The notes under the pieces: model-generated
Databases searched by the model: none
The model's input: only the letters and a program-made list of their open reading frames with translations
Told to the model about the DNA's origin: nothing
Made by a program: the position numbers and the translations under genes
Shown: positions 1 to 64,000 of the stretch, piece by piece
How positions within the stretch are numbered: position 1 is the stretch's first letter
Layout of the letters: each line of letters opens with the position of its first letter
Source of the DNA: Acutalibacteraceae bacterium
GTDB taxonomy: Bacteria > Bacillota > Clostridia > Oscillospirales > Acutalibacteraceae
Assembly: GCA_045542175.1 (NCBI GenBank)
Contig: JAZQKN010000137.1
Span: 8,961-72,960, forward strand
DNA length: 64,000 bases
Direction: 5' to 3'

Positions 1-862
1 GCAACAGCATTCGGGCGAGCATATTTTTTCGGGCGTAATCCACGCAATGTGCGGCTGTGACAACGTAGGCTTCCACATGGGCGAAAACTACGTTACGGTT
101 GATTTCAACACCGCAATTTCTTCCGAGCAGCTTGCGGAAGCTGAAAGACTTTCCAACGAGGCAGTTTATCAAAACATCCCCATCGTTTCTCTTTATCCCA
201 TAGGCAAAGAGGTTGAAAAATATAATTACCGCAGTAAAAAGGAAATTGACGGTCAGCTCCGTCTTACACAGATTGGCGACGTTGACCTTTGTGCCTGCTG
301 CGGCACTCACGTCAGACTTACGGGCGAAATCGGTATAATCAAGGCTGTATCAATGGCCAAATACAAATCGGGTGTCAGAGTTACTCTCCAGATAGGCAGA
401 AAGGCTGTTGCCGATTACACAGAAAAGAATGCAAGCGTGCACGCAATTTCAAATCTTCTTTGTGCAAAAACAGAAGAGGTTGCAGAGGCGGTTGAAAAGC
501 TTCAGGCAAGAATGCGCGATGCGGATTTCAGATATGCTGCACTCAAAAAAGAGCTTTTCGCAGAAAAGAGCAAAAACGTTTCGGGTGAAAAATGCTGTAT
601 TTTCGATAACGGGGGTTCAGCCGACGATGCAAGAATCTTTGCGGATATGCTTGCCGACAAAGTTAAAATCGCCGCCGTATTTTCGGGCAGCGATGAAGAC
701 GGATATAAATATGCGGTTGTAAGCCGTACGGAGGATTGCCGTGAAATCGGTAAAGCTCTCAACACCGCGTGCAACGGCAGAGGCGGCGGAAAACCCGATA
801 TGATTCAGGGCTCCGTTTCCGCAAGCAAAGAAACAATCGAGAAATTTTTTGCTGAAATATAA
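1..862 (+). CDS. AlaX-L type alanyl-tRNA editing protein with C-terminal DHHA1 domain (5' truncated by window)
   Basis: Frame is open from base 2 (QQHSGEHIFSG, HxxxH zinc motif); CCGTH motif; C-terminal GRGGG..P.MIQG DHHA1 signature. Confidence 0.9.
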   Translation, partial: QQHSGEHIFSGVIHAMCGCDNVGFHMGENYVTVDFNTAISSEQLAEAERLSNEAVYQNIPIVSLYPIGKEVEKYNYRSKKEIDGQLRLTQIGDVDLCACCGTHVRLTGEIGIIKAVSMAKYKSGVRVTLQIGRKAVADYTEKNASVHAISNLLCAKTEEVAEAVEKLQARMRDADFRYAALKKELFAEKSKNVSGEKCCIFDNGGSADDARIFADMLADKVKIAAVFSGSDEDGYKYAVVSRTEDCREIGKALNTACNGRGGGKPDMIQGSVSASKETIEKFFAEI

Positions 863-864
863 CC

Positions 865-897
865 AAAAAGGTCTGTGCTTTGAGCACAGACCTTTCT
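865..897. terminator. Bidirectional intrinsic terminator
   Basis: AAAGGTCTGTGCT / AGCACAGACCTTT hairpin between convergent genes. Confidence 0.8.
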
Positions 898-1452
898 TTA
901 TTCTTCAGGCATAACTGCATAATCCATTGCATTTTCTCTCGCAATAAGCATATATATAATTTTTGAAATTTCTTCGGGAGTTTCTTCCATTCCGTTATCA
1001 ATCCACAGCCTGAAAACGGCAAGAATCGCTCCTACGAAAAAGCTTACGGCATATTTTCCTTCTTTAAGAATGCTTGTAACGGGAAAATAACTGTAAATAC
1101 GGTCGTTGAGCAAATCCGTAAGACGGTGTGTAAGCCTTGCGGCATAAACTGCATTGATAACGTCTGCATTTTCCTGAATAAAATTGGAAATATAAAGAAT
1201 AACATCATAAAAGGAAACGTCATCACTGTGAGGAATGCTCTGCTTGAGCTTTCTCTCTTCATCGACAAGCTTTCCTATCAGAATATCATCTTTGGTTTTA
1301 TAATTTCTGTAATAAGCCATTCTTGAAACGCCCGCAAGCGAAGTGATATCTGTTATGGTTATATCATAGTAATCTTTTTCTTCCATAAGGCGTAACAATG
1401 CAGTAAGAATACATTCTTTTGTTAACGTATTTATTTCATTAACCTTTTCCAT
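898..1452 (-). CDS. TetR/AcrR family transcriptional regulator
   Basis: N-terminal HTH ITITDITSLAGVSRMAYYRNYKTK; start placed at the ATG (MEKVNE) after the AAAGGTGA RBS. Confidence 0.9.
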   Translation of the reverse strand: MEKVNEINTLTKECILTALLRLMEEKDYYDITITDITSLAGVSRMAYYRNYKTKDDILIGKLVDEERKLKQSIPHSDDVSFYDVILYISNFIQENADVINAVYAARLTHRLTDLLNDRIYSYFPVTSILKEGKYAVSFFVGAILAVFRLWIDNGMEETPEEISKIIYMLIARENAMDYAVMPEE

Positions 1453-1521
1453 TACACATTCACCTTTTTTGTAACGTTTCATAATTTTTTTGTTTTTGTT
1501 TAAAGTTTATTAACATTCTGG

Positions 1522-1544
1522 TGTTACACTTGTAACAGTTACAA
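1522..1544. promoter_or_regulatory. Overlapping palindromes, probable TetR operator
   Basis: TGTTACA-CT-TGTAACA (1522-1537) overlaps TTGTAAC-A-GTTACAA (1530-1544) in the divergent tetR/ABC intergenic region. Confidence 0.6.
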
Positions 1545-1583
1545 TGGTATCAAAATCTATTATTTTTGTCAAGGGGATTACAA

Positions 1584-4500
1584 ATGCTAAAACTTACCGA
1601 CATTGTAAAAGAATATCCCACGGGCGACGAAAAAGTTGTTGCTCTTAAGGATGTCAATATTGAATTCCGTAAAAGCGAGTTTGTTTCCATCCTCGGCCAT
1701 TCGGGCTGCGGCAAAACAACTCTTCTTAACATTATCGGCGGTCTTGACCAGTACACCTCGGGTGACCTTGTAATCAGCGGCAAGTCAACCAAAGATTTCA
1801 AGGACGATGACTGGGATACCTACCGCAACCACTCCGTAGGTTTCGTTTTCCAGAACTATAATCTGATTCCACATCAGAGCGTTCTTTCAAACGTTGAGCT
1901 TGCACTTACCCTGAGCGGCGTTTCAAAAGCAGAAAGAAAAGAAAGAGCCAAGGCGGCTCTCGAAAAGGTTGGTCTGGGCAACCAGATAAACAAAAAACCC
2001 AACCAGATGTCAGGCGGTCAGATGCAGAGAGTTGCAATCGCAAGAGCTCTTGTCAACAACCCTGAAATTCTTCTTGCCGATGAACCCACAGGTGCTCTGG
2101 ACAGCGAAACAAGCGTTCAGGTTATGGAGCTTCTTAAAGAAATTTCAAAAGACAGGCTCGTTATTATGGTTACTCATAACCCCGAGCTTGCCGATGAATA
2201 TTCAACAAGAATCATCCGCCTTGTTGACGGCAGAATCGTAAACGACAGTAATCCTTACACCTCTGCAGAGGAAGAAAACACCACTGCTCCCGCAGTCAAA
2301 GAAACAAGAAAAGAGAAAAAAGCAAAGAAAAAGCCTTCAATGTCCTTTGCTACCGCACTTTCACTTTCGCTTAATAACCTTATGACAAAGAAGATGCGAA
2401 CCTTCCTCACTTCTTTTGCAGGCAGCATCGGTATTATCGGCATTGCTCTGATTCTTGCTCTTTCAAACGGCTTCCAGCTTTATATCGAATCCATTCAGCG
2501 CGAGGCTCTGACCTCATATCCGATTATGATTGAATCAGCCACAATGGATATGAATGCAATGATGGGCAGTATGACCAACACCGCAACAGGCGAAGTTGAC
2601 CACGAGCTGGATAAGGTTTATCCCAACTCACTTGCCGCAAGTATGATGGATTCGCTTTCGGCAGGTACGTGGACAAATGATCTCAAGTCTTTCAAGGAAT
2701 ATATTGAAAGCGATAACAGTTTAATCAAGCAGTCTGCAAGCAGCATTAAATATACCTACGGCGGCACCTTTAACATTTATGCTTCGGATTATTCAAACGG
2801 TGCAAACAAGGTTTATCCCAGCCCCATCACTGATTTTGCAGGCGAAATGATGGGCACAATGGGTATGGGTCAGGCAACGAATATGATGGGCATGTCCTCG
2901 GTTGAAATTATGATGAGCGCCTGGCAGGAGCTTATCGACAGCCCTCAGCTCATTGATGAGCAGTATGACGTTGTTGCAGGCCGTCTTCCCAATAACTACA
3001 ACGAAGTTGTTCTTATTATCGACCGTAACAACGAAATCAGCGACCTTGCAATTCAGGGCCTCGGTATGATGACCGCGGAAGAAATGATGGACTCAATGAT
3101 GTCATCAATGACAGGCGGCGAATACAAACCCTATCAGGGCACGTTTGAATATGACGAAATCATTGGCAAAACGTATAAAATCGTTCTTGAGCCCGATTAC
3201 TATGCTTACGATGAAGCAACGGGCACGTGGATAGACAAACACGGCGATGCAGAATACGAAAAGCAGCTTATTGATAACGGCGAAGAGGTTAAAATCGTTG
3301 GTATCATCAAGCCTGCAGAAGGCTCGCTTATGTCAACAACCACAGGTGCTATCGGCTACACAGCAGACCTTACCGAGCACATCATCACCAAAACAAACGA
3401 ATGCGAAATCGTTATTCAGCAGAAAGCCAACCCTGAGGTTGACGTATTCACAGGTCTTCGTTTTGACGGCTCTGACGTTGCTGCAAACACGCAGCCCGAA
3501 ACTGCTCCCGCAACCGCAGACACTACCCTCGACCCCGAAATCAGCCCGGTTGAGGCTCCCGTAAGCGACACACAAACAAGCTCAATGCCGTTCAGCGGCA
3601 AAGCTCCTCTTGCATCACCTACTGCAACCTATTCCGCAGACGAAATCTATGCTATGATTGACGAAACCTACAGCGGCCAGCAGAGAAAAGACATCAGAAG
3701 AATGGTTGATCTTTTCCTTAAGGATTCCCTTACCGATTCCGAAAAAACTGAGCTTGCCGCAAGCATAGGCACAATTGAAGTTCCCGTTATGGGCAAACTC
3801 ACAGGTGAACAGGCTGTCGGCTTCATCACAAAAATGGGTTACGACGAAAAGCTTGATATTCTTACGGGAATGATAAACGGCGATTACGGTGACGTTCTTC
3901 CCCCTCCCACAGACGAGCCTTCTACAGACTCCGAAGAAACAAATCCTGAAGAACCTGTTGCTCCCGAAGAACCCGAACCCGAGCTTCCCAAGCCTCTTTG
4001 TGCTACCTATCAGGAAGCTCTTACCAAGCTTGGTGTTGCAGATCTGTCAACACCCAAATCGATCTATATTTATCCTCTTGATTTTGAATCAAAAGACGTT
4101 ATCTCGGCAGAAATCGAGAAATATAATAACAGTAAGATTGATTCAGGTAACGAAAAGAGCGAAATCAAATATACCGATATGATAGGCCTTCTTCTTTCAT
4201 CGGTTACAAAAATCGTTAACGTAATCTCTTACGTTCTTATCGCTTTCGTTGCAATTTCACTTGTTGTTTCATCAATTATGATCGGTATTATCACCTATAT
4301 TTCAGTTCTTGAAAGAACAAAGGAAATCGGTATTCTCCGAGCAATCGGTGCTTCAAAGAAAGATATCTCCAGAGTGTTCAATGCGGAAACGCTTATTGTC
4401 GGTTTTGTTTCGGGGGCTCTGGGTATAGGAATAACCCTGCTTCTGACAATTCCCATCAACCTTGTGATTCACCATCTCACCTCAATCGCAAACGTTGCAC

Positions 4501-4625
4501 AGCTTCCTACGGCAGGCGGAATTATCCTTGTTGTAATCAGTATGAGCCTTACGCTCATCGCGGGCCTTATCCCCTCAAGAATAGCTTCAAAGAAAGACCC
4601 CGTAGAAGCATTGAGAACAGAATAA
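1584..4625 (+). CDS. MacB/FtsX-type fused ABC transporter (ATP-binding plus permease)
   Basis: Walker A GHSGCGKT, signature MSGGQ, Walker B LLADEPTGALD; large extracellular loop; C-terminal FtsX permease (VLERTKEIGILRAIGA). Confidence 0.92.
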   Translation: MLKLTDIVKEYPTGDEKVVALKDVNIEFRKSEFVSILGHSGCGKTTLLNIIGGLDQYTSGDLVISGKSTKDFKDDDWDTYRNHSVGFVFQNYNLIPHQSVLSNVELALTLSGVSKAERKERAKAALEKVGLGNQINKKPNQMSGGQMQRVAIARALVNNPEILLADEPTGALDSETSVQVMELLKEISKDRLVIMVTHNPELADEYSTRIIRLVDGRIVNDSNPYTSAEEENTTAPAVKETRKEKKAKKKPSMSFATALSLSLNNLMTKKMRTFLTSFAGSIGIIGIALILALSNGFQLYIESIQREALTSYPIMIESATMDMNAMMGSMTNTATGEVDHELDKVYPNSLAASMMDSLSAGTWTNDLKSFKEYIESDNSLIKQSASSIKYTYGGTFNIYASDYSNGANKVYPSPITDFAGEMMGTMGMGQATNMMGMSSVEIMMSAWQELIDSPQLIDEQYDVVAGRLPNNYNEVVLIIDRNNEISDLAIQGLGMMTAEEMMDSMMSSMTGGEYKPYQGTFEYDEIIGKTYKIVLEPDYYAYDEATGTWIDKHGDAEYEKQLIDNGEEVKIVGIIKPAEGSLMSTTTGAIGYTADLTEHIITKTNECEIVIQQKANPEVDVFTGLRFDGSDVAANTQPETAPATADTTLDPEISPVEAPVSDTQTSSMPFSGKAPLASPTATYSADEIYAMIDETYSGQQRKDIRRMVDLFLKDSLTDSEKTELAASIGTIEVPVMGKLTGEQAVGFITKMGYDEKLDILTGMINGDYGDVLPPPTDEPSTDSEETNPEEPVAPEEPEPELPKPLCATYQEALTKLGVADLSTPKSIYIYPLDFESKDVISAEIEKYNNSKIDSGNEKSEIKYTDMIGLLLSSVTKIVNVISYVLIAFVAISLVVSSIMIGIITYISVLERTKEIGILRAIGASKKDISRVFNAETLIVGFVSGALGIGITLLLTIPINLVIHHLTSIANVAQLPTAGGIILVVISMSLTLIAGLIPSRIASKKDPVEALRTE

Positions 4626-4632
4626 AAAAATT

Positions 4633-4702
4633 AACGGTGCACAGATTTCTGTGCACCGTTTTTCTTATGCAAAAATCCGCAGGCGGAAAACCTGCGGATT
4701 TC
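4633..4702. terminator. Two tandem terminator hairpins between the convergent ABC gene and ileS
   Basis: AACGGTGCACAGA/TCTGTGCACCGTT with T tail; AAATCCGCAGG/CCTGCGGATTT. Confidence 0.8.
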
Positions 4703-4712
4703 TTTATTTTAT

Positions 4713-7700
4713 TCAGTTCTTTTCAACGCCGAGAGTTACCTTTTCGCCGTTGATATCCCATTCCTTAACGAATGAGCCGCCTGCTGCAGCAATGATTTCT
4801 GTTGCAAGAACGTCGTGGCAGATGCCGTCGTTGTTTGCCTTGAAGATTGCTTCAATCTTTTCGTTGCCGCTTACGTAAATCCTGATGGTATCCATAACCT
4901 CAAAGCCTGCGTCCTTACGCATTGTCTGAATCTTGGAAACAAGCTCTCTTACAAAGCCTTCTTCAACAAGCTCAGGTGTGAGGTTTGTATCAAGGACAAC
5001 GGTTACACCGTAATCGCTTTCTGCCTGGAAACCTTCCTTCTGAACGGTACCGATAAGGAGGTCTTCGGGAGCAAGGCTGATTTCGGTATCACCTACTGTG
5101 AACGTGATTGCACCCTTTTCGTCAAGCTCTGCCTTTGCAGCTGAGCCGTCAACGTTTGCAAGGTATTCTCTGATTGCACCGAGCATCTTGCCGTACTTCG
5201 GACCGAGAGTCTTGAGCTGAGGCTTGAAGCTGTATGAAACGTATGATGAGGTGTCGTTTACGAAATCAAGCTCCTTAACGTTGAGCTCATCTTCGATGAT
5301 TTCGCAGTATTCCTTATCAAGCACCTTGGGAGCAATAACAAAAATCTTGCCGAGGGGCTGTCTGTTCTTGATGTTTGCGCCGTTTCTTGCAGCTCTGCCG
5401 AGAACAACGATGTTAAGAACTTCGTCCATTGAGTTTTCGAGGTCTTTATCGATGAATGCAGGGTTTGAAACGGGATAATCACAAAGGTGAATGCTTTCGG
5501 GAGCTTCCTTATTTACGCTGCAAACAAGGTTGCGGTAAATATCGTCTGCCATGAAGGGAATCATGGGAGCTGAAAGCTTAGCAACGGTTTCAAGAGCGGT
5601 GTAAAGAGTCATATAAGCGTTAATCTTATCCTGCTCAAGTCCCTTTGCCCAGAAACGTTCTCTGCCTCTTCTTACGTACCAGTTACTCATATCGTCAACA
5701 AAACTCTGAAGTGCTCTTGCAGCTTCGGGGATAGCATAGTTGCCGAGATAATTATCAACTGTATCAATAAGAGTGTTAAGCTTTGAAAGAAGCCACTTAT
5801 CCATTACGGAAAGCTTATCATAATCAAGGGTGTGCTCTGTGGGATTGAACTTATCGATATTCGCATAAAGAATATAGAAAGCATAAGTGTTCCAGAGAGT
5901 ACCCATAAACTTATGCTGACCCTCTTCAACTGCCTTGCCGTGGAAACGGTTGGGAAGCCAGGGGGCGGAGTTGGTGTAGAAATACCAGCGGATAGCGTCT
6001 GCACCGTATTTTTCAAGAGCGTCAAACGGATCAACCGCATTACCCTTGGATTTTGACATCTTCTGACCGTTTTCGTCCTGAACAAGACCGAGAACGATAA
6101 CGTTCTTATAGGGAGATTTATCAAAGAGAAGAGTTGAGATAGCAAGAAGTGAATAGAACCAGCCTCTTGTCTGGTCAACTGCTTCTGAAATGAATTCTGC
6201 GGGGAACTGCTGCTCGAAAACTTCCTTGTTTTCGAACGGATAGTGATGCTGTGCAAAGGGCATTGCACCTGAATCGTACCAGCAGTCGATAACCTCGGGA
6301 ACTCTCTTCATTTCGCCGCCGCACTTTTCGCACTTGATGGTAACGTCATCAATGAAAGGACGGTGAAGTTCAATATCATCGGGGCAGTTGCCGCTCATTG
6401 ACTTGAGCTCTTCGATTGAGCCGATTGAATGTCTGTGGCCGCATTCGCATTCCCAGATATTGAGAGGAGTACCCCAATAACGGTTACGGCTGATACCCCA
6501 GTCCTGAATATTTTCAAGCCAGTCACCGAATCTGCCCTTGCCGATGCTTTCGGGAATCCAGTTAACCGTGTTGTTATTCTTAACAAGGTTCTCCTTAACG
6601 GCTGTCATCTTGATGAACCAGGATTCTCTTGCATAGTAGATAAGAGGAGTGTCACATCTCCAGCAGAAAGGATAATCGTGTTCAAACTTGGGAGCAGAGA
6701 AAAGCTTGCCTTCCTTATCAAGGTCAACAAGGATTTCGGGGTCAGCATCCTTAACGAACTTGCCTGCATAAGGCGTTTCGTCAGTCATATTACCCTTGCC
6801 GTCAACGAACTGAACGAAGGGAAGGTCATACTTTCTGCCGACCTTTGCGTCGTCTTCACCGAAAGCGGGAGCAATATGAACGATACCGGTACCGTCTGAC
6901 ATTGTAACGTAATCGTCAACGGTTACAAAGTGACCCTTCTTATTCTGCTTTGCTGCGCATTCGCCTGCACAGGCAAAAAGAGGCTCGTATTCTTTGTATT
7001 CAAGGTCTGTGCCCTTGTAGGTTTCAAGAACTTCGTAAGCTGCAACACCGTTTTCTTTGTCACCGAGTGAGCCGAGAACAGTGTCGAGAAGAGCCTTTGC
7101 CATATAATATGTGTAGCCGTCAGCAGCCTTAACCTTGCAGTAAGTCTCTTCGGGGTTAACGCAGAGAGCTACGTTTGAGGGAAGAGTCCAGGGAGTTGTT
7201 GTCCAAGCAAGGAAGTAAGCGTCTTCACCTACAACCTTGAATCTTACAACTGCCGAACGCTCTTTTACTGCCTTATAGCCCTGTGCAACCTCGTGTGATG
7301 AAAGAGGTGTACCGCAACGGGGGCAGTAGGGAACAATCTTGAAACCCTTATAAAGAAGACCCTTATTCCAGATTTCTTTAAGTGACCACCAAACGGATTC
7401 AATGTAGCTGTTATGGTAAGTAACGTAGGGGTCGTCCATATCTGCCCAGAAACCTACTGTTCCCGAGAAGTCTTCCCACATTCCCTTGTATTTCCAAACG
7501 CTTTCCTTACAGTGGCCGATAAAAGGCTCAAGGCCGTATTTTTCAATCTGTTCCTTACCGTTGATGCCGAGCATCTTTTCAACCTCAAGCTCAACAGGAA
7601 GGCCGTGGGTATCCCAACCTGCCTTACGGGGAACCATATAGCCCTTCATTGTGCGGTATCTGGGAATCATATCCTTGATAACGCGGGTAAGAACGTGGCC

Positions 7701-7868
7701 GATATGAGGCTTGCCGTTTGCGGTGGGAGGACCGTCATAGAACGTGTACGTGGGACAGCCCTTTCTGGATTCAATGCTCTTTTCGAAAATCTTGTTTTCT
7801 TTCCAAAAATCGAGAGTTGCTTTTTCGCGTGCAACGAAATCGAGATTCGGTGAAACCTTTTCGTACAT
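4713..7868 (-). CDS. ileS: Isoleucine-tRNA ligase (type 2, IleRS2)
   Basis: GPPTANGKPHIGH, GWDTHGLPVE, DWGISRNRYWGTP, KMSKS; 1051 aa; upstream Ile T-box. Confidence 0.96.
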   Translation of the reverse strand: MYEKVSPNLDFVAREKATLDFWKENKIFEKSIESRKGCPTYTFYDGPPTANGKPHIGHVLTRVIKDMIPRYRTMKGYMVPRKAGWDTHGLPVELEVEKMLGINGKEQIEKYGLEPFIGHCKESVWKYKGMWEDFSGTVGFWADMDDPYVTYHNSYIESVWWSLKEIWNKGLLYKGFKIVPYCPRCGTPLSSHEVAQGYKAVKERSAVVRFKVVGEDAYFLAWTTTPWTLPSNVALCVNPEETYCKVKAADGYTYYMAKALLDTVLGSLGDKENGVAAYEVLETYKGTDLEYKEYEPLFACAGECAAKQNKKGHFVTVDDYVTMSDGTGIVHIAPAFGEDDAKVGRKYDLPFVQFVDGKGNMTDETPYAGKFVKDADPEILVDLDKEGKLFSAPKFEHDYPFCWRCDTPLIYYARESWFIKMTAVKENLVKNNNTVNWIPESIGKGRFGDWLENIQDWGISRNRYWGTPLNIWECECGHRHSIGSIEELKSMSGNCPDDIELHRPFIDDVTIKCEKCGGEMKRVPEVIDCWYDSGAMPFAQHHYPFENKEVFEQQFPAEFISEAVDQTRGWFYSLLAISTLLFDKSPYKNVIVLGLVQDENGQKMSKSKGNAVDPFDALEKYGADAIRWYFYTNSAPWLPNRFHGKAVEEGQHKFMGTLWNTYAFYILYANIDKFNPTEHTLDYDKLSVMDKWLLSKLNTLIDTVDNYLGNYAIPEAARALQSFVDDMSNWYVRRGRERFWAKGLEQDKINAYMTLYTALETVAKLSAPMIPFMADDIYRNLVCSVNKEAPESIHLCDYPVSNPAFIDKDLENSMDEVLNIVVLGRAARNGANIKNRQPLGKIFVIAPKVLDKEYCEIIEDELNVKELDFVNDTSSYVSYSFKPQLKTLGPKYGKMLGAIREYLANVDGSAAKAELDEKGAITFTVGDTEISLAPEDLLIGTVQKEGFQAESDYGVTVVLDTNLTPELVEEGFVRELVSKIQTMRKDAGFEVMDTIRIYVSGNEKIEAIFKANNDGICHDVLATEIIAAAGGSFVKEWDINGEKVTLGVEKN

Positions 7869-7904
7869 TTTTCATTCCTCCGATTTATTTAAATAAACTT
7901 TAAC

Positions 7905-8150
7905 CAAAACAAAAAACTCCGACCCTGTCGGGACGGAGATATTATCTTCGCTAACCACCCATACATAACTGATCTTTATGCTCCCGATAACGGCGGGATG
8001 CCGTCAAAGCCTACTTGCAACGCTTTCGGTTTGCGATTCGGGAGTGATATTCACGCTTCACACTGCCGGCAGGTTTTCACTGTCTCTGCCTCACTTTGGG
8101 TCAGTTTCCGTAAAGGCTACTGTCTCCGTCACTATCTTTGCGGATGTATT
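7905..8150 (-). ncRNA. T-box riboswitch (Ile specifier) upstream of ileS
   Basis: Minus strand shows Stem I with specifier loop GAAT-ATC-A (Ile codon at 8046-8048), AGTA box, CCGTTA, T-box GGGTGGTTAGCG and terminator CTCCGTCCC-GACA-GGGTCGGAG followed by a T run. Confidence 0.9.
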
Positions 8151-8164
8151 CAATTCAGTTAAGA

Positions 8165-8193
8165 ATTATAACATAGTAAAAGTTTATTGTCAA
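8165..8193 (-). promoter_or_regulatory. Consensus sigma-A promoter for the T-box/ileS transcript
   Basis: TTGACA-17 bp-TATAAT on the minus strand. Confidence 0.85.
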
Positions 8194-8219
8194 TAAAATA
8201 AATATAATATATTATTGCG

Positions 8220-8248
8220 TTGCATTTGCTTCAAAAATATGTTATGAT
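8220..8248 (+). promoter_or_regulatory. Probable sigma-A promoter for the 8.3-11.4 kb operon
   Basis: TTGCAT-17 bp-TATGAT with TG extension. Confidence 0.6.
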
Positions 8249-8262
8249 ATATTGAATAATTT

Positions 8263-8808
8263 TTGGCAGGTGTTATTTTGAAAACCATTAAATCAATTCT
8301 GTTTTATATCTGGCAATTCACCTATGCAATCGTGCAGAACTTAATAGGCCTTGTTGCATTTGCGATTTATAAATCAAAGGGTGCAAAAAGCGAAAAATTC
8401 CACAATTCAATCATCACCTACATAGACAAAAAGAATTTCGGCGGAATTTCTCTGGGCATTTTTATTTTCATCAACGCCAATAGACAGGGAGATGCACTTC
8501 ACGATACACAGATTCACGAATACGGTCACACGATTCAATCCGCAATTCTCGGCCCGCTCTGGCTTTTTGTTATTGCAATTCCGTCGGTTATCTGGTGCAA
8601 CACACCGTATTTCGTAAAGCTCCGCAAAGAAAAGAACGTTTCTTATTACAGAGCATACTGCGAAGGCTGGGCAAATATGTGCGGACTCCGGGCTACCAAA
8701 GACAGCTTCAAAACCGCTGAACTTCTCAACAGAGGCAGATACGGCAAACCCATAAACCCCAACAGAAACAAACGCAAGGATATTAAAGGAAGAAGGAGAA
8801 ACAAGTAA
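8263..8808 (+). CDS. Hypothetical membrane protein with HExxH zinc-binding motif
   Basis: Hydrophobic segments; HEYGH followed by a downstream E..AN; start may be the TTG at 8278. Confidence 0.7.
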   Translation: MAGVILKTIKSILFYIWQFTYAIVQNLIGLVAFAIYKSKGAKSEKFHNSIITYIDKKNFGGISLGIFIFINANRQGDALHDTQIHEYGHTIQSAILGPLWLFVIAIPSVIWCNTPYFVKLRKEKNVSYYRAYCEGWANMCGLRATKDSFKTAELLNRGRYGKPINPNRNKRKDIKGRRRNK

Positions 8809-10214
8809 TGGAAAAGAAGTATCTTAAAACAAGCGAAATAGCTTCGTTTGCAAGCTCCGCTTTCGGCAGAAGTATGATTTATACCCTTATGTCAACTTAT
8901 CTGCTGATTTTCTACACAGACGCCGCAGGTATTCAGGCAACACACGCAGGCTGGATTATCTTCGGTGCAAGAATTTTCGATGCGGCAAACGACCCCGTAA
9001 TGGGTATGATTGCAGACCGTACAAAAACAAAGTTCGGCAAGCTCCGTCCGTATCTTCTTTTCTCACCTTTCCTCATTATGGCTTCTACCATAGCTCTTTT
9101 CACCGTTCCCGGTTTTGAAAGCTACGGTGCAAAGGTTGCTTATGCGGCAATCACATATATTCTCTGGGGCATCTGCTTCACAATTCAGGACGTTCCTTTC
9201 TGGGGCCTGAGTGCTGTTGTTACTCCCCTTGAAAACGAACGCAACAAATTCCTTTCTATTGCAAGAATCGGCAGCACAATCGGCGGAATTCTTCCCACCG
9301 TTCTTATTCCCGTGCTTCGCACGTCATCTCTCGGCATAACAAAAGGCTATTTCGTAGGCGGTCTTATTTTCGGTGTTGTCGGCTCAATGATTTCTCTTCT
9401 TGCTTTCTTCGGAACAAAAGAAAAGGTTGAACAGCCCCCCAAGGATAAGGTAAGCGTAAAAGAGGTTGTTTCGGCTTACACAAAGAACAAGCCTCTGCTT
9501 CTTCTCATTCTTGCAAGCGTTCTCGGCTCGGCAATGCTTATGGCTCAGACTTCGGGCTCATACATTGCAACGTATCTTATTCAGGATTCAGGCTTCATTC
9601 CTCACGGCTCGGTTCAGGTTGTTATGACCGTTGCAATCGGTGCAGGTATGATGATAGCCATGGTGCTTATGCCCATACTCCGCAAAAAGCTTTCTCTTAA
9701 ACAGATTTACATCGGCTCCGCTCTTTTCGGCGCGGTTATGCACGTTGTTCTCTATTTTATGGGTTACAGCAATTTCTACGCACTCCTCGTTGTTCTTGCG
9801 GTTGTAGGTCTTCCTCTCGGTATTTTCAACGTTATTACATATGCTATGGTCGGCGACAGCGTCGATTATCTTGAATGGAAAACAGGCAGACGTTCAGAAG
9901 GCATCTGCTTTGCATCGCAGACCTTTATCAGCAAGCTCACGGCAGGTATTTCAACGCTTATCACAAGCTTTGTTCTTGAAGCTTATAATTACGTTGAGCC
10001 CATCAAATCAAAAAATGAATTCGGCGTATCAATTGAGCTTGCACAGGCTCAGTCCGACGAAACACTCAGAGGTATGTTCATAATGATTTCAATCATTCCC
10101 GCAATCAGCCTTGCTCTTTGTGCAGTGCCGATGTTCTTCAATGACTACACAGGCAAGAAAAAGGATAAGATTGTAAAAGAACTTCAGGAACGCAGGGAGA
10201 TTAAAAATGGATAA
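8808..10214 (+). CDS. MFS glycoside-pentoside-hexuronide:cation symporter (MelB-like)
   Basis: RIFDAANDPVMGMIADRTKTKFGKLRP and D.VDY.EWKTGRR.EG motifs; about 12 TM segments. Confidence 0.92.
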   Translation: MEKKYLKTSEIASFASSAFGRSMIYTLMSTYLLIFYTDAAGIQATHAGWIIFGARIFDAANDPVMGMIADRTKTKFGKLRPYLLFSPFLIMASTIALFTVPGFESYGAKVAYAAITYILWGICFTIQDVPFWGLSAVVTPLENERNKFLSIARIGSTIGGILPTVLIPVLRTSSLGITKGYFVGGLIFGVVGSMISLLAFFGTKEKVEQPPKDKVSVKEVVSAYTKNKPLLLLILASVLGSAMLMAQTSGSYIATYLIQDSGFIPHGSVQVVMTVAIGAGMMIAMVLMPILRKKLSLKQIYIGSALFGAVMHVVLYFMGYSNFYALLVVLAVVGLPLGIFNVITYAMVGDSVDYLEWKTGRRSEGICFASQTFISKLTAGISTLITSFVLEAYNYVEPIKSKNEFGVSIELAQAQSDETLRGMFIMISIIPAISLALCAVPMFFNDYTGKKKDKIVKELQERREIKNG

Positions 10215-10752
10215 TCAGTTTGATGCTTTTTCCGCAGGTGTTGAGCCCGGCGGATTAAGAAACACAACACAGATAAAAATTTTAATAACGTTTATCGTCA
10301 GCCGTCTTAAAGAGCCTATCAAAGACACCTCTTTGTTTGAAGCACTGCAGATTCACGGCCTCGCAAATTATTTTGAGGCTACACAGGCTCTCGATGAGCT
10401 TCTCACAAACGGAAATCTCACACAGGCTGACGGTCTGCTCTATATCACGCCGAAGGGTGAGCTTTCGGTTGCGGAGCTTTCGGAAGAATTGCCCCGCTCT
10501 GTTAAAGAAACCGCCCTTGCAGACGCAATCAATCTGCAGCTTCTTGAAAAAAGAGAGGGCGAAAACACCGTTGAAATCGAGCCTGTTGACAACGGCTTCA
10601 ACGTGACTTTTAAAATTACCCATAAAAGCAGTGTGCTTATGTCCCTGACCGTTTATGCCGCTGACCTTGACCAGGCACAGCTTCTCAAACACAACTTTCT
10701 TCAGGACCCCAGCCACGTTTATTCAACGGTAATCACATCACTTTTTGTATGA
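10207..10752 (+). CDS. DUF4364 family winged-helix protein
   Basis: IKILI..., NYFE....L.EL...G.L.....LYITPKG pattern. Confidence 0.7.
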
Positions 10753-10760
10753 GGTGCAAT

Positions 10761-11450
10761 ATGCTTGAAAAATTAAAACAGGAAGTTTACGAAGCCAATC
10801 TTAAGCTTGTAGAATATAGCCTAGTTCTTTTCACATGGGGTAACGTTTCGGCAATTGACCGTGAAAGCGGCCTTGTTGTAATCAAGCCTTCGGGTGTTGA
10901 CTATGCAAAAATGACTGCCGACGATATGGTTGTTATGAATCTTGACGGCGAAAAGGTTGAGGGCAGACTCAATCCCTCATCGGATACGCCCACACATCTT
11001 GAGCTTTACCGCCGTTTCCCTGAAATCGGAGGCGTTGCACACACACACTCCACCTTTGCTGTTTCCTTTGCACAGGCCGCAAGCGATATTCCTTGCTACG
11101 GCACAACTCACGCAGACTTCGCTTTCGGCAGCGTGCCCTGCACAAGAGATATGACAAAGGAAGAAATCGAAGGCGAATACGAGCTTAACACAGGCAAGGT
11201 TATTGCCGAATGCTTCGAAACAAGAAACATTGACTATAACGCAGTTCCCGCCGTGCTTGTCCGCTCTCACGGTCCTTTCTCGTGGGGTAAAGACGGCTTT
11301 GAAGCCGCCAAAAACTCCGCTATTCTTGAAGAAGTGGCAAAAATGGCTTATCTGAGCAAAACAATGGATGCCCCCAAAGCAAACGACCATATTCAGCACA
11401 AGCACTATTTCAGAAAACACGGTGCGGGTGCATATTACGGTCAGAAATAA
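10761..11450 (+). CDS. araD: L-ribulose-5-phosphate 4-epimerase
   Basis: [28 protein letters not shown]-terminal RKHG..AYYGQ. Confidence 0.93.
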
Positions 11451-11468
11451 GCAGGTTTCAATCAACGC

Positions 11469-11497
11469 TTGACACATATACACTTTGCGTATAAAAT
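11469..11497 (+). promoter_or_regulatory. Sigma-A promoter
   Basis: TTGACA-17 bp-TAAAAT. Confidence 0.7.
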
Positions 11498-11544
11498 ATA
11501 ATTAAATCTGCGGTTCATACCGCTTGGGAAACAAGGTGAATAAT

Positions 11545-12303
11545 ATGGCAAAATGTCCACATTGCGGAATCAAATTGCATATATGGAACGTTAAGGCTGA
11601 ATGCCCCAAATGCGGCGTAAACATCGCTAACTACGACTGGGAAAACAGACTTGAACAGGACGCCAAAGAGGCTGAAATTGCGTTTGCAAAGCTTCACGAA
11701 ACCCTTCGCAAATTCAAGTATTCTTTTGTCGGCACAAAGCTTCGTATTGCAAGAATTCCCATCAGCGTACTTCCCCTTTTCTCATTCCTTCTGCCTCTCG
11801 GATTTGCAACACTCAGCATTCCGTTTTATAATGAAACAATCACGCTCAACGCTATCAACATAGTGCTTAAAATAATAGATAACTCATCAATTATCGGAGC
11901 TATGATAAAGCTTCCAAACTCGGAAATTGTGGGTGATGCGGGACTTATGCTCCTGCTTTCATTCGCTCTTGTTGTTTTAAGCGCACTTTCGCTTCTCGTG
12001 AGCCTTGTATTCCTTCTTCTGAATTTCAAAAAATTCCAAAGCAAGGGTCTCGGAATCACAAACCTTGTTGCAAGCTTTATGATGCTCGGAAGTTCAGTTT
12101 GCTTCGGCAGACTTTCCGATATGCTTTCGGCAAGCACCCTTTCGGAAGCTTTCTCCTGCGGACCTCAATGGGGAGTTTACGTTTCGGCAGGTCTTTTCCT
12201 CCTGTCATCAATCGTAAACTTTGCGGTTTCGTTCAAAAAAGTTGAGCTTCCTCCCGCCGAAGAAAAGGCAGAAGAAACCGAAAAAGAAACAGTTAATGCA
12301 TAA
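11545..12303 (+). CDS. Membrane protein with N-terminal zinc ribbon
   Basis: CPHCG...CPKCG followed by about 4 TM helices. Confidence 0.75.
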   Translation: MAKCPHCGIKLHIWNVKAECPKCGVNIANYDWENRLEQDAKEAEIAFAKLHETLRKFKYSFVGTKLRIARIPISVLPLFSFLLPLGFATLSIPFYNETITLNAINIVLKIIDNSSIIGAMIKLPNSEIVGDAGLMLLLSFALVVLSALSLLVSLVFLLLNFKKFQSKGLGITNLVASFMMLGSSVCFGRLSDMLSASTLSEAFSCGPQWGVYVSAGLFLLSSIVNFAVSFKKVELPPAEEKAEETEKETVNA

Positions 12304-12309
12304 ACAACT

Positions 12310-12350
12310 AAAACCGTATCACGGAGAAATCTCCCTGATACGGTTTTTTT
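12310..12350. terminator. Bidirectional terminator
   Basis: AAAACCGTATCA...TGATACGGTTTT hairpin between convergent genes. Confidence 0.75.
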
Positions 12351-13296
12351 ATACTGTTTCGGTAATCACGGTGCCCGGATAATAGTGACTTATGATTTCC
12401 TGCCAGCTGCTCCCCTGCCTTGCCATATAATCGGCTCCGTATTGGCTCATTCCGACACCGTGACCGTGACCTTTGACTTCAAAAACGTATTCGCCGTCCT
12501 CATAAGACGCTTCAAAGCAGTTGCTCCTTAAAGAGAGCTTCTCCCTGACCTGTGCACCGCTTAAATTTTTACCGCAGATTTCAATTCTGCTCACATAACC
12601 ACCCTCGGTATATTCAACTTCACCTATACCGTTTTCATCGGTATCAGTCCCGAGCAAATCGGTAAGCTCGCTTTCGGTAAAGGTTACTTTTTGTGCGTAA
12701 TCGGGCGAAAGCTTGTCGCCTGGACTTGCCACGCTTTGCAGATAATTTATATCACTTCCCCAAAGCTCATCCGCCGACTGCGTTGCACCCGCACTCACGG
12801 AATGATAAACCGTCAGGGCAGTTTCGCCGTTATACGTAATAACGTTGCCGTAAACCGAATCAACCGCCGCACCGACTTTTCTTTCGTTAGCTTCAAAGGA
12901 CGAGCCCCAGAGCTCTTTTCTCTGCTCTTTATTTAAATAACCCTGATGCTTGCCCGTATCGTCAGTTATATCGGCAGTTTCGTTGCCCGTCTGCATTGTT
13001 CTTTTTGCGTAAGTGTAGCTTGCCGCCGCCTGTGCCTTCAGTGCTTCGGAGTGGTACTGCGCGGGCATTTCAGCCGCAACACAGCCGATAAGATATTCAC
13101 GCATTTCAATTTTGCTTGTTTCTCCGTTTGAAGACGACATAACGGTTATGTATTCACCACCGTCACTGCTTATGGCAATAACCTCTCTGCTCTGCGCGTC
13201 AGAAACAGGCTTTCCGCCGCTGTTTCCGATGGCGGCAACGGGGCATAATATCATTGCAAGCGCAATAAGAATACAGATAATGATATATCTTCTCAT
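12349..13296 (-). CDS. spoIID: Stage II sporulation protein D (lytic transglycosylase)
   Basis: YLIGCVAAEMPA...EALKAQA, LRS..F, GHGHGVGMSQYGA..MA..G, YYPG. Confidence 0.93.
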   Translation of the reverse strand: MRRYIIICILIALAMILCPVAAIGNSGGKPVSDAQSREVIAISSDGGEYITVMSSSNGETSKIEMREYLIGCVAAEMPAQYHSEALKAQAAASYTYAKRTMQTGNETADITDDTGKHQGYLNKEQRKELWGSSFEANERKVGAAVDSVYGNVITYNGETALTVYHSVSAGATQSADELWGSDINYLQSVASPGDKLSPDYAQKVTFTESELTDLLGTDTDENGIGEVEYTEGGYVSRIEICGKNLSGAQVREKLSLRSNCFEASYEDGEYVFEVKGHGHGVGMSQYGADYMARQGSSWQEIISHYYPGTVITETV

Positions 13297-13405
13297 TTGT
13301 GAATCCCTTCGCTCTCCAAATCACTTGACTTTTATTATATAAAAGGTGTATAATAAATTCTAATTATATGATGAGATAGTGTTATTTAAAGAAAGGAACG
13401 ATATT

Positions 13406-14770
13406 ATGACCACTATTAAAAACCGCGTTCCGTCCGGTGATATAAACAATTTATGCGATAAAATCCGTAAATATAACTATATTGATCCCGCAGACTTTGA
13501 ACGTTTCAACGTAAAAAAAGGTCTCAGAAACGCTGACGGCACAGGCGTTATGGCAGGCATAACAAGAGTTTGCTCTGTTGAAGGCTACCACATTGTTGAC
13601 GGCGAAAAAACTCCCGTTGACGGCCGCCTTTTCTACAGAGGAATTGACATTGACGATATTATCAATGCCTGCATAAAAGAGGACCGTTTCGGCTTTGAGG
13701 AAGTTATCTGGCTTCTTCTTTTCGGAACTCTTCCCACTGCTTCACAGCTTGATAATTTCTGCGATATTCTCGGCAGATGCCGTGATTTACCCGATGATTT
13801 CATTGAAGATATGATTATGAAATCTCCCTCGCCCAACGTTATGAACAAGCTTGCGCGCTCTGTTCTTTCCCTCTATTCTTATGACAGCAACCCTGATGAC
13901 ACTTCGGTTGAAAACGTTCTGCGTCAGTGCATCAACGTAATTGCACAGATTCCCGCCATTATGGTGTATGCTTATCAGGTCAAGCGCAGACACTATTATC
14001 ATAAGAGTATGTATATTCATCAGATAAAGCCCGAATACAGAACAGCACAGCACGTTCTGCGTTCAATCAGAGCAAACAAAACCTTCACCGACGAAGAGGC
14101 AAAGCTTCTCGATATCTGCCTTATGGTGCACGCTGACCACGGCGGCGGTAATAACTCAACATTCTCAACAAGAGTTCTTACCTCAAGCGGTACAGACACC
14201 TATTCGGCAATTGCCGCGGGTATCGGCTCTCTCAAGGGTCCCAAGCACGGCGGTGCCAACATAAAGGTTGTTGAAATGGTTGAGCAGATAAAAGCAGGCG
14301 TTTCAGACATAACAAACGAAGGTCAGGTTGCCGATTTCCTCAGAAAGATTATCAGAAAGCAGGAAGGCGACGGCTCGGGTCTTGTTTACGGTATGGGTCA
14401 CGCGGTTTACACAATCTCTGACCCCAGAGCAAAAATCCTCCGTGCAAAGGCTTCCGAATTTGCTCTTGATTCAAAGTTTGAAGACGAATATATTCTTCTC
14501 AACCTTATTGAAAAGCTCACTCCCGAAATTTTCAACGAGGTTAAAGGCTCAAACAAAGCAATGTGTGCAAATGTTGACCTTTACTCAGGTCTTATCTATA
14601 AAATGCTCGACATTCCCGCTGACCTTTATACTCCCCTTTTCACTGTTGCAAGAGTTGCGGGCTGGTCAGCTCACAGAATCGAAGAGCTCGTTTCGGGCGG
14701 CAAAATTATCCGTCCCGCTTACAAGAGCACAAATCTTGTTCACGATTATACTCCCATTTCCGAGAGATAA
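13406..14770 (+). CDS. Citrate synthase (citrate/2-methylcitrate synthase family)
   Basis: HADHGGGNNSTF, GPKHGGAN, YGMGHAVY..SDPRA, NVDLYSG; TTGACT/TATAAT promoter at 13325-13354. Confidence 0.92.
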   Translation: MTTIKNRVPSGDINNLCDKIRKYNYIDPADFERFNVKKGLRNADGTGVMAGITRVCSVEGYHIVDGEKTPVDGRLFYRGIDIDDIINACIKEDRFGFEEVIWLLLFGTLPTASQLDNFCDILGRCRDLPDDFIEDMIMKSPSPNVMNKLARSVLSLYSYDSNPDDTSVENVLRQCINVIAQIPAIMVYAYQVKRRHYYHKSMYIHQIKPEYRTAQHVLRSIRANKTFTDEEAKLLDICLMVHADHGGGNNSTFSTRVLTSSGTDTYSAIAAGIGSLKGPKHGGANIKVVEMVEQIKAGVSDITNEGQVADFLRKIIRKQEGDGSGLVYGMGHAVYTISDPRAKILRAKASEFALDSKFEDEYILLNLIEKLTPEIFNEVKGSNKAMCANVDLYSGLIYKMLDIPADLYTPLFTVARVAGWSAHRIEELVSGGKIIRPAYKSTNLVHDYTPISER

Positions 14771-14796
14771 ACTGAAAAAAGAAGGTAATTACCGTT

Positions 14797-15726
14797 ATGA
14801 AAACAAAAGCTTTAACTTCAGGCTTCGGACTCGGTGCAATAATTCTTATTGCCGCTGCGATTATCGCTCTTCCCGTAAGAACAACGCAGTATTTCAGAAT
14901 TCTTGAAGGCACAACAGGTTTCTATACAACAACCGACTGGACCGTTTATCTGCTTTTCGCAGTTCTTGCCGTTGCAATCGTGGCTTTTCTTGTTCTCGGT
15001 TTTATAAACCGCAAAAAGCTTGATTACTCGATTGAAACAAAGAAAAGACCCGGATTCGGAATTCTTGCCGCAGTTACCGCAATCGGTCTGATAATCGATG
15101 CCGTTATCTGCCTTAATGCCGTATATAATCCTCAGGTCAGCCTCGGAATATCCACGGCTACCTACGAAGCAACCCAGACGGCAAACTATATACTGACCGC
15201 TCAGGCTGTTGCCGCCGCCGTTTCAGCTCTCTACTTTGTAACCGTATGCATCGGCTCACTCAGCGGCAAATCAAACGGCACGGAATTCAAGCTGATTTCT
15301 CTTGCTCCCGTTCTCTGGAGTATATTCAGACTCGTTTTCCGTTTCACAAGAACAATCAGCTACATCAGAGTTTCCGACCTGCTTTTTGAAATGATTATGA
15401 TTATTTTCATGATGCTTTTCTTTATGGCTTTTGCCCAGGTTAACGCAGGCATCGAAGCTAAAAACTGCGAGTGGAAAATTGCGGCTTACGGTTTATCCGC
15501 CGCTCTTCTTGCTCTTGTTTGCTTCATTCCCAGATTCATCGTTACCGCAAGCGGTAACACAGATTTGCTTTACAGCTATTCATCGGCTGAATACTGCGAC
15601 ATCGGATTTGCTCTTTTCGCAATTGCCGCAGTTTTAACAAGAATAACAGATAAAAAAGACCTGCCCGAGCCCGAGGTGGCAGAAAAAACCGAGGCTCCCG
15701 CACAGGCAGACGCAAACGAGGAATAA
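14797..15726 (+). CDS. Hypothetical polytopic membrane protein
   Basis: About 8 hydrophobic segments; RBS present; operonic position. Confidence 0.7.
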   Translation: MKTKALTSGFGLGAIILIAAAIIALPVRTTQYFRILEGTTGFYTTTDWTVYLLFAVLAVAIVAFLVLGFINRKKLDYSIETKKRPGFGILAAVTAIGLIIDAVICLNAVYNPQVSLGISTATYEATQTANYILTAQAVAAAVSALYFVTVCIGSLSGKSNGTEFKLISLAPVLWSIFRLVFRFTRTISYIRVSDLLFEMIMIIFMMLFFMAFAQVNAGIEAKNCEWKIAAYGLSAALLALVCFIPRFIVTASGNTDLLYSYSSAEYCDIGFALFAIAAVLTRITDKKDLPEPEVAEKTEAPAQADANEE

Positions 15727-15731
15727 TCCGA

Positions 15732-16670
15732 ATGTTTTTTGATAATATGATGCTTGCCGCTGAGCAAGTAGGTATTCTTTATATAATCGTTGCAGTTGGT
15801 TTTTTTGCAGATAAATTCGGTCTTTACACCGGAAAAACCGCAAAAAAATGCACCGATCTTCTCTTTTATATCGTTACACCCGCTAAAATCATTGAAAGCT
15901 TTTTCACTCTCGAATACAGCCCCGAAACAGTAAAAGGTTTGTTCATTGCTCTTGGCTGCGGTTTTCTTCTTCACACCGTTGCCGCAATCGTTTCCACCTT
16001 TGTTTTCAATAAGTGCGATATTGAAAAAGCTGTTATTTTTAAGTATGCGGGAGCATACAGCAACGCAGGCTATATGGGTCTGCCCCTTGCCAATGCCATT
16101 TTTGGTACGGAAGGCGTGTTCTACTGCTCTGCGGTTATCATTTCGTTCCAGATTTTCTGCTTTACCCACGGCGTTTACGTTATGAACAAGGGTAAAACAG
16201 AGGGCAAAAAGGGAATTGAGTTTAAAAAGCTTATATTCAACCCCGGTGTTATCGGTGTTGTAATCGGTATGCCGATTTTCCTGCTTTCACTCAAGCTTCC
16301 CGATATAATCGCCCAGCCCATAACCTACGTGGGCAGCCTTAACAGTCCGCTTGCGATGCTGATTTTCGGCACTTACATCGCACATACGGATTTCAAATCA
16401 ATTTTCAAGGAATGGCGTATTCTTGCCGTTGCATTTATAAAGCTTATTCTTATGCCCGCAATTATGCTTGTCCTTTACAAGCTTATCGGCATAAGCGGCG
16501 TGCTTCTCGGCTCTCTTATGGTTTCGGCAAGTGCTCCGAGTGCAACAAACACAACGATTTTTGCCGCAAAATACGAAAGAGACGCAGGTCTTGCTTCTCA
16601 GACTGTGGCAATAATCAGCTTCCTTTCAATTCTCACAATGCCCGTTGTTATTGCGGTTTCTCAGCTTTGA
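15732..16670 (+). CDS. AEC (auxin efflux carrier) family transporter
   Basis: SNAGYMGLPL, NP..IG, SPLAMLIFG, KLILMP, P.A motifs. Confidence 0.88.
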   Translation: MFFDNMMLAAEQVGILYIIVAVGFFADKFGLYTGKTAKKCTDLLFYIVTPAKIIESFFTLEYSPETVKGLFIALGCGFLLHTVAAIVSTFVFNKCDIEKAVIFKYAGAYSNAGYMGLPLANAIFGTEGVFYCSAVIISFQIFCFTHGVYVMNKGKTEGKKGIEFKKLIFNPGVIGVVIGMPIFLLSLKLPDIIAQPITYVGSLNSPLAMLIFGTYIAHTDFKSIFKEWRILAVAFIKLILMPAIMLVLYKLIGISGVLLGSLMVSASAPSATNTTIFAAKYERDAGLASQTVAIISFLSILTMPVVIAVSQL

Positions 16671-16703
16671 TTATGAGGTGGTATTCTGAAAATCAAAGAA
16701 ATA

Positions 16704-17483
16704 ATGGATATCGCTTCGCCTCTTTGGGGTGTTTGCGGCTTTGACGGATTAAGCGGCAATCTTATTGAATGCCGTGCAAAGAGCAGACTTCCCGAAAACG
16801 CCAAATCTGTTATCGTTGCGTGCTTTCCTTATTATTTAGGCAAGGACGCATATAAAAACAGCAATATTTCAAAATACGCCGTTGTAACGGATTATCATGA
16901 CGTTGCAATTGCACGACTTGAAGAAGCGTGCAATAAACTGCGTGAAATATACCCCGAAGAAGAATTTGTTCCGTTTGCCGATAACTCACCGATTCCCGAA
17001 GTTTCGGCGGCAATCAATTCAGGTCTCGGCGTAAGAGGAAAAAACTCTCTTCTCATCACTGAAAAATACGGCTCTTACGTTTTCATAGGCGAAATCGTCA
17101 CAACGCTTGCCGTTGAGAAAACGGAAAGCGAAATAAAAAGTTGCTTAGACTGCGGCTTATGTCTGGCAAACTGCCCCGCAAAGGCAATCGGCGATAACGG
17201 AATCGACAGTTCAAAATGTCTCTCAGCCGTTACGCAGAAAAAAGGCACACTTTCCGCTGAAGAAACTGCTTTGATGAAAGAATGCGGCTGTGTCTGGGGC
17301 TGCGATTTATGTCAGGATATTTGCCCGATGAACAAAAACACGGCGGTTACGGAAATTGAAGAGTTTCTCAAAGACCCCGTTGCAATCCTCACAAATGAAA
17401 CTCCCCTTGAAGGGCGTGCGTATGCCTGGAGAGGTAAAAAAGTTACAGAAAGAAATCTTGCGGTTACAAGCTATGAAGATTAA
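16704..17483 (+). CDS. queG: Epoxyqueuosine reductase QueG-like 4Fe-4S protein
   Basis: ISKYA..DYH, GLGVRGKNSL....YGSYVF, CLDCGLC...CP, WGCDLCQDICP.N. Confidence 0.8.
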   Translation: MDIASPLWGVCGFDGLSGNLIECRAKSRLPENAKSVIVACFPYYLGKDAYKNSNISKYAVVTDYHDVAIARLEEACNKLREIYPEEEFVPFADNSPIPEVSAAINSGLGVRGKNSLLITEKYGSYVFIGEIVTTLAVEKTESEIKSCLDCGLCLANCPAKAIGDNGIDSSKCLSAVTQKKGTLSAEETALMKECGCVWGCDLCQDICPMNKNTAVTEIEEFLKDPVAILTNETPLEGRAYAWRGKKVTERNLAVTSYED

Positions 17484-18360
17484 CGGTTTTAATCTGAATA
17501 ATCCCGTAGAGCAAACCCTGAAGGCAACATTTGCCGCAGGGCGTTTTCCGCATGCAATAATTCTTGAAGGCGGCTCTGCTCAGGAAAGAATGGACCTTGG
17601 CAGAAACATTGCCGCCGCTCTCACCTGCTCTGAATCACGTGCTCAGGCTCCTTGCGGCGAATGTTCTCATTGCAAAAAGAATGCCGCCGATTCTCATCCC
17701 GACGTTCTTATTTATTCTGTTGAGGATAAGCCCAGAGCCTTCAAGGTTGACCTTGTAAGAGATATAAGAAACAAGGCGTTTATAATTCCGAATGAAGCCG
17801 ACCGAAAGGTTTTCATTCTTGAAAATTCACATACTATGGGTATAGAGGGCCAGAATGCAATACTGAAAATTCTTGAAGAGCCCCCCTCATACGTTAATTT
17901 TATTCTTCTCTGTTCTTCCAAATCGGGATTTTTACCCACAGTGCTTTCAAGAGCAACGGTTTATACCGTCGGCGAAGCAGAAAATTCCGATTCCGAAACA
18001 GACTACGAAAAGACCGTTGAAGCGGCAAGCAACGTTGCAAAATCGCTCACAAGCATTGACGATTTTGAAACACTGAAAGCGGCGGCGGTTTTTGAAAAAG
18101 ACGCAAAGCTTTTGAAAGCGGCATTACCCGTTATGCAGGAAATCTTTGCGGCAGCTTTAAGAACAAAGCACAATGCCGCTGAAGACGGCTGTGAATTCGG
18201 CACTCTTCCCGCCGAGCTTGCATCAAGACTCTCGGGCAGAGCGTTGCTCGAGCTTTGCGAAACAGTCAACACTCTTATGGCATCAATCAGAATGAATGCC
18301 AACCACAATTTGATGATTACCGCGCTTTGCACGTCTCTTCGCAAAGCCGTTTCGAAATAG
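17473..18360 (+). CDS. holB: DNA polymerase III delta-prime subunit
   Basis: PHAIILEG, PCGECSHC, HPD, QNAILKILEEPP, LPTVLSR; directly upstream of ricT as in Firmicutes. Confidence 0.88.
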   Translation: MKINGFNLNNPVEQTLKATFAAGRFPHAIILEGGSAQERMDLGRNIAAALTCSESRAQAPCGECSHCKKNAADSHPDVLIYSVEDKPRAFKVDLVRDIRNKAFIIPNEADRKVFILENSHTMGIEGQNAILKILEEPPSYVNFILLCSSKSGFLPTVLSRATVYTVGEAENSDSETDYEKTVEAASNVAKSLTSIDDFETLKAAAVFEKDAKLLKAALPVMQEIFAAALRTKHNAAEDGCEFGTLPAELASRLSGRALLELCETVNTLMASIRMNANHNLMITALCTSLRKAVSK

Positions 18361-18370
18361 GAGGTACATT

Positions 18371-19237
18371 ATGGCAGAAGTAATAGGTGTTCGCTTTAAA
18401 GAAGTGGGCAAGGTTTATTATTTTGACCCCGACGGTAAAAAGCTCAGAAAAGGTGAGCGTGTAATAGTTGAAACAGTTCGCGGCATTGAATGCGGCGAGG
18501 TTGCAATGGATAACAGAGAGGTAAGCGACGAAGAAATCGTAAAGCCCCTCAAAAAGCTTATCCGAATTGCAACTGACGATGATATCTATACTCTTGCAGA
18601 AAACAAGCGCAAGGAAGCCGAAGCTTTCGAGGTTTGTCAGAAAAAGATTGCCGCACATAATCTTGACATGAAGCTTGTTGACGTTGAATATACTTTTGAC
18701 GGCGGCAAAATTCTTTTCTATTTCACCGCAGACGGCAGAGTTGACTTCAGAGAGCTTGTAAAAGACCTTGCAAGCGTATTCAGAACACGCATTGGGCTTC
18801 GTCAGATAGGTGTTCGTGACGAATCAAAAATGCTCGGCGGTCTCGGAATTTGCGGCAGACCTTTCTGTTGCGGCAGTTTCCTCGGCGAATTCCAGCCCGT
18901 TTCAATCAAAATGGCAAAAGAGCAGGGACTTTCGCTCAACCCCGCAAAAATCAGCGGTGCCTGCGGCAGACTTATGTGCTGCCTCAAGTATGAGCAGAAT
19001 GCCTACGAGCATCTTCTTAAAATCACTCCCAAGCCCGGTGCAATTGTTGAAACAAACGAGGGTGCCGGCACTGTAGTTGATTTCAGCTTACTTACAGGCA
19101 CGCTCAAAGTTCAGCTTCACAACAACCCCGACGCACCGCCCAAAGCCTTCCACCGCAAGGAGGTTAAGCTTGTAAGAGACGCTAAAATCAGGGTTGAAAA
19201 AGAAGAAATTAATGCCCTCAAAGACATTGAAGACTGA
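18371..19237 (+). CDS. ricT: PSP1-domain protein RicT/YaaT
   Basis: FYFTADGRVDFRELVKDLA, GICGRPFCC, KISGACGRLMCCLKYE. Confidence 0.92.
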   Translation: MAEVIGVRFKEVGKVYYFDPDGKKLRKGERVIVETVRGIECGEVAMDNREVSDEEIVKPLKKLIRIATDDDIYTLAENKRKEAEAFEVCQKKIAAHNLDMKLVDVEYTFDGGKILFYFTADGRVDFRELVKDLASVFRTRIGLRQIGVRDESKMLGGLGICGRPFCCGSFLGEFQPVSIKMAKEQGLSLNPAKISGACGRLMCCLKYEQNAYEHLLKITPKPGAIVETNEGAGTVVDFSLLTGTLKVQLHNNPDAPPKAFHRKEVKLVRDAKIRVEKEEINALKDIED

Positions 19238-19315
19238 TTTTTTTAAAAGACTCTTGCATTTTTAAAATTATGTGTTACAATGATGGTAACCCAACATACA
19301 AGGAGGAAGATTTCA

Positions 19316-19486
19316 ATGGCATACGTAATTAACGATTCTTGCATTTCATGCGGCGCTTGTGCAGCAGAATGCCCCGTAGAAGCTATCTCAGAAGGCGCAG
19401 ATAAGTACGTTATCGACGCTGACGCTTGCATCGAATGCGGCGCTTGTGCAGATGCTTGCCCCGTAGAAGCTCCCGTAGCTGAATAA
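19316..19486 (+). CDS. 2x[4Fe-4S] ferredoxin
   Basis: Two CxxCxxCxxxCP motifs in 56 aa; AGGAGG RBS; own promoter and terminator. Confidence 0.95.
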   Translation: MAYVINDSCISCGACAAECPVEAISEGADKYVIDADACIECGACADACPVEAPVAE

Positions 19487-19506
19487 TTCAGAAATTGAAT
19501 TAAAGT

Positions 19507-19536
19507 AAAAGGCTTTCCGAAACGGAAAGCCTTTTT
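19507..19536. terminator. Bidirectional terminator
   Basis: AAAAGGCTTTCC-GAAAC-GGAAAGCCTTTT. Confidence 0.8.
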
Positions 19537-19539
19537 GTT

Positions 19540-21837
19540 TTATTCTGATTTTACCGTAACGCTTGATTTAAGACCGTCTTTTGTATATGCGTAAAGTGTG
19601 ATTTCGCCTTGCATATCCCCCGCTCTCACGTAAACCAGAGCTCTGCCTCTGTAAGTGTTGCGGTAACGCTCCGCATAGCAGGTAAGGTCATCGGGCTTGC
19701 CGTTTTCAATACCGATAATTTCACCGTCGCCGATGAGCTGATAATAAATTCTTCTGTCATCTGCACAGGCAATATTACCGTTTGCATCATCAAGCTCCAC
19801 TTCGATATGAAATACGTCTTCACCGTTTGCCGAAACAGAGTTTCTGTCGGCGATGAGGATTATTTTTTCTGCCTTTTCAGGTGAGTAAACAGTATCTGTT
19901 GCACCGCTTACCTTTGCTGTAAGCTCGCCGTTTTCAAAGGGAATTTCCCACGAAGCTCTGCAATCGGTAACCGCTTGCTTGCCGAGTGAATTTCCGTTTA
20001 AGAAAAGCTCCGCTTCTTCTGTATTGGTATAGCAACTGACCGTTACCGTTTCGCCGTCGCCAGCCGAATAAACAAAGCTGTCCGACCAAACGCTCGAATG
20101 CTCTTTTGCACATCTTGAAACCGCAATTTTTACAAAAGGTTCATCTGTCCACAGTGCTTTGCGGCGGTAATAAAGCGGCTTTTCGTTTGCACAAAGGTCA
20201 AGCATACCCGCCTGAGAAATCCTTTCGGGCCAGCCTCGGCATTCACCAAGAAAATCAATGCCCGTCCACAAAAACTGGCCGCATATATAATCGTTATCCC
20301 TCACGGCATACCAGGCTCTCGGGTCGTGACTGTTTTCACTGCCGAAAATAACTCTGTCGGGGAAACGCTTGTGGTCTTCCTCGTAAAAATGCTCTCTGTA
20401 ATTATATCCCGAAACGTCAAGTACGTCTGCAAAACCCGTTCTTGTTGAAAGCTCGGGGAATGAAAGCGCCGAAAGCACGGGTCGGGTTTTATCAATGTTA
20501 TGAACAATCTCAACAAGCTCCTTTGCAACTGTAGCAAGTCTGCCTGCATCGGGCTTTTTATCATCGTATTTTCTCTCGCGCTCAGGCTTGTTTGCATCGT
20601 TATTGCCGAGCGACTCCTTGAAAAGTGGCGTAACGTAGGGGTCGTTTGGATAATCTATCTCATTGCCGATTGACCAGAGAATTATTGAAGGATGGTTTCT
20701 GTCGCGAAGCACCATCGCCTCAAGGTCAGCCTTATGCCAGAGAGGAAAATCCTCGGCATAGCCGAAACGCTTTGGCGGATAGACGTTGTGTCCCTGCCAC
20801 CACTTGTTTTTTGCGCCCTCCCATTCGTCAAAAGCTTCGTCCATTACAAGCAGACCGAGTCTGTCGCAAAGGTCAAGAAGCTCTTCACAGGGCGGATTGT
20901 GAGCGGTACGCAGAGCGTTGCAGCCCGCCGCCTTGAATTTTTCAATTCTTCTCTTCCACACCGTTTCGGGCACTGCCGCGCCGAGCGCACCCGCATCGTG
21001 ATGCACGCAGACGCCCTTGAGTTTCATATTCTTGCCGTTAAGGAAAAAACCTTCATCGGGGTCAAACGCAATTGTTCTTATTCCGAAAGGAATGCTTATT
21101 TCATCGCTTATTTCACCGTCTTTTAAAGCACGGCAAACAAGAGTATATAAAACGGGGGTATCGGGCGACCAAAACTTTGCATTTTCAACCGCTACGTCTA
21201 CTGCACCGCAGCTTTCTTCACCTTTACAGGAAGCAACGCAAACTCCGTTTTCATCATTAACAAGGAATTCAGCGCCGTCGCACTCAAGAGTTTTATATTC
21301 AATATGCACCTGTGCATTGCCGTTTTCAACCGTTTTTGTTGAAACGAAAACACCGTCTTTTTCAAAGCAGTTCTTTTCGCAGATTTCAATTTTTACGTCT
21401 CTGTAAATTCCGCTGCCCGTAAACCATCTTGAATCGGCAACCTCGTTATGCTCCACCCTGACGCTGATAATATTTTCGCCTGCACGCACAAACTCGCTTA
21501 TATCAAAAGTAAAGGTTGAATACCCGTAAGCCCAGCCGCCGAGATAATTGCTGTTTATCCAGACTTTGGAATGTTTATATATTCCGCCAAAAGTGATTCT
21601 CACTCTTTTTGAGCATACGTCCTCAGGCAAAACAAAATGCTTTCTGTACCAAGCGGTGCCGCCGGGAAGGTATCCCGTACCGCTTGCATTGGATTTTTCA
21701 AACTCGTGTTCAACCGACCAATCGTGAGGCAGCGTTATCTCTCTCCACGCACTGTCGTTATATCCCATATAATCCGCATCGGGAATATCTCCGAGATGAA
21801 ATTTCCAGTTTCGGTTTATGCTGAATATCTTTCCCAT
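19540..21837 (-). CDS. Glycoside hydrolase family 2 (beta-galactosidase-like), cytoplasmic
   Basis: LPHDWS, SRWFTGSGIYR, GVCVHHD.G.LG, RTAHNP, RDRNHPSIILWSIGNE. Confidence 0.92.
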   Translation of the reverse strand: MGKIFSINRNWKFHLGDIPDADYMGYNDSAWREITLPHDWSVEHEFEKSNASGTGYLPGGTAWYRKHFVLPEDVCSKRVRITFGGIYKHSKVWINSNYLGGWAYGYSTFTFDISEFVRAGENIISVRVEHNEVADSRWFTGSGIYRDVKIEICEKNCFEKDGVFVSTKTVENGNAQVHIEYKTLECDGAEFLVNDENGVCVASCKGEESCGAVDVAVENAKFWSPDTPVLYTLVCRALKDGEISDEISIPFGIRTIAFDPDEGFFLNGKNMKLKGVCVHHDAGALGAAVPETVWKRRIEKFKAAGCNALRTAHNPPCEELLDLCDRLGLLVMDEAFDEWEGAKNKWWQGHNVYPPKRFGYAEDFPLWHKADLEAMVLRDRNHPSIILWSIGNEIDYPNDPYVTPLFKESLGNNDANKPERERKYDDKKPDAGRLATVAKELVEIVHNIDKTRPVLSALSFPELSTRTGFADVLDVSGYNYREHFYEEDHKRFPDRVIFGSENSHDPRAWYAVRDNDYICGQFLWTGIDFLGECRGWPERISQAGMLDLCANEKPLYYRRKALWTDEPFVKIAVSRCAKEHSSVWSDSFVYSAGDGETVTVSCYTNTEEAELFLNGNSLGKQAVTDCRASWEIPFENGELTAKVSGATDTVYSPEKAEKIILIADRNSVSANGEDVFHIEVELDDANGNIACADDRRIYYQLIGDGEIIGIENGKPDDLTCYAERYRNTYRGRALVYVRAGDMQGEITLYAYTKDGLKSSVTVKSE

Positions 21838-21958
21838 AATTCAAGCCTCCGTTCTTTTAATAATTGTAACACACGCAAATACGAATGTACAATAAAATTA
21901 TTGAAAATTCAATTCAAAGTGATATAATAAAACTTAGTTTTTAAAAGGAGCTGATATA

Positions 21959-23104
21959 ATGCTTGGTGCAGCAATAAGTTATATCGTTAAATTTATACCT
22001 CTTGTTCTTTCAACAATCATTACTTTTGTTTCAATTTTTCCCGCCTCATACTCAAGGCTTGAAGAAGAAATCGGTTTACAGCTTGAGCATATTGCGGCAC
22101 TTGAACAGGCATATGCAAACGGTGAAATACCTTCCGTTAACGAAGCTGATATTTTTGCGGGTGACCTTAAAGCAGAGCTTGAAGCAGGCATAAAATTCAA
22201 CGAAATGAGTTTCATTGCCACCCACAACAGTTACCAGACTCCCGCGACGGACGAACTCAAAAAGGTTTATAATAACCTTTCATACCTTTCTTTCGGACTT
22301 ATCCAAGGTTCAAAAGGCGATTTCTGGAGCGAACCTCTGACCAATCAGCTCAACTGCGGAATCCGCAGCCTTGAAATGGACTTTGAGATTTTTGACCGTG
22401 ACGGAGAAATTTCATTCACCTGTATGCACTCACCGCATATCGATATGACAACGTCATGCTACGACTTTTCTCTCGGTCTTAAGGAAATTGCCATGTGGTC
22501 GGATAACAACCCAAACCATTTGCCCATTACAATAATCGTTGAGCCCAAAGCAATCGCAATTCCGCTTGAGGATATGAAATTTTTCAGCATTAAATATGCC
22601 GACGAGCTTGACAAAATGTTCAGAGATACCCTTGGCGACAAACTGTTTACTCCCGCCGATATGCTCCGTGATTATGCTTCGTTCGGCGAAATGAGAGCCG
22701 CCGATGATTGGTGCAAGGTTGAGGATATGCTCGGAAAAGTACTTATTCTTCTGCACGACGGCGGCACAACTGAAGATTATATCGACCTTGACCCGTCGCT
22801 CAAATCTCAGGCAATGTTTCCGATGCTCCGCCCCAACGATATTGATCGCGACTGTGCTTCATTCATCATTTGTAACGACCCCGTTAAGCTCGCTGAATTA
22901 AACGAAGAAATTATCATCGAAAATAAAATCATCGTGCGTACAATGGTTGATACTTTCGGAAGTGTTTCGTCGGAAAAGCTTGACGTGGCTCTCGCAACAG
23001 ATGCACAAATACTTTCAACCGATTATCCGATAAGAACAGACTTGAATGAAGACAGTTACGTTGTCACTTTTGAGGGATATAAAACCGTCAGAAAAGCAGG
23101 ATAA
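21959..23104 (+). CDS. Ca2+-dependent PI-specific phospholipase C-like phosphodiesterase, exported
   Basis: ATHNSY, QLNCGIRSLEMD, WSDNNPNHLPITIIVEPK, AQILSTDYP; N-terminal hydrophobic anchor. Confidence 0.8.
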   Translation: MLGAAISYIVKFIPLVLSTIITFVSIFPASYSRLEEEIGLQLEHIAALEQAYANGEIPSVNEADIFAGDLKAELEAGIKFNEMSFIATHNSYQTPATDELKKVYNNLSYLSFGLIQGSKGDFWSEPLTNQLNCGIRSLEMDFEIFDRDGEISFTCMHSPHIDMTTSCYDFSLGLKEIAMWSDNNPNHLPITIIVEPKAIAIPLEDMKFFSIKYADELDKMFRDTLGDKLFTPADMLRDYASFGEMRAADDWCKVEDMLGKVLILLHDGGTTEDYIDLDPSLKSQAMFPMLRPNDIDRDCASFIICNDPVKLAELNEEIIIENKIIVRTMVDTFGSVSSEKLDVALATDAQILSTDYPIRTDLNEDSYVVTFEGYKTVRKAG

Positions 23105-23119
23105 AATACGCCCGGCTGT

Positions 23120-23152
23120 AAAAAAAGCACCGAAGTTTTCTTCGGTGCTTTC
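23120..23152. terminator. Bidirectional terminator
   Basis: AAAGCACCGAAG / CTTCGGTGCTTT. Confidence 0.8.
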
Positions 23153-23160
23153 TTGTTTTA

Positions 23161-24585
23161 TTAAAGGTTGTAGTACTTATCAAATTCTGCGGGATGAGGA
23201 ATCTTTGAAAGCTCTGCGCATTCAGCACGCTTTGTTTTGATGAAGTTTGCAATAAGCTCTGCGGGGAATACTCCGCCTTCGGTAAGAAAAGCGTTGTCTG
23301 CTTCAAGAGCATCAAGAGCATCTTCAAGGCATACGGGAAGGTGCTGAAGCTTTGCCTTTTCTTCTTCGGGAAGATGGAAAAGGTTAACGTCATAGGGACC
23401 CCAGCCGTTTGCGTGAGGATCAATTTTATTCTTAACGCCGTCAAGACCTGCCATAAGTATTGCCGCATAGCAGAAATAGGGGTTACAGGTTGCGTCGGGG
23501 TTACGAAGTTCAAATCTTCTCTTGTCGGGGCTCTTTGCGTAAGCGGGAATACGGATAACCGCACTTCTGTTTGAAGTTGCGTAGCCTACGGTTACGGGAG
23601 CTTCAAAGCCGGGAATAAGACGCTTGAATGAGTTTGTGCTGGGATTGGTGATAGCACAAAGAGCACCGATATGCTTAAGGAGACCGCCCATAAAGTAATG
23701 AGCTGTTTCGCTAAGGTGTGAATAACCGTTATCATCTGAAAATACGGGTTCGCCATCCTTGAAAAGAAGCATATGAACGTGCATACCGCTGCCTGCTTCG
23801 CCGTAAATGGGCTTGGGCATAAAGGTTGCGGTCTTGCCGTATTTGAGAGCTGTGTTGTGGATGATATACTTAATCATCATTGAAGCGTCGGCCATGTGAA
23901 CAACTTCACCGAGCTGAGGCTCGATTTCATACTGACCTGAGGCGGCAACTTCGGGATGATGATAGTTGATGTCAATGCCTGCTTCCTTCATAAGAAGGCA
24001 CATTTCACTGCGGCATTCGTAAGAAGTATCGAAAGGTTTTGCAATGTGATAATTCTTCTGCTTTGCAACAACCACGCCGAGACCGTCTGTGCCTGAATTC
24101 CAGTATGACTGGCTTGCGTCTACAGATGCACCGATGTGCTTTCCTTCAACGTTCCATCTTACGTCATCGAAAAGATAAAACTCAAATTCGGGCAGAATCT
24201 TCATTTCATCAGCAATGCCGCTGTTTTTCATATAGTCAACAGCTGCCTTGATGATGTTTCTGGGATACTGAGCAAGAGGACGGTTTTCGGGGCTGTCAAT
24301 AATCATTGCGTTACCCGTCATTGAAAGAGTTGCGATTTCACAGAAGGGATCGATAACCGCTGTGTCGGGATCGGGGATGAAAACCATATCGCTCTTTTCA
24401 ACAACAGCATAGCCGTAGTTTGAAGCGTCAAAGCCGATACCGCTCTTCATTGTATCCTCAGAAAAGTTTTCTGCGGGAATGGTAACGTGTCTGTATTGAC
24501 CGTTGATGTCAACCATTTTAAAGTCGACCATCTTAATATCTTTTTCTTTGATAAGTGCCAGAATATCCTGAATTGTCTTTGCCAT
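23161..24585 (-). CDS. glnA: Glutamine synthetase type I
   Basis: GFDAS, EFEFY, HHPEVA..GQYEI, TFMPKP...AGSGMHVH, NSFKRL.PGFEAP, NRSAVIRIP, ELRNPD; promoter TTGACG-17-TATAAT at 24616-24644. Confidence 0.96.
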   Translation of the reverse strand: MAKTIQDILALIKEKDIKMVDFKMVDINGQYRHVTIPAENFSEDTMKSGIGFDASNYGYAVVEKSDMVFIPDPDTAVIDPFCEIATLSMTGNAMIIDSPENRPLAQYPRNIIKAAVDYMKNSGIADEMKILPEFEFYLFDDVRWNVEGKHIGASVDASQSYWNSGTDGLGVVVAKQKNYHIAKPFDTSYECRSEMCLLMKEAGIDINYHHPEVAASGQYEIEPQLGEVVHMADASMMIKYIIHNTALKYGKTATFMPKPIYGEAGSGMHVHMLLFKDGEPVFSDDNGYSHLSETAHYFMGGLLKHIGALCAITNPSTNSFKRLIPGFEAPVTVGYATSNRSAVIRIPAYAKSPDKRRFELRNPDATCNPYFCYAAILMAGLDGVKNKIDPHANGWGPYDVNLFHLPEEEKAKLQHLPVCLEDALDALEADNAFLTEGGVFPAELIANFIKTKRAECAELSKIPHPAEFDKYYNL

Positions 24586-24650
24586 AGGAACCACATCCTT
24601 TATTTTAATACTTGAATTATATCAATTCTTTTATTTTTCGTCAATAATTA

Positions 24651-26009
24651 TCAGCGCTCAAGATAAATTTCTTTAATGGTTTTGATCTCCTGCTGAGTTA
24701 CTCCGATTGAAAGAAGATAATTTTCAGCTTTCTCCTGAAGCGTATTTCCCTCATACGTCTTGAGGCGCTCAACAAAGGAATTCATCTGCTCAGCACTCCA
24801 GAGTCCGCCGTGATATAACGCAGAAAGCTGATAGTCGCGCATCAGGTCTTCCTCGCTCATACCGAGAAGTGCACCGAGAATAAAGCATACCGTTCCTGTA
24901 CGGTCCACACCGTGCGTACAATGAAGCAGAATCGGTGCATCGCTTTTGGCTGCAAGGTCGGAGAATACATTTCGCATCGCCGTCTGTCCGTAGCCCGTAA
25001 ATACGTCAGTATACATCTGTGAACCGTAGTAAATATGCTCAACGCCTGCGCCTAATTTATCTGCCCCGCTGACGTTTTCGCTTGAAGAACGCAAATCCAT
25101 TTCCGTACGGATTCCGAATTCAGTAAGAAGCGTATTTACACCGTTTGCCGTAATTGTGTATTTTGAATCCACAGCACCGTCAATTTCAGCGCTTCTGTAA
25201 AGAATTCCCTGTCGCACCTTGTAGCCGTCAACGGTTTCCCATCCGCCAAAGTCACGAAGATTCGCCACACCCTCAACGTTGAGAAGTCTCGGAGTTTTTG
25301 CAGTTTTAAAGCTTCCGCTAACGCTTGACTGCGTTCCGTTTGAAATTTCAAGGTCGAAACGGTAAAAATACTTTGTATCTGTTTTTAAATTATATATATC
25401 AACGCTTGTCTGTGCATTGTCGAGATTATAGATTGCAGGTAAAGAAAAATCGTTTTTTTCAGAAACGTTAAGAGTTGCTTTCTTAACACTGCAGCCTTCA
25501 GGAATGCCTTTGATGTTATACCAGACGCTCACACAAAGTCCCAAATCAAGTCTGCCCGCCTGCGATTTTTCAAACATTTTATAGTTATCCGCAGAATAAT
25601 CAAGCTTCATAAACTCATTAACCACAGAATTCACAAGAACAACGTCTTCTTCAAACATAGGAATCTCAATATATATTGAAGAAGATGTTTTTTGAGTTTC
25701 CGAAGGATTGTTTACAGGCGAATTATCGGAATTCTTTACAAAGCCGTATTTATCAAGCATACTTCCGAGCACGCCCAGAATAACAACAAAGAGTAAAGCA
25801 ATGCCGGCATTTGCAATTTTATATCTGTTTCGTTTAACAAAGCTTTTAGCTTTGCTTTTAAAAGACCTGTGTCTTCCTTTTGAGTGACCGTGATGATGGC
25901 TGTGATGATGGTGACTGTGATGGATTTCGTTGCTCTTCGGGGCATTCACCTCATTTTCGCCTTCGTTTGAATCAAAAATTATGTTTTCGTTGTTATCCAT
26001 ATTTCCCAC
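24651..26009 (-). CDS. Membrane-anchored Cys-dependent (PtpB-like) phosphatase with His-rich N-terminus
   Basis: NLRDFGGW, LYRSA, DLR, active site HCTHGVDRTG; single TM after HHSHHHHSHHHGH. Confidence 0.85.
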   Translation of the reverse strand: MGNMDNNENIIFDSNEGENEVNAPKSNEIHHSHHHHSHHHGHSKGRHRSFKSKAKSFVKRNRYKIANAGIALLFVVILGVLGSMLDKYGFVKNSDNSPVNNPSETQKTSSSIYIEIPMFEEDVVLVNSVVNEFMKLDYSADNYKMFEKSQAGRLDLGLCVSVWYNIKGIPEGCSVKKATLNVSEKNDFSLPAIYNLDNAQTSVDIYNLKTDTKYFYRFDLEISNGTQSSVSGSFKTAKTPRLLNVEGVANLRDFGGWETVDGYKVRQGILYRSAEIDGAVDSKYTITANGVNTLLTEFGIRTEMDLRSSSENVSGADKLGAGVEHIYYGSQMYTDVFTGYGQTAMRNVFSDLAAKSDAPILLHCTHGVDRTGTVCFILGALLGMSEEDLMRDYQLSALYHGGLWSAEQMNSFVERLKTYEGNTLQEKAENYLLSIGVTQQEIKTIKEIYLER

Positions 26010-26015
26010 TCCTGT

Positions 26016-27344
26016 TTAATGACTGTGCTTTTTTTTCGCTGATTTTTTTACTGTTTCAAGCATAAACTTTATTTCCTGAACAAACAGCTTTGGATTCATT
26101 CCTTTAATCATCAGCTTGTTATTTTCACGTATGGGTTTGAATATAAATCCAAATATAAAGTTTGTAAAAATCTGTGTAACAAGCGAAGCAAATGCTGCGC
26201 CGCTTGCTCCCCGGTAAGGTATAAGCAACAGATTAAGTGCAATATTAAACACTGCGCCTGAAAGATTAATAAGCCAAAGATATTTTTGCTTTTGCTCTGC
26301 AAGAATCCATACGTTTCTGATTGAACCCATATAAGAAAAAGCAAGATACCATACCAGAATTTGAAGCACTCTGACCGACTCCTGATATCCGTCTCCGTAA
26401 AGCACACCGATAATCGGTTTGGATAAAACGGTAAAAACCAGACTCTGTGCAAGCGACGTGTAAATAACGATGCTGTAAAGTCTTGAAACAAGCTCAGCGT
26501 AATTCTCTGACTTTTCCTTTTTGGAAGAAAGAATCATAGGTCTGAAAGAATCTATGATTGCTGTATATACAAACTGAAAAACACCTGCACTTGTTATGGC
26601 GGCGGTATAAAATCCGTTTGCTTGTGTACCGCTCATTTGCGTGAGCATTATATGGTCTGTACTCTGAAAAAGAACAACCATAAGAGATGACAGGATATAA
26701 TGCTTGCTCTTTGAAAGCATTGTTTTTGCTCTTTGAGCCGAAAAGCTGAATTTTCCTTGCCCTTTTTTAATATAAATCAAAACCAAGGCAATACCGATAA
26801 TTCCGAAATCCAGAGAATTTGTTACTGCAAACCAGTAGATGCTTTTCGACGTTATCAACAGCACAATTTTATAAGCCGAAACAACAACATAAGCAAAAAA
26901 CATAACCGCTGCAGAATATTTTGCCATAAGCTTATACTGATACCAATACTGTATCATTTCAATTGCGGCAAAAAGCAAAGAAAGGCTGTAGAGAATACAT
27001 ACCGTAATTGCCATTTTATCGTCAGCATTCGCCACACAGGCAAATGCCGAAACACCCGCTATACAGAGCAGACTTGAGGAAACGTTAAGCACAAGCGACG
27101 TGCCGATAATTTCGCCCTCTTTTTCGGGGGTTTCAACAAATTCGTGCACAAGCGTTGCATTGAATCCAAGTCGCATCAGCGGAAGTGCAAATGCCACAAT
27201 CGAAGCGGCATAGTTAATCAGACCGTAGTTGGCAGGACCGAGATATCTTGCACTCAGCATACCCACTATCAGTTGCAAAACCGATTGTGCTATTTTACAC
27301 GCAACTGTCCAGGTTGCGTTGTTTATTGCCTGATTATACTTCAT
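26016..27344 (-). CDS. wzx: Polysaccharide flippase Wzx
   Basis: ARYLGPANYG, multiple TM segments, NLLLIP..GASGAAFAS; EPS operon context. Confidence 0.9.
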   Translation of the reverse strand: MKYNQAINNATWTVACKIAQSVLQLIVGMLSARYLGPANYGLINYAASIVAFALPLMRLGFNATLVHEFVETPEKEGEIIGTSLVLNVSSSLLCIAGVSAFACVANADDKMAITVCILYSLSLLFAAIEMIQYWYQYKLMAKYSAAVMFFAYVVVSAYKIVLLITSKSIYWFAVTNSLDFGIIGIALVLIYIKKGQGKFSFSAQRAKTMLSKSKHYILSSLMVVLFQSTDHIMLTQMSGTQANGFYTAAITSAGVFQFVYTAIIDSFRPMILSSKKEKSENYAELVSRLYSIVIYTSLAQSLVFTVLSKPIIGVLYGDGYQESVRVLQILVWYLAFSYMGSIRNVWILAEQKQKYLWLINLSGAVFNIALNLLLIPYRGASGAAFASLVTQIFTNFIFGFIFKPIRENNKLMIKGMNPKLFVQEIKFMLETVKKSAKKKHSH

Positions 27345-27456
27345 ATTACCTCTTCGGGATAAAATTATAAAGAAACCTGCATATGATATGCAGACTTGTT
27401 TATAACTTCATCATTTGCAGCATCTCCCCTTTTCAGAGGAGATGCTGCTTTTTTAA

Positions 27457-30400
27457 TTAACCTATAATCTGACCCTTTTCATTAAAGGTATAGGTATCTG
27501 CGATAAGCAGATTGTTTGTTGCGGTGATTTTAATTGTAGTGTTGACCGCAAGCTTGCCTTTATAGGTTGCATAGTAATAATAGCCGTCAACGTATACAAG
27601 ACCTTTTTCTACGCCCAAACCGTTTTCATAGTAATAAAGCTCACCGTCTTTTTCTACTATGCCGTTAAGCATCTTGCCGTCAGGTCCGAATTCATACTTA
27701 ACACCTGTAGGCAAATCACAGCTTGAAAGCGTTACCTTGATTGTCTTGTTTACGGCAATTTTGCCCTTATATGCAACGTAATAATAATCGTCGCCTATCT
27801 TGGTAAGACCCTTTTCAAGAGCCTGACCGTTTTCATAGTAATAAAGCTCGCCGTCTTTCTCTATTATACCGTTAAGCATTTTGCCGTTTGCATCAAATTC
27901 ATACTTAACGCCCGCGGGCAAGTCACAGTTTGTAAGAGTAACTTTCAGCGTCTTGCTTACCGCAATTTTGCCCTTGTAAGCGGCGTAATAGTAATCCTCG
28001 CCAACCTTTACAAGACCTTTTTCTACACCTATGCCGTTTTCATAGTAATAAAGCACTCCGTCTTTTTCTACTATGCCGTTAAGTGCTTTACCGTCCGCAC
28101 CGAATTCATAGGTTGCCTTGGGTAAATCGCAGTTGATTATTGAGGGTCTCAAAGACGTGTTTACAGCCAGTTTACCGTTATAGGCGGCGTAGTAATAATC
28201 ATTACCTATCTTGATAAGACCCTTTTCTACGCCCTTGCCGTTTTCGTAATAGTAAAGGATGCCGTCTTTTTCTATTATTCCGCTGATCATTTTACCTTCG
28301 GCATCAAATTCATAATGCTCTCCTGCGGGTAAGTCACAGCTTGTGACAGTTGCCTTTATCGATTTGCCGACAACAAGCTTGCCCTTATATGCAGCATAAT
28401 AATAGTCATCGCCTATCTTGATAAGGCCCTTTTCATCCGCAACGCCGTTTTCATAATAGTAAAGCTCACCGTCTTTTTCTATTATGCCGTCAAGCGCTTT
28501 GCCGTCTGCACCGAATTCATAGGTTGCCTTGGGTAAATCACAGTTGATTATTGAAGGTCTAAGCGATGTGTTTACCGCAAGCTTGCCCTTATAAGCAGCG
28601 TAGTAATAAGCACCGTCAACTTTAATAAGACCCTTTTCAACGCCCTTGCCTGTTTCATAATAGTAAAGGACGCCGTCTTTTTCTACAATGCCGTCAAGCA
28701 TCTTGCCGTCTGCACCGAATTCATATCTGTCAATCGGCAAATCACAGCTTGTCATAGGTATTTTAAGCTCTTTGTTTGTTACAAGCTTGCCCTTATAAGC
28801 TGCATAATAATAGTCGTTACCAACCTTGACAAGACCCTTTTCTACACCTACGCCTTTTTCGTAATAATAAAGTACACCGTCAAGCTCAACTATTTCACCG
28901 TTTGCTGATGAGCCTATCATCTTACCTTCGGCATCGAACGTGTAAGTACCCTTGGGTAAATCACAGTTGGTCGAAGCCGTAGTCAGCGTTGTGTTTGTTG
29001 CAAGCTTTCCGCCGTATGTAGCGTAGTAATAATCATCACCGTACTTGAACAGATGCTTCTCTGTTGCAATACCGTTTTCAATATAACGGTAATAGCCGTC
29101 CAGATAGTAAATTCCGTTAAGCACGCCTCTGCAAACACCGTCATCGCCAAAATCATACCAGGTTGTAGGCATTGCCGATGCGCTTACTGATCTGAGACCT
29201 TCATAGCGGTAACCGCCTCTGAAATAGTAAAGATTTCCGTCAATCTCGTACCAGCCTCTGAAATAATACGAAGGACCGTAGTAATAACGTGTACCTTCAA
29301 GTGTTTTTATCCATACGCCGTCGGAAACCTTGCCGGTTTCTTCAAAGTTAAAATAAACTTCTCCGACTCTGTAATAACCGCCCTTTGCGGCAAGGGTTGA
29401 TGAATGGAAATAATACCACTCGTCATTTATCATATGCCAGCCTGACATAAGCTCGCCAAGCTTTGAATAGCGGTAAACTCCGTTGGCCTCATCATAGAAA
29501 AGACCTGTAAACTTAGTCTGGCCGATATTGATTCCGTTTTCACCGAAATCATAATAGTAGCCGTCAATCAGGCAGATGCCTGTGTATTTCTGGCCGTCAA
29601 CGTAATACGCAAAACCGTTTTCTTCATTTACCCAGCCTTCCTTAACAGCCTTTGAAAGAATATAAGTATCTTCAAAGTAAGCATAGGTTGCGCCGAAATA
29701 ACCGCCCTTTTCATTAGGGTTATCGGGGTTAACAAAAGGAAGGATACCGTAGGCTTCCTGATTCTGGGTATTCTGTGCAAACGTATAAAGAGCATTTGCA
29801 CGCATATACATCTTGTAGCTTATATCACCCGCGTTAACAACTGTAAGTCTGTCATTGGGCCAATCTACACCTTGCTTGGGAATGAGCTTGATTCCCTTGA
29901 GAATGCAGAGCGGATTTGCCATATCGGGGTCAATCGCCTGAGTCTGGTCTTTCCAGTTAAGAGTGAGAGTAAGGGTATTGGTTGCTTCGTCAAACTCTGT
30001 ATTGGTAAGCACAAAATAATCGTTAACCAGGCTGATATTACTGTAATCAACCTCAAAATTGCTGTCAATGCGTACCGTTGCCTTAACTTCCGTAAGAACG
30101 CTCACTCTTTCTGCAAGCTGCATAAGGAATGACCACGCGGAAGCATTTTCAAGCTCTGCGCCCGGCAACATAGTCGTAAGGTCTGCAAGCTGCTCGGGAA
30201 TGGGAATCTGAGTCATATCGATTCCGAAGGTATACTCCGTAATCATTTCTTCGCTGTAATCAACAATCTCGTAGACGTATTCGTCCTCTGTTGTTGAATT
30301 GCTTACAACTCTGTTCCATGCCATTGTACGGTCGCCGCCAGTTGCGTTATCAAAATCAAATGAAACCTCATCCATTGTGTAAAGAGCAACGCTTATGGAA

Positions 30401-33400
30401 TCGCTTTCCGTACTGTCAGCGGCAAGAGAAGCCGTAACAATAACGTTCTTTACGCCCGAAGCTTCATTACCGATAAATCCGAAGCCTTCAACCACACCCG
30501 CTGAAGGTGTGCTGAGCGTAAATACAAGGTCTTCAGGAATTGCCTTGACAGGCTTATTCTCGTAAAGAGCCATAACGGGTAACTCTGCTTTCTGACCGTA
30601 GATGGCATTCATATTTGTTTTGCTGAAGTAAACTCTGTCCGGAACAACGATGTTAATTGTTTTTGTGCCGATAACCGTGTCACCGAGCATAAGATACACA
30701 TCAACCGAACCGTTTCTGAGCGCCGTAAGAACGCCGTCTTCTGTTACCGTAGCCCATTTATCATCCGAAACAGCCCAGCTTGTTCCTTCGGGAAGCTCTG
30801 CCGTATTACCTGTTGCGCTTACGCCCTTTGCGGTAAGCTGAACGGACGAGTTTTTGGTCATAAAGTCATATTCGCTCTCAATAATTGCGTGATCGAAAGC
30901 GGTTGAACTGGGAGCGGTTGAAACCATAATAAGCGACGTGCTTACTGAACGTGCCGCACCGTCCGAAGGCTTGTTGGAAACACTGAGTTTATCATCGCCT
31001 TCTTTTCTTGTAACGAGCGTTGTTGATCCGCCGCCATCAAGATTTATAGCCTGAACACAACCCGCTTCAAGCATAATATGAGCAATTTCATTATAAGTAC
31101 CGCCGCAGGAAACAGGTTCCTGTCTGCCGTCAAGTACCATAAACACAACCTTACCTGTCTGGGTAATGCCTACCGCCGTACGGCTTGCACGGTTTGTTGC
31201 ATAATCAGTGTTTGACGTTATAAGTACTTTTCCGTCTTTTACAAGCATTGAACCAAAGCCGCCGATAGCTTCTTTAAGCTCATCCTTATAATATTTGTTA
31301 TAATCTTGGGTTGTTCCGATTACAGCCTTGCCGTCCTTTGTGATTCCGAAGAATCCTGTTGAACCGATACCGTGATATTCAGTACCGTCCATAATAAGCA
31401 AGCCGCCGGGTTCACCCGTTTCCATATTGTATCCGCCGCCGTTAATGCCTACAATTACATTGTAATTCTCAACGTACAGATCGCTTTCCGGGTTGCCGTA
31501 TTTATTCTGTGCGGCATTAGACTGCTCAAGAACAGTCTGCATTCCCCAGCTTGTGGGATCGTTGTCCTTATAGTTGGCATAGACAAAAATATCATCTCTT
31601 GAGAGATCGGCGGTGGCAGTATAGTAAACCATTTGCTTGTTATCTGCCGTAGTTGCCTTTTTGCTTGTCTGAATTATACCGGGTGCAAGAGTTGAAGTTT
31701 CGGATTCAAACACCGTAAAATACGGATTTTCCGTATTTTCAACATAGTCACCGGCAAGCTCGCAGACATAATCCGCAAACGCATAGCAACAAGCTCTTCT
31801 TAATACAGAAAGGTCTTTTGTATTGAAAACCTTTGTTGCTTCAAGAGTTGTTATTACTCTGTTTCCTGTGTAAGCATTGTAGACAGCATCACGCACGTCA
31901 GCACGGATACTGATTCCGCCAAGTCTGTTTTTAAGGAAATAATCCGCTCTGCTTTCCATTGTGAGATTTTCTGTGAAATAGCCTGTGAAAATCTCAGTAA
32001 TCAAGCCTTCTTTGTATTCGGAATCAATGATAACGTCCATCAGATAGAGTGCATCAAGATCGCCGAACATATCCTGTTCGTTAAATCCGCCGACTTCTTC
32101 GGGATCATCCTGAAGGAGATAGTTTTTGCCGATTTCCTCAATCATTTCGTCGAGAGTACCCGATACTCCGCCGTAATCGGAAAACTCCATAAGGTCAACG
32201 AGGTCACCCGCCCAACCTGCAACGTCGGCGTGGTTGAGGCTTGTTTTATTGTGATACGTAATATCCATCGTTCCGAACATATGCCCGAAATCAACGGTAT
32301 CACCGTTGGGAAGAACAAAATTCTCAAGATCCTTGAGTGCAGTTACCCTGAGTGCTGCATCGGGACCTGCCATAGCATTATAATCTTCTTCAAATCTTGC
32401 AACGTATGCCGCAAAATCAGCATCCTCATAGCCCGCCATAATGCCCCACGAGCCTTCAGTATACTTATCTACACCCGTACGGATATATTTGATAACAAGC
32501 TCAACGGGATCTTTGCCGGGGAACTCCGCCGCATACATATTCGCTATTTCTTCAAGTGCGGCAAGGTTGATTATAAAGGTATCGTAATCATCAATGTTGG
32601 GATTCTCAAGAACGGGAATCTCAACGTATGTTGTGTGATCGCATCTGGAACATTTTTCATATGCTTCCCAGCCTACGCTTGTGTACGTGGGAGCCTTTGC
32701 CTCATAATATGTAAGGATATGTCCCTGTGTTTCAACAACCTGCTGAGCGATAATAACTTCACCGCAAACGCCGCAATGACTTCCCTGAGTTATACCGTTC
32801 TGTGTACAGGTTACGGGTATTGCAGCATCGATAACCTCTGTGTGTCCGAGTGCTTTGCCTTCGGTATATCCGCAGCAATTCAGACAAGTCGAGGGCTCTG
32901 TGCATGTTGCGTCAGACATATTATGTCCCGTTGCGGAAACTTCATTTGCAATATACTGATAACGACATCTTGAACAGGTATTTACCGTGCTTCCGTTTTC
33001 GGTACAGGTTGCATTTGTTGTTGCCGTTGTAAATCTGTGACCGAGCGAAGCCGTGAGTTCTTGTCCGCATTCGGTACAGCTTTGTCCTTTGGTGCAAGTT
33101 GCGCGCGTTCCGGGTGTATGACCCTTTGCCTGCGCAATAACTTCGTTACACTCCGTACAGGTCTGCGCCTGAGTACAGGTTGCATTCTCGCCGGGTGTAT
33201 GCGGTTTAACAGGAGCGAGCTCTAAGTCACATACCGTACAGGTCTGCGCACTCTTACAGGTTGCCTCTGCGCCTGCCGTATGTCCTGTTTCGGGCACTTC
33301 GGAATCGGTATAGCTGTTTCCGCATTCCGTACAGGTGTGAGTTGTATATCCTATATTAACGCAGGTAGGTAAAGTTACGGTTATTCTGTAACTGTGACCC

Positions 33401-36400
33401 TTTGCAACGGCGATTACCTCGTTGCATTCTGTACAAACCTGAGTTGCCGTACAGGTAACGTCACCGTTGGGTGTATGTCCTTTTGCGGGAATAATCTGAT
33501 TTCCTTCTTCATAACCGCAAAGAACACAATGGCTGCCCGAGCTGTATCCGTCTTCCGTACAGGTAGGCTCAATGGCATTGCTGTGCACCATATTGTGTCC
33601 TAATGCGGGAAGAAGCTCATCACCGCATACAAGGCAAATCTGCGGCTGTGTACAGGTCGGTTTTTCACCGGGGGTGTGACCGTTTTCGGAGGCAAGCACC
33701 TCGCCGCAAACTACGCAAGTCTGAGGCTGAGTACAGGTAGCCTGTGCTCCGGGTGTATGACCGAGTGCGGGTTTCTCACTGTCCGTATAAGAATCACCGC
33801 AGTTCAAACAGGTGTGCTTTGTATAGCCCGCATTCGTGCAATCGGGTTCAAAAATCTCATCTGAATAATTGTGGCCTTTAGCTTCTTCAAGCACATCTCC
33901 GCAAACAGTACAAGTTTGCGCATCTTCGCAAGTTGCCGCTGCTCCCGCAGTATGTCCGAGCGCGGATACTTCATCCGTTACAAGGACTTCTCCGCATCTC
34001 AAGCAAGTGCTTGTTGTATATCCGCCTTCAGTACAGGTCGGATAGGTAATAACAACCGAGTAACTGTGACCTTTTGCTTCTTCAAGCACTTTTCCGCAAA
34101 CAGTACAAGTCTGTGACTGTGTACAAGTAGCATCACCCGAAAGGCTGTGACCTGTTGCAGAAACGGTTTCTGTGTATCCGTATCCGCAGGGGCAAGTGTA
34201 TTTGTTATATCCTGAGTTTTCGCAATCCGGCTGAACAGATTCGACAAGTGTGTAAATATGATTTGTATGTTCTGTCCATACGCCATTGATATAATAGTTT
34301 GATGAATTTGCTCCGGAGGGCTGCATATATTTTCCGTCAGCATTCTTGAGCTTTGCGGGGGTAATGGGAATTTCCGTATATCCGCTTTTTTGAACAAGCT
34401 GATGAGTTTTTGTCTGGCTGCCTTTTTTCAAAAGAACAACGCCTGAATCCGAACTGCTGATATCAGCACCGCTTGCCGTTGTGTAAATATATCCGGCTGA
34501 GGCATCAAGAACTCCGTCAACCTGAATTCTTGCATCCTTAAGATCCGCATCGGTACGGCTATACTTTCTGCCGGGTGCATATTGAAGCGGAATAAACGTT
34601 TTATTGGTAGCTCCGCAGAAATTGCCCCATTCGGAACTGTCGTAAATATAAACGTTGGTTCCTGAACCGAGAACGCATCTCGCATCCTTGCCGATAATAA
34701 TTTCGGCACCGGGCAACATTGAAATATTCTGCGCAAGAGTGATTGTTCCGCTGTTTACCTTAACAGTTATATTATTGTTTATGGGAAGTACGTAATCCTT
34801 TGAGTTGATGGTTTTGGCAAGGAGTCCGCTTCCGAATTTAAGCTCTATGGGACTTATTGAAATTTCACCGTTGACTTCAACAACAAGTCGGTCGGTTGCA
34901 GGGTCATAATATTTCGTTACGGAGCCTGAGGTAAGGTTAAACATCGCATCTTTTTTTGCAATGAACGAAACCGCAGAACCAAACTCCATTGATGAAATAT
35001 AAACAGAAGTGTAACTGCTTTCAACCGAACCCGCCTCAAGAGTCAGAGGCACTTCAATATTCTGAATATAATACTGTGAAAGCGGGAATACACCGTTTTC
35101 CATATCCGTTGTCTGGGTGCCGCCCCTGAAATCCATAATCTGGAAATATTCATAAACGTTGGCACCGCTTTTTGCAACAACGCTTCCCGAACCGATAATA
35201 AATCCGTAAGCATAAAGATTACCGCCGTTATTAACGGTAATATTACTGCCGTTTTCCATTTTTATAAATCCGCACGGTCCGTTAGGTGATCCGCCGTCGG
35301 TTTTGCCGCCCTTTGCGGTAAAATGCTTTGCGGGAATGGAAAGAGCACCGTTAACAATGATATTGGCACCCGGTGCCATAGTCAGAGTTCTGTAGGCTGT
35401 AGGCTTAATTCTTGTCTCGGATTCAACTTCAGGGGTGGTTGTGTAAACGGTATTGTTGGCATCAAAAGGAATAAGCAACGTAATGCCTGAAGGAATAGTA
35501 TAATTACCTGCCGGCAATTTACCGTCGTTCGCCAAAACAACCGTATTTCTTCCCGTTGAAGAAGCATAAGCAACAGCATTGTTAAGATTATTGAACAAAT
35601 AACTGTTGTTGCCCGCAGTGAAATATGCCTCGGAATTTGCTCCTGCAAAAACCGCCTTAACGGTCATATCGTTTACGGGAGTAATCTTATATGTTGTGCT
35701 TGTAGAATAAACAAAATTGGTTTCGGGGTTTATCCAGCCAAGGAATTTTCCGCCGTTTGCTTCAGTCGCGGTAAGAGTTGCACCTTTGCTGAGCGTAATA
35801 ACTCTGGAGCTTCCCGAAGAAACTTTTTCTCCGTCAACGCTAATGCTTCCGTAAGAAGAATCATAATTAAACGTTACGTTTGATTCCTCAGCAGCTTCAA
35901 CAAGGCTGATATTGCTGAGAACAAGCTTTGCTTCCTGATATCCTGTTTTTGACTTGAGTGAAAGAGTTACGTTTCCGTCGGGATAAAGAAGCACTGAATA
36001 TTTGCCCGATGATGAGCCCTCACTGAAAGATTCATAGTTAGAAGCATTGTAATCAAAGCTGAGTGTTGAAATCTTATCGGTATTGTTGTAAATATCGATT
36101 GTATTTACCTTTGATGTCAGCATTCCGCCTTTGACGGTAATTGTCACCGTGTTTCCGGAAACTGATGCTGTATCAGCACTGTCTGTAATCAGCACCTTAC
36201 CGCCGAGAACCGTAACGTTGCTCTGGGGTGACGTTGATAAATTGGAAACGGAACCGTCAAGATAAGAATAAAAAACATCCAGAGCCTTTGCGGTTTTTGT
36301 TCCGAGCAGTTTTTTCTTATCGGTGTTTCCGAGTCTGTTTATCATCGGATCAAGAGACTCAATATCATCCTTTGCGTATTGAGCAGTCTCATTATCCATT

Positions 36401-36651
36401 CCGAGAGCAACATCGGCAATATCACGTTCCGTATAGCTTCCGGCACCAAGATAACGAATCAGCACGGCATTCATTTTAAGAAACGCGTTCCAGAGCGGGT
36501 TATCATTATTAACATCAAAATATGATCCCGTATCCAACAGCCCGAAAGCATTATGATGATCCGCTGCAAATGTCGGTACCGATAATGCCGACATAAATAC
36601 GGTAAGCACCATAAACAATGCCAATATTCTTTTGCCTGTTTGCTTAATCAT
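27457..36651 (-). CDS. Giant (about 3060 aa) secreted surface protein: beta-rich N-terminus, Cys/His repeats, GWAGDL domain, NAGPA-like phosphodiester glycosidase, Ig-like domain, C-terminal cell-wall-binding repeats
   Basis: Signal peptide (KRILALFMVLTVFMSALSVPTFA); GINGG, RTAVG...DGRQ...AINLDGGGST; tandem GH..TCT..C..CG repeats; tandem YYY-rich repeats; ATGA overlap with the licD stop. Confidence 0.85.
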   Translation of the reverse strand: MIKQTGKRILALFMVLTVFMSALSVPTFAADHHNAFGLLDTGSYFDVNNDNPLWNAFLKMNAVLIRYLGAGSYTERDIADVALGMDNETAQYAKDDIESLDPMINRLGNTDKKKLLGTKTAKALDVFYSYLDGSVSNLSTSPQSNVTVLGGKVLITDSADTASVSGNTVTITVKGGMLTSKVNTIDIYNNTDKISTLSFDYNASNYESFSEGSSSGKYSVLLYPDGNVTLSLKSKTGYQEAKLVLSNISLVEAAEESNVTFNYDSSYGSISVDGEKVSSGSSRVITLSKGATLTATEANGGKFLGWINPETNFVYSTSTTYKITPVNDMTVKAVFAGANSEAYFTAGNNSYLFNNLNNAVAYASSTGRNTVVLANDGKLPAGNYTIPSGITLLIPFDANNTVYTTTPEVESETRIKPTAYRTLTMAPGANIIVNGALSIPAKHFTAKGGKTDGGSPNGPCGFIKMENGSNITVNNGGNLYAYGFIIGSGSVVAKSGANVYEYFQIMDFRGGTQTTDMENGVFPLSQYYIQNIEVPLTLEAGSVESSYTSVYISSMEFGSAVSFIAKKDAMFNLTSGSVTKYYDPATDRLVVEVNGEISISPIELKFGSGLLAKTINSKDYVLPINNNITVKVNSGTITLAQNISMLPGAEIIIGKDARCVLGSGTNVYIYDSSEWGNFCGATNKTFIPLQYAPGRKYSRTDADLKDARIQVDGVLDASAGYIYTTASGADISSSDSGVVLLKKGSQTKTHQLVQKSGYTEIPITPAKLKNADGKYMQPSGANSSNYYINGVWTEHTNHIYTLVESVQPDCENSGYNKYTCPCGYGYTETVSATGHSLSGDATCTQSQTCTVCGKVLEEAKGHSYSVVITYPTCTEGGYTTSTCLRCGEVLVTDEVSALGHTAGAAATCEDAQTCTVCGDVLEEAKGHNYSDEIFEPDCTNAGYTKHTCLNCGDSYTDSEKPALGHTPGAQATCTQPQTCVVCGEVLASENGHTPGEKPTCTQPQICLVCGDELLPALGHNMVHSNAIEPTCTEDGYSSGSHCVLCGYEEGNQIIPAKGHTPNGDVTCTATQVCTECNEVIAVAKGHSYRITVTLPTCVNIGYTTHTCTECGNSYTDSEVPETGHTAGAEATCKSAQTCTVCDLELAPVKPHTPGENATCTQAQTCTECNEVIAQAKGHTPGTRATCTKGQSCTECGQELTASLGHRFTTATTNATCTENGSTVNTCSRCRYQYIANEVSATGHNMSDATCTEPSTCLNCCGYTEGKALGHTEVIDAAIPVTCTQNGITQGSHCGVCGEVIIAQQVVETQGHILTYYEAKAPTYTSVGWEAYEKCSRCDHTTYVEIPVLENPNIDDYDTFIINLAALEEIANMYAAEFPGKDPVELVIKYIRTGVDKYTEGSWGIMAGYEDADFAAYVARFEEDYNAMAGPDAALRVTALKDLENFVLPNGDTVDFGHMFGTMDITYHNKTSLNHADVAGWAGDLVDLMEFSDYGGVSGTLDEMIEEIGKNYLLQDDPEEVGGFNEQDMFGDLDALYLMDVIIDSEYKEGLITEIFTGYFTENLTMESRADYFLKNRLGGISIRADVRDAVYNAYTGNRVITTLEATKVFNTKDLSVLRRACCYAFADYVCELAGDYVENTENPYFTVFESETSTLAPGIIQTSKKATTADNKQMVYYTATADLSRDDIFVYANYKDNDPTSWGMQTVLEQSNAAQNKYGNPESDLYVENYNVIVGINGGGYNMETGEPGGLLIMDGTEYHGIGSTGFFGITKDGKAVIGTTQDYNKYYKDELKEAIGGFGSMLVKDGKVLITSNTDYATNRASRTAVGITQTGKVVFMVLDGRQEPVSCGGTYNEIAHIMLEAGCVQAINLDGGGSTTLVTRKEGDDKLSVSNKPSDGAARSVSTSLIMVSTAPSSTAFDHAIIESEYDFMTKNSSVQLTAKGVSATGNTAELPEGTSWAVSDDKWATVTEDGVLTALRNGSVDVYLMLGDTVIGTKTINIVVPDRVYFSKTNMNAIYGQKAELPVMALYENKPVKAIPEDLVFTLSTPSAGVVEGFGFIGNEASGVKNVIVTASLAADSTESDSISVALYTMDEVSFDFDNATGGDRTMAWNRVVSNSTTEDEYVYEIVDYSEEMITEYTFGIDMTQIPIPEQLADLTTMLPGAELENASAWSFLMQLAERVSVLTEVKATVRIDSNFEVDYSNISLVNDYFVLTNTEFDEATNTLTLTLNWKDQTQAIDPDMANPLCILKGIKLIPKQGVDWPNDRLTVVNAGDISYKMYMRANALYTFAQNTQNQEAYGILPFVNPDNPNEKGGYFGATYAYFEDTYILSKAVKEGWVNEENGFAYYVDGQKYTGICLIDGYYYDFGENGINIGQTKFTGLFYDEANGVYRYSKLGELMSGWHMINDEWYYFHSSTLAAKGGYYRVGEVYFNFEETGKVSDGVWIKTLEGTRYYYGPSYYFRGWYEIDGNLYYFRGGYRYEGLRSVSASAMPTTWYDFGDDGVCRGVLNGIYYLDGYYRYIENGIATEKHLFKYGDDYYYATYGGKLATNTTLTTASTNCDLPKGTYTFDAEGKMIGSSANGEIVELDGVLYYYEKGVGVEKGLVKVGNDYYYAAYKGKLVTNKELKIPMTSCDLPIDRYEFGADGKMLDGIVEKDGVLYYYETGKGVEKGLIKVDGAYYYAAYKGKLAVNTSLRPSIINCDLPKATYEFGADGKALDGIIEKDGELYYYENGVADEKGLIKIGDDYYYAAYKGKLVVGKSIKATVTSCDLPAGEHYEFDAEGKMISGIIEKDGILYYYENGKGVEKGLIKIGNDYYYAAYNGKLAVNTSLRPSIINCDLPKATYEFGADGKALNGIVEKDGVLYYYENGIGVEKGLVKVGEDYYYAAYKGKIAVSKTLKVTLTNCDLPAGVKYEFDANGKMLNGIIEKDGELYYYENGQALEKGLTKIGDDYYYVAYKGKIAVNKTIKVTLSSCDLPTGVKYEFGPDGKMLNGIVEKDGELYYYENGLGVEKGLVYVDGYYYYATYKGKLAVNTTIKITATNNLLIADTYTFNEKGQIIG
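27460..29100 (-). repeat. In-frame tandem repeats of about 200 bp (about 66 aa) encoding aromatic cell-wall-binding-like modules
   Basis: Recurrent GIIEKDGELYYYENG...EKGLIKIGDDYYYAAYKGKL...CDLP...YEFGADGK units, about 8 copies. Confidence 0.85.
32600..34270 (-). repeat. Cys/His-rich peptide repeats within the giant gene
   Basis: About 17-18 units of GH-x5-8-TC-x4-8-CxxCG. Confidence 0.8.
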
Positions 36652-37475
36652 AGCCATCTCCTTTCGCCTGTTTTTATATATTCTTTATATGAAGTGTTTA
36701 CGTCACAAATATTTGCTTTGTGATGTGATTTCCGGTCTTTTTCAGAAGGATCTTCACGCCAATTGCCGTATTTAAAAGTAAGATATTCGTCATAGCGTTC
36801 GGGCACGGTAACTTCAACACCTTCAAATCTCGCTTTAAATCCGTCACCGTACCATTCGCGAAGAATTTTTCCTTTGCCCTGACGGTCACCGTAATTACAA
36901 AGATAAAGTGACGTTTTATCAGTAGCCGAAATCATTCTTTCAATTTTTGCTATTGCCTTATGCGTACTTTTGTTGAACCCAAAGAATCTCATAACCAGAT
37001 TTCTTATACGGATTCTGGCTTTGCTTTGATCGTCAAGAGAACTGAATGCCCACCAAAAAAGAAGCTTGGTTTTAATTTTGGTTATTTTTGAGGGTTCACG
37101 GTAACTGTCAATGGGAAAAATATCCATATAAATTCCGTGATTCATCTCAAGATGGGAAACAGATTTTTCAATAAAAGTTGTTTCGGTGTTTCTTATTTTT
37201 GAATAAATAAACGGAAACCGACTGTCGGTCATATAGTTCTGAACAAAAAGATTATCGGGTAAAAGCTGTTGCGCCTTCCGAAGAAAAATCACATAATCTT
37301 CTCTCGGCATCGCAACGTCAAGGTCATCATCCCAGGGAATGAAGCCCTCATATTTTATTGCACCGAGAGCACTGCCGTTAACAAGATAATATTTTAAATT
37401 AAGTTTGTTGCAGACCCTGACAAACTGTCTGAAGGATTCCAGCACCGTTTTTTGAATATCATTCACCTTGTTCAA
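36648..37475 (-). CDS. licD: LicD family phosphotransferase
   Basis: GSALGAIKYEGFIPWDDDLDVAMPREDY, GIYMDIFPID, YL..KYGNW. Confidence 0.9.
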   Translation of the reverse strand: MNKVNDIQKTVLESFRQFVRVCNKLNLKYYLVNGSALGAIKYEGFIPWDDDLDVAMPREDYVIFLRKAQQLLPDNLFVQNYMTDSRFPFIYSKIRNTETTFIEKSVSHLEMNHGIYMDIFPIDSYREPSKITKIKTKLLFWWAFSSLDDQSKARIRIRNLVMRFFGFNKSTHKAIAKIERMISATDKTSLYLCNYGDRQGKGKILREWYGDGFKARFEGVEVTVPERYDEYLTFKYGNWREDPSEKDRKSHHKANICDVNTSYKEYIKTGERRWL

Positions 37476-38745
37476 CCCCGTTTTTGCTGTTTTTCAATGC
37501 CGCAAAGGGTAGCGACAAAACAAAATAAATCATATAACCTGCTTCTGTTCTGAGTGATGAGTTGTAAATAATAATAAGCACACAGCACACAGCAACAACA
37601 ATTGCAATTCTTGCGTACTCTTTAGCATAGCTGTTTCGTGAAATCATAAATACATACAAAACAGAAAGCAAGAAGAAAAATCCTGTAAAAAGCGCAAATC
37701 CCAGATAACCTGTTTCAAGAGTAACGTGAGCAGTTGAAAACCAGAAATATCTGATATAGCCGTAGCTCTGATAAAACGGTGTGTTGAGAAATGCAATGTT
37801 TGACGTTTCGCAGTTTCCGAGGCCAAGGCCGGTAAGCTTTTCTGCAGTTGTATTAAGGAATAAATCGGATACCTGACTGATTGCACCGAGTCTGCCGATG
37901 GTATCTGAGCCTGTGTAACCTTCCGACTGATGCGTAATCATATTTTCAAAATTGGTAAGCTCTGCGAAATAAGGAAAGAGAATCAGCATAAGGTTAACGC
38001 AAACAACAACGCCGATAATTCCTCCGATAACAACAAGTATTTTTCTCCATGAATTGCCCGAAACAAGTACGGCAACGATAATTATTGCAACAAACTCTAT
38101 ATAAAAAAACTTAATCTCTGCGAAAGTAGCCAAAAGAAGTGCCGTTGCACATTTGCTGAGCATCATCATCGTTTTTTCTCTTTTAGAAAGATAGTCTGTG
38201 ACTGATTTTGCGCATATTATAACAAAAAATATGTTTACAAAGCCGTTGCAGCCTGACTGTGTTCCGAATATTCCACCCAAAAAATCCTGCTTGTAACCAA
38301 GAACAAAATACTGGAAAAGCATAACAACGGCATTTATCCAGAACAACACGTCAAAAGCCTTAAGATAAGCTTTTATATCTTCTTCCGCTAAAAAAATTGC
38401 AAATGCAATAAATGCAAAATAAAACCTGAAATTGTTTCGCACACCCATTATGTAATACAGCGCCGACTGATATTTAAAAATATACGAAACAAAAGTAAAA
38501 ACTAAAAATAACGTTATCCACGCCGCTGCAATTTTGGTTTGCGTATTCATAACAAGATTTTTTCTTGAACTGTTAAGCACAATCAAAACAACAAGCAACA
38601 GCCATACAACGTCCGCAACATATTTAATTAAAGACGGCAGTTGAAGAAAGTCAAAAAACATACCGATAGTGAATGGAAAAAACACAAGTATCCATACCAA
38701 CCATTCGGGCTGATTGCGCTTTCTTATTCGCAGTTTCAAATCCAT
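37459..38745 (-). CDS. wzy: Probable polysaccharide polymerase Wzy
   Basis: About 11 TM helices, G.GLG loop and ETGYLG motif; EPS operon context. Confidence 0.75.
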   Translation of the reverse strand: MDLKLRIRKRNQPEWLVWILVFFPFTIGMFFDFLQLPSLIKYVADVVWLLLVVLIVLNSSRKNLVMNTQTKIAAAWITLFLVFTFVSYIFKYQSALYYIMGVRNNFRFYFAFIAFAIFLAEEDIKAYLKAFDVLFWINAVVMLFQYFVLGYKQDFLGGIFGTQSGCNGFVNIFFVIICAKSVTDYLSKREKTMMMLSKCATALLLATFAEIKFFYIEFVAIIIVAVLVSGNSWRKILVVIGGIIGVVVCVNLMLILFPYFAELTNFENMITHQSEGYTGSDTIGRLGAISQVSDLFLNTTAEKLTGLGLGNCETSNIAFLNTPFYQSYGYIRYFWFSTAHVTLETGYLGFALFTGFFFLLSVLYVFMISRNSYAKEYARIAIVVAVCCVLIIIYNSSLRTEAGYMIYFVLSLPFAALKNSKNGVEQGE

Positions 38746-38811
38746 ACAGAAATACTCCTAATTATGCACTCTGTTTTCAGGGAGACACTTTTATAAAAAT
38801 CCCATACATTT

Positions 38812-39843
38812 TTATTTTCTTAAAATTGCCTTCAGCCTCTTTAACACTTTTTTAGCTTTATCAATAAGGTCAAGCCTGTAAAGCATATCAACGGCAAAAG
38901 AACGGATATATCCTTTGACAGTGTGATTGCCCAAAAACTTTTGTGCTTTAAGATAACCGTTTTCGCTGTTATATAAAGACTGAAATTCGTCATAGCGTTC
39001 GGGCTTTTTGCTCGGCTCATAAAGATTCATCTGATAAATACCGTCAAGTGTTTTTTCAGCAAAATCCAGATTTTTTGAACTCTTTTCAAACCATTCAAGG
39101 CCTTTTTGAGTTGTTACTATTACAGCCGAAAGATGTCTGGTCGGAGACTCCGAATAAAATTCATTCCAGTTGTCGCTGACACAGATATCAGCTTCTCTTT
39201 CGGGCTTTGCAAATTTGCATTCATAACAGGACGGGCGCAGAATGTAATTGGAAATATATGCCGAATAAAACCAATCATATCTGGTTGTTGCGGCATTATA
39301 TCTTTTGCCGTTTTCAAACAAAACTTCCATATCCTCGGATTTACCCTGTCTGCTTTTTGCTCTGAAATTACAGCTCACAGCCTTGCTTTTATATTTCTTT
39401 TCAAGGTGTGAAATATAATCGGCAAAAAAACGGTTACTTCCGACTCCGTGACAGACAATTTCAAAAGTGAGAAGATTATCACAGGTTTTGATATCCGATG
39501 CGTTCAAAAAAGCTTTGAGACCTGCAATCTGACAAGGCGTGCCCGAAAAAAGCACGTGCTTATCTTCTTTTATATCATTAATTACATTATTATATGTACC
39601 GCTTATATCTGAAGAAATATATTTTGAACCCCGCATTGCGTTTCTTTCTTCACGGGTTGTTGCACGCTTATGAACTGCATTAAGGTTTTCATCAAGCACG
39701 CAACCGTATACAACAGCGTTTTCTTTATAAGCATCAAGCCATTCGTCTGTAATTGCTGTAAACATACCGCCTGAAGAGCTTTTTTTAATAACGTCTTTAT
39801 TTTTATGATTAGCCGTAAAATAACGCTGCTCCATTGTTTTCAC
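38812..39843 (-). CDS. FrhB/FdhB-like (F420 hydrogenase beta subunit family) Fe-S oxidoreductase
   Basis: SSSGG.FT, GSKY, GTPCQIAGL, CHGV, RPSCYECKF. Confidence 0.88.
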   Translation of the reverse strand: MKTMEQRYFTANHKNKDVIKKSSSGGMFTAITDEWLDAYKENAVVYGCVLDENLNAVHKRATTREERNAMRGSKYISSDISGTYNNVINDIKEDKHVLFSGTPCQIAGLKAFLNASDIKTCDNLLTFEIVCHGVGSNRFFADYISHLEKKYKSKAVSCNFRAKSRQGKSEDMEVLFENGKRYNAATTRYDWFYSAYISNYILRPSCYECKFAKPEREADICVSDNWNEFYSESPTRHLSAVIVTTQKGLEWFEKSSKNLDFAEKTLDGIYQMNLYEPSKKPERYDEFQSLYNSENGYLKAQKFLGNHTVKGYIRSFAVDMLYRLDLIDKAKKVLKRLKAILRK

Positions 39844-40896
39844 CTATCTGCAAATTTCTTTCAGATATTCCGTTGAATTCTTTTTCATTTCCTCAAGCTT
39901 ACTTTCGGAATCCGCACTGACCGTGACACCTGCAGTTTTTGGATCTGAGCAAGCTACGCAAGATGTTGCAAGAAGAAAATCATTGACTCTGTTGTTGATT
40001 TTTCCTCCCGTCATTTCGGTATCGGCAAAAAGCTTTTTGCCGAAAATCACAGAAAATGCCGTGCCGTGAAAAGAATTGGTAAACACACACTCCGCATGAT
40101 AAATCCATGAAAGAAAATCTGACGGAGAATTGTGAAGAATAAATTCTATGCTTTTTTTGTTGCTGATCAGCTTGCAGTTATGCTCAATTGCATAATTTTT
40201 CGCAGCGTTCATTACGTTAACGTCGGGAAGAACGGTGTAAACAAGAACATATTTTTGCGAAACAAGCCTTTTGCTCATTATTTTTTTCCATTCATCTTCA
40301 GAAAGAAGAACAACGGGATCGGAATTAACTCTGACATTACCAATGCCAAGCTTTTCAAGATGCTGTGCCGCTGACTGTTCCCTGACTGAGATTTCTCTGA
40401 AATCTTTTATGCCGTTAATCCATTCCATATCATCCGCCGGAGAAAACTCACGGTTTCCGAGACTTGCCGCATAGGAATACTTGCAGTTTCTGTCTCCTAC
40501 GAAGTCCAGAAGATACGTTTTATCGCTGTCGGTACATTCGGGATTCCACACCTGGTCGCTTCCCGCTATTAACAAATCATAATCCTTTGTGATTTCTTCG
40601 ATGTTTTGACGGTTGCATCCTTCAGAAAGGTTCAGTCTTTTTTTTCTGAAGCTGTCAAAGCCGCATCTTTTTATTTTATAATAAACCAGCATTAAAAAAT
40701 ATTTTATCATACCCTTTATGCTGGCACTTACGGTCGCATATTTTGTTGACGTTATCTTCGGGCATTTATAGTTGATTATTTCAGCCGTAACGCCGCATTC
40801 TTTTTCGAGCACGGTGTTCAAAGCATAGGCCTGAAGTACCGCTCCGAGATTATCGGCATCGTGAAAAGTCAATATGCCGACTTTTTTCTTTTTCAT
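39844..40896 (-). CDS. Polysaccharide pyruvyl transferase family protein
   Basis: NLGAVLQAYAL, GSDQVWN, SYAASLG, ISVRE, DPV.LL, TNSFHGTAFS. Confidence 0.9.
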   Translation of the reverse strand: MKKKKVGILTFHDADNLGAVLQAYALNTVLEKECGVTAEIINYKCPKITSTKYATVSASIKGMIKYFLMLVYYKIKRCGFDSFRKKRLNLSEGCNRQNIEEITKDYDLLIAGSDQVWNPECTDSDKTYLLDFVGDRNCKYSYAASLGNREFSPADDMEWINGIKDFREISVREQSAAQHLEKLGIGNVRVNSDPVVLLSEDEWKKIMSKRLVSQKYVLVYTVLPDVNVMNAAKNYAIEHNCKLISNKKSIEFILHNSPSDFLSWIYHAECVFTNSFHGTAFSVIFGKKLFADTEMTGGKINNRVNDFLLATSCVACSDPKTAGVTVSADSESKLEEMKKNSTEYLKEICR

Positions 40897-40900
40897 AGCC

Positions 40901-41938
40901 TTAACCCCTTGCCTTACCTCTTAAAAGTAAATAACACAACCCGTACAATTTGTTTCTTATTGTAAAAAACAGAATCCTTCTTGTCAGACTGACTTTATCG
41001 TTTTTGTTCTTATGTAAAACTTCCTGAAGTGTTTTATCGTTAACAAGAGTTTTGATTCTTGCTTTATTCTGCTTTGAGGATTCCGACGCTATGCTTTCCT
41101 GCTTGAGTGCGGAAATGACAAACGATAAATAAGGCTTTGAAACACGCCTGAGAATTTCATCGCCATATCCGAGATTTTTGCACAAAGTCTTTGCCTCTTC
41201 GTAAAATCTGCAAAGCTTTTCAAAACGGTCTTTTCTGTAGCTTCTGCTGAGAGACGCTTCGTTTGTGCAGTAAAAATAATAAGCTTCAGGCAAAACGCTG
41301 ACCTTTGAAATATGCTTGAAAAGGCTGAGCAACGAATAAACGTCCTCCGAAATAATGTCTCTTTCGGAAACAAAACGCCAGTTGCACTTATTTATAACGC
41401 TCATTGAGTAAAGCAGAATACACGGACTCATATAGAAAAGCTTTACCCCGTCACCGTCAGGGTCGGGTGCAATAAACTCAGGCAAAAAGAAATTTTCAAC
41501 CTGCTCATTTTCATATGCGACTTTACCGAGAGGGCAGGTAAAGCTATCTGTAACTTTTCCTTTTTCATCACAAAAATTAATGCCGAAAAGCACTGCATCC
41601 GATTTATCCTCAACAGCCTGTCCGTAAGCTTTTTCAACGGTATCCCTCGATATATAATCATCGCTGTCAAAAAAGCATATATACTCGCCGTTTGCATTCT
41701 CGATACCTGTATTCCTCGCCATTCCGAGCCCTTGGTTTTCTTTGTGAACAACCCTGATTCTACTGTCCTTCCGTGCCCAACCGTCGCATTTTTCGGGGCA
41801 GGAATCGGTTGAGCCGTCATCAACAAGAAGAATTTCCAGCTTTTCGTAAGTCTGCGAAACAACACTTTCTATGCATCTGTCGAGATATTTTTCAACGTTA
41901 TATATCGGTAAAACCACCGTAACAAGTCCGTTAATCAT
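40901..41938 (-). CDS. Glycosyltransferase family 2
   Basis: VVLPIYNVEKYL, VDDGSTD, NQGLGMARN.G, FFDSDD. Confidence 0.93.
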   Translation of the reverse strand: MINGLVTVVLPIYNVEKYLDRCIESVVSQTYEKLEILLVDDGSTDSCPEKCDGWARKDSRIRVVHKENQGLGMARNTGIENANGEYICFFDSDDYISRDTVEKAYGQAVEDKSDAVLFGINFCDEKGKVTDSFTCPLGKVAYENEQVENFFLPEFIAPDPDGDGVKLFYMSPCILLYSMSVINKCNWRFVSERDIISEDVYSLLSLFKHISKVSVLPEAYYFYCTNEASLSRSYRKDRFEKLCRFYEEAKTLCKNLGYGDEILRRVSKPYLSFVISALKQESIASESSKQNKARIKTLVNDKTLQEVLHKNKNDKVSLTRRILFFTIRNKLYGLCYLLLRGKARG

Positions 41939-41948
41939 AACATACCTT

Positions 41949-43001
41949 TCAAAGTCTGCACGCCGTGATATGTGCTTTCACACCGTTTTCAATGCTGTAT
42001 TTTTTTGATTTTTCAGTAAGATAACGGCAGTATTCTGCGTTATCTGAATCAAGCAGTTTTTTAATACAATCATAAAGTGCCTTTGCATCGTCCGCAGGTG
42101 CGAGATACTGCGGATATTCTTCAGATAAAAACTCAATCGCAGCACCGCTTCCGTACGTTGAAACAATCGGTGTACCGTAGGACGCCGCTTCGTTAATTAC
42201 AAGACCCCAGCATTCCTGCCTTGACGGTAAAACAAAAGCCGCACATTTACGGTATTCTTTTTCCAACTCTTTCTTTTGCAAAAAAGGAATAAACTCAACG
42301 TTTTCTATTCCTTGCGGGCAGTATTTTTCAATAAAGCTCTGCATCTTACTGCCCATACCGATAAATTTATATTTTATTTCTTTGTTCATCCTTGCCGACT
42401 CAAGCGCAACGTCAATTCCCTTTACAAAAAGATACTGACCGACAACAAGAACAAATTTTTCTCTTTCTTTGTTTGACTCCGCGTTTTTCTTCAGTTCTTC
42501 ATCGGTTAATGAACTGAAATAATACGGTATAATTTCTTTTTCGCCAACAACCGCCCTGAGTGAATCAGCCGAATTGACACCGGCAACAAGATATCTGCTT
42601 GCACCTTTAAGAAAAAACCGTTTCATTGCGGATTTCAGACTTTTACCGCCGGCAAAAAATTCACCGTCGATATTCAGAATATACGATTTTTTAAACAGCC
42701 TGAGAAGAAGAATCATAAGCATCTGCACAGGGCTGTTGAAGCAACCGATAATTATTTCATCATAATCCTTAAAAAGCATCGAAACTGCTTTTAGTGAAAA
42801 AGCATTTTCTCCGCCGATTTTTATTCCCTCTGAAAACTCGGTTTTAAACAAAGGCTTTTCGCTTTCGCTCCAGTTACGGTTTCTTGAAGATGAACTGCTT
42901 CTTTCATACAAAACAGTGAGGTCACAGTGCTTTGCAAGCTCGTTAAAAAGTCTGACTCTGTAAGGCACTTCAATATTGCTGACATACAAAACCTTTTTCA
43001 A
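41949..43001 (-). CDS. Glycosyltransferase family 4
   Basis: KGIDV, FVLPSRQECWGLVINEAAS.GTP. Confidence 0.9.
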   Translation of the reverse strand: MKKVLYVSNIEVPYRVRLFNELAKHCDLTVLYERSSSSSRNRNWSESEKPLFKTEFSEGIKIGGENAFSLKAVSMLFKDYDEIIIGCFNSPVQMLMILLLRLFKKSYILNIDGEFFAGGKSLKSAMKRFFLKGASRYLVAGVNSADSLRAVVGEKEIIPYYFSSLTDEELKKNAESNKEREKFVLVVGQYLFVKGIDVALESARMNKEIKYKFIGMGSKMQSFIEKYCPQGIENVEFIPFLQKKELEKEYRKCAAFVLPSRQECWGLVINEAASYGTPIVSTYGSGAAIEFLSEEYPQYLAPADDAKALYDCIKKLLDSDNAEYCRYLTEKSKKYSIENGVKAHITACRL

Positions 43002-43027
43002 AGCCTACACCTCTTATCTCACTCAGC

Positions 43028-44107
43028 TTACTTTCTCTGACAGCTTTCACAGGTTGAACACGCGTCAAGCTGCTCTTTGGTTATCTTTCCGTCACGGAAA
43101 TCGCGTACGGTTTTATTCTCATACATCGAGTATTTTTTCTTTTTAAAGAAATTCAGGAACTTGTGTCTTATCACCCAGAGAGCGGGTTTATAAATATACT
43201 TATGCATTGCAGGTGAAACCGAACCTATCATCCAGCAGTTTCTGTCACAGCAACGCACCTTTTCTCGTACCGTTTCAGCCTTTTCGCTGTTCCACAGTTC
43301 TTCCCACGACTGCTCGTTGAGATTGCCCATAACCTCTTTCTCTTTTGTTCCGTTACAGGGCATTACGTCGCCGTAAGGATCAATGAAGAAAGTATCAAAA
43401 CTCATATCGCAGGGAAGCAAACGCTTGCAGCTGAATATATAGTTAATCAGACCGTGATTGAAATAAGCTCTGAACCATTTTTTAGGGCTGTTTGATTCAA
43501 GCATACGGTTGATAAGATTTTCAAAATTCTGTGCAACGGCAAGTCTGTCGTAAATGATATTATTTGATTCAACAAAATAAAAACTGTTATGGAGTGACGC
43601 CGTTGCAAACTCCATATTCAGTTCGTCTGAAATCTCATAAAGAGGAACAAGGTCTGCGGCATTTTTGTCCTGAACGGTCATTCCGAAACCTACGTCCTTC
43701 ATACCCATATCAACAAGCTTTTTAAGGGTTGTATAGCCTTTATTGAAGCCGTCTTCAAGTCCTCTGATTTCGTTGTTGGTCTGTTCAAGACCTTCAATGG
43801 AAATCCTTATTCCTATCTGCGGAAACTCTTTGCACAGGTCAACAATCCTGTCGGTGAAAAATCCGTTTGTTGAAATAACGATACGGTCGCTTTTTTTATA
43901 TAATTCACGCACTATATCCTTTAAATCATCTCTGATAAAAGGCTCTCCGCCCGTAATGTTTGTAAAATACATTTCGGGCAGCTTGCGGATAGTTTCTATT
44001 GAAATTTCCTCTTCGGGTTTTGATGGAACTTTATATCTGTTACACATTGTGCATTTTGCGTTGCATCGGTATGTAACAATAACCGTTCCGTTTAATTTTT
44101 TAGGCAT
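43028..44107 (-). CDS. Radical SAM protein with SPASM/twitch C-terminal domain
   Basis: CNAKCTMC, TGGEPF, STNG; C-terminal C...IDPYGDVMPC...CC.RNC. Confidence 0.92.
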   Translation of the reverse strand: MPKKLNGTVIVTYRCNAKCTMCNRYKVPSKPEEEISIETIRKLPEMYFTNITGGEPFIRDDLKDIVRELYKKSDRIVISTNGFFTDRIVDLCKEFPQIGIRISIEGLEQTNNEIRGLEDGFNKGYTTLKKLVDMGMKDVGFGMTVQDKNAADLVPLYEISDELNMEFATASLHNSFYFVESNNIIYDRLAVAQNFENLINRMLESNSPKKWFRAYFNHGLINYIFSCKRLLPCDMSFDTFFIDPYGDVMPCNGTKEKEVMGNLNEQSWEELWNSEKAETVREKVRCCDRNCWMIGSVSPAMHKYIYKPALWVIRHKFLNFFKKKKYSMYENKTVRDFRDGKITKEQLDACSTCESCQRK

Positions 44108-44152
44108 TATATTACCTCTGTTTTCTGAGTGAAATTTGCTTTTGTAAATCCG

Positions 44153-45361
44153 TTAACTGTAAACACGCAAAAGCTCTTCACAGTATTTTTCAGTTGAGTT
44201 GAATGAAACGTTTTTACAGTTTTCGCTGTAATTTTTCAGACTTTCCTCATCGTTGAGCAAAGCTTCAAGTTCCGTTCTGAGTTGTGCTTCGTTTCCGCTT
44301 TCAAAAAGTCTTCCTGTTTTTCCGACTTCGATAAGTTCGGGAATTCCTCCCCTGTTTGCGCCCAGCACGGGAGTAGCGTAAAGCTGGCTTTCAATAACTG
44401 AAAACGGACAGTTTTCGTTGCATTCTGACGGCACAACCGTCAGTTTCGCCGCAGAAATCACGTCTGCAAGCTCATTGCCCGAAAGAAAGCCTTTATTTTC
44501 AATGTTCTTTCTTTTGTTAACGTCTTCCTCAAGCGGGCCGCTTCCGGCAAAAACAAACTTCACGTCGGGAAGAGTGTCTGCAACCTTAAGCAACGTGTTT
44601 ACTCCCTTTTCTTCGGAATATCTGCCGAAATAGAGTACGTAATCCTTTTTCTCCGCCTGTACGTTACCGCATACGTCAACAAAATTATGCATAATTTTTA
44701 TTTTTTCTTTCAGAACGGGATACGTTGAAAGCTTCTCTGCAAGAAAAGCGCTCGGACAAATCACAGTATCTATGTACCTGTATGTTTTTTTAGCTTTCCA
44801 GAAATACGCTTCAGCCGCTCCGACAACACTTTTCAAAAACGAACCGTGAATGCATTTCCCTTTTATGCAGTTAAAAAAAAGACCGCCCACGCATTTTTCG
44901 CAATTTTTACCCGTTGCGGGATTAATCATAAGGTGGTTTGGGCACACAAGCTGTAAATCGTGCGCAGTGTATATTATTTTGCAGTTTCGTTTGTTTTCTT
45001 TTCTCCACTTTACGATTTCCAATATAATGCTGGGCGTAAGCTGATAGTTAAAATTATTAAGATGACACACGTCAGGCTGAAAATCGTCAAGAACCGCACG
45101 AAGCTTTTTTCTTGCCTCAGCTGAATACACAGTTTTAACAGGATATGTAATCTTACTGAGAACCGATCCTGCGTGAAAATCCATATTTGACGTGTAAGCC
45201 TGTGCATTGTTGCCGACAATTCTGTCGGGATGTTCCATACCGAAATATTCTACACTGTGTCCTGCAGACTGCAGAAAACCTCCGAGCTTGAAAAGGTAAG
45301 TTTCCGAACCGCCGTTAGGATATAAAAATTTATTTATAAGCAATACTTTCATTTTTCGCAT
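44153..45361 (-). CDS. Glycosyltransferase family 4
   Basis: GGSETY, FGRYSEEKG, PSECNENCPFSVIES, GGIPELI. Confidence 0.9.
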   Translation of the reverse strand: MRKMKVLLINKFLYPNGGSETYLFKLGGFLQSAGHSVEYFGMEHPDRIVGNNAQAYTSNMDFHAGSVLSKITYPVKTVYSAEARKKLRAVLDDFQPDVCHLNNFNYQLTPSIILEIVKWRKENKRNCKIIYTAHDLQLVCPNHLMINPATGKNCEKCVGGLFFNCIKGKCIHGSFLKSVVGAAEAYFWKAKKTYRYIDTVICPSAFLAEKLSTYPVLKEKIKIMHNFVDVCGNVQAEKKDYVLYFGRYSEEKGVNTLLKVADTLPDVKFVFAGSGPLEEDVNKRKNIENKGFLSGNELADVISAAKLTVVPSECNENCPFSVIESQLYATPVLGANRGGIPELIEVGKTGRLFESGNEAQLRTELEALLNDEESLKNYSENCKNVSFNSTEKYCEELLRVYS

Positions 45362-45379
45362 CCTTTTCGGCGGAATAAT

Positions 45380-46519
45380 TCAGCCTTTGTAAATATCTAA
45401 TGTTTTGTCAACAACGTCGTCCCAATTGTATTTACCGCAAATATAATCGGCACTATTTTCCTTATATCCGTAAACTTTTTCGGAATTTTCACACAAATCG
45501 GAAAGCTTTTCCTTAAGGTCTTGCGTGCTTCCCTTTTTAAAGGTAACACCGTGTTCACTTATTACCTCTGCGCACTCGGGAATATCGGAAACAAGGCAAC
45601 AGTTTCCGTAACTCATTGCTTCAAGCAGACTTAAAGGCATACCCTCAACGTCTGAAGGAAGCACGTAAACGTACGCGTTGGAATAAAGCTCTTCCCAGAT
45701 TTTCCCCTGAACAAATCCCGTAAATATTATTCTTTCATCGTCCGCGGCAGCTGTGCGGATTTTTCTTTCAAAATCCGCCGTATCCGATGAACCGCCGGCA
45801 ATAACAAGTTTTTTATCTGTAGCGATGCCCTTATAAGCATCGACCAGATATTCTATGCCCTTTTCGGGAACGAGTCTTCCGAGGAAAAGGATATATCCAT
45901 CTTTTTCAAGTCCGTATTTACGGCTTATTATATCGGCAGGGAGTTGAGCTGATTTGCTTATTCCGTTGGGAACAAAAACAGTTTCTCTGCCGTAAGTTTC
46001 TTTGAAATAGTTCTTTACGTTTTCGCTCAGAACGATTATTTCATCAGCAAGCTTAACCGCGCATTTTTCACCCAGACGAATGTATAGCGAAGCGAATCTG
46101 CCCCATTTTGCTCTCTGATGGTCAAGACCATGTACAGTAGCAACACATCTTTTGCCGAACAATTTAGGCAGCCAAATCATTGCGCAAGGACCTTCAGCGT
46201 GAAAATGAACGACGTCGTATTTTCCGAATGCTGCTTTTATTGCTGCAAAAACAGATGAGGTTACGGCGGCAAGTCCGCCTTTCTGAACCGTAAAAACCTC
46301 TTTGATTCTCACGCCTTTATAATCGGAAATTTTCTCTGAATCAAATTCTTCTCCGCTTACGTGATGCCCTTTTCTGTTGTAGCAGGTAACGCAATATCCT
46401 CGCTGAACCATTCTTGTTGAAAGCTCGCCCACAACAATTTCAATTCCGCCCTCACGTGACGGAATTCTTTTGTGACCGAGCATTGCAACGTTAAGCTTAC
46501 AGTTACTGCTTGAGGTCAT
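45380..46519 (-). CDS. Glycosyltransferase family 4
   Basis: GGIEIVV, GRLVPEKG, LPSDVEGMPLSLLEAMS.G. Confidence 0.92.
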   Translation of the reverse strand: MTSSSNCKLNVAMLGHKRIPSREGGIEIVVGELSTRMVQRGYCVTCYNRKGHHVSGEEFDSEKISDYKGVRIKEVFTVQKGGLAAVTSSVFAAIKAAFGKYDVVHFHAEGPCAMIWLPKLFGKRCVATVHGLDHQRAKWGRFASLYIRLGEKCAVKLADEIIVLSENVKNYFKETYGRETVFVPNGISKSAQLPADIISRKYGLEKDGYILFLGRLVPEKGIEYLVDAYKGIATDKKLVIAGGSSDTADFERKIRTAAADDERIIFTGFVQGKIWEELYSNAYVYVLPSDVEGMPLSLLEAMSYGNCCLVSDIPECAEVISEHGVTFKKGSTQDLKEKLSDLCENSEKVYGYKENSADYICGKYNWDDVVDKTLDIYKG

Positions 46520-47191
46520 TTATATGCCCTCCATTCCCAAAACCGTTCCGAAAGTTTTAAGAATAATTATCATATCGGTTTTGAAACTGCGTTCTTTGAT
46601 GTATTTCAAGTCGCATTTCATCCAATCGTCAAAAGAAACGCTGTTTCTCTGAGGCTGTATCTGCCAATAGCAGGTCAGACCGGGTGTTACACTCAAGCGC
46701 TGACGCTGATATTCATCATACATCTCAACCTCTCTGGGAAGAGGAGGTCTGGGACCGACAAAGCTCATTTCGCCTTTGAGTATGTTCAGCAGTTGGGGAA
46801 GCTCGTCAATGCAGACCCGTCTTATAATTCTTCCGAAACGAGTAATTCTCGGATCGTCCTTCATTTTAAAAGCGGGACCGTTCATTTCATTCTGAGCAAG
46901 CAACGATTCAAGCATAGTGTCAGCATTGGGAACCATCGATCTGAACTTATAAAACTTAAATTCACGTCCGTTTTTACCGACGCGCTTCTGAACGTAAATC
47001 GGCGAAGCACCCGGGCTGTCGATTACAATAATCAAAGCAACGGCAACCATAGGTATAAGCAATATAATTATAGCCAAAACAGAAAACACAATGTCGAAAC
47101 ATCTTTTAAAAAACTCATACGCGGGTTTTCTTTTGACGCAAATCATTTCACGGTTCGTATTAACTTGTACTTTTTCAGACGTCTGAACCAT
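46520..47191 (-). CDS. Priming sugar transferase (CpsE/WcaJ catalytic domain)
   Basis: KRCFD, KFRSM, DDPRIT, DELPQL.NIL.GEMSFVGPRP, PGLTCYWQ. Confidence 0.93.
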   Translation of the reverse strand: MVQTSEKVQVNTNREMICVKRKPAYEFFKRCFDIVFSVLAIIILLIPMVAVALIIVIDSPGASPIYVQKRVGKNGREFKFYKFRSMVPNADTMLESLLAQNEMNGPAFKMKDDPRITRFGRIIRRVCIDELPQLLNILKGEMSFVGPRPPLPREVEMYDEYQRQRLSVTPGLTCYWQIQPQRNSVSFDDWMKCDLKYIKERSFKTDMIIILKTFGTVLGMEGI

Positions 47192-47215
47192 AAAATCTGC
47201 ACCTTCCTGTTTTGA

Positions 47216-48217
47216 CTATTTTTTCTCTTCACAGAACAAATCAATTACAGTTGATTTGATTGCTTCTTCTTTGGGATAGAATTCCATATGCTCACCGACC
47301 TGAGCGCTTTCACCCTCAAGTTCATATATCGCAACGAAATGATAGCCCGCCGCTTTTTCTGCAAGATGCTGCAATCCGTTGCCCGTAAAATCCGAAACAA
47401 TATAGTCGGCAAGCTGAATGCCCGCTTCGGCTATAAATCCTTTATCGTTGTTAATTAAAGCAAGTGTTTTACGGTAAAGCGCATCAAGATACTGACGCTG
47501 ACGCTCCATTCGTCTTTCGTTTGTGCTGTCTGCAAGACCGTAACGTGTTCTGACATAATTAAGAGCGTGTTCTCCGTAAAGAGTTACCGTTTCACCTTTG
47601 ACAAGAGTATCGTCAACACCGGTAAAATCATCCATTACGGTTACTTCAACACCACCGACAAAATCATTGTAAACCGCTACAGCATCCATCGGAACGGAAA
47701 CGTAATGGTCAATAGGAACGTTAAGCAACAGACCTGAAACAGCATCCGCTGCATTGCGGCAGCTGACTTCCTGTCCGTTACCGTAAGTATGCGCAAGCGC
47801 AATCTGCTTTTTGACTGTTCCTACGTTATCGCCGGCAACGCCGAGAATATTCATCTCCGCTATTGTATCTCTGTTGATATGAAGCGCAGACAGGGTTTTG
47901 CTGTTGTGGTCAATAACAACGAGCATCATAAAGTCTGACTGCATATCGTTGTTGTACGAATCGGAATCAGATGATTCGTATTTATCAAGTCCCAGAACAA
48001 GAACGGTTTCTATGCCTTCTCTGAGCTGATACTCTTTTCCGTTATATTCATAACTTTTTGTGCTTTCCGTTTCGTGTTCGGGATAATTACTCTGATGTCT
48101 TTCCCATAATCCCAAAGCTAAAAACACAGCGGAAAGCAGAAGAATAACAGCAATAATAATTGCCGCTATCTTCAGTTTTTTAATCTTTTTTTCTTTTGCA
48201 GTGTAGACCTTTCTCAT
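47216..48217 (-). CDS. LCP (LytR-CpsA-Psr) family glycopolymer transferase
   Basis: N-terminal TM; VLGLD, SDFMML, INRDT, GGVEV, ALNYVRTR, RMERQRQY. Confidence 0.9.
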   Translation of the reverse strand: MRKVYTAKEKKIKKLKIAAIIIAVILLLSAVFLALGLWERHQSNYPEHETESTKSYEYNGKEYQLREGIETVLVLGLDKYESSDSDSYNNDMQSDFMMLVVIDHNSKTLSALHINRDTIAEMNILGVAGDNVGTVKKQIALAHTYGNGQEVSCRNAADAVSGLLLNVPIDHYVSVPMDAVAVYNDFVGGVEVTVMDDFTGVDDTLVKGETVTLYGEHALNYVRTRYGLADSTNERRMERQRQYLDALYRKTLALINNDKGFIAEAGIQLADYIVSDFTGNGLQHLAEKAAGYHFVAIYELEGESAQVGEHMEFYPKEEAIKSTVIDLFCEEKK

Positions 48218-48900
48218 ACAGCTTTCTTTTCCTTTTTGATAGCAAAAAGAAGGCCTGTGAGAGTAACAGCGGAAACAACGATTGCAATTACGGGAATGAT
48301 AATTGTTTTCATGTAGCCGTCAAGACCTGTGTCAGGTGTTGCTTCTACCTTTTTATCAACAACAATTGCAAAGGGTGAGAAATCGCTTGCCGAGAAAGTC
48401 AAAGTTTCCTGTTTAACGTCAACAACTGCGTTTTCAATAACTTCCCATTTACCGTCATTACCGCGGTGAATAAGAGCAACGAAGTTTTTGAGTGTTTCTG
48501 CTGAAAGCTTGATTGTAATGCTTCCGCAGTAGTTATGGTCAAGTGTGTGATAAGCGCTTACGTCAAAAAGGTCGCTTACTGCAAGACGTGCTGCAGGGAT
48601 ACCTTTTGCCGATGCAACGCCTGCGAGTTCGGGGCAAAGCTTTGTGAGGTCTTTGTTTTCGGCAATTTCCTTGTAAGCCTTGTTCATATCGTCTTCTTTA
48701 TTCTCTTCAAGAGTGTCTCTTTCAGAATAAGGAGTAACAACGATTTCGGGTTCGCAGGAGTCATCTTCATAGATAACTTCTTCAACAACAGGTGCTTCAT
48801 TGCCGGAGGGGCTTGCTACGAATCCGCCCTTAGCAAAGGCAACCACCGTGGTCGAAACCATAATTAAGAGTGCCAGACAAACCGCAAAAAACTTTTTCAT
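48214..48900 (-). CDS. Secreted protein with C-terminal sortase-type sorting signal
   Basis: Signal peptide; TPDTG followed by a hydrophobic helix and KKEKK tail; DFSPFAI strand just before the anchor. Confidence 0.75.
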   Translation of the reverse strand: MKKFFAVCLALLIMVSTTVVAFAKGGFVASPSGNEAPVVEEVIYEDDSCEPEIVVTPYSERDTLEENKEDDMNKAYKEIAENKDLTKLCPELAGVASAKGIPAARLAVSDLFDVSAYHTLDHNYCGSITIKLSAETLKNFVALIHRGNDGKWEVIENAVVDVKQETLTFSASDFSPFAIVVDKKVEATPDTGLDGYMKTIIIPVIAIVVSAVTLTGLLFAIKKEKKAV

Positions 48901-48906
48901 AAAAAA

Positions 48907-49617
48907 TCATCCTTTCAGTGTATGTATTTCACTAAAAATTTCTTCTGTAAAATTATTGAACCCTGCCAGAAATTCTGAGCCGAGTTTGTTTCCGATTGTT
49001 TTGTATGCTCTGCCGATGTCGGGTGCCCTTTCCGTCATATTGTGGCAGTCGGAGCCGATGAAGTGGATTTCACATTTTTTTAGAAGCTTCATCGCTTTCC
49101 TCTGCGAGAAAAAGCCGTTGACATAGCTTGCATTAATCTGAAAAAGCACGTCGTTTTGCAATAAACCGTAAAACGTGCTTTTGCTTTGAAGACCCATGCA
49201 CCTTTCGATATGTGCAAGAACAAGATGTATACTTCCGTCGGAAGCAATATCATTGAGTTCGCGCAGTGTGTAATCGCTCCATTTTCTTTCGGGCATTTCC
49301 AAAAGCAAAAGCCTTGTTCCTTGCACGCACAAAGATTTCAGATCTTTCATACGGCTTATGCCTTCGTAATATCTCACCTCTGCGCCCTGAACGATTCTGG
49401 GCATTTCTTCCGTCAAGTGCGGCAACAGTTTTTCATAAGCTTCCTGACGTCTTAAAAGAAACTCCGAAACAGATTCATCGTTTGCATAAAAATGAGGAGT
49501 TGCAATAACACGGTGTATGCTTTGCTGTGAAAGCAAATCAAGCATCGCCAGGCTTTCCTTCACGTTGCGGCTTCCGTCGTCGATTTCAGGAAGAATGTGG
49601 GAATGAAAATCCGTCAT
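48907..49617 (-). CDS. CpsB/CapC PHP-family tyrosine phosphatase
   Basis: DFHSHILP..DDG, ATPH, GAEV, LAHIER, GSDCH. Confidence 0.93.
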   Translation of the reverse strand: MTDFHSHILPEIDDGSRNVKESLAMLDLLSQQSIHRVIATPHFYANDESVSEFLLRRQEAYEKLLPHLTEEMPRIVQGAEVRYYEGISRMKDLKSLCVQGTRLLLLEMPERKWSDYTLRELNDIASDGSIHLVLAHIERCMGLQSKSTFYGLLQNDVLFQINASYVNGFFSQRKAMKLLKKCEIHFIGSDCHNMTERAPDIGRAYKTIGNKLGSEFLAGFNNFTEEIFSEIHTLKG

Positions 49618-49629
49618 GCCTGCACCCTC

Positions 49630-50373
49630 TTACTTATTATCGCCATAAGTCTTGTAATATTTATAATATTTCTTATAGCGGTATTTGCTGTAGTATCCCT
49701 TGCCTTTTTTATCTTCATTGATTACACATCCGAGCACGTTGACGTCTGAAAGCTTAAGCTGTCTGAAACAGGTTTCAAGCTCCTTCTTTTCTGTGTAATC
49801 CTCTCTGATAACAACGATCATACCGTTTATGAATTTCGAAACCGCCAGAGCGTCGGAAACAAGGTTTACGGGAGGAAGGTCAATTATAATGCAATCGAAG
49901 TTCTGCGAAAGTGTTTTCAGAACGTTGCTCATTCTTTCAGAACCGAGAAGTTCCGAAGGATTGGGAGGCAGCGCGCCCGAAGGCATTATGTACCAGTTAT
50001 TATGTTCGGGGGATTTGAAAGTGCCCATCTGAACCGACTTTGCTCCGCGGAGCAAATCCGTAAGACCGTAAGAATTCTCTATCCCCATCTTTTTGGCAAC
50101 GCTGGGAATTCTCATATCGCCGTCGATAAGCAGAACCTTTTTTCCGCTTTCCGCCATAACGTATGAAAGGTTAACGGCTGTTGTGCTCTTGCCCTCGCCT
50201 CGCATAGCACTTGTTATGCCGATTATAGAGCATTTTTCATCTTCGGGGAGAGTAAACGAAAGATTCGTTCTTAAAAGCTTATACTGTTCAACCGCTGTAA
50301 ATTCCAGATTCTTGTGCAGGGTCTTTTTAACGTCGCTGTTTGAGAAAAAATTGTTTTTACTGTGTTTGCTCAT
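49630..50373 (-). CDS. CpsD/CapB BY-kinase
   Basis: GEGKST, LIDGDMR.P, PPNPSELL, IIDLPP, C-terminal tyrosine cluster. Confidence 0.94.
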   Translation of the reverse strand: MSKHSKNNFFSNSDVKKTLHKNLEFTAVEQYKLLRTNLSFTLPEDEKCSIIGITSAMRGEGKSTTAVNLSYVMAESGKKVLLIDGDMRIPSVAKKMGIENSYGLTDLLRGAKSVQMGTFKSPEHNNWYIMPSGALPPNPSELLGSERMSNVLKTLSQNFDCIIIDLPPVNLVSDALAVSKFINGMIVVIREDYTEKKELETCFRQLKLSDVNVLGCVINEDKKGKGYYSKYRYKKYYKYYKTYGDNK

Positions 50374-50389
50374 TTTAAATCACCTGCTT

Positions 50390-51148
50390 TCAATTCTGGT
50401 TTTTATAGCTGTTGTAGTATGAATACTTCTTTGTTCCAACGTTCATCAGATCGGGAATCCTTGCAAGAATCGGATAACCGTAATTGTTGATAACGTATTC
50501 TTCATCGTGAATTGTATTATCAAGCATTGCCAGAACAACAAGCAAGGCTACCGAAAAGAATACGCCAAGCACTAAACCGATTGCGGTATACTGTGTGATA
50601 TTCGGAGCAACTTTCTGGTTAACGGCTATAGCCGAGTCAACAACCTCCATTGAACTGCCCTCAACAATTTCAGAAACTCTCTGCGGCAAAACTTCTGCAA
50701 TTCCGTTTGCGATAAGCTTTGCTTCGTAAGGGTCGTTGCACGTTACGGTAACCTGCATAATTTCGGTTTCGTTAACAGAATCAGCTTCAATCATTTCATA
50801 AAGCTCCTGCCACGAATACTCAACACCTGTTTTTTTAATGATTTTTTCAAGTGTTGTTCTGTTTTTAAGAAGTACCGTATATGTTTTTACAAGGCTCTGT
50901 GCGGCGCTGATTTCCGACGAGCTGATGCTGAAACCAAGATCGCCTACAGTAAACGAGCTGTTGTTAACGTAAAGCATAATTGATGAAGAGTAGGTAGGAG
51001 TTATAGCAAAAGCTGCGATGGAAAAAGCAATAACGCCCGCTAAAATACCCGAAATAGCAACAACCCAGATTTTATGCCAGATATACTTCAGAATATGAAG
51101 TAAATCAATCACATAATATTCTTTTGATTCATTCTTCTTTGCTTCCAT
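50390..51148 (-). CDS. Polysaccharide chain-length determinant (CpsC/Wzz), first gene of the EPS operon
   Basis: IDLLHIL, two TM segments, TPTYSS, VVDSA....VAPN. Confidence 0.92.
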   Translation of the reverse strand: MEAKKNESKEYYVIDLLHILKYIWHKIWVVAISGILAGVIAFSIAAFAITPTYSSSIMLYVNNSSFTVGDLGFSISSSEISAAQSLVKTYTVLLKNRTTLEKIIKKTGVEYSWQELYEMIEADSVNETEIMQVTVTCNDPYEAKLIANGIAEVLPQRVSEIVEGSSMEVVDSAIAVNQKVAPNITQYTAIGLVLGVFFSVALLVVLAMLDNTIHDEEYVINNYGYPILARIPDLMNVGTKKYSYYNSYKNQN

Positions 51149-51265
51149 TTACAAATTTCTCTCCTTGAAATTTATATTATCTTATTATTTTATTATAATT
51201 ATAATATATTATATCAAAATTATATAAAAATGCAATAGTATTATGAAAATCAATCAAAAAAATTC

Positions 51266-51298
51266 AAAAACCCGCTCAGTTTAACCGAGCGGGTTTTC
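51266..51298 (-). terminator. Intrinsic terminator of the LRR protein gene
   Basis: AAAACCCGCTC / GAGCGGGTTTT. Confidence 0.75.
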
Positions 51299-51312
51299 AA
51301 AATCATCAATTA

Positions 51313-54300
51313 TTATTTCGCAAAAATTGCCTGTGTTATAACTCTGTTGAGTCTGAAAAGATTCTTGAAGAACGATACTATCTTTTGCCAGATACCAGAA
51401 TCAACCTTCACCTTCTGAGAATCGGAAATCTCATTTCCGTTCTCGTCGGTAAGCACGGCACCTGTGCTGTCGACAAGCTTAACTTCAACTGTTTTTTCGC
51501 CGCTTTCAAAGTTTAAGCTGAATGTTTCTCCCTCAGCTTCAAACTTGCCGTCAACGTACCAATATATTTTTACGCCGTCTATATTGTCTGTTGTCACAGC
51601 GGTAAGCTTGAGCGTTTCGCCATACTTAATCTTCGCTGTGCCCGGATTGTTTCTGATTGAGATACGAACAGCTTTTTTCGACTGTTCATAAGCGATATGT
51701 TCGTTATATTCGCCCTCGTCCTCAAATCTTTCTCCGCATCCGTCATACGGACAAGTATAGATTATTTTCTCAAACACAGCAACAAATTCAAGGTTTTCCG
51801 CAGGCATCGTTTCGGGAATTTCAGGAGTCCAGCCGATAAAATTATATCCGTATTTTTCAGGATCGGCGGGTTTAAGAATTTCACTGCCGTAAAGATAGCT
51901 TTCGGAAGTTATATTTCCGTCATTATTCCAGCTTACCGAATAACTGAGTCTTACAAAAACAGGCTTGATCTCTGTCGGGAAGCCGTCGCCGTAAACAATC
52001 GGAAACTCTATTTTTTCTCCGTTTTCATCCATCCAGCCGTTAAAGCCGTAACCTTCGGGAATGTCGGGTTCAGCCGGTTTGTTTACGGTTGCCCCGTAAA
52101 GGATTTCTACTGTTTCGCCGTTAATTATAACCTCGTTTATAACACGGTCAAGATACACCTTAAGAACGGTGCTTCCGTCAGGCAAAACAGCACCCGAAAC
52201 ATTGCTTTTTTCTGAATTCAGTTCAAAGCCTTTTTCAAGAATATACTCCGCCTCAACCGTTGAATCCGTTGTGCCGTAAAGGATTTCAGAACTGAAATCA
52301 TATGTTCCGTCAGCCTTCATAACATAAGTTTCAACAGTGTATTCTGTGTTTGTTAAAGGAGTCCAGACAGCGGCAAACGTTTTGCCGTCAACGGAATCCA
52401 TCACACCCACTTCGGGTGTCCATTTTTCAAAAGCGTAACCTTCTCTTGTCGGTTTATCGGGGACTGATATTCTTTTTCCGAACTCAGTAACAACAACGGT
52501 TTCGGTTGATTCATCAGCCCATTTTCCTCCGTTTGCATCAAACACGGCACAGTAACTGTCAGCACTGAACGTTGCAACAAACTCAAGATTTTCCGCAGGC
52601 ATTGTTCCGGGAATTTCGGGCACCCAGCCTGTAAATGTATAACCTGTCTTGACAGGGTCTTCGGGCTTAACTATAACTGCGCCGACGCCTGCAAGCGTCT
52701 CCGTTTCGGTACCGTCAACTATCCACTTCACCGTATATTCTTCAGGAACTACGGTAACCTTGCAGGATGCGGTATATCCGCCGTCGGAAGTTGTTACCGT
52801 AACGGTTGCCTCGCCCACGGAAACAGCCGTAATCTTTCCCGTTTCGTCAACGCCCGCAACCGTTGTGCGGTCAGATTTCCACGAAACGGACACGTCTGTG
52901 GCTTCTTCAGGAATAACCGTAGCCGTAAGCTGATAAGACGTTTTATTTGTAATGGTAATTTCTGTTTCGCTGAGCGTTACTCCCGTAACGCTGTGATTGG
53001 CACAAAGCTTGAAAACATATCCGTTTTCCTGTGCGTATTCTTTCGCAAACGCTGTCTGCGAATCCGAACAGATATATGTATCGGGTGCAATAATTTCTTC
53101 TCCGATTCGGATAACGTCAGCGGGAATGTGAACGTATTCCAGCTCATCACAGCCCGCAAATGCACCCGCTCCGATTTTCGAAACACTTTCAGGAATCTCA
53201 ATTCCGTTAAGCTTTTCGTAACCTGCAAACGCATAAGCCCCGATTTCGGTTACGCCGTCGGGAATTACACAGTATCCGAGTTCCTCTCCGCCTATGTAAA
53301 GAGTATCAGCAACGCTTGCGGGGTTTGCTTTTTCGTTGCCGAAAGCAATCGCACACCACTGTGCAAGAGTGCCGCCGTAATTAACGTTTTTAACAGCACT
53401 TTCGTCAAAAGCATCTGCTCCGATTACAGTTACGCAATCAGAAATATCAATTTCTTCAAGGGCAGAACAGCCTTTAAACGCCGACTCACCGATGCTTGAA
53501 ACTGAAGATGCAAGGTTCGTTTCACCCAACTTTTCGCAACCGTTAAAAGCGTTATCCGGAACGTTGTTTATATCTTCTTTGAAAGTGGCTTTTTCGATAT
53601 ATTCCGCATACGCACTCCACGGAGCACCGTCCTTTTCAAAATCATCAACTGCACCTGCGCCGAAAATAACGATTTCGCCATCTGCATAAAGAATCCAGAG
53701 CGCACTTTCTCCGCAGTTGCCCGAAGCCATTATTTCTCTGCCCGTTGCGTGTGCCGTACACACCTTAAAAGTAAAACCGTTTGTCTGAGCATAATCTTTT
53801 GCAAAACAGTTCTCACTTTCAGAGCAAATATATGCACCTGTATCAATTATCTCTTCGCCGATTTCGTTAACTCCCGCAGGAATATGAAGATACTCAAGAC
53901 TGCCGCAATAAAGGAAAGCATAGCTTTCTATACTTTTTATGTTTTCGGAAAGTGTAATTCCTTTAAGGTTTTCGGCGTTTGCAAAAGCACCGTTTTCAAA
54001 AGCGGTAACACTATCGGGAATTATATAAATTTCATTGTTGCTGTTTATGGGATACTGAACAAGGTATGTTTTATTCTTATCAAAAAGCACGCCGTAAGCA
54101 TCATTTGAATAGTCTGAATTGCCTTGAGCAACAACAATATTCTCCAATGCACAGTTATAAAATGCTCCGTATCCGATTTCGTTAACCGATGCAGGAACAG
54201 AAACAGTTTTAAGATTTATTCCGTTTTCAAAAGCGTTTTCCGCAATGCGTTCAACACCTTCCGCTACGGAATAATCCGTTTCAGGGTTGTTGCAAGGGAA

Positions 54301-54888
54301 TTTTATAAGCTCACTTTTGTCTTTGTTGAAAAGAACGCCGCAATTATCCGATGAATAATTCCGGTTATCGGAATCAACAGAAAAAGAGGATAAATTCATA
54401 CACCATCCGAACGCATCTTTACCTATAATTTTAACCGATGCGGGTATGGAAATCTGTTCGATTCCGCTTGCATAAAACGCTTGTGCATCAACGGTTTCAA
54501 GCGTTGAAGGGAGAACTGCCGCTTTAAGTTTTTCACAGTCGCGCAAAGCATTTTTATCAATTGATTTCAAGCTTTGAGGAAGTGATATTTCTTCAAGCGC
54601 AGAGCAATCGTAAAACGCATTGTTTCCTATTGAAACTACGCCGTCGCCAATAACCGCGGATTTAACGTGAGTACGAACCGAATACCACGGTGCTCCGCCG
54701 ACGATAAAATCACTCATATCACCCGATCCGCTGACGGTTAACGTTCCGCTCCCCACGTCAAGCGACCAGGTCAGATTATCACCGCAAGTGCCGTTATAAT
54801 CGCCGTCCTCAGCAAAAGCAAACTGCGGCAAGCATAACAACATTATTAACGCAAGTGAAAATGCAACTGTACGTCTGATTTTCAGCAT
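51313..54888 (-). CDS. BspA-type leucine-rich-repeat surface protein with Ig-like and InlB B-repeat domains
   Basis: Signal peptide; IP.SV..IG..AF..C..L repeats; Big_2-like VSWKSD..VA.VD..G; P.K.GYTF.GW repeats. Confidence 0.88.
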   Translation of the reverse strand: MLKIRRTVAFSLALIMLLCLPQFAFAEDGDYNGTCGDNLTWSLDVGSGTLTVSGSGDMSDFIVGGAPWYSVRTHVKSAVIGDGVVSIGNNAFYDCSALEEISLPQSLKSIDKNALRDCEKLKAAVLPSTLETVDAQAFYASGIEQISIPASVKIIGKDAFGWCMNLSSFSVDSDNRNYSSDNCGVLFNKDKSELIKFPCNNPETDYSVAEGVERIAENAFENGINLKTVSVPASVNEIGYGAFYNCALENIVVAQGNSDYSNDAYGVLFDKNKTYLVQYPINSNNEIYIIPDSVTAFENGAFANAENLKGITLSENIKSIESYAFLYCGSLEYLHIPAGVNEIGEEIIDTGAYICSESENCFAKDYAQTNGFTFKVCTAHATGREIMASGNCGESALWILYADGEIVIFGAGAVDDFEKDGAPWSAYAEYIEKATFKEDINNVPDNAFNGCEKLGETNLASSVSSIGESAFKGCSALEEIDISDCVTVIGADAFDESAVKNVNYGGTLAQWCAIAFGNEKANPASVADTLYIGGEELGYCVIPDGVTEIGAYAFAGYEKLNGIEIPESVSKIGAGAFAGCDELEYVHIPADVIRIGEEIIAPDTYICSDSQTAFAKEYAQENGYVFKLCANHSVTGVTLSETEITITNKTSYQLTATVIPEEATDVSVSWKSDRTTVAGVDETGKITAVSVGEATVTVTTSDGGYTASCKVTVVPEEYTVKWIVDGTETETLAGVGAVIVKPEDPVKTGYTFTGWVPEIPGTMPAENLEFVATFSADSYCAVFDANGGKWADESTETVVVTEFGKRISVPDKPTREGYAFEKWTPEVGVMDSVDGKTFAAVWTPLTNTEYTVETYVMKADGTYDFSSEILYGTTDSTVEAEYILEKGFELNSEKSNVSGAVLPDGSTVLKVYLDRVINEVIINGETVEILYGATVNKPAEPDIPEGYGFNGWMDENGEKIEFPIVYGDGFPTEIKPVFVRLSYSVSWNNDGNITSESYLYGSEILKPADPEKYGYNFIGWTPEIPETMPAENLEFVAVFEKIIYTCPYDGCGERFEDEGEYNEHIAYEQSKKAVRISIRNNPGTAKIKYGETLKLTAVTTDNIDGVKIYWYVDGKFEAEGETFSLNFESGEKTVEVKLVDSTGAVLTDENGNEISDSQKVKVDSGIWQKIVSFFKNLFRLNRVITQAIFAK

Positions 54889-55061
54889 AGAAATTCTCCT
54901 TTTTCTGAATTAATATGTAAATTGAGTAGAATTATCTGATTGTATATTATAACAGTTATTAATAAAATAATCAATAGTGATTATCGAGTTTTCGCTTGTC
55001 AAAATTCAACCGCTGTGATATAATTGCAGTATGATATTCAATATACAAAGGAGGTTTCGGG

Positions 55062-55937
55062 ATGAACGGTCAGGACGTGATAAGCTGGATTTCAGATTTT
55101 GTGAAACTGAAATCACACCGCGTAAAAAATACGTTCGGCATCAACGCCGTACATATGCTCAAATCGGTCAAAAACACAATCTGCGACAGCTTTATTGTCA
55201 CCACCGAAGACGGCAAGGTTATTGTAATCGACGGCGGATACCATGCCGAAACCAAATATTTTCTTGAATATCTGCGTCAGGCAACGGGTTTTAAAAAGCC
55301 GCATATTGATGCCTGGTTTCTCACCCACCCTCACAGTGACCACTGCGAAGTTTTTCTGAATGTTGCCGAAAAATATTCAGATAAAATAGAAATTGATAAA
55401 ATATATCTGAGCTTTGCGCCCCTCGGTTTCTATGCGGATACCGACAAAGATGCCAATGACGTCATTCGTAAATATGAACAGTTGAAACCCGTTTTTGCAG
55501 AAAAAGAGTGTATGCTCAACGTCGGAGACGATTTCAGCATAGGTGCCACAAAAATAACTGTTCTTAATTCATTCGACCCCGCGTTTACGGAATGTAACGA
55601 TTCTTCTCTTGTGTTCCGTATGGAGCTTGGCGGCAAAAGTATAATATTCACAGGCGACTGCGAAGTGCGTGCGGGAGAAAGAATTCTGAACAATCCAAAC
55701 AGTTCGTCACTTCTGAAAAGTGATATCTGCAAAATGGCACATCACGGACAAAACGGTTGCAGCAAGGAATTTTACGAAGCGGTATCGCCCGAAATATGTC
55801 TGTGGCCTGCCCCGTCGTGGGTATGGGATAACCGCAGCGGCTCTCTTCAGACTCCCGAAGTGCAAAAATGGATGCGCGACATCGGAGTTGAGAAAAATTA
55901 CGTTTCCAAGAACGGCTCTGCAGTTTTGTTTCTTTGA
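55062..55937 (+). CDS. MBL-fold metallohydrolase (ComEC/Rec2-like)
   Basis: VIDGG, THPHSDH, NDSSLV, FTGD, MAHHG. Confidence 0.88.
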   Translation: MNGQDVISWISDFVKLKSHRVKNTFGINAVHMLKSVKNTICDSFIVTTEDGKVIVIDGGYHAETKYFLEYLRQATGFKKPHIDAWFLTHPHSDHCEVFLNVAEKYSDKIEIDKIYLSFAPLGFYADTDKDANDVIRKYEQLKPVFAEKECMLNVGDDFSIGATKITVLNSFDPAFTECNDSSLVFRMELGGKSIIFTGDCEVRAGERILNNPNSSSLLKSDICKMAHHGQNGCSKEFYEAVSPEICLWPAPSWVWDNRSGSLQTPEVQKWMRDIGVEKNYVSKNGSAVLFL

Positions 55938-56050
55938 TAAAGCACTTTGTAATATCAGGAAAAACATAAAAAATATACTTTAATTTAATATTTTGTAAAC
56001 ATTATTATGCTATTCTTTAGCGAAATTAAAAACCAAAGAGGTTTAGTATT

Positions 56051-57133
56051 ATGAACAAACACCACTTAAAAACCGTCAGCTTACATATAACGGCAATTTT
56101 TACAGCATTACTGCTCTGTTTTACGTCAAACTGCATACTTTTTGCTTCTGCAACGGATAACACAAGAGAAGCACTCCCACTTTCTGCAGGCGTTGAAGCT
56201 CTCCGAGACCAATTCGAGCTCGACGTTTCGGAAGAATGCAACGGCTACGCTCTTGACTATGCCTATTACTCACCCGCAGGAGAAAACGACAGCGAAAAGT
56301 ATCCCGTTGTAATCTATCTTCACGGCATAGGCCACGGCTCATATCCCGGCTCACAGCTTGATGACAGTGAGATGGCTTATTGGGCTTCAAAGGAGCTCCA
56401 GTCAAGATGGAAGGATACAGGCGGTGCCTACATTCTTTTGCCGAGAAGCCCCGAAGACGAGCTTCAGTATTGGAACGAATCGCTTGTTGATCCGTTACGT
56501 ACTCTCATTGACAGCTTTATCAGCAAGCACGGAGAAAACGTTGACACAACCCGTATCTTCATCGGCGGTTCATCTGCGGGCGGCGAAATGACCTGGGATA
56601 TGGCAATAACTTATCCTGAATATTTTGCTGGTATTTATCCCCTTGCCGCAACCGGAACAAGATCAGTAGAGGACATCAAAAAGACAAAAGACGTTGCAAT
56701 CTGGATTTTCTCAAGCACACTCGATCCGATTGTTAATTTTCAAATGAACGTTGCCCCGACCTGGGACAAAATCCGTAAATACAGTGCAAGACCCGAAGAC
56801 TGCAGACTTTCAAAATTCGGTGCCGTTCTTAATCCCGACGGAAGCAAGGGCGATTCAAGTCACCGACTTTACACAACCATAAGCCACGACTTTTTTATGC
56901 TTGACAACTCGCCTTATCCTAACGTTACAACAACCGACGGAAACGGCAACACCGTTAACTTTGAGTATTCGGAAGGAATGATTTCGTGGATGAGTGACGT
57001 TCACTCTTCTTTCGATTCAACTCCCGCAGAAAACAGAACCGTGTTAACTGTTTTTGATTATATAACAATCAACATCAGAAACATCGCATTCAAAGTTGCG
57101 AATTTCTTCCAGCGACTCGCAGGATTCGTATAA
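56051..57133 (+). CDS. Secreted alpha/beta hydrolase (esterase/peptidase)
   Basis: Signal peptide; YPVVIYLHG.G; VDTTRIFIGGSSAGG nucleophile elbow; YPEYFA. Confidence 0.85.
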   Translation: MNKHHLKTVSLHITAIFTALLLCFTSNCILFASATDNTREALPLSAGVEALRDQFELDVSEECNGYALDYAYYSPAGENDSEKYPVVIYLHGIGHGSYPGSQLDDSEMAYWASKELQSRWKDTGGAYILLPRSPEDELQYWNESLVDPLRTLIDSFISKHGENVDTTRIFIGGSSAGGEMTWDMAITYPEYFAGIYPLAATGTRSVEDIKKTKDVAIWIFSSTLDPIVNFQMNVAPTWDKIRKYSARPEDCRLSKFGAVLNPDGSKGDSSHRLYTTISHDFFMLDNSPYPNVTTTDGNGNTVNFEYSEGMISWMSDVHSSFDSTPAENRTVLTVFDYITINIRNIAFKVANFFQRLAGFV

Positions 57134-57148
57134 TAAAGGAGTATAAAA

Positions 57149-57397
57149 ATGAATGTAGATACATTAAGAAAAAACCTGTATAAGCTCTCGGTTATCTGCT
57201 TCGTCATCGCTCTTGTAGTGTTCATTATAAATTATTTTGTGTTCCACTACGTAACCGACGACGGCATAACTCTTGTAAAACAGGCTGAGGCGGGCAAACC
57301 GTTTGTTACAAATCTTATCGGTATGCTTGGTGCGGATATGGTATTCGCTTCAATCGTTTCAGCGCTTTGTGCAAAAATTCTTTGCAGCAAAAAATAA
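57149..57397 (+). CDS. Small two-TM membrane protein
   Basis: AAGGAG RBS; two hydrophobic helices; followed by a terminator at 57414-57444. Confidence 0.75.
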   Translation: MNVDTLRKNLYKLSVICFVIALVVFIINYFVFHYVTDDGITLVKQAEAGKPFVTNLIGMLGADMVFASIVSALCAKILCSKK

Positions 57398-57586
57398 CCG
57401 TTTTTATAATCCCAAAGACCTCACCTTGTGTGGGGTCTTTTTTTGACGGATACGTCAGATTTTACCGTATTGACCCGCAATGTGTTTCCCCAGACCTGAC
57501 GTGCGGGTTTTGTGATAATACAACAAAAATCCGTAGTTGTTGCAAAAATCTGACGAATGTGATAGAATTTGGCAGAGGTGATTATT

Positions 57587-58975
57587 TTGTTTTCAGAAAT
57601 ACGAATTACCGAGAATTTTTATATCCCCTATGGCAATATGTGCTTTGTTTATGAAAAGTCTGAAAATGAAAAACTTCATAACCTTTGCGTTGATTTAGAG
57701 CAGACACTGAAGATGGATTTTGAAAGCTTTGCTCACAAAATCCGCAAAGTTCTTGAAGAGTTTGTTTTGCACGAAGAAGCTAAACGAAGAATTATTGAAT
57801 CTGAAATGAAATTCAACGTGCAAACAACCCGCGAAAGGATTACCGGCGAAATAGTCCGTGGCAAAAGTTCATACGGAGATTTGCTGGTAGATTTATGTTC
57901 AGCCTCCGAAAACCGGGAATTATTTAAAAAGATAATAACCAAACACTTCAATCTTTCTGACGGTATCAGTCAGGACGTATACATAAGCCGCTTAAAAGAA
58001 TACGTTATCAGCATTTTGCGATTTGCAAGCAAAAATTCTCATTCGGGAGAAAAATCGCAGGAGCTGGAACCCGACGACGGAGTTTGCAGAAAATATATGC
58101 GGATGCTGTATGATTTGTTAAGCGCTTATTACGGTTACACCGTTAAATATGACGGCGGCAAACTCCCGCTTGGCGATTATTATCCGGTTTCAAAAGCTCT
58201 TTGCAGAGAAAATGGGATTCATCTTCCCGAAGGTAAACATTTCTACGTACAGCAAGGCGAAAAAAGCGTTAAATACTATATTTTTTCTTCTGCCGACAAA
58301 GCAATGAAAGAAACCCAGCAAAGAGACATAGAAACAATTCAGAAATTATGGACGGATAATTTTGATTTTCCGCAGAACGTTATACCTCAGTCAGGCTTTA
58401 TTTCAAACAAAAACGGTGAAAACTTCAGATTCAGAACTTATGCTCTGCCGTCTTTTCCGCAAAGCATAACAGATGAATACATATCCTCGCTTTCTGACGA
58501 TGAAAAAATGCAGATTGTTAAAGGAATTGTCAAAGGTGTTGCTTCAATGCATAATGCAGAGCCGCCGTTTTATCACAGATGTATTTCTCCGTCTTCGTTT
58601 CTTGTTTGCAAAATCAAAAACGGTCTCAAGCCTTTCCTCATTAATTTTGACTGCGTAAAGGATACTGACAGCGATGCGGCATTTACCGTTCTTTATGCTG
58701 TAGGCGAGAAAATGGAAAGTTCCGAAAACCCCGAGCTTCTTTTTGCTCCCGAATTGCTCGATGATGAGATTATCGACAGCAATGACGTAAACTGGGCAAA
58801 AGCTGATATTTATGCCCTCGGAAGAACTCTTCTTAAGATTTTAACCAATTCATATTCCGTTCCCGAAGAAAAACCTGAATGCATAAGTTCAGAGAAATTC
58901 GATGCGCTGGTCCTTATGTGTGAAGAAAGTCCCGGAAGCCGCCCTGATTTGTCAGATATCATTAATATTTTTTAA
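57587..58975 (+). CDS. DUF4145/HEPN-like N-terminal domain fused to a degenerate Ser/Thr kinase-like domain
   Basis: KIRKVLEE and RFASKNSH motifs; kinase C-lobe HRCISP..F, INFD, FAPE, KADIYALG, P.SRP; TTG start after GAGGTG. Confidence 0.7.
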   Translation: MFSEIRITENFYIPYGNMCFVYEKSENEKLHNLCVDLEQTLKMDFESFAHKIRKVLEEFVLHEEAKRRIIESEMKFNVQTTRERITGEIVRGKSSYGDLLVDLCSASENRELFKKIITKHFNLSDGISQDVYISRLKEYVISILRFASKNSHSGEKSQELEPDDGVCRKYMRMLYDLLSAYYGYTVKYDGGKLPLGDYYPVSKALCRENGIHLPEGKHFYVQQGEKSVKYYIFSSADKAMKETQQRDIETIQKLWTDNFDFPQNVIPQSGFISNKNGENFRFRTYALPSFPQSITDEYISSLSDDEKMQIVKGIVKGVASMHNAEPPFYHRCISPSSFLVCKIKNGLKPFLINFDCVKDTDSDAAFTVLYAVGEKMESSENPELLFAPELLDDEIIDSNDVNWAKADIYALGRTLLKILTNSYSVPEEKPECISSEKFDALVLMCEESPGSRPDLSDIINIF

Positions 58976-58980
58976 AAATA

Positions 58981-59016
58981 AAAACAGACCGATGTTACCT
59001 TTCATCGGTCTGTTTT
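58981..59016. terminator. Bidirectional terminator between the pseudokinase gene and the small-ORF cluster
   Basis: AAAACAGACCGATG / CATCGGTCTGTTTT. Confidence 0.8.
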
Positions 59017-59162
59017 CGTTTTGGTCTCCTGTTGATTTTTATCAGGGTTATGCGCGAGCCGCATTCGGTGCAGCGGGGCAAGTCAAGTGGAATTGCCGTT
59101 CCGCATCTGGGGCAGAACACATTGCCTGATGTTCGGGTTGCGCCTGTCATTATCAATGACAT
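58995..59162 (-). CDS. Small zinc-ribbon protein, 55 aa (not in ORF track)
   Basis: Manual translation MSLIMTGATRTSGNVFCPRCGTAIPLDLPRCTECGSRITLIKINRRPKRKQTDER; AAAGGAG RBS; true start may be the TTG at 59156. Confidence 0.65.
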   Translation of the reverse strand: MSLIMTGATRTSGNVFCPRCGTAIPLDLPRCTECGSRITLIKINRRPKRKQTDER

Positions 59163-59172
59163 TTCTCCTTTC

Positions 59173-59313
59173 TTATCGGCGTGATTTGATTGCGTCTGCT
59201 ACGGGCTGTGCTGCGGCGATTGCTGTTCCGATGGGAATCAGCACTTTGGCGATTGTAACCGCTGTTGTTGCTGCTTTTGCGGCTGCTGTGAGCGTGAAAA
59301 ATGAAACCAGCAT
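59173..59313 (-). CDS. Small Ala-rich hydrophobic peptide, 46 aa (not in ORF track)
   Basis: MLVSFFTLTAAAKAATTAVTIAKVLIPIGTAIAAAQPVADAIKSRR; AAAGGAGG RBS 7 nt upstream. Confidence 0.7.
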   Translation of the reverse strand: MLVSFFTLTAAAKAATTAVTIAKVLIPIGTAIAAAQPVADAIKSRR

Positions 59314-59355
59314 TCTTCTTCCTCCTTTCTTTATCTGTATGATATTAAAGGCTTA

Positions 59356-59421
59356 TCAGCCTTTGATGGCGATGATTACTTCGCCTGCTGCGACTAATAT
59401 CGCACCGATAAGTGCCAGCAT
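59356..59421 (-). CDS. Very small hydrophobic peptide, 21 aa (not in ORF track)
   Basis: MLALIGAILVAAGEVIIAIKG with tandem TGA-TAA stops; AAAGGAGGTG RBS. Confidence 0.65.
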   Translation of the reverse strand: MLALIGAILVAAGEVIIAIKG

Positions 59422-59454
59422 CAGAGCACCTCCTTTCTTCTTTATTTTCTGCTT

Positions 59455-59613
59455 TTATCCGCGCGACGAACCTGCGTCACTGCGCTTTTTGCGCCAGGTG
59501 CCGTCCTGATTGCGGCTGCGGTTCTGTCCCGCCGTGGGTCCTGTTTTAACTATGGGGCCGTGGGTGTCTCTGGGGCTTGCGGATGCTTTTGCGAATGATG
59601 ATAAAATGCTCAT
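59455..59613 (-). CDS. Small basic protein, 52 aa (not in ORF track)
   Basis: MSILSSFAKASASPRDTHGPIVKTGPTAGQNRSRNQDGTWRKKRSDAGSSRG; GAAAGGA RBS; promoter upstream. Confidence 0.65.
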   Translation of the reverse strand: MSILSSFAKASASPRDTHGPIVKTGPTAGQNRSRNQDGTWRKKRSDAGSSRG

Positions 59614-59661
59614 CTGAATCTTTCCTTTCGTTTTTTGAGTTTGTTTTTTGGGAACATCTGC

Positions 59662-59703
59662 ATTGTAGCAGACGCATAATCGGGTTTTGTAAAAACGGAT
59701 TAC
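59662..59703 (-). promoter_or_regulatory. Conserved box plus extended -10 promoter (copy 1)
   Basis: Minus strand GTAATCCGTTTTTACAAA, then TGcTACAAT. Confidence 0.65.
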
Positions 59704-59840
59704 GGCTTTTCGGTGTATTTGATTATTACACGCGGCAGATGTTTTTCCGCATTTACTTTTTTACAATGGTCGAACACCGATTTATGAGGATAAGGAAATG
59801 AAGGCTTGTTTTGTTTATCCGTTTGTCTGAACACTGTCAT
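59700..59840 (-). CDS. Small basic protein, 44-46 aa (not in ORF track)
   Basis: (MT)VFRQTDKQNKPSFPYPHKSVFDHCKKVNAEKHLPRVIIKYTEKP; AGGAGGTG RBS suits the GTG at 59834. Confidence 0.55.
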   Translation of the reverse strand: MTVFRQTDKQNKPSFPYPHKSVFDHCKKVNAEKHLPRVIIKYTEKP

Positions 59841-59857
59841 CACCTCCTGACAACACC

Positions 59858-59898
59858 AGTATAACAGAGCAAAAACACGGTTTGTAAAAACGGATTAC
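59858..59898 (-). promoter_or_regulatory. Conserved box plus extended -10 promoter (copy 2)
   Basis: Minus strand GTAATCCGTTTTTACAAA (identical 18-mer), then TGtTATACT. Confidence 0.65.
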
Positions 59899-59902
59899 AA
59901 AG

Positions 59903-59928
59903 AAAAAACCGCCCTTCGGGGCGGTTTT
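59903..59928 (-). terminator. Intrinsic terminator of the kinase-NB-ARC-TPR gene
   Basis: CCGCCC-CGAA-GGGCGG followed by T6 on the minus strand. Confidence 0.85.
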
Positions 59929-59931
59929 GAG

Positions 59932-62900
59932 CTAATTGCTGTTCGCGGTTATTTCATCAATAATCGACTGCGTTTTTTGAGTCCTGTAATCATTTTTTCC
60001 AAAAATTTCGATTTGAATTTCAAGAGCTTTTGTAAGGTTAACCTCTGCTTCAGACCGCAGACCTTTTTCAATATTCAGCCGTCCTAACCAATAATACGAG
60101 TCAGCCGTTTCACTGTGCTTTTGTCCCAGCATATTTTCTCTGATACTAAGAGATTTTAAGATTAAAGGTTCTGCTTTTTCTGTTAAATGTTGTTCTACAT
60201 AAAGTGCTCCCAAAGTGCAATAACAACGCGCCAGATCTGACTGTTCTATTTTCAACTTCTCTCTTATTTCTATTGATTTTAAAAAATATTTTTCAGCATT
60301 CGGAATGTTTTTTGTTTTATCATAAAACCCACCTAAATTATGATAACAATTCGCAACCACGATATGATCCTCACCATATAATGACAGCCTTATATCAAGG
60401 GCTTGGTTTAGCTCTTCTTCAGCACAGTCGTACTGTTCTTCTCTTATGTTGACTAGCGCCAAAGCATTGTATGATTGAGCCACCGCTTCGTTTTTCAGAC
60501 CAAAAAGCATTTTTCTTATTTCGAGCGAGCGTAAATACATTTTCTTTGCATTTGTATAATCTTCAAGAAATAAGAAAAGGTTACCTTTTGAATGATAGGT
60601 TGACGCAACATCAGACGAACATTCTCCAAACAGTTCGATTTGAATTTTCAAGCTTTTATCATAATGATTCTTTGCTTCCTCAAAAAAATCTGTATCAAAA
60701 CAAACGTCTCCCAAGTGACAATAAACCGTTGCAATCAAACTGTGTGAAGTGTTGTAATGGTTTTCAAGTAATTCCAATGCATACTTAAATTCTTTTTTAG
60801 CTTCAGAGTAGTTTCCTTTCGTATGATATATCACTCCGAGATTATCGTGAATTCCGGCAATTTCTTTGATGAAAGTTTTTATGTAATTCTGTCCATAAGC
60901 TTTTTCATAAGTTTCAAGGGCTTGTTTTGTAAATAATTCAGCGTTATCAACATCATCTTTTAACAAATACACTGCACCCAGATTGCTGTATGAGTCAGCA
61001 ATAAGGCAACCGGGACAGTCTGCATTATTCTTTCCGATTTTGATACATTCACAAAGGCATCTGATATCCAGTTCAAAATATCCGAACTCCGTTCCAACCG
61101 GATCCATACCTAAAAACCTTGCAACAGAAGTTGTCTGCAAACCGCTTCTTAAAACTTTTACGGATACAGAATTCTTTAAATTTACATAATAATACCGTTC
61201 AGCGAACTCCAAAGAACCGAAATGACTTTTTTCGCTTAAAAAAGCAAAAAAATTATTCAAAAACAAAGAAATATCAGCAGCCTTGTCTTTCACCAACCCA
61301 AACATAATATCAGACACAACAGGATGCAATGATATGAAATCCTTTTCTTCATCCCATCTTATCCAGCCCTCGCTTACAAGAGAATTGACTGTTTCGTAAT
61401 CTTCAAGTCCACACCAATCTCTGAACTGCTCTGCTGAAATTCCCGAATGGGGAATAAGTGAAAGATTTCCGAGAATATTAATCGCATTTTCATCAAGGTC
61501 CGAAATATCAAAAAGTGCACGGATATGGTCATAAGCACTTTGTCTTGATAAAACGCTGTCTTTGCCCGCTTCCACCTTTTCTTTTCCGCTGTCAGCCAAG
61601 CCTCCGTTGCTGAGCACATCAAACATCTTCTGAGGTGTTACCCTGCCCGACTTCATCTGCTTTGCAAGGAGTTCAACCGTCATAGTATGACCGTCAACAA
61701 GGTCAATAATCAAGCTGACTATCCTCTTGCTTTCCTCGTCGATTGCTTTTGTATAATAATTATTGAATATTGAGTTGATATCGCTGCGCACAGCAAGAGC
61801 GCCGATTTCAATCTGAGGATAATTGTAATCAGCAAAGTTATTTCTTGTTGTTATTAATTTTTTGCAACCGAGAGATAAAACGTCGTTCAGATGCGGATCT
61901 TCAACCGTATCAAAATTATCGATTATAAGCAGTGTGCGTTCATTGCAAAGCTCCTTTAATTTGCGAAGCTTTCTGTCATAATACTCATTTGGCTGCTCAC
62001 CTTGGAACATTTCTATGTTAACAACAGAAACGTATTTGTCATCGGTAATCAGCATCATAATATCGTTTATATAAGGGGCAAATATTATTGCATCATAACC
62101 GTCTTTGAATTTAACGGCATAATTTTTGACGAGTTCACTTTTTCCTATGCCGCCCATTCCGCTGACAAAAAGAACGTCATTCTCTTTTAATTTGTTATGT
62201 ATTTCCTCTGTCTCTTTGTCGCGGCCGACAAAAAAGCTTTGCTGAGCAGGAAGCGTTGAAACAATTCTGGGCTCGTGGGGATTCGCCAGAGGTATCATTT
62301 CTTCAAGAGCTTCAAGCATTTCGTCTGCAGAAGCATATCTTTTTGAAACAACGCCGCAAATCGTTTTGCTGAAAAATTCAGAAAGCGCAGGGAATATTTT
62401 CGGATCAACGTCTTTACAGATTTCAGAATCAAAGTCATATTCATATTTCGCAAAGCTTCTGCGCTCATCGGCGGAAGAATGTCTGCCGAAAAGCTGATAA
62501 AACACCATTTCGCCTATTGAAAACAAGTCAGTAGCTTCACATATTTTCCCTCTTCTTCCCGGCAGCAAAAGCTCGGGTGCAGCCCATACCTCTGTATACG
62601 AAACCGCTCTGCCGGAAACAGCCTCACCCTTGGTGAGAACGCTGTCAAAGTCAAAGAATATAACAAACTCCGCTGACTCCGGAAGAGCAAAAATATTATT
62701 CGGTTTTAAATCCAGATGAAGATATCCGTTACCGTGATAATGCTTTACCGTCTGAGTGATTGTTCTGATTCTTCGCAAAAGGTCATAGAGACTTGTTTCC
62801 TGTATTTTATCATACGTTGTACCGTTAAAACACGCCATATCAATGTATTCGGTACCGTTGCCTTTGTAAATTCCCTGAACGTTGCCTGTCGTATTTTTGG

Positions 62901-63207
62901 TTTCGTCGATTTTTCTTATGCCAAGCTGCTTCTTATATCCGTTTTCAAAACGCAGTAACCCCGAGACAAAAGCCTCCATTTCTTCTTCGCTGTCCGCGAA
63001 AAGAAATCCTGATTCATCCCTGCCAAGATCAAGCTTTTGAGGGTTATATTCCTTAAGAAGATGCTCGGTACAAATTCCGTTTTTGTCCGTGAATTCGGCA
63101 AAATATACCGCACACGAAGAACCGTATCCGATAACCGATTTGATTTTGAAAACGCCTTCTATACCGTCAAGTGAAAATTCATATTCCGGCTGTAAATATC
63201 TTTTCAT
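59932..63207 (-). CDS. Ser/Thr kinase - NB-ARC (STAND NTPase) - TPR protein (bacterial NLR-like)
   Basis: GYGSSCAVY, LLKE, HLDLKPNN, DFD, APE; FVGR, GMGGIGKS, LLIIDNFD, LITTR, GHT, LHP; about 8 TPR repeats of the type G..H..VA..Y.NLG; ATG after AAGGAG. Confidence 0.9.
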   Translation of the reverse strand: MKRYLQPEYEFSLDGIEGVFKIKSVIGYGSSCAVYFAEFTDKNGICTEHLLKEYNPQKLDLGRDESGFLFADSEEEMEAFVSGLLRFENGYKKQLGIRKIDETKNTTGNVQGIYKGNGTEYIDMACFNGTTYDKIQETSLYDLLRRIRTITQTVKHYHGNGYLHLDLKPNNIFALPESAEFVIFFDFDSVLTKGEAVSGRAVSYTEVWAAPELLLPGRRGKICEATDLFSIGEMVFYQLFGRHSSADERRSFAKYEYDFDSEICKDVDPKIFPALSEFFSKTICGVVSKRYASADEMLEALEEMIPLANPHEPRIVSTLPAQQSFFVGRDKETEEIHNKLKENDVLFVSGMGGIGKSELVKNYAVKFKDGYDAIIFAPYINDIMMLITDDKYVSVVNIEMFQGEQPNEYYDRKLRKLKELCNERTLLIIDNFDTVEDPHLNDVLSLGCKKLITTRNNFADYNYPQIEIGALAVRSDINSIFNNYYTKAIDEESKRIVSLIIDLVDGHTMTVELLAKQMKSGRVTPQKMFDVLSNGGLADSGKEKVEAGKDSVLSRQSAYDHIRALFDISDLDENAINILGNLSLIPHSGISAEQFRDWCGLEDYETVNSLVSEGWIRWDEEKDFISLHPVVSDIMFGLVKDKAADISLFLNNFFAFLSEKSHFGSLEFAERYYYVNLKNSVSVKVLRSGLQTTSVARFLGMDPVGTEFGYFELDIRCLCECIKIGKNNADCPGCLIADSYSNLGAVYLLKDDVDNAELFTKQALETYEKAYGQNYIKTFIKEIAGIHDNLGVIYHTKGNYSEAKKEFKYALELLENHYNTSHSLIATVYCHLGDVCFDTDFFEEAKNHYDKSLKIQIELFGECSSDVASTYHSKGNLFLFLEDYTNAKKMYLRSLEIRKMLFGLKNEAVAQSYNALALVNIREEQYDCAEEELNQALDIRLSLYGEDHIVVANCYHNLGGFYDKTKNIPNAEKYFLKSIEIREKLKIEQSDLARCYCTLGALYVEQHLTEKAEPLILKSLSIRENMLGQKHSETADSYYWLGRLNIEKGLRSEAEVNLTKALEIQIEIFGKNDYRTQKTQSIIDEITANSN

Positions 63208-63227
63208 ATATTTTTTCTCCTTGCGAT

Positions 63228-63268
63228 ATAGTATCATTCAAAACAAAAGTATTTGTAAAAACCGATTA
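63228..63268 (-). promoter_or_regulatory. Conserved box plus extended -10 promoter (copy 3)
   Basis: Minus strand TAATCGGTTTTTACAAA (16/17 match), then TGaTACTAT. Confidence 0.6.
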
Positions 63269-64000
63269 TTCAAACGAACTGAGATAGTATTTTTCAATAA
63301 GGGCACGAAGCTCATCTACAGGATTCGGCGCGCACGCACAATATCCTATCATCCAGTCAAACGGATTGCGCCAATACAGTCCTACATAACCGCATTCGGC
63401 AAGAACAGAATCCATTTCATCGTAAAACTCAAAAAACAGCTCTTGTCCGCCTTCAATCCCGTTCAGTTTCGCTTCTGTAAAAAAGCTGTAAAAATTAAGA
63501 ATTACAAGTGCTTTTTTAATTACCTCATACGAAGCTTTGCCTTTCAATATATTCTCAATTTGTTGTCTTTGCGGGAAGTTGCGTTTGATAAGTTTCGGAA
63601 AACCCGATTTACTGATGCTCGAACTGTAAACACGTATACCTTGTCCGCTTTTTTTATCAACACCCTCGGTTCCTCTTGCGGAATAAGAATAAATCGCATC
63701 AAGCAATGCATCAACGGTTCGGATTTCTTTTCTGCTGTCAGGGCAACCGTTTTCCCCGTTTGCCAGAACCATACATTTATTTATCAGGACTTTTATTTTT
63801 TCTGTTGCCGTTTTGTTGTTAATCTTAAATCCCGAACTGTTTTCCGTTATGTAATTTATCAACTCTTCTTCGGTGTCTTTTAAGTAAATCTCTTTTCCGA
63901 TATTTTCTGTAGCGTCTTCTGCTTCGGAATTGTTTATATGTTGCTTTTTTTCGATAATATCTATAATTCTTAGAGCGTCCGAATATGTTCTGCCTGATTT
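63266..64000 (-). CDS. Hypothetical protein, 5' truncated; possibly helical and DNA-binding
   Basis: Frame is open without stops from 64000 to the TAA at 63266; C-terminal L..CGY..LY..NPFD..I motif. Confidence 0.7.
   Translation of the reverse strand, partial: KSGRTYSDALRIIDIIEKKQHINNSEAEDATENIGKEIYLKDTEEELINYITENSSGFKINNKTATEKIKVLINKCMVLANGENGCPDSRKEIRTVDALLDAIYSYSARGTEGVDKKSGQGIRVYSSSISKSGFPKLIKRNFPQRQQIENILKGKASYEVIKKALVILNFYSFFTEAKLNGIEGGQELFFEFYDEMDSVLAECGYVGLYWRNPFDWMIGYCACAPNPVDELRALIEKYYLSSFE

Follow-up and report, generated by a model that had tools for sequence, protein, structure and literature searches.

What joins the genes at the end of this stretch of DNA, and which of them belong together? 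The window analysed (64,000 nt of contig JAZQKN010000137.1, from an Acutalibacteraceae bacterium) closes with an island in which a kinase-STAND-TPR receptor gene is followed by five very small open reading frames (s1-s5) and a convergent gene. An earlier note had proposed that they form a linked, undescribed module which senses, phosphorylates and responds, and had asked whether the association recurs among homologues. It does recur in relatives, and searches of PADLOC, Pfam, NCBIfam and the literature gave no match to the whole system; the phosphorylation step is put forward here as a proposal. The receptor gene, the five small frames, the convergent gene and a promoter box are all real, as judged from Pfam matches, ribosome-binding sites and conservation (Table 1). 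The membership of the core had to be redrawn, however. The receptor gene stays in it, whereas the microproteins and the convergent pseudokinase gene are accessory, since other cassettes are found at many loci of the receptor type and the microproteins also lie beside other STAND genes.

Table 1. Features of the island, in window positions
Feature	Position	Strand	Length	Description
Promoter-like site of pseudokinase gene	57540..57568	+		Canonical sigma-70 type, 17-nt spacer, TG; no box
Pseudokinase gene (accessory)	57587..58975	+	462 aa	DUF4145/HEPN-like domain and pseudokinase
Terminator-like hairpin	58980..59017	.		Bidirectional; between cassette and pseudokinase gene
s5	58995..59162	-	55 aa	Zinc-ribbon peptide with basic tail; Zn_Ribbon_1 3.8e-6
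s4	59173..59313	-	46 aa	Ala-rich hydrophobic peptide
s3	59356..59421	-	21 aa	Hydrophobic; a single membrane helix is predicted (hydropathy averaging 2.57 across 19 residues)
s2	59455..59613	-	52 aa	Basic microprotein; highly conserved unnamed family
Box 3 with extended -10	59663..59702	-		Box 59686-59702; TG-n-TACAAT 20 nt downstream; predicted s2-s5 promoter
s1	59700..59840	-	46 aa	Basic; the least conserved among s1-s5; stop overlaps box 3
Box 2 with extended -10	59859..59897	-		Box 59881-59897; TG-n-TATACT 19 nt downstream; predicted s1 promoter
Terminator-like hairpin	59905..59928	-		3' of receptor gene
Kinase-STAND-TPR receptor gene	59932..63207	-	1091 aa	Ser/Thr kinase, STAND/NB-ARC-type NTPase, TPR sensor; likely start 63207 (ribosome-binding site); longest frame from 63237, 1101 aa
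Box 1 with extended -10	63229..63268	-		Box 63252-63268, overlaps HTH stop codon; TG-n-TACTAT 20 nt downstream; predicted receptor-gene promoter
HTH gene (3' part)	63266..64000	-	388 aa (whole)	Predicted DNA-binding protein, predicted XRE-type HTH at about residues 40-128; gene overruns the window by 435 nt, to position 64435 (G000:C137:73395)

The receptor protein has Pfam matches to Pkinase (6e-13), NB-ARC (2e-6) and TPR_12 (5e-48) and shows the effector, STAND NTPase and repeat sensor architecture of Avs/bacterial NLR-like receptors. Its beta-3 Lys (K52), catalytic Asp and Asn (D166, N171) and Mg-binding Asp (D186) are intact and all four are invariant in 15 of 15 sequences, so by residue criteria it would be an active Hanks-type Ser/Thr kinase. 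The Walker motifs of the STAND domain are also intact (Walker A GMGGIGKS, Walker B LLIIDN). The NLR-like sensor of the earlier note is borne out by comparison with a close relative, L005, with which the TPR part shares 30% identity against 83% for the kinase/STAND part; the sensor has evidently been exchanged between close relatives. No named Avs family model matched the receptor in PADLOC 2.0.0, whose library predates Avs7-21; the best 25 of 28 matches were to kinase domains and TPRs only.

The upstream gene had been passed over as merely hypothetical, and this description has to be replaced. Of 38 loci, 36 could be assessed, the other two lying at contig ends, and in 33 of them it adjoins a Ser/Thr kinase gene; about 11 of these 33 belong to one related group of the same genus. 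Three loci have no adjacent kinase, and one of these (L019) still has the box. Genes of a second subfamily are part of PP2C-kinase-HTH operons, the PP2C having been verified for L030 and L037; this arrangement looks like a classic phosphorylation triad. As far as gene order can tell, the conserved partner of the receptor kinase is this predicted HTH protein, and the two genes form the core of the system.

The HTH protein belongs to a family of 1,655 clusters at 50% identity which has no Pfam model; Pfam gave no match to the protein itself, PHROGs held no family for it, and the nearest named Atlas clusters were HTH_26/HTH_3, at 0.88 and below. Its predicted structure (pLDDT 87.5) is nearly all helical, and residues 40-128 can be aligned with numerous HTH chains of XRE type (highest Z 5.8 against a tool threshold of 8, rmsd 3.0, 78 residues aligned). 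Such chains make up most of the top 50 structural rows, at weak Z of 3.8-5.8; C-proteins, CI, HipB and CapH are among these rows, but so are the activators ComR, Rgg and PlcR. Foldseek against the PDB returned nothing at E<=0.001. An internal duplication ("tandem HTH"), suspected by eye, was unsupported (hhalign probability 2.2). Thr12 is kept in 94 of 96 aligned distant family members and Thr175 in 132 of 140, and linkage to the kinase makes the protein a candidate substrate with these two threonines as candidate sites.

The shared box is borne out. It precedes the receptor gene, s1 and s2-s5, but the pseudokinase gene has a canonical promoter-like site of its own. The pattern is TTTT[AG]CA, 19-20 nt upstream of the -10 element; the three copies here are 17 nt long, and the exact pattern does not recur elsewhere in the 2.56-Mb genome. 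Box 3 falls within an imperfect palindrome, while the box in general is directional and mostly not palindromic. With its spacing, the box occurs upstream of the kinase start at 12 of 20 kinase-STAND loci (mean 0.02, maximum 3 in 20,000 shuffles), these loci having been chosen by position and having also supplied the pattern, and 4 of the 12 being close relatives; the strict box is absent from the other 8, the most divergent ones. As a control in the same genome, box and spacing were found before 4 of 1,683 ORFs, one of them the receptor gene itself. Among the 28 listed box sites, 27 keep the 19-20 nt spacing, and a TG extension is present at 20. The box persists where HTH proteins are only 31-47% identical, with a spacer unconserved in sequence and fixed in length, and it recurs upstream of differing cassettes in L007, L015, L016, L017 and L024; a D5-type primase-helicase, not obviously a defence gene, follows one of the boxes of L015. 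One match in an unrelated phage contig, from a search of viral contigs, was taken as chance. Since 19-20 nt separate the end of the box from the -10, 2-3 nt more than for a normal -35, these promoters are expected to be weak without help.

That the microproteins are real, as the earlier note claimed, is supported by their conservation. Each has a ribosome-binding site, all five are kept in three close relatives, and dN/dS was 0.03-0.42 in 26 of 27 pairwise comparisons, the remaining one being saturated (s4 of L010 was left out); all five are evidently under purifying selection. The s2 family counts 260 homologues, with members on plasmids and as gp196 of phage G. Of 400 other genomes from the order, none carried s2. 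In eight plasmid and phage stretches around s2 no STAND or HTH-family gene was seen. Peptides of the s2, s3-like and s4-like kinds also lie beside unrelated STAND genes whose neighbours are of WYL or CARF type, with neither kinase nor box there. PHROGs had no family for s1, s2 or s4 and two weak zinc-ribbon matches for s5; an Atlas search with s2 gave unnamed clusters only, at 0.84 and below. At many HTH and kinase-STAND loci other cassettes take this place, with a NYN nuclease in L007. A secreted bacteriocin was set aside as a reading because the island has no exporter or leader peptidase gene.

The convergent gene does encode a degenerate kinase, as had been claimed. Its residues 192-462 have a kinase fold (structure match Z 15.5, rmsd 3.9, 223 residues aligned), and both the HRD Asp and the DFG-position Asp are replaced in 47 of 47 homologues; the protein is a pseudokinase. 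Its N-terminal domain matched a profile of six DUF4145 domains with probability 79.8 and E 1.5e-5, against 0.14 for the reversed control, while Pfam alone finds DUF4145 in only 3 of 47 family members, at best E 0.031. The suggestion that this HEPN-like domain is a toxic RNase did not hold up well. His152 is invariant, but the position five residues upstream is Ala or Gly, not Arg, in 46 of 47, and an Arg seven upstream occurs in 22 of 47 only. The Rx4-6H catalytic motif of HEPN RNases is thus not kept across the 47 homologues, and without the Arg of Rx4H such an activity is unlikely. The pseudokinase was detected in 1 of 300 other genomes of the family, in 0 of 25 genomes of another family and not in the plasmid search. 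One more distant group, with a Lachnospiraceae protein among its members, is at about 37% identity, and the pseudokinase may occur without the HTH/kinase-STAND system.

A close form of the system is present in 3 of 132 genomes of the genus, and in L005 there is a duplication of a tRNA-Cys attachment site; by these signs the HTH and kinase-STAND island is mobile and patchily distributed. The R. albus copy is flanked by a TA pair, a BrxL fragment and ThiF/JAB/SUa-2TM; from context of this type, to which the NYN nuclease of L007 also belongs, a role in defence is probable. The flanks in our own genome are not a defence island, and viral contigs gave no HTH or pseudokinase relatives. Contigs of two metatranscriptome runs cover parts of the island, one of them across an intergenic stretch, though contigs cannot show transcription.

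How might these parts work together? In STAND biology, a ligand bound to the TPR leads to oligomerisation, and the N-terminal kinase becomes active. Here the TPR would sense a foreign or stress molecule, the receptor would oligomerise in the same manner, and its kinase would phosphorylate the HTH protein, at Thr12 or Thr175; the latter would then bind the box as an activator. Positive feedback would come from the box ahead of the receptor gene. The output would be the cassette, with two hydrophobic peptides, a basic peptide and zinc ribbons here and a NYN nuclease elsewhere, and in defence it would most plausibly stop growth or damage the membrane. We lean slightly towards this chain from sensor through kinase, HTH protein and box promoters to microproteins, probably for defence. 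A broader proposal is more tentative: that this NLR signals, instead of killing directly, through a transcription factor dedicated to it, which comes from an unnamed family of over 1,000 members, and through interchangeable microprotein effectors with their own promoter class. The pseudokinase would then be a modulator, an optional damper or decoy with its own promoter. What was directly observed in support is gene order, the kinase and Walker motifs, sensor exchange, the conservation and fixed spacing of the box, and selection on the microproteins.

XRE-type HTH domains are mostly repressors, and the HTH protein might accordingly be a repressor or antitoxin sitting on a box over the -35, from which kinase activity releases it by the logic of CapK-CapS or HipBA, the kinase perhaps being toxic itself. 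The C-proteins, CI, HipB and CapH among the structural rows would fit this, as would the palindrome around box 3 and the extended -10 at most sites, which can work without a -35; CapK phosphorylating the repressor CapS is a precedent (PMC13373217, in part). Yet a repressor site needs no fixed phase, such as is kept at nearly all box sites, the box is directional, and ComR, Rgg and PlcR are among the structural rows as well, so we regard repression as unlikely and keep to activation.

Alternatively, the microproteins could serve STAND receptors as ligands, inhibitors or feedback tuners, in a form of peptide signalling, instead of being downstream effectors. A STAND gene of one of three unrelated architectures lies within about 5 kb of s2 in 7 of 7 examined clostridial genome and metagenome loci, and the phage homologues of s2 could be decoys. 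Such a role is nevertheless quite improbable: s2-s5 keep 76-95% identity where the TPR sensor has been swapped, which fits a cognate ligand-sensor pair poorly, other cassettes serve many kinase-STAND loci, and the island has no peptide exporter or processing peptidase. Least of all do we expect the box to reflect only a local style of promoter that was copied inside a mobile element, with loosely linked genes as cargo and the kinase a direct Avs-like toxic effector. STAND receptors normally consist of one gene with an enzymatic effector at the N-terminus (PMC13581612), and the island is mobile, but the box outlasts divergence of the HTH protein at constant spacer length, stands ahead of unrelated cassettes, and HTH-kinase adjacency holds across two kinase types.

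If the favoured activation chain is true, a bacterial NLR with inducible transcriptional output would represent a different wiring, nearer to eukaryotic immune signalling, and a receptor-kinase-transcription factor immune cascade would exist in gut Clostridia. The receptor likely meets a threat by switching on the tiny genes behind the box, and we found no description of such a route in the literature. The locus also offers a first handle on a large unnamed HTH family, with kinases nearby, two sites that may be phosphorylated and a box of defined sequence, and the box is a tool to find output genes, including very small conserved proteins missed by annotation.

Several known systems resemble this one in part. 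The TPR protein of the FxSxx-COOH system (NCBIfam NF040586) is likewise a STAND-TPR protein encoded near small peptides, but the receptor scored 90 bits against a 300-bit cut-off, s1-s5 have no FxSxx C-terminus and the island has no radical SAM enzyme. Avs/bacterial NLR-like receptors (PMC13581612; bioRxiv 2022.07.19.500537; both in part) share the order of N-terminal enzyme, STAND and TPR, the exchangeable sensor and the mobile, patchy distribution; known members act via their own effector domain (PMC13581612), whereas here the kinase has a dedicated neighbouring regulator and a promoter class. The available main text of that paper has no relevant "kinase" passage and seven supplements gave no match, while its clade tables may list this STAND clade. 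Passages of PMC12839542, PMC10542128 and PMC7159879 concern other kinase-containing systems. CapK-CapS, according to PMC13373217, is also a kinase-substrate gene pair controlling transcription of adjacent, variable operons, but there single-stranded DNA activates an anti-sigma-type kinase, CapK, whose partner CapS is a STAS-like repressor. Membership was rejected, as our kinase is of Hanks (Pkinase) type and fused to STAND-TPR, and its XRE-like partner is modelled as nearly all helical, not STAS-like. The Streptomyces AfsK-AfsR-AfsS cascade (PMC10936776) has the same components, namely a Ser/Thr kinase, a STAND NOD with TPR, a target gene further downstream and a DNA-binding activator whose box overlaps a weak -35; the paper reports that phosphorylation hardly affects AfsR activation. 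The receptor is not an AfsR-type large SARP, its N-terminus being a kinase and the NCBIfam AfsR match being confined to the TPR part, at 33 bits where the cut-off is 1430. AfsR joins STAND-TPR to a SARP DNA-binding domain and leaves the kinase on its own, whereas here STAND-TPR and kinase share one protein and DNA binding would fall to a second, XRE-like one; and the afs box consists of two 11-bp direct repeats, whereas the present box is a single directional site.

The overlooked core of the island is its upstream HTH-family protein. The earlier note had described the genes and the box accurately, namely a kinase-STAND-TPR gene, five small ORFs with ribosome-binding sites (s1-s5) and a 17-nt promoter box in three copies; this box occurs nowhere else in the source genome (G000). 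The window covers positions 8961-72960 of its contig C137. No model of the HTH-family protein was found in Pfam, PHROGs or PADLOC, and it counts 1,655 relatives when clustered at 50%. Its predicted structure is confident (pLDDT 87.5), and residues 40-128 give numerous alignments to XRE-type HTH domains, all of them weak (best Z 5.8). Candidate phospho-sites are Thr12 and Thr175, which hardly vary among 140 distant family members.

After removal of three duplicates (L002, L003, L014) our set comprised 38 loci, two of which end at the HTH gene, leaving 36 assessable. A Ser/Thr kinase gene adjoins the HTH-family gene in 33 of them (27 by motif, 6 more by Pfam), a count that includes L015, where one gene separates the two, and that overstates independence because the second group contains about 11 related loci. 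The partner kinase of the first group carries a P-loop/STAND domain. The second has a plain kinase upstream of the HTH gene, and in several loci a PP2C phosphatase gene comes before that kinase. We observed phosphatase, Ser/Thr kinase and HTH-family gene in one run in a second subfamily (L027-L037, L021, L041), whose kinases often carry BspA-type LRR or Ig repeats; the run sometimes faces a second kinase. This run is itself a phosphorylation signalling operon, one that has no name.

The family is sparse: it was present in 6 of the 401 order genomes, 4 of the 400 class genomes and 15 of the 132 genus genomes (close form in three). The source genome has a second, distant member on another contig (L025:2-2767). 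Immediately after it comes a gene, interrupted by the contig end, for a kinase with an AAA/P-loop domain; this locus has no strict box. HTH-kinase genes are also found in the cultured strains Ruminococcus albus 7 (L042) and Butyrivibrio proteoclasticus. On plasmid pCY186 of the latter (L043:11740-17464), HTH and kinase-P-loop genes precede a terminator-like hairpin and genes for small hydrophobic proteins.

Features of the island and of related loci
Feature	Location	Strand	Remarks
HTH-family gene	crosses window end	minus	388 aa
Kinase-STAND-TPR gene	59932-63207	minus	
Terminator-like hairpin	between kinase-STAND-TPR gene and s1-s5		
s1-s5	window	minus	five small ORFs, each with ribosome-binding site
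Bidirectional hairpin	beyond s1-s5		between s1-s5 and the facing 462-aa pseudokinase gene
Microprotein cassette, G001	L064:2690-8846		flanks: WYL-like gene with NB-ARC/NACHT gene; XRE gene on other side
Microprotein cassette, G726	L065:557-8619		flanks: XRE gene; nSTAND5 gene with CARF gene on other side
Boxes	L007		before NYN nuclease and Gly/Ala-rich peptide
Boxes	G589 (different genus)		before three hydrophobic peptides, s2, two Cys-rich peptides
Box	L016		before small ORFs
Box-type promoter	L015:1244-2683		before D5_N + DUF5906 (D5-type) primase-helicase gene, inserted between HTH and kinase genes

In the receptor, the kinase catalytic residues are invariant in all 15 homologues and Walker A is intact. 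The source genome and L005 share 83% identity across kinase and STAND but 30% in the C-terminal sensor, so the sensor has been exchanged while the rest was retained, a pattern that would fit a recognition module exposed to changing selection. The sensor of L006 is 65% identical to that of the source genome.

The frames of s1-s5 are all intact in the relatives G024, L005 and L010, and dN/dS was 0.03-0.42 in 26 of 27 comparisons, the remaining one being saturated; the small ORFs are genes. Products s3 and s4 are hydrophobic, s1 and s2 basic, and s5 is a zinc ribbon. The unnamed s2 family is strongly conserved (260 matches; 18 invariant columns in 41 sequences). In two genus genomes, G001 and G726, peptides resembling s3 and s4 accompany s2 (shuffle tests 0-2 of 1,000) at loci with neither kinase nor box; ahead of the G001 cassette lies an inverted motif of its own, GGTACAA / TTGTACC. 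A STAND gene was near s2 in all seven clostridial genome or metagenome loci examined. Alone, s2 occurs in six plasmid records, phage G and four viral contigs, including Staphylococcus, Arthrobacter, Clostridium and Psychrobacter plasmids and gp196 of Bacillus phage G (L047:2941-3111; 73% over 33 residues); no STAND or HTH-family gene was seen near it in eight such stretches. Homologues of s2 and the HTH protein lie on equal-sized contigs in five cases, one with neighbouring locus tags (IKU07_01750, IKU07_01785), as do those of pseudokinase and HTH protein in four, which indirectly supports a wider linkage.

The pseudokinase is an accessory to the system. It was present in five loci (G000, L005, L006, L010, L024); a profile search of the other loci examined, several with more than 4 kb of downstream sequence, did not find it. 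Its kinase fold lacks the catalytic and Mg-binding Asp, while its DUF4145-like N-terminus keeps the invariant His and lacks the motif Arg. The gene has its own canonical promoter and is under purifying selection (dN/dS 0.07-0.09); as a guess, the protein might be a damper or decoy. One contig of run X4 omits 344 nt within this gene (window 58245-58590).

Our strict box test required TTTT[AG]CA, 19 or 20 nt and TAnnnT within 85 nt upstream of the kinase start. Of 20 loci picked by position, 12 have the box (shuffles: mean 0.02, maximum 3), although the pattern derives from the same loci and four of the 12 are close kin. It also stands ahead of 4 of 1,683 ORFs of the source genome. The eight loci without it are the most divergent; R. 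albus has a relaxed form. The divergent HTH-kinase-STAND locus L020 has another repeated motif, AAAACCAGA, before and after its kinase (13650-13740 and 10300-10480), a hint that the box may change along with the HTH protein. The box resembles a -35 hexamer sited 2-3 nt too far upstream. In 27 of 28 listed sites, the non-kinase ones chosen partly by score, the spacer to the -10 element is free in sequence and fixed in length; 20 have a TG extension. The genes behind the boxes vary among loci.

How might these components work together? Ligand binding by the sensor would let STAND activate the kinase, which would phosphorylate the HTH protein, and this in turn would activate the box promoters. 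We favour this chain with modest confidence. De-repression of the same promoters is unlikely, as a constant spacing combined with a variable spacer sequence suits an activator in contact with RNA polymerase better than it suits a repressor. That the microproteins are instead ligands or tuners of the receptor seems less likely again, and least likely of all is that the genes are loose cargo.

The named close relatives of the source genome are Acutalibacteraceae MAGs, and the whole island recurs in G024 (78% nucleotide identity), L005 and L010. In L005 a tRNA-Cys gene lies on one side of it and a 44-nt copy of the end of that gene on the other, and integrase remnants are present; conjugation-type genes, as read from sequence, surround L039, and the R. 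albus plasmid copy adjoins a TA pair, a BrxL fragment and ThiF/JAB/SUa-2TM genes. The source island is flanked by a metallo-beta-lactamase-fold gene, a hydrolase and a HipA-like gene, a weak argument for a defence role. Just outside the window, upstream of the island, lies an HTH_17 + HipA-like kinase gene (L001:11744-12994); G024 has an HTH + Fic gene on the opposite side. Contigs of three runs diverge from the window at 57354-57397, which may be the left edge of a variable region. Elsewhere in the window is a 3066-aa ORF (27457-36657, minus strand).

Our literature search, whose coverage stops short of three PMC13581612 supplements, returned no description of an HTH + kinase-STAND-TPR system. 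The receptor shares its architecture with Avs but matched no named Avs family among the best 25 of 28 PADLOC matches. The island is alike in logic to CapK-CapS without being a member, and likewise would work like AfsK-AfsR-AfsS, of which it is not a member, with the domains reshuffled.

Follow-up and report, generated by a model that had tools for sequence, protein, structure and literature searches.

The window, meaning here the whole 64,000-nucleotide stretch of DNA that was analysed, carries an array of very short ORFs set between two larger genes. The 956 bases that separate a kinase-NB-ARC-TPR gene from a convergent kinase-like gene comprise five minus-strand ORFs of 44, 52, 21, 46 and 53-55 codons (in the order ORF1 to ORF5). 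Together with the gene of a predicted XRE-HTH regulator, the kinase-NB-ARC-TPR gene and the convergent pseudokinase gene, the array makes up a four-part unit, the features of which are as follows (SD, Shine-Dalgarno sequence).

63266..64000, minus strand: 3′ part of the gene of a candidate palindrome-binding regulator of 388 aa with a predicted N-terminal XRE-type HTH, starting beyond the window at C137:73392
63230..63269, minus strand: P0 promoter-like site before the kinase gene, with a palindrome variant (63254-63269) and an extended -10
59932..63207, minus strand: Ser/Thr kinase-NB-ARC/STAND-TPR protein of 1091 aa, with an SD-supported ATG and an open frame from 63237; Pfam Pkinase, NB-ARC and TPR_12
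59905..59928, minus strand: intrinsic terminator-like hairpin at the end of the kinase gene (z -3.1)
59858..59899, minus strand: P1 promoter-like site, with a palindrome (59883-59899) and an extended -10 (59858-59866), kept in orthologues
59700..59834, minus strand: ORF1, 44-aa basic protein with a GTG start at 59834 and SD at 59841-59848
59662..59704, minus strand: P2 promoter-like site, with a palindrome (59688-59704) overlapping the ORF1 stop and an extended -10 (59662-59670)
59455..59613, minus strand: ORF2, basic peptide of 52 aa, of which some 38 form a core conserved across phyla; SD at 59623-59629
59356..59421, minus strand: ORF3, 21-aa hydrophobic peptide (GRAVY 2.1) with one predicted membrane helix; SD at 59427-59437
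59173..59313, minus strand: ORF4, 46-aa Ala-rich hydrophobic peptide with a basic tail; SD at 59321-59329
58995..59156, minus strand: ORF5, four-cysteine zinc ribbon, likely of 53 aa (TTG start), or 55 aa if begun at ATG 59162; SD at 59164-59172
58980..59017, no strand assigned: two-way terminator-like hairpin common to ORF5 and the pseudokinase gene (z -6.3 and -7.2)
57569..58975, plus strand: convergent pseudokinase with catalytic Asp and Lys replaced, a Pkinase match below the cut-off and an unclassified N-terminal domain

A preliminary description of the locus had reported five minus-strand ORFs of less than 60 aa, each with a strong SD, and all five ORFs were found along with the five SD strings it quoted. 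When ORFs of at least 20 aa with an SD match of at least 6 were counted, the minus strand of the array gave five and its plus strand none. In 2000 dinucleotide shuffles the maximum was three such SD-ORFs, reached in four of the shuffles, with four or more in 0/2000, and when the entire 2.56-Mb genome was scanned the array was the sole cluster of at least four. The judgement that five ribosome binding site-start pairs would be unlikely by chance is thus upheld.

Two orthologues from the same genus keep all five frames, starts and SDs, and their spacers drift. Pooled pN/pS in the proposed frame, calculated from three sequences (the window and these two close orthologues), is 0.30 for ORF1, 0.15 for ORF2, 0.23 for ORF3, 0.33 for ORF4 and 0.25 for ORF5, with pairwise values across the ORFs ranging from 0.03 to 0.46. 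In all five cases the proposed frame has the lowest pN/pS of the six frames and contains no stops, a combination which most of the other frames fail to give. A fourth genome retains ORF4 and ORF5 adjoining the pseudokinase gene at a contig end, and four of the five ORFs have distant relatives, ORF1 being the exception. The homologues were also inspected for frameshifts, stops and loss of the SDs, any of which would speak against the ORFs as genes, and they were found to have intact frames and conserved SDs. With purifying selection on all five and distant relatives for four of them, the comparisons support the earlier proposal of five microprotein genes and indicate that all are conserved genes, with selection acting on the encoded proteins.

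Three runs of a single gut metatranscriptome study yielded RNA contigs that span 58943-59141, 59151-59533 and 59540-59736 at a depth of 2-5; two of their three coding differences are synonymous, and such contigs cannot reveal the strand or rule out DNA as their source. No Rfam match near the gathering score was found in the array; for this reason, and because codon usage points to protein-level constraint, a reading of the array as non-coding RNA was rejected. An antisense ORF of 140 aa (59087-59509) was also rejected, as it is fragmented in an orthologue.

The five products are on the whole as first described, with the exception of the length of ORF5. Its ATG sits 1-2 nt past the SD in 4/4 orthologues and its TTG 7-8 nt past it. 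Among 415 long genes of the genome, an SD-start spacing of 7-9 nt is the mode (278/415), with 1-2 nt found in 8/415. Since the ATG lies too near the SD and the TTG stands at the usual spacing of the genome, ORF5 probably begins at TTG 59156 and encodes 53 aa rather than 55. A hairpin at 59145-59161 (minus strand) spans the three possible starts of ORF5 and is identical in four orthologues, with a folding z of only -1.5; it may control ORF5 translation.

ORF1 is the weakest gene of the five. It is known only from three near-kin sequences, no distant relatives of it were found in the fetched loci, and its last codons overlap P2; its promoter-free codons 21-36 have a pN/pS of 0.19. No family was found for ORF1 to ORF4 in Pfam, NCBIfam or PHROG, or for ORF2 in PADLOC. 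ORF3-like genes were found in 19 of the 141 ORF2 loci, ORF4-like genes in 18 and ORF5-like genes in 11, corresponding to 13, 13 and 7 of 98 dereplicated groups, counts which are partly circular, as 12, 12 and 7 of these same loci respectively supplied the seeds of the three HMMs. None of the three was present in 20 control stretches, and in their own genome they occur at the array only. The relatives of ORF3 and ORF4 have strong SDs, and those of ORF3, ORF4 and ORF5 recur near ORF2 in reshuffled orders. Other arrays carry hydrophobic Gly/Ala-rich proteins of 85-90 aa or different zinc ribbons in their place, and metagenome contig L135 has the order ORF2, ORF4, ORF5 and pseudokinase again, with a second array beyond. 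The latter (L135:3508-4221), which lies past the pseudokinase gene, consists of an ORF4-like gene, an ORF3-like gene and two Pro-rich peptides of 28 aa behind a copy of the palindrome. The 85-90-aa proteins form an unnamed, glycine-zipper-like family (L011:5669-5935 and seven other genome loci), often directly 5′ of ORF2, for which no Pfam, NCBIfam or PADLOC match was found.

ORF2 has the widest distribution documented here. All 260 candidates of the protein search were significant, and a profile search gave 190 clusters at 50% identity. Behind a free N-terminus, about 38 residues form a nearly invariant core, with some 70-85% identity across Bacillota, Pseudomonadota, Synergistota, Chloroflexota, plasmids and phage G, an indication of a single conserved target. 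Over 58 distinct sequences the invariant Ser and Arg residues use both of their codon blocks, so that the constraint appears to act on the protein; codon-position entropy in the core is 0.57/0.34/1.56. The gene is present in 59 genome loci from these four phyla and on six plasmids, and also in prophage accessory positions and in Bacillus phage G. Its occurrence is patchy, with five strong matches and one weak match in 132 genomes of the genus, 2/201 in the family and 0/398 among the other class genomes searched. A strict scan of viral sequences gave none and a looser search 13 loci, several with the C-terminal half alone. The relative in phage G, a cultured jumbo phage, is gp196 (L193:3441-3611), which adjoins a PtsH-like gene and is labelled 'Hypothetical' in the supplement of PMC12484599. 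In a tree of 49 rows and 40 columns, made after removal of identical duplicates and of rows without the core pattern, the phyla are mixed and one starred clade contains three of them; as 23 of its 46 forks are open, no direction of transfer is claimed.

The structural model of ORF2 (pLDDT 74.9) has little regular structure. For ORF2 there was no PDB sequence match, no Foldseek match under E 3.9 and no VIA match at Z 2, and three unnamed ESM Atlas clusters at 0.83-0.84 are leads only. With a charge of +7 and a tail of Arg, Lys and Trp, the peptide may bind nucleic acid. In two proteobacterial copies that were tested, the core is fused to a CFI-box-CTERM domain that scores above the cut-off (L045:119-562, L053:6040-6450), and a motif resembling this domain lies downstream of ORF2 in 10/141 loci. 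There is also a 921-aa CFI-box-CTERM protein (L028:3206-5971) located after a dynamin gene and directly upstream of a free ORF2. An ORF2-like core can further be found at the N-terminus of a long protein (586-aa ORFs in L148 and L150) or at a C-terminus following an apparent signal peptide, the proteins listed with such cores being P0156, P0158, P0167, P0169 and P0175. A purely cytoplasmic role would leave the relatives with signal peptides or CFI-box-CTERM domains unexplained. Neither the ORF2 motifs nor CFI-box-CTERM were found in the open library of literature searched, and no motif was found in the 12 of 14 supplements of PMC13376575 that were covered. Relatives of ORF2 are present in Enterococcus italicus, Ligilactobacillus species and Bacillus phage G, all culturable, so its function is testable now.

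A defence-type gene neighbours ORF2 in 31 of 53 genome loci (the 59 less six near-duplicates) and in 28 of 50 after dereplication, in a tally made by hand and not blind, which counted WYL genes and scanned 81/140 upstream and 71/101 downstream neighbours. These neighbours include WYL regulators, STAND proteins, type I/III restriction-modification, BREX PglX, CRISPR genes, dynamin, NADAR, AbiEii, E1/E2/JAB and toxin-antitoxin genes, and in L017 Bunzi lies directly 3′ of ORF2. Of 20 control sites spaced evenly along two related genomes from the same order, one had a defence-type neighbour, or three if SLOG genes are included; 28/50 against 3/20 gives a Fisher p of 0.003, with kin that are not independent. 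The PADLOC scan was confined to the ORF2 loci. The most frequent neighbours of ORF2 are divergent XRE or WYL regulators, and 22 of the 53 loci have no defence-type neighbour. In Synergistota (L044:8723-11787, L047:208-3259) ORF2 is followed by a set of E2-like, RNase H-like and JAB-E1 genes. One of the control sites (L168:4493-6127, G049) has a double-GTPase protein with XRE and Hsp70 neighbours and is likely a conflict system.

Members of the four-part unit other than the array (kinase-NB-ARC-TPR, regulator or pseudokinase), whole or partial, were found in 15 of the 141 ORF2 loci, two of these having a generic kinase match alone, and 126 loci are without them. The kinase-NB-ARC-TPR protein matches Pkinase, NB-ARC and TPR above the Pfam cut-offs; its kinase is of the Hanks type, and the catalytic motifs HLD-x-K, DFD and APE and the Walker A motif are intact in 8/8 aligned relatives. 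In PADLOC 2023/NCBIfam the kinases of the window give only partial, generic kinase/TPR matches, and PADLOC has no match for ORF2 or for the orthologue of the regulator. The 388-aa regulator has 265 homologues and a model with a pLDDT of 89.5. No Pfam family and no Foldseek match was found for it. Most of the 50 structural matches listed for this model are XRE-HTH domains, to which residues 41-128 or thereabouts align with Z 4-5.7 (all under Z 6) and an rmsd of 2.3-3, and it is accordingly predicted from its model to carry an XRE-type DNA-binding domain. Just upstream of the island, beyond the window, G000:C137:73740-74993 (L187) codes for a 416-aa HTH protein, which we take to combine its HTH with a HipA-like part.

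The pseudokinase lacks the catalytic Asp and Lys in 7/7 relatives and is rare, being present in 3/131 other genomes of the genus and 1/400 of the family. Its N-terminal helical domain (57569-58140) has an invariant R-F-A-S-x-N-x-H motif (Arg-x6-His), possibly of a HEPN/DUF4145-like kind, and no Pfam support was found for a HEPN-like domain there. ORF5 accompanies this protein closely. It matches the zinc ribbon PF13240 with 27 bits against a cut-off of 25, its four Cys are invariant in 8/8, and relatives of it were identified in 11/11 pseudokinase loci (ten by HMM and L049 by tblastn) and in 1/130 loci without a pseudokinase, that one at a contig end. Prediction of a complex between the two gave 0.68 (runs 0.68, 0.71 and 0.01), compared with 0.00 for the highest-scoring of three controls, the score mark being reached by 116/157 solved and 2/215 mismatched pairs (counts that hold only roughly for the alignments used here); the score may reflect likeness to known structures, because kinase-peptide complexes are common among those solved. 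At least 36% of contacts agree between runs, with a partner pLDDT of at least 46. ORF5 is predicted by this model to dock on the pseudokinase at its catalytic loop and activation segment, with the invariant ORF5 residues Thr4-Gly5 and Ile39 placed substrate-like on the catalytic loop and on the invariant activation-segment residues 363-368.

The array had been described as packed between two terminators and served by two promoters. The terminators are confirmed, both flanking hairpins carrying U-runs, and the stop of ORF5 sits in the loop of the 58980-59017 hairpin, one arm of which is formed by its last codons. The promoters, in contrast, do not hold as plain consensus sigma-70 sites. Neither P1 nor P2 was listed by a promoter scan, and the TTTACA box which the two share lies 19-20 nt from the extended -10, too far for it to be an ordinary -35 box; it is instead the right arm of a palindrome, TGTAA-spacer-TTACA. 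The one palindrome precedes three promoter-like sites, namely both of those in the array and that of the kinase gene, and two or three copies are found ahead of arrays in distant islands. It is present in 10/15 island loci against 16/126 other ORF2 loci (7/9 dereplicated island groups), counts that are supporting and not independent, as the pattern was derived from these same loci and its loose form matches 41 places in the genome. The simplest reading of this arrangement is that one regulator, likely the 388-aa XRE-type protein, controls both the kinase gene and the array. Lying about 41 nt ahead of the likely start, the palindrome would suit an activator and is also compatible with a repressor.

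While the preliminary description had the genes right, it missed the wider island, the palindrome common to its promoters and the breadth of the ORF2 family. The account we favour, tentatively, is that the array encodes small proteins which are the regulated output of a conflict island, rare, mobile and probably anti-phage, made up of the XRE-HTH regulator, the kinase-NB-ARC-TPR protein and the pseudokinase. The TPR/STAND part would sense a trigger, and the kinase would then alter the activity of the regulator at the palindrome such that the array is induced. ORF3 and ORF4 may enter the membrane of their own cell and slow or kill it, ORF2 may bind nucleic acid, and ORF5 could, with the pseudokinase, tune or hold the signal. 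Elsewhere, parts of the same cassette stand under WYL or other XRE regulators. A bolder version, which we consider rather doubtful, has an NLR-like TPR sensor kinase switching on swappable microprotein effectors that are restrained by a zinc ribbon bound substrate-like to the pseudokinase, with ORF2 as a plug-in effector across unrelated defence systems. If true, this would be a new type of bacterial immune signalling, and ORF2 would have been overlooked owing to its size.

The carriage of ORF2 by plasmids, by prophages at accessory positions and by phage G, the frequency of divergent XRE/WYL regulators beside it and the 22/53 loci free of defence-type neighbours would also be expected if the cassette were a general stress or element-maintenance (addiction-like) regulon responsive to DNA damage or envelope stress, found near defence genes as both gather in islands. 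This seems unlikely given that the array lies between genes for a STAND-TPR kinase and a pseudokinase and has a palindrome in common with them, and that no toxin-antitoxin family matches any of the ORFs. It is highly improbable that only ORF2 and perhaps ORF5 matter, the others being young or decaying passengers kept by their overlap with promoters and terminators. The restriction of ORF1 to near kin, the overlap of its end with P2, the use of the last ORF5 codons as a terminator arm and the dependence of pN/pS on three sequences are in keeping with such passengers, but the low pN/pS of ORF1 in codons 21-36 and the relatives of ORF3 and ORF4 in 13/98 dereplicated groups each argue against them.

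The two hydrophobic peptides could instead act outside the cell. Being Ala/Gly-rich, in tandem and often with glycine-zipper-like proteins of 85-90 aa, ORF3 and ORF4 might be secreted leaderless bacteriocin- or modulin-like peptides directed against other bacteria, with the rest of the island serving for regulation and immunity. The net charge of ORF3 is 0, however, the island has no recognised exporter, peptidase or immunity gene, and comparison with bacteriocin families gave no match for either peptide, the best being a weak one to PSM-delta (E 0.37) for 1/13 ORF3 relatives, which makes this role distinctly improbable. Only a slim chance is given to ORF3 as the precursor of an SHP-like pheromone whose sensor would be the XRE protein or the TPR domain, in which case the island would be a quorum-sensing circuit. 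ORF3 is 21 aa long and hydrophobic, with Glu eight residues from its end and an XRE-HTH gene nearby, and in 9/13 relatives an acid residue stands at -10 to -5. On the other hand, 4/13 relatives have no acidic residue, 0/13 a basic N-terminus and 4/13 end in Gly, while the XRE protein is 3.9 kb off and co-directional, with only its HTH aligning to Rgg/ComR structures. Mature SHPs start at the conserved acid residue, and the described precursors are likewise hydrophobic, of about 21 aa, with the acid residue before the hydrophobic tail and an XRE-HTH protein nearby, as far as the part of that study considered goes (PMC3679016). The array differs in having no adjacent divergent or convergent rgg, being flanked by kinase-STAND-TPR and pseudokinase genes, and the XRE protein gave no match to a TPR-like peptide-binding domain.

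Type I toxins, phenol-soluble modulins and multi-peptide leaderless bacteriocins are short hydrophobic or amphipathic peptides that are encoded in tandem with strong SDs. The array resembles them in its tandem short hydrophobic peptides with strong SDs, but has no family match above the cut-off, no antisense RNA family and no recognised exporter. The favoured reading of a conflict island finds closer parallels in the STAND/NLR-like anti-phage proteins (Avs and bacterial NACHT; bioRxiv 10.1101/2022.07.19.500537), which likewise combine an N-terminal enzyme, a central STAND NTPase and a C-terminal TPR and are accessory and island-borne. The present protein begins with a Hanks kinase, and its gene is accompanied by a pseudokinase, an XRE-type regulator and an array of microprotein genes linked by a common palindrome. 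Beyond generic kinase/TPR matches, none of the PADLOC system models fits the island. In CapK/CapS, a system of kinase-repressor control of immune operons, CapK is an anti-sigma-type kinase and CapS a STAS protein (PMC13373217). CapH/CapP and WYL regulators are related forms of control. By analogy, genes for a kinase and for a DNA-binding protein placed 5′ of what may be an immune operon suggest transcription controlled by phosphorylation, although a Hanks kinase-STAND-TPR protein, an XRE-HTH protein and a microprotein output set the island apart from it. By these likenesses, the island appears to work most like STAND/NLR-type defence joined to CapK/CapS-style kinase-controlled transcription, and the tests run did not place it in either of these described systems.

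Small-protein families of defence islands and the mobilome have been catalogued by Sberro et al. (bioRxiv 10.1101/494179) and, like those here, include genes of up to 50 aa near defence genes that are patchy and cross phyla. In the part of that work at hand these are single families defined by neighbourhood, whereas the present case is a multi-gene regulated cassette, and ORF2 may already be present in its family tables as an unnamed family. A cassette of this composition was not described in the open library searched. Four unnamed microprotein families occur, in changing order, in or beside many kinds of defence island. Screens for defence systems mostly skip genes below 60-100 codons. The predicted ORF5-pseudokinase pair and the common palindrome offer handles on how the kinase-STAND protein could signal. 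Elsewhere in the window (39844-51148), judged from the translations alone, lies an ordinary-looking capsule/exopolysaccharide cluster with genes for glycosyltransferases, chain-length determination and a tyrosine kinase.
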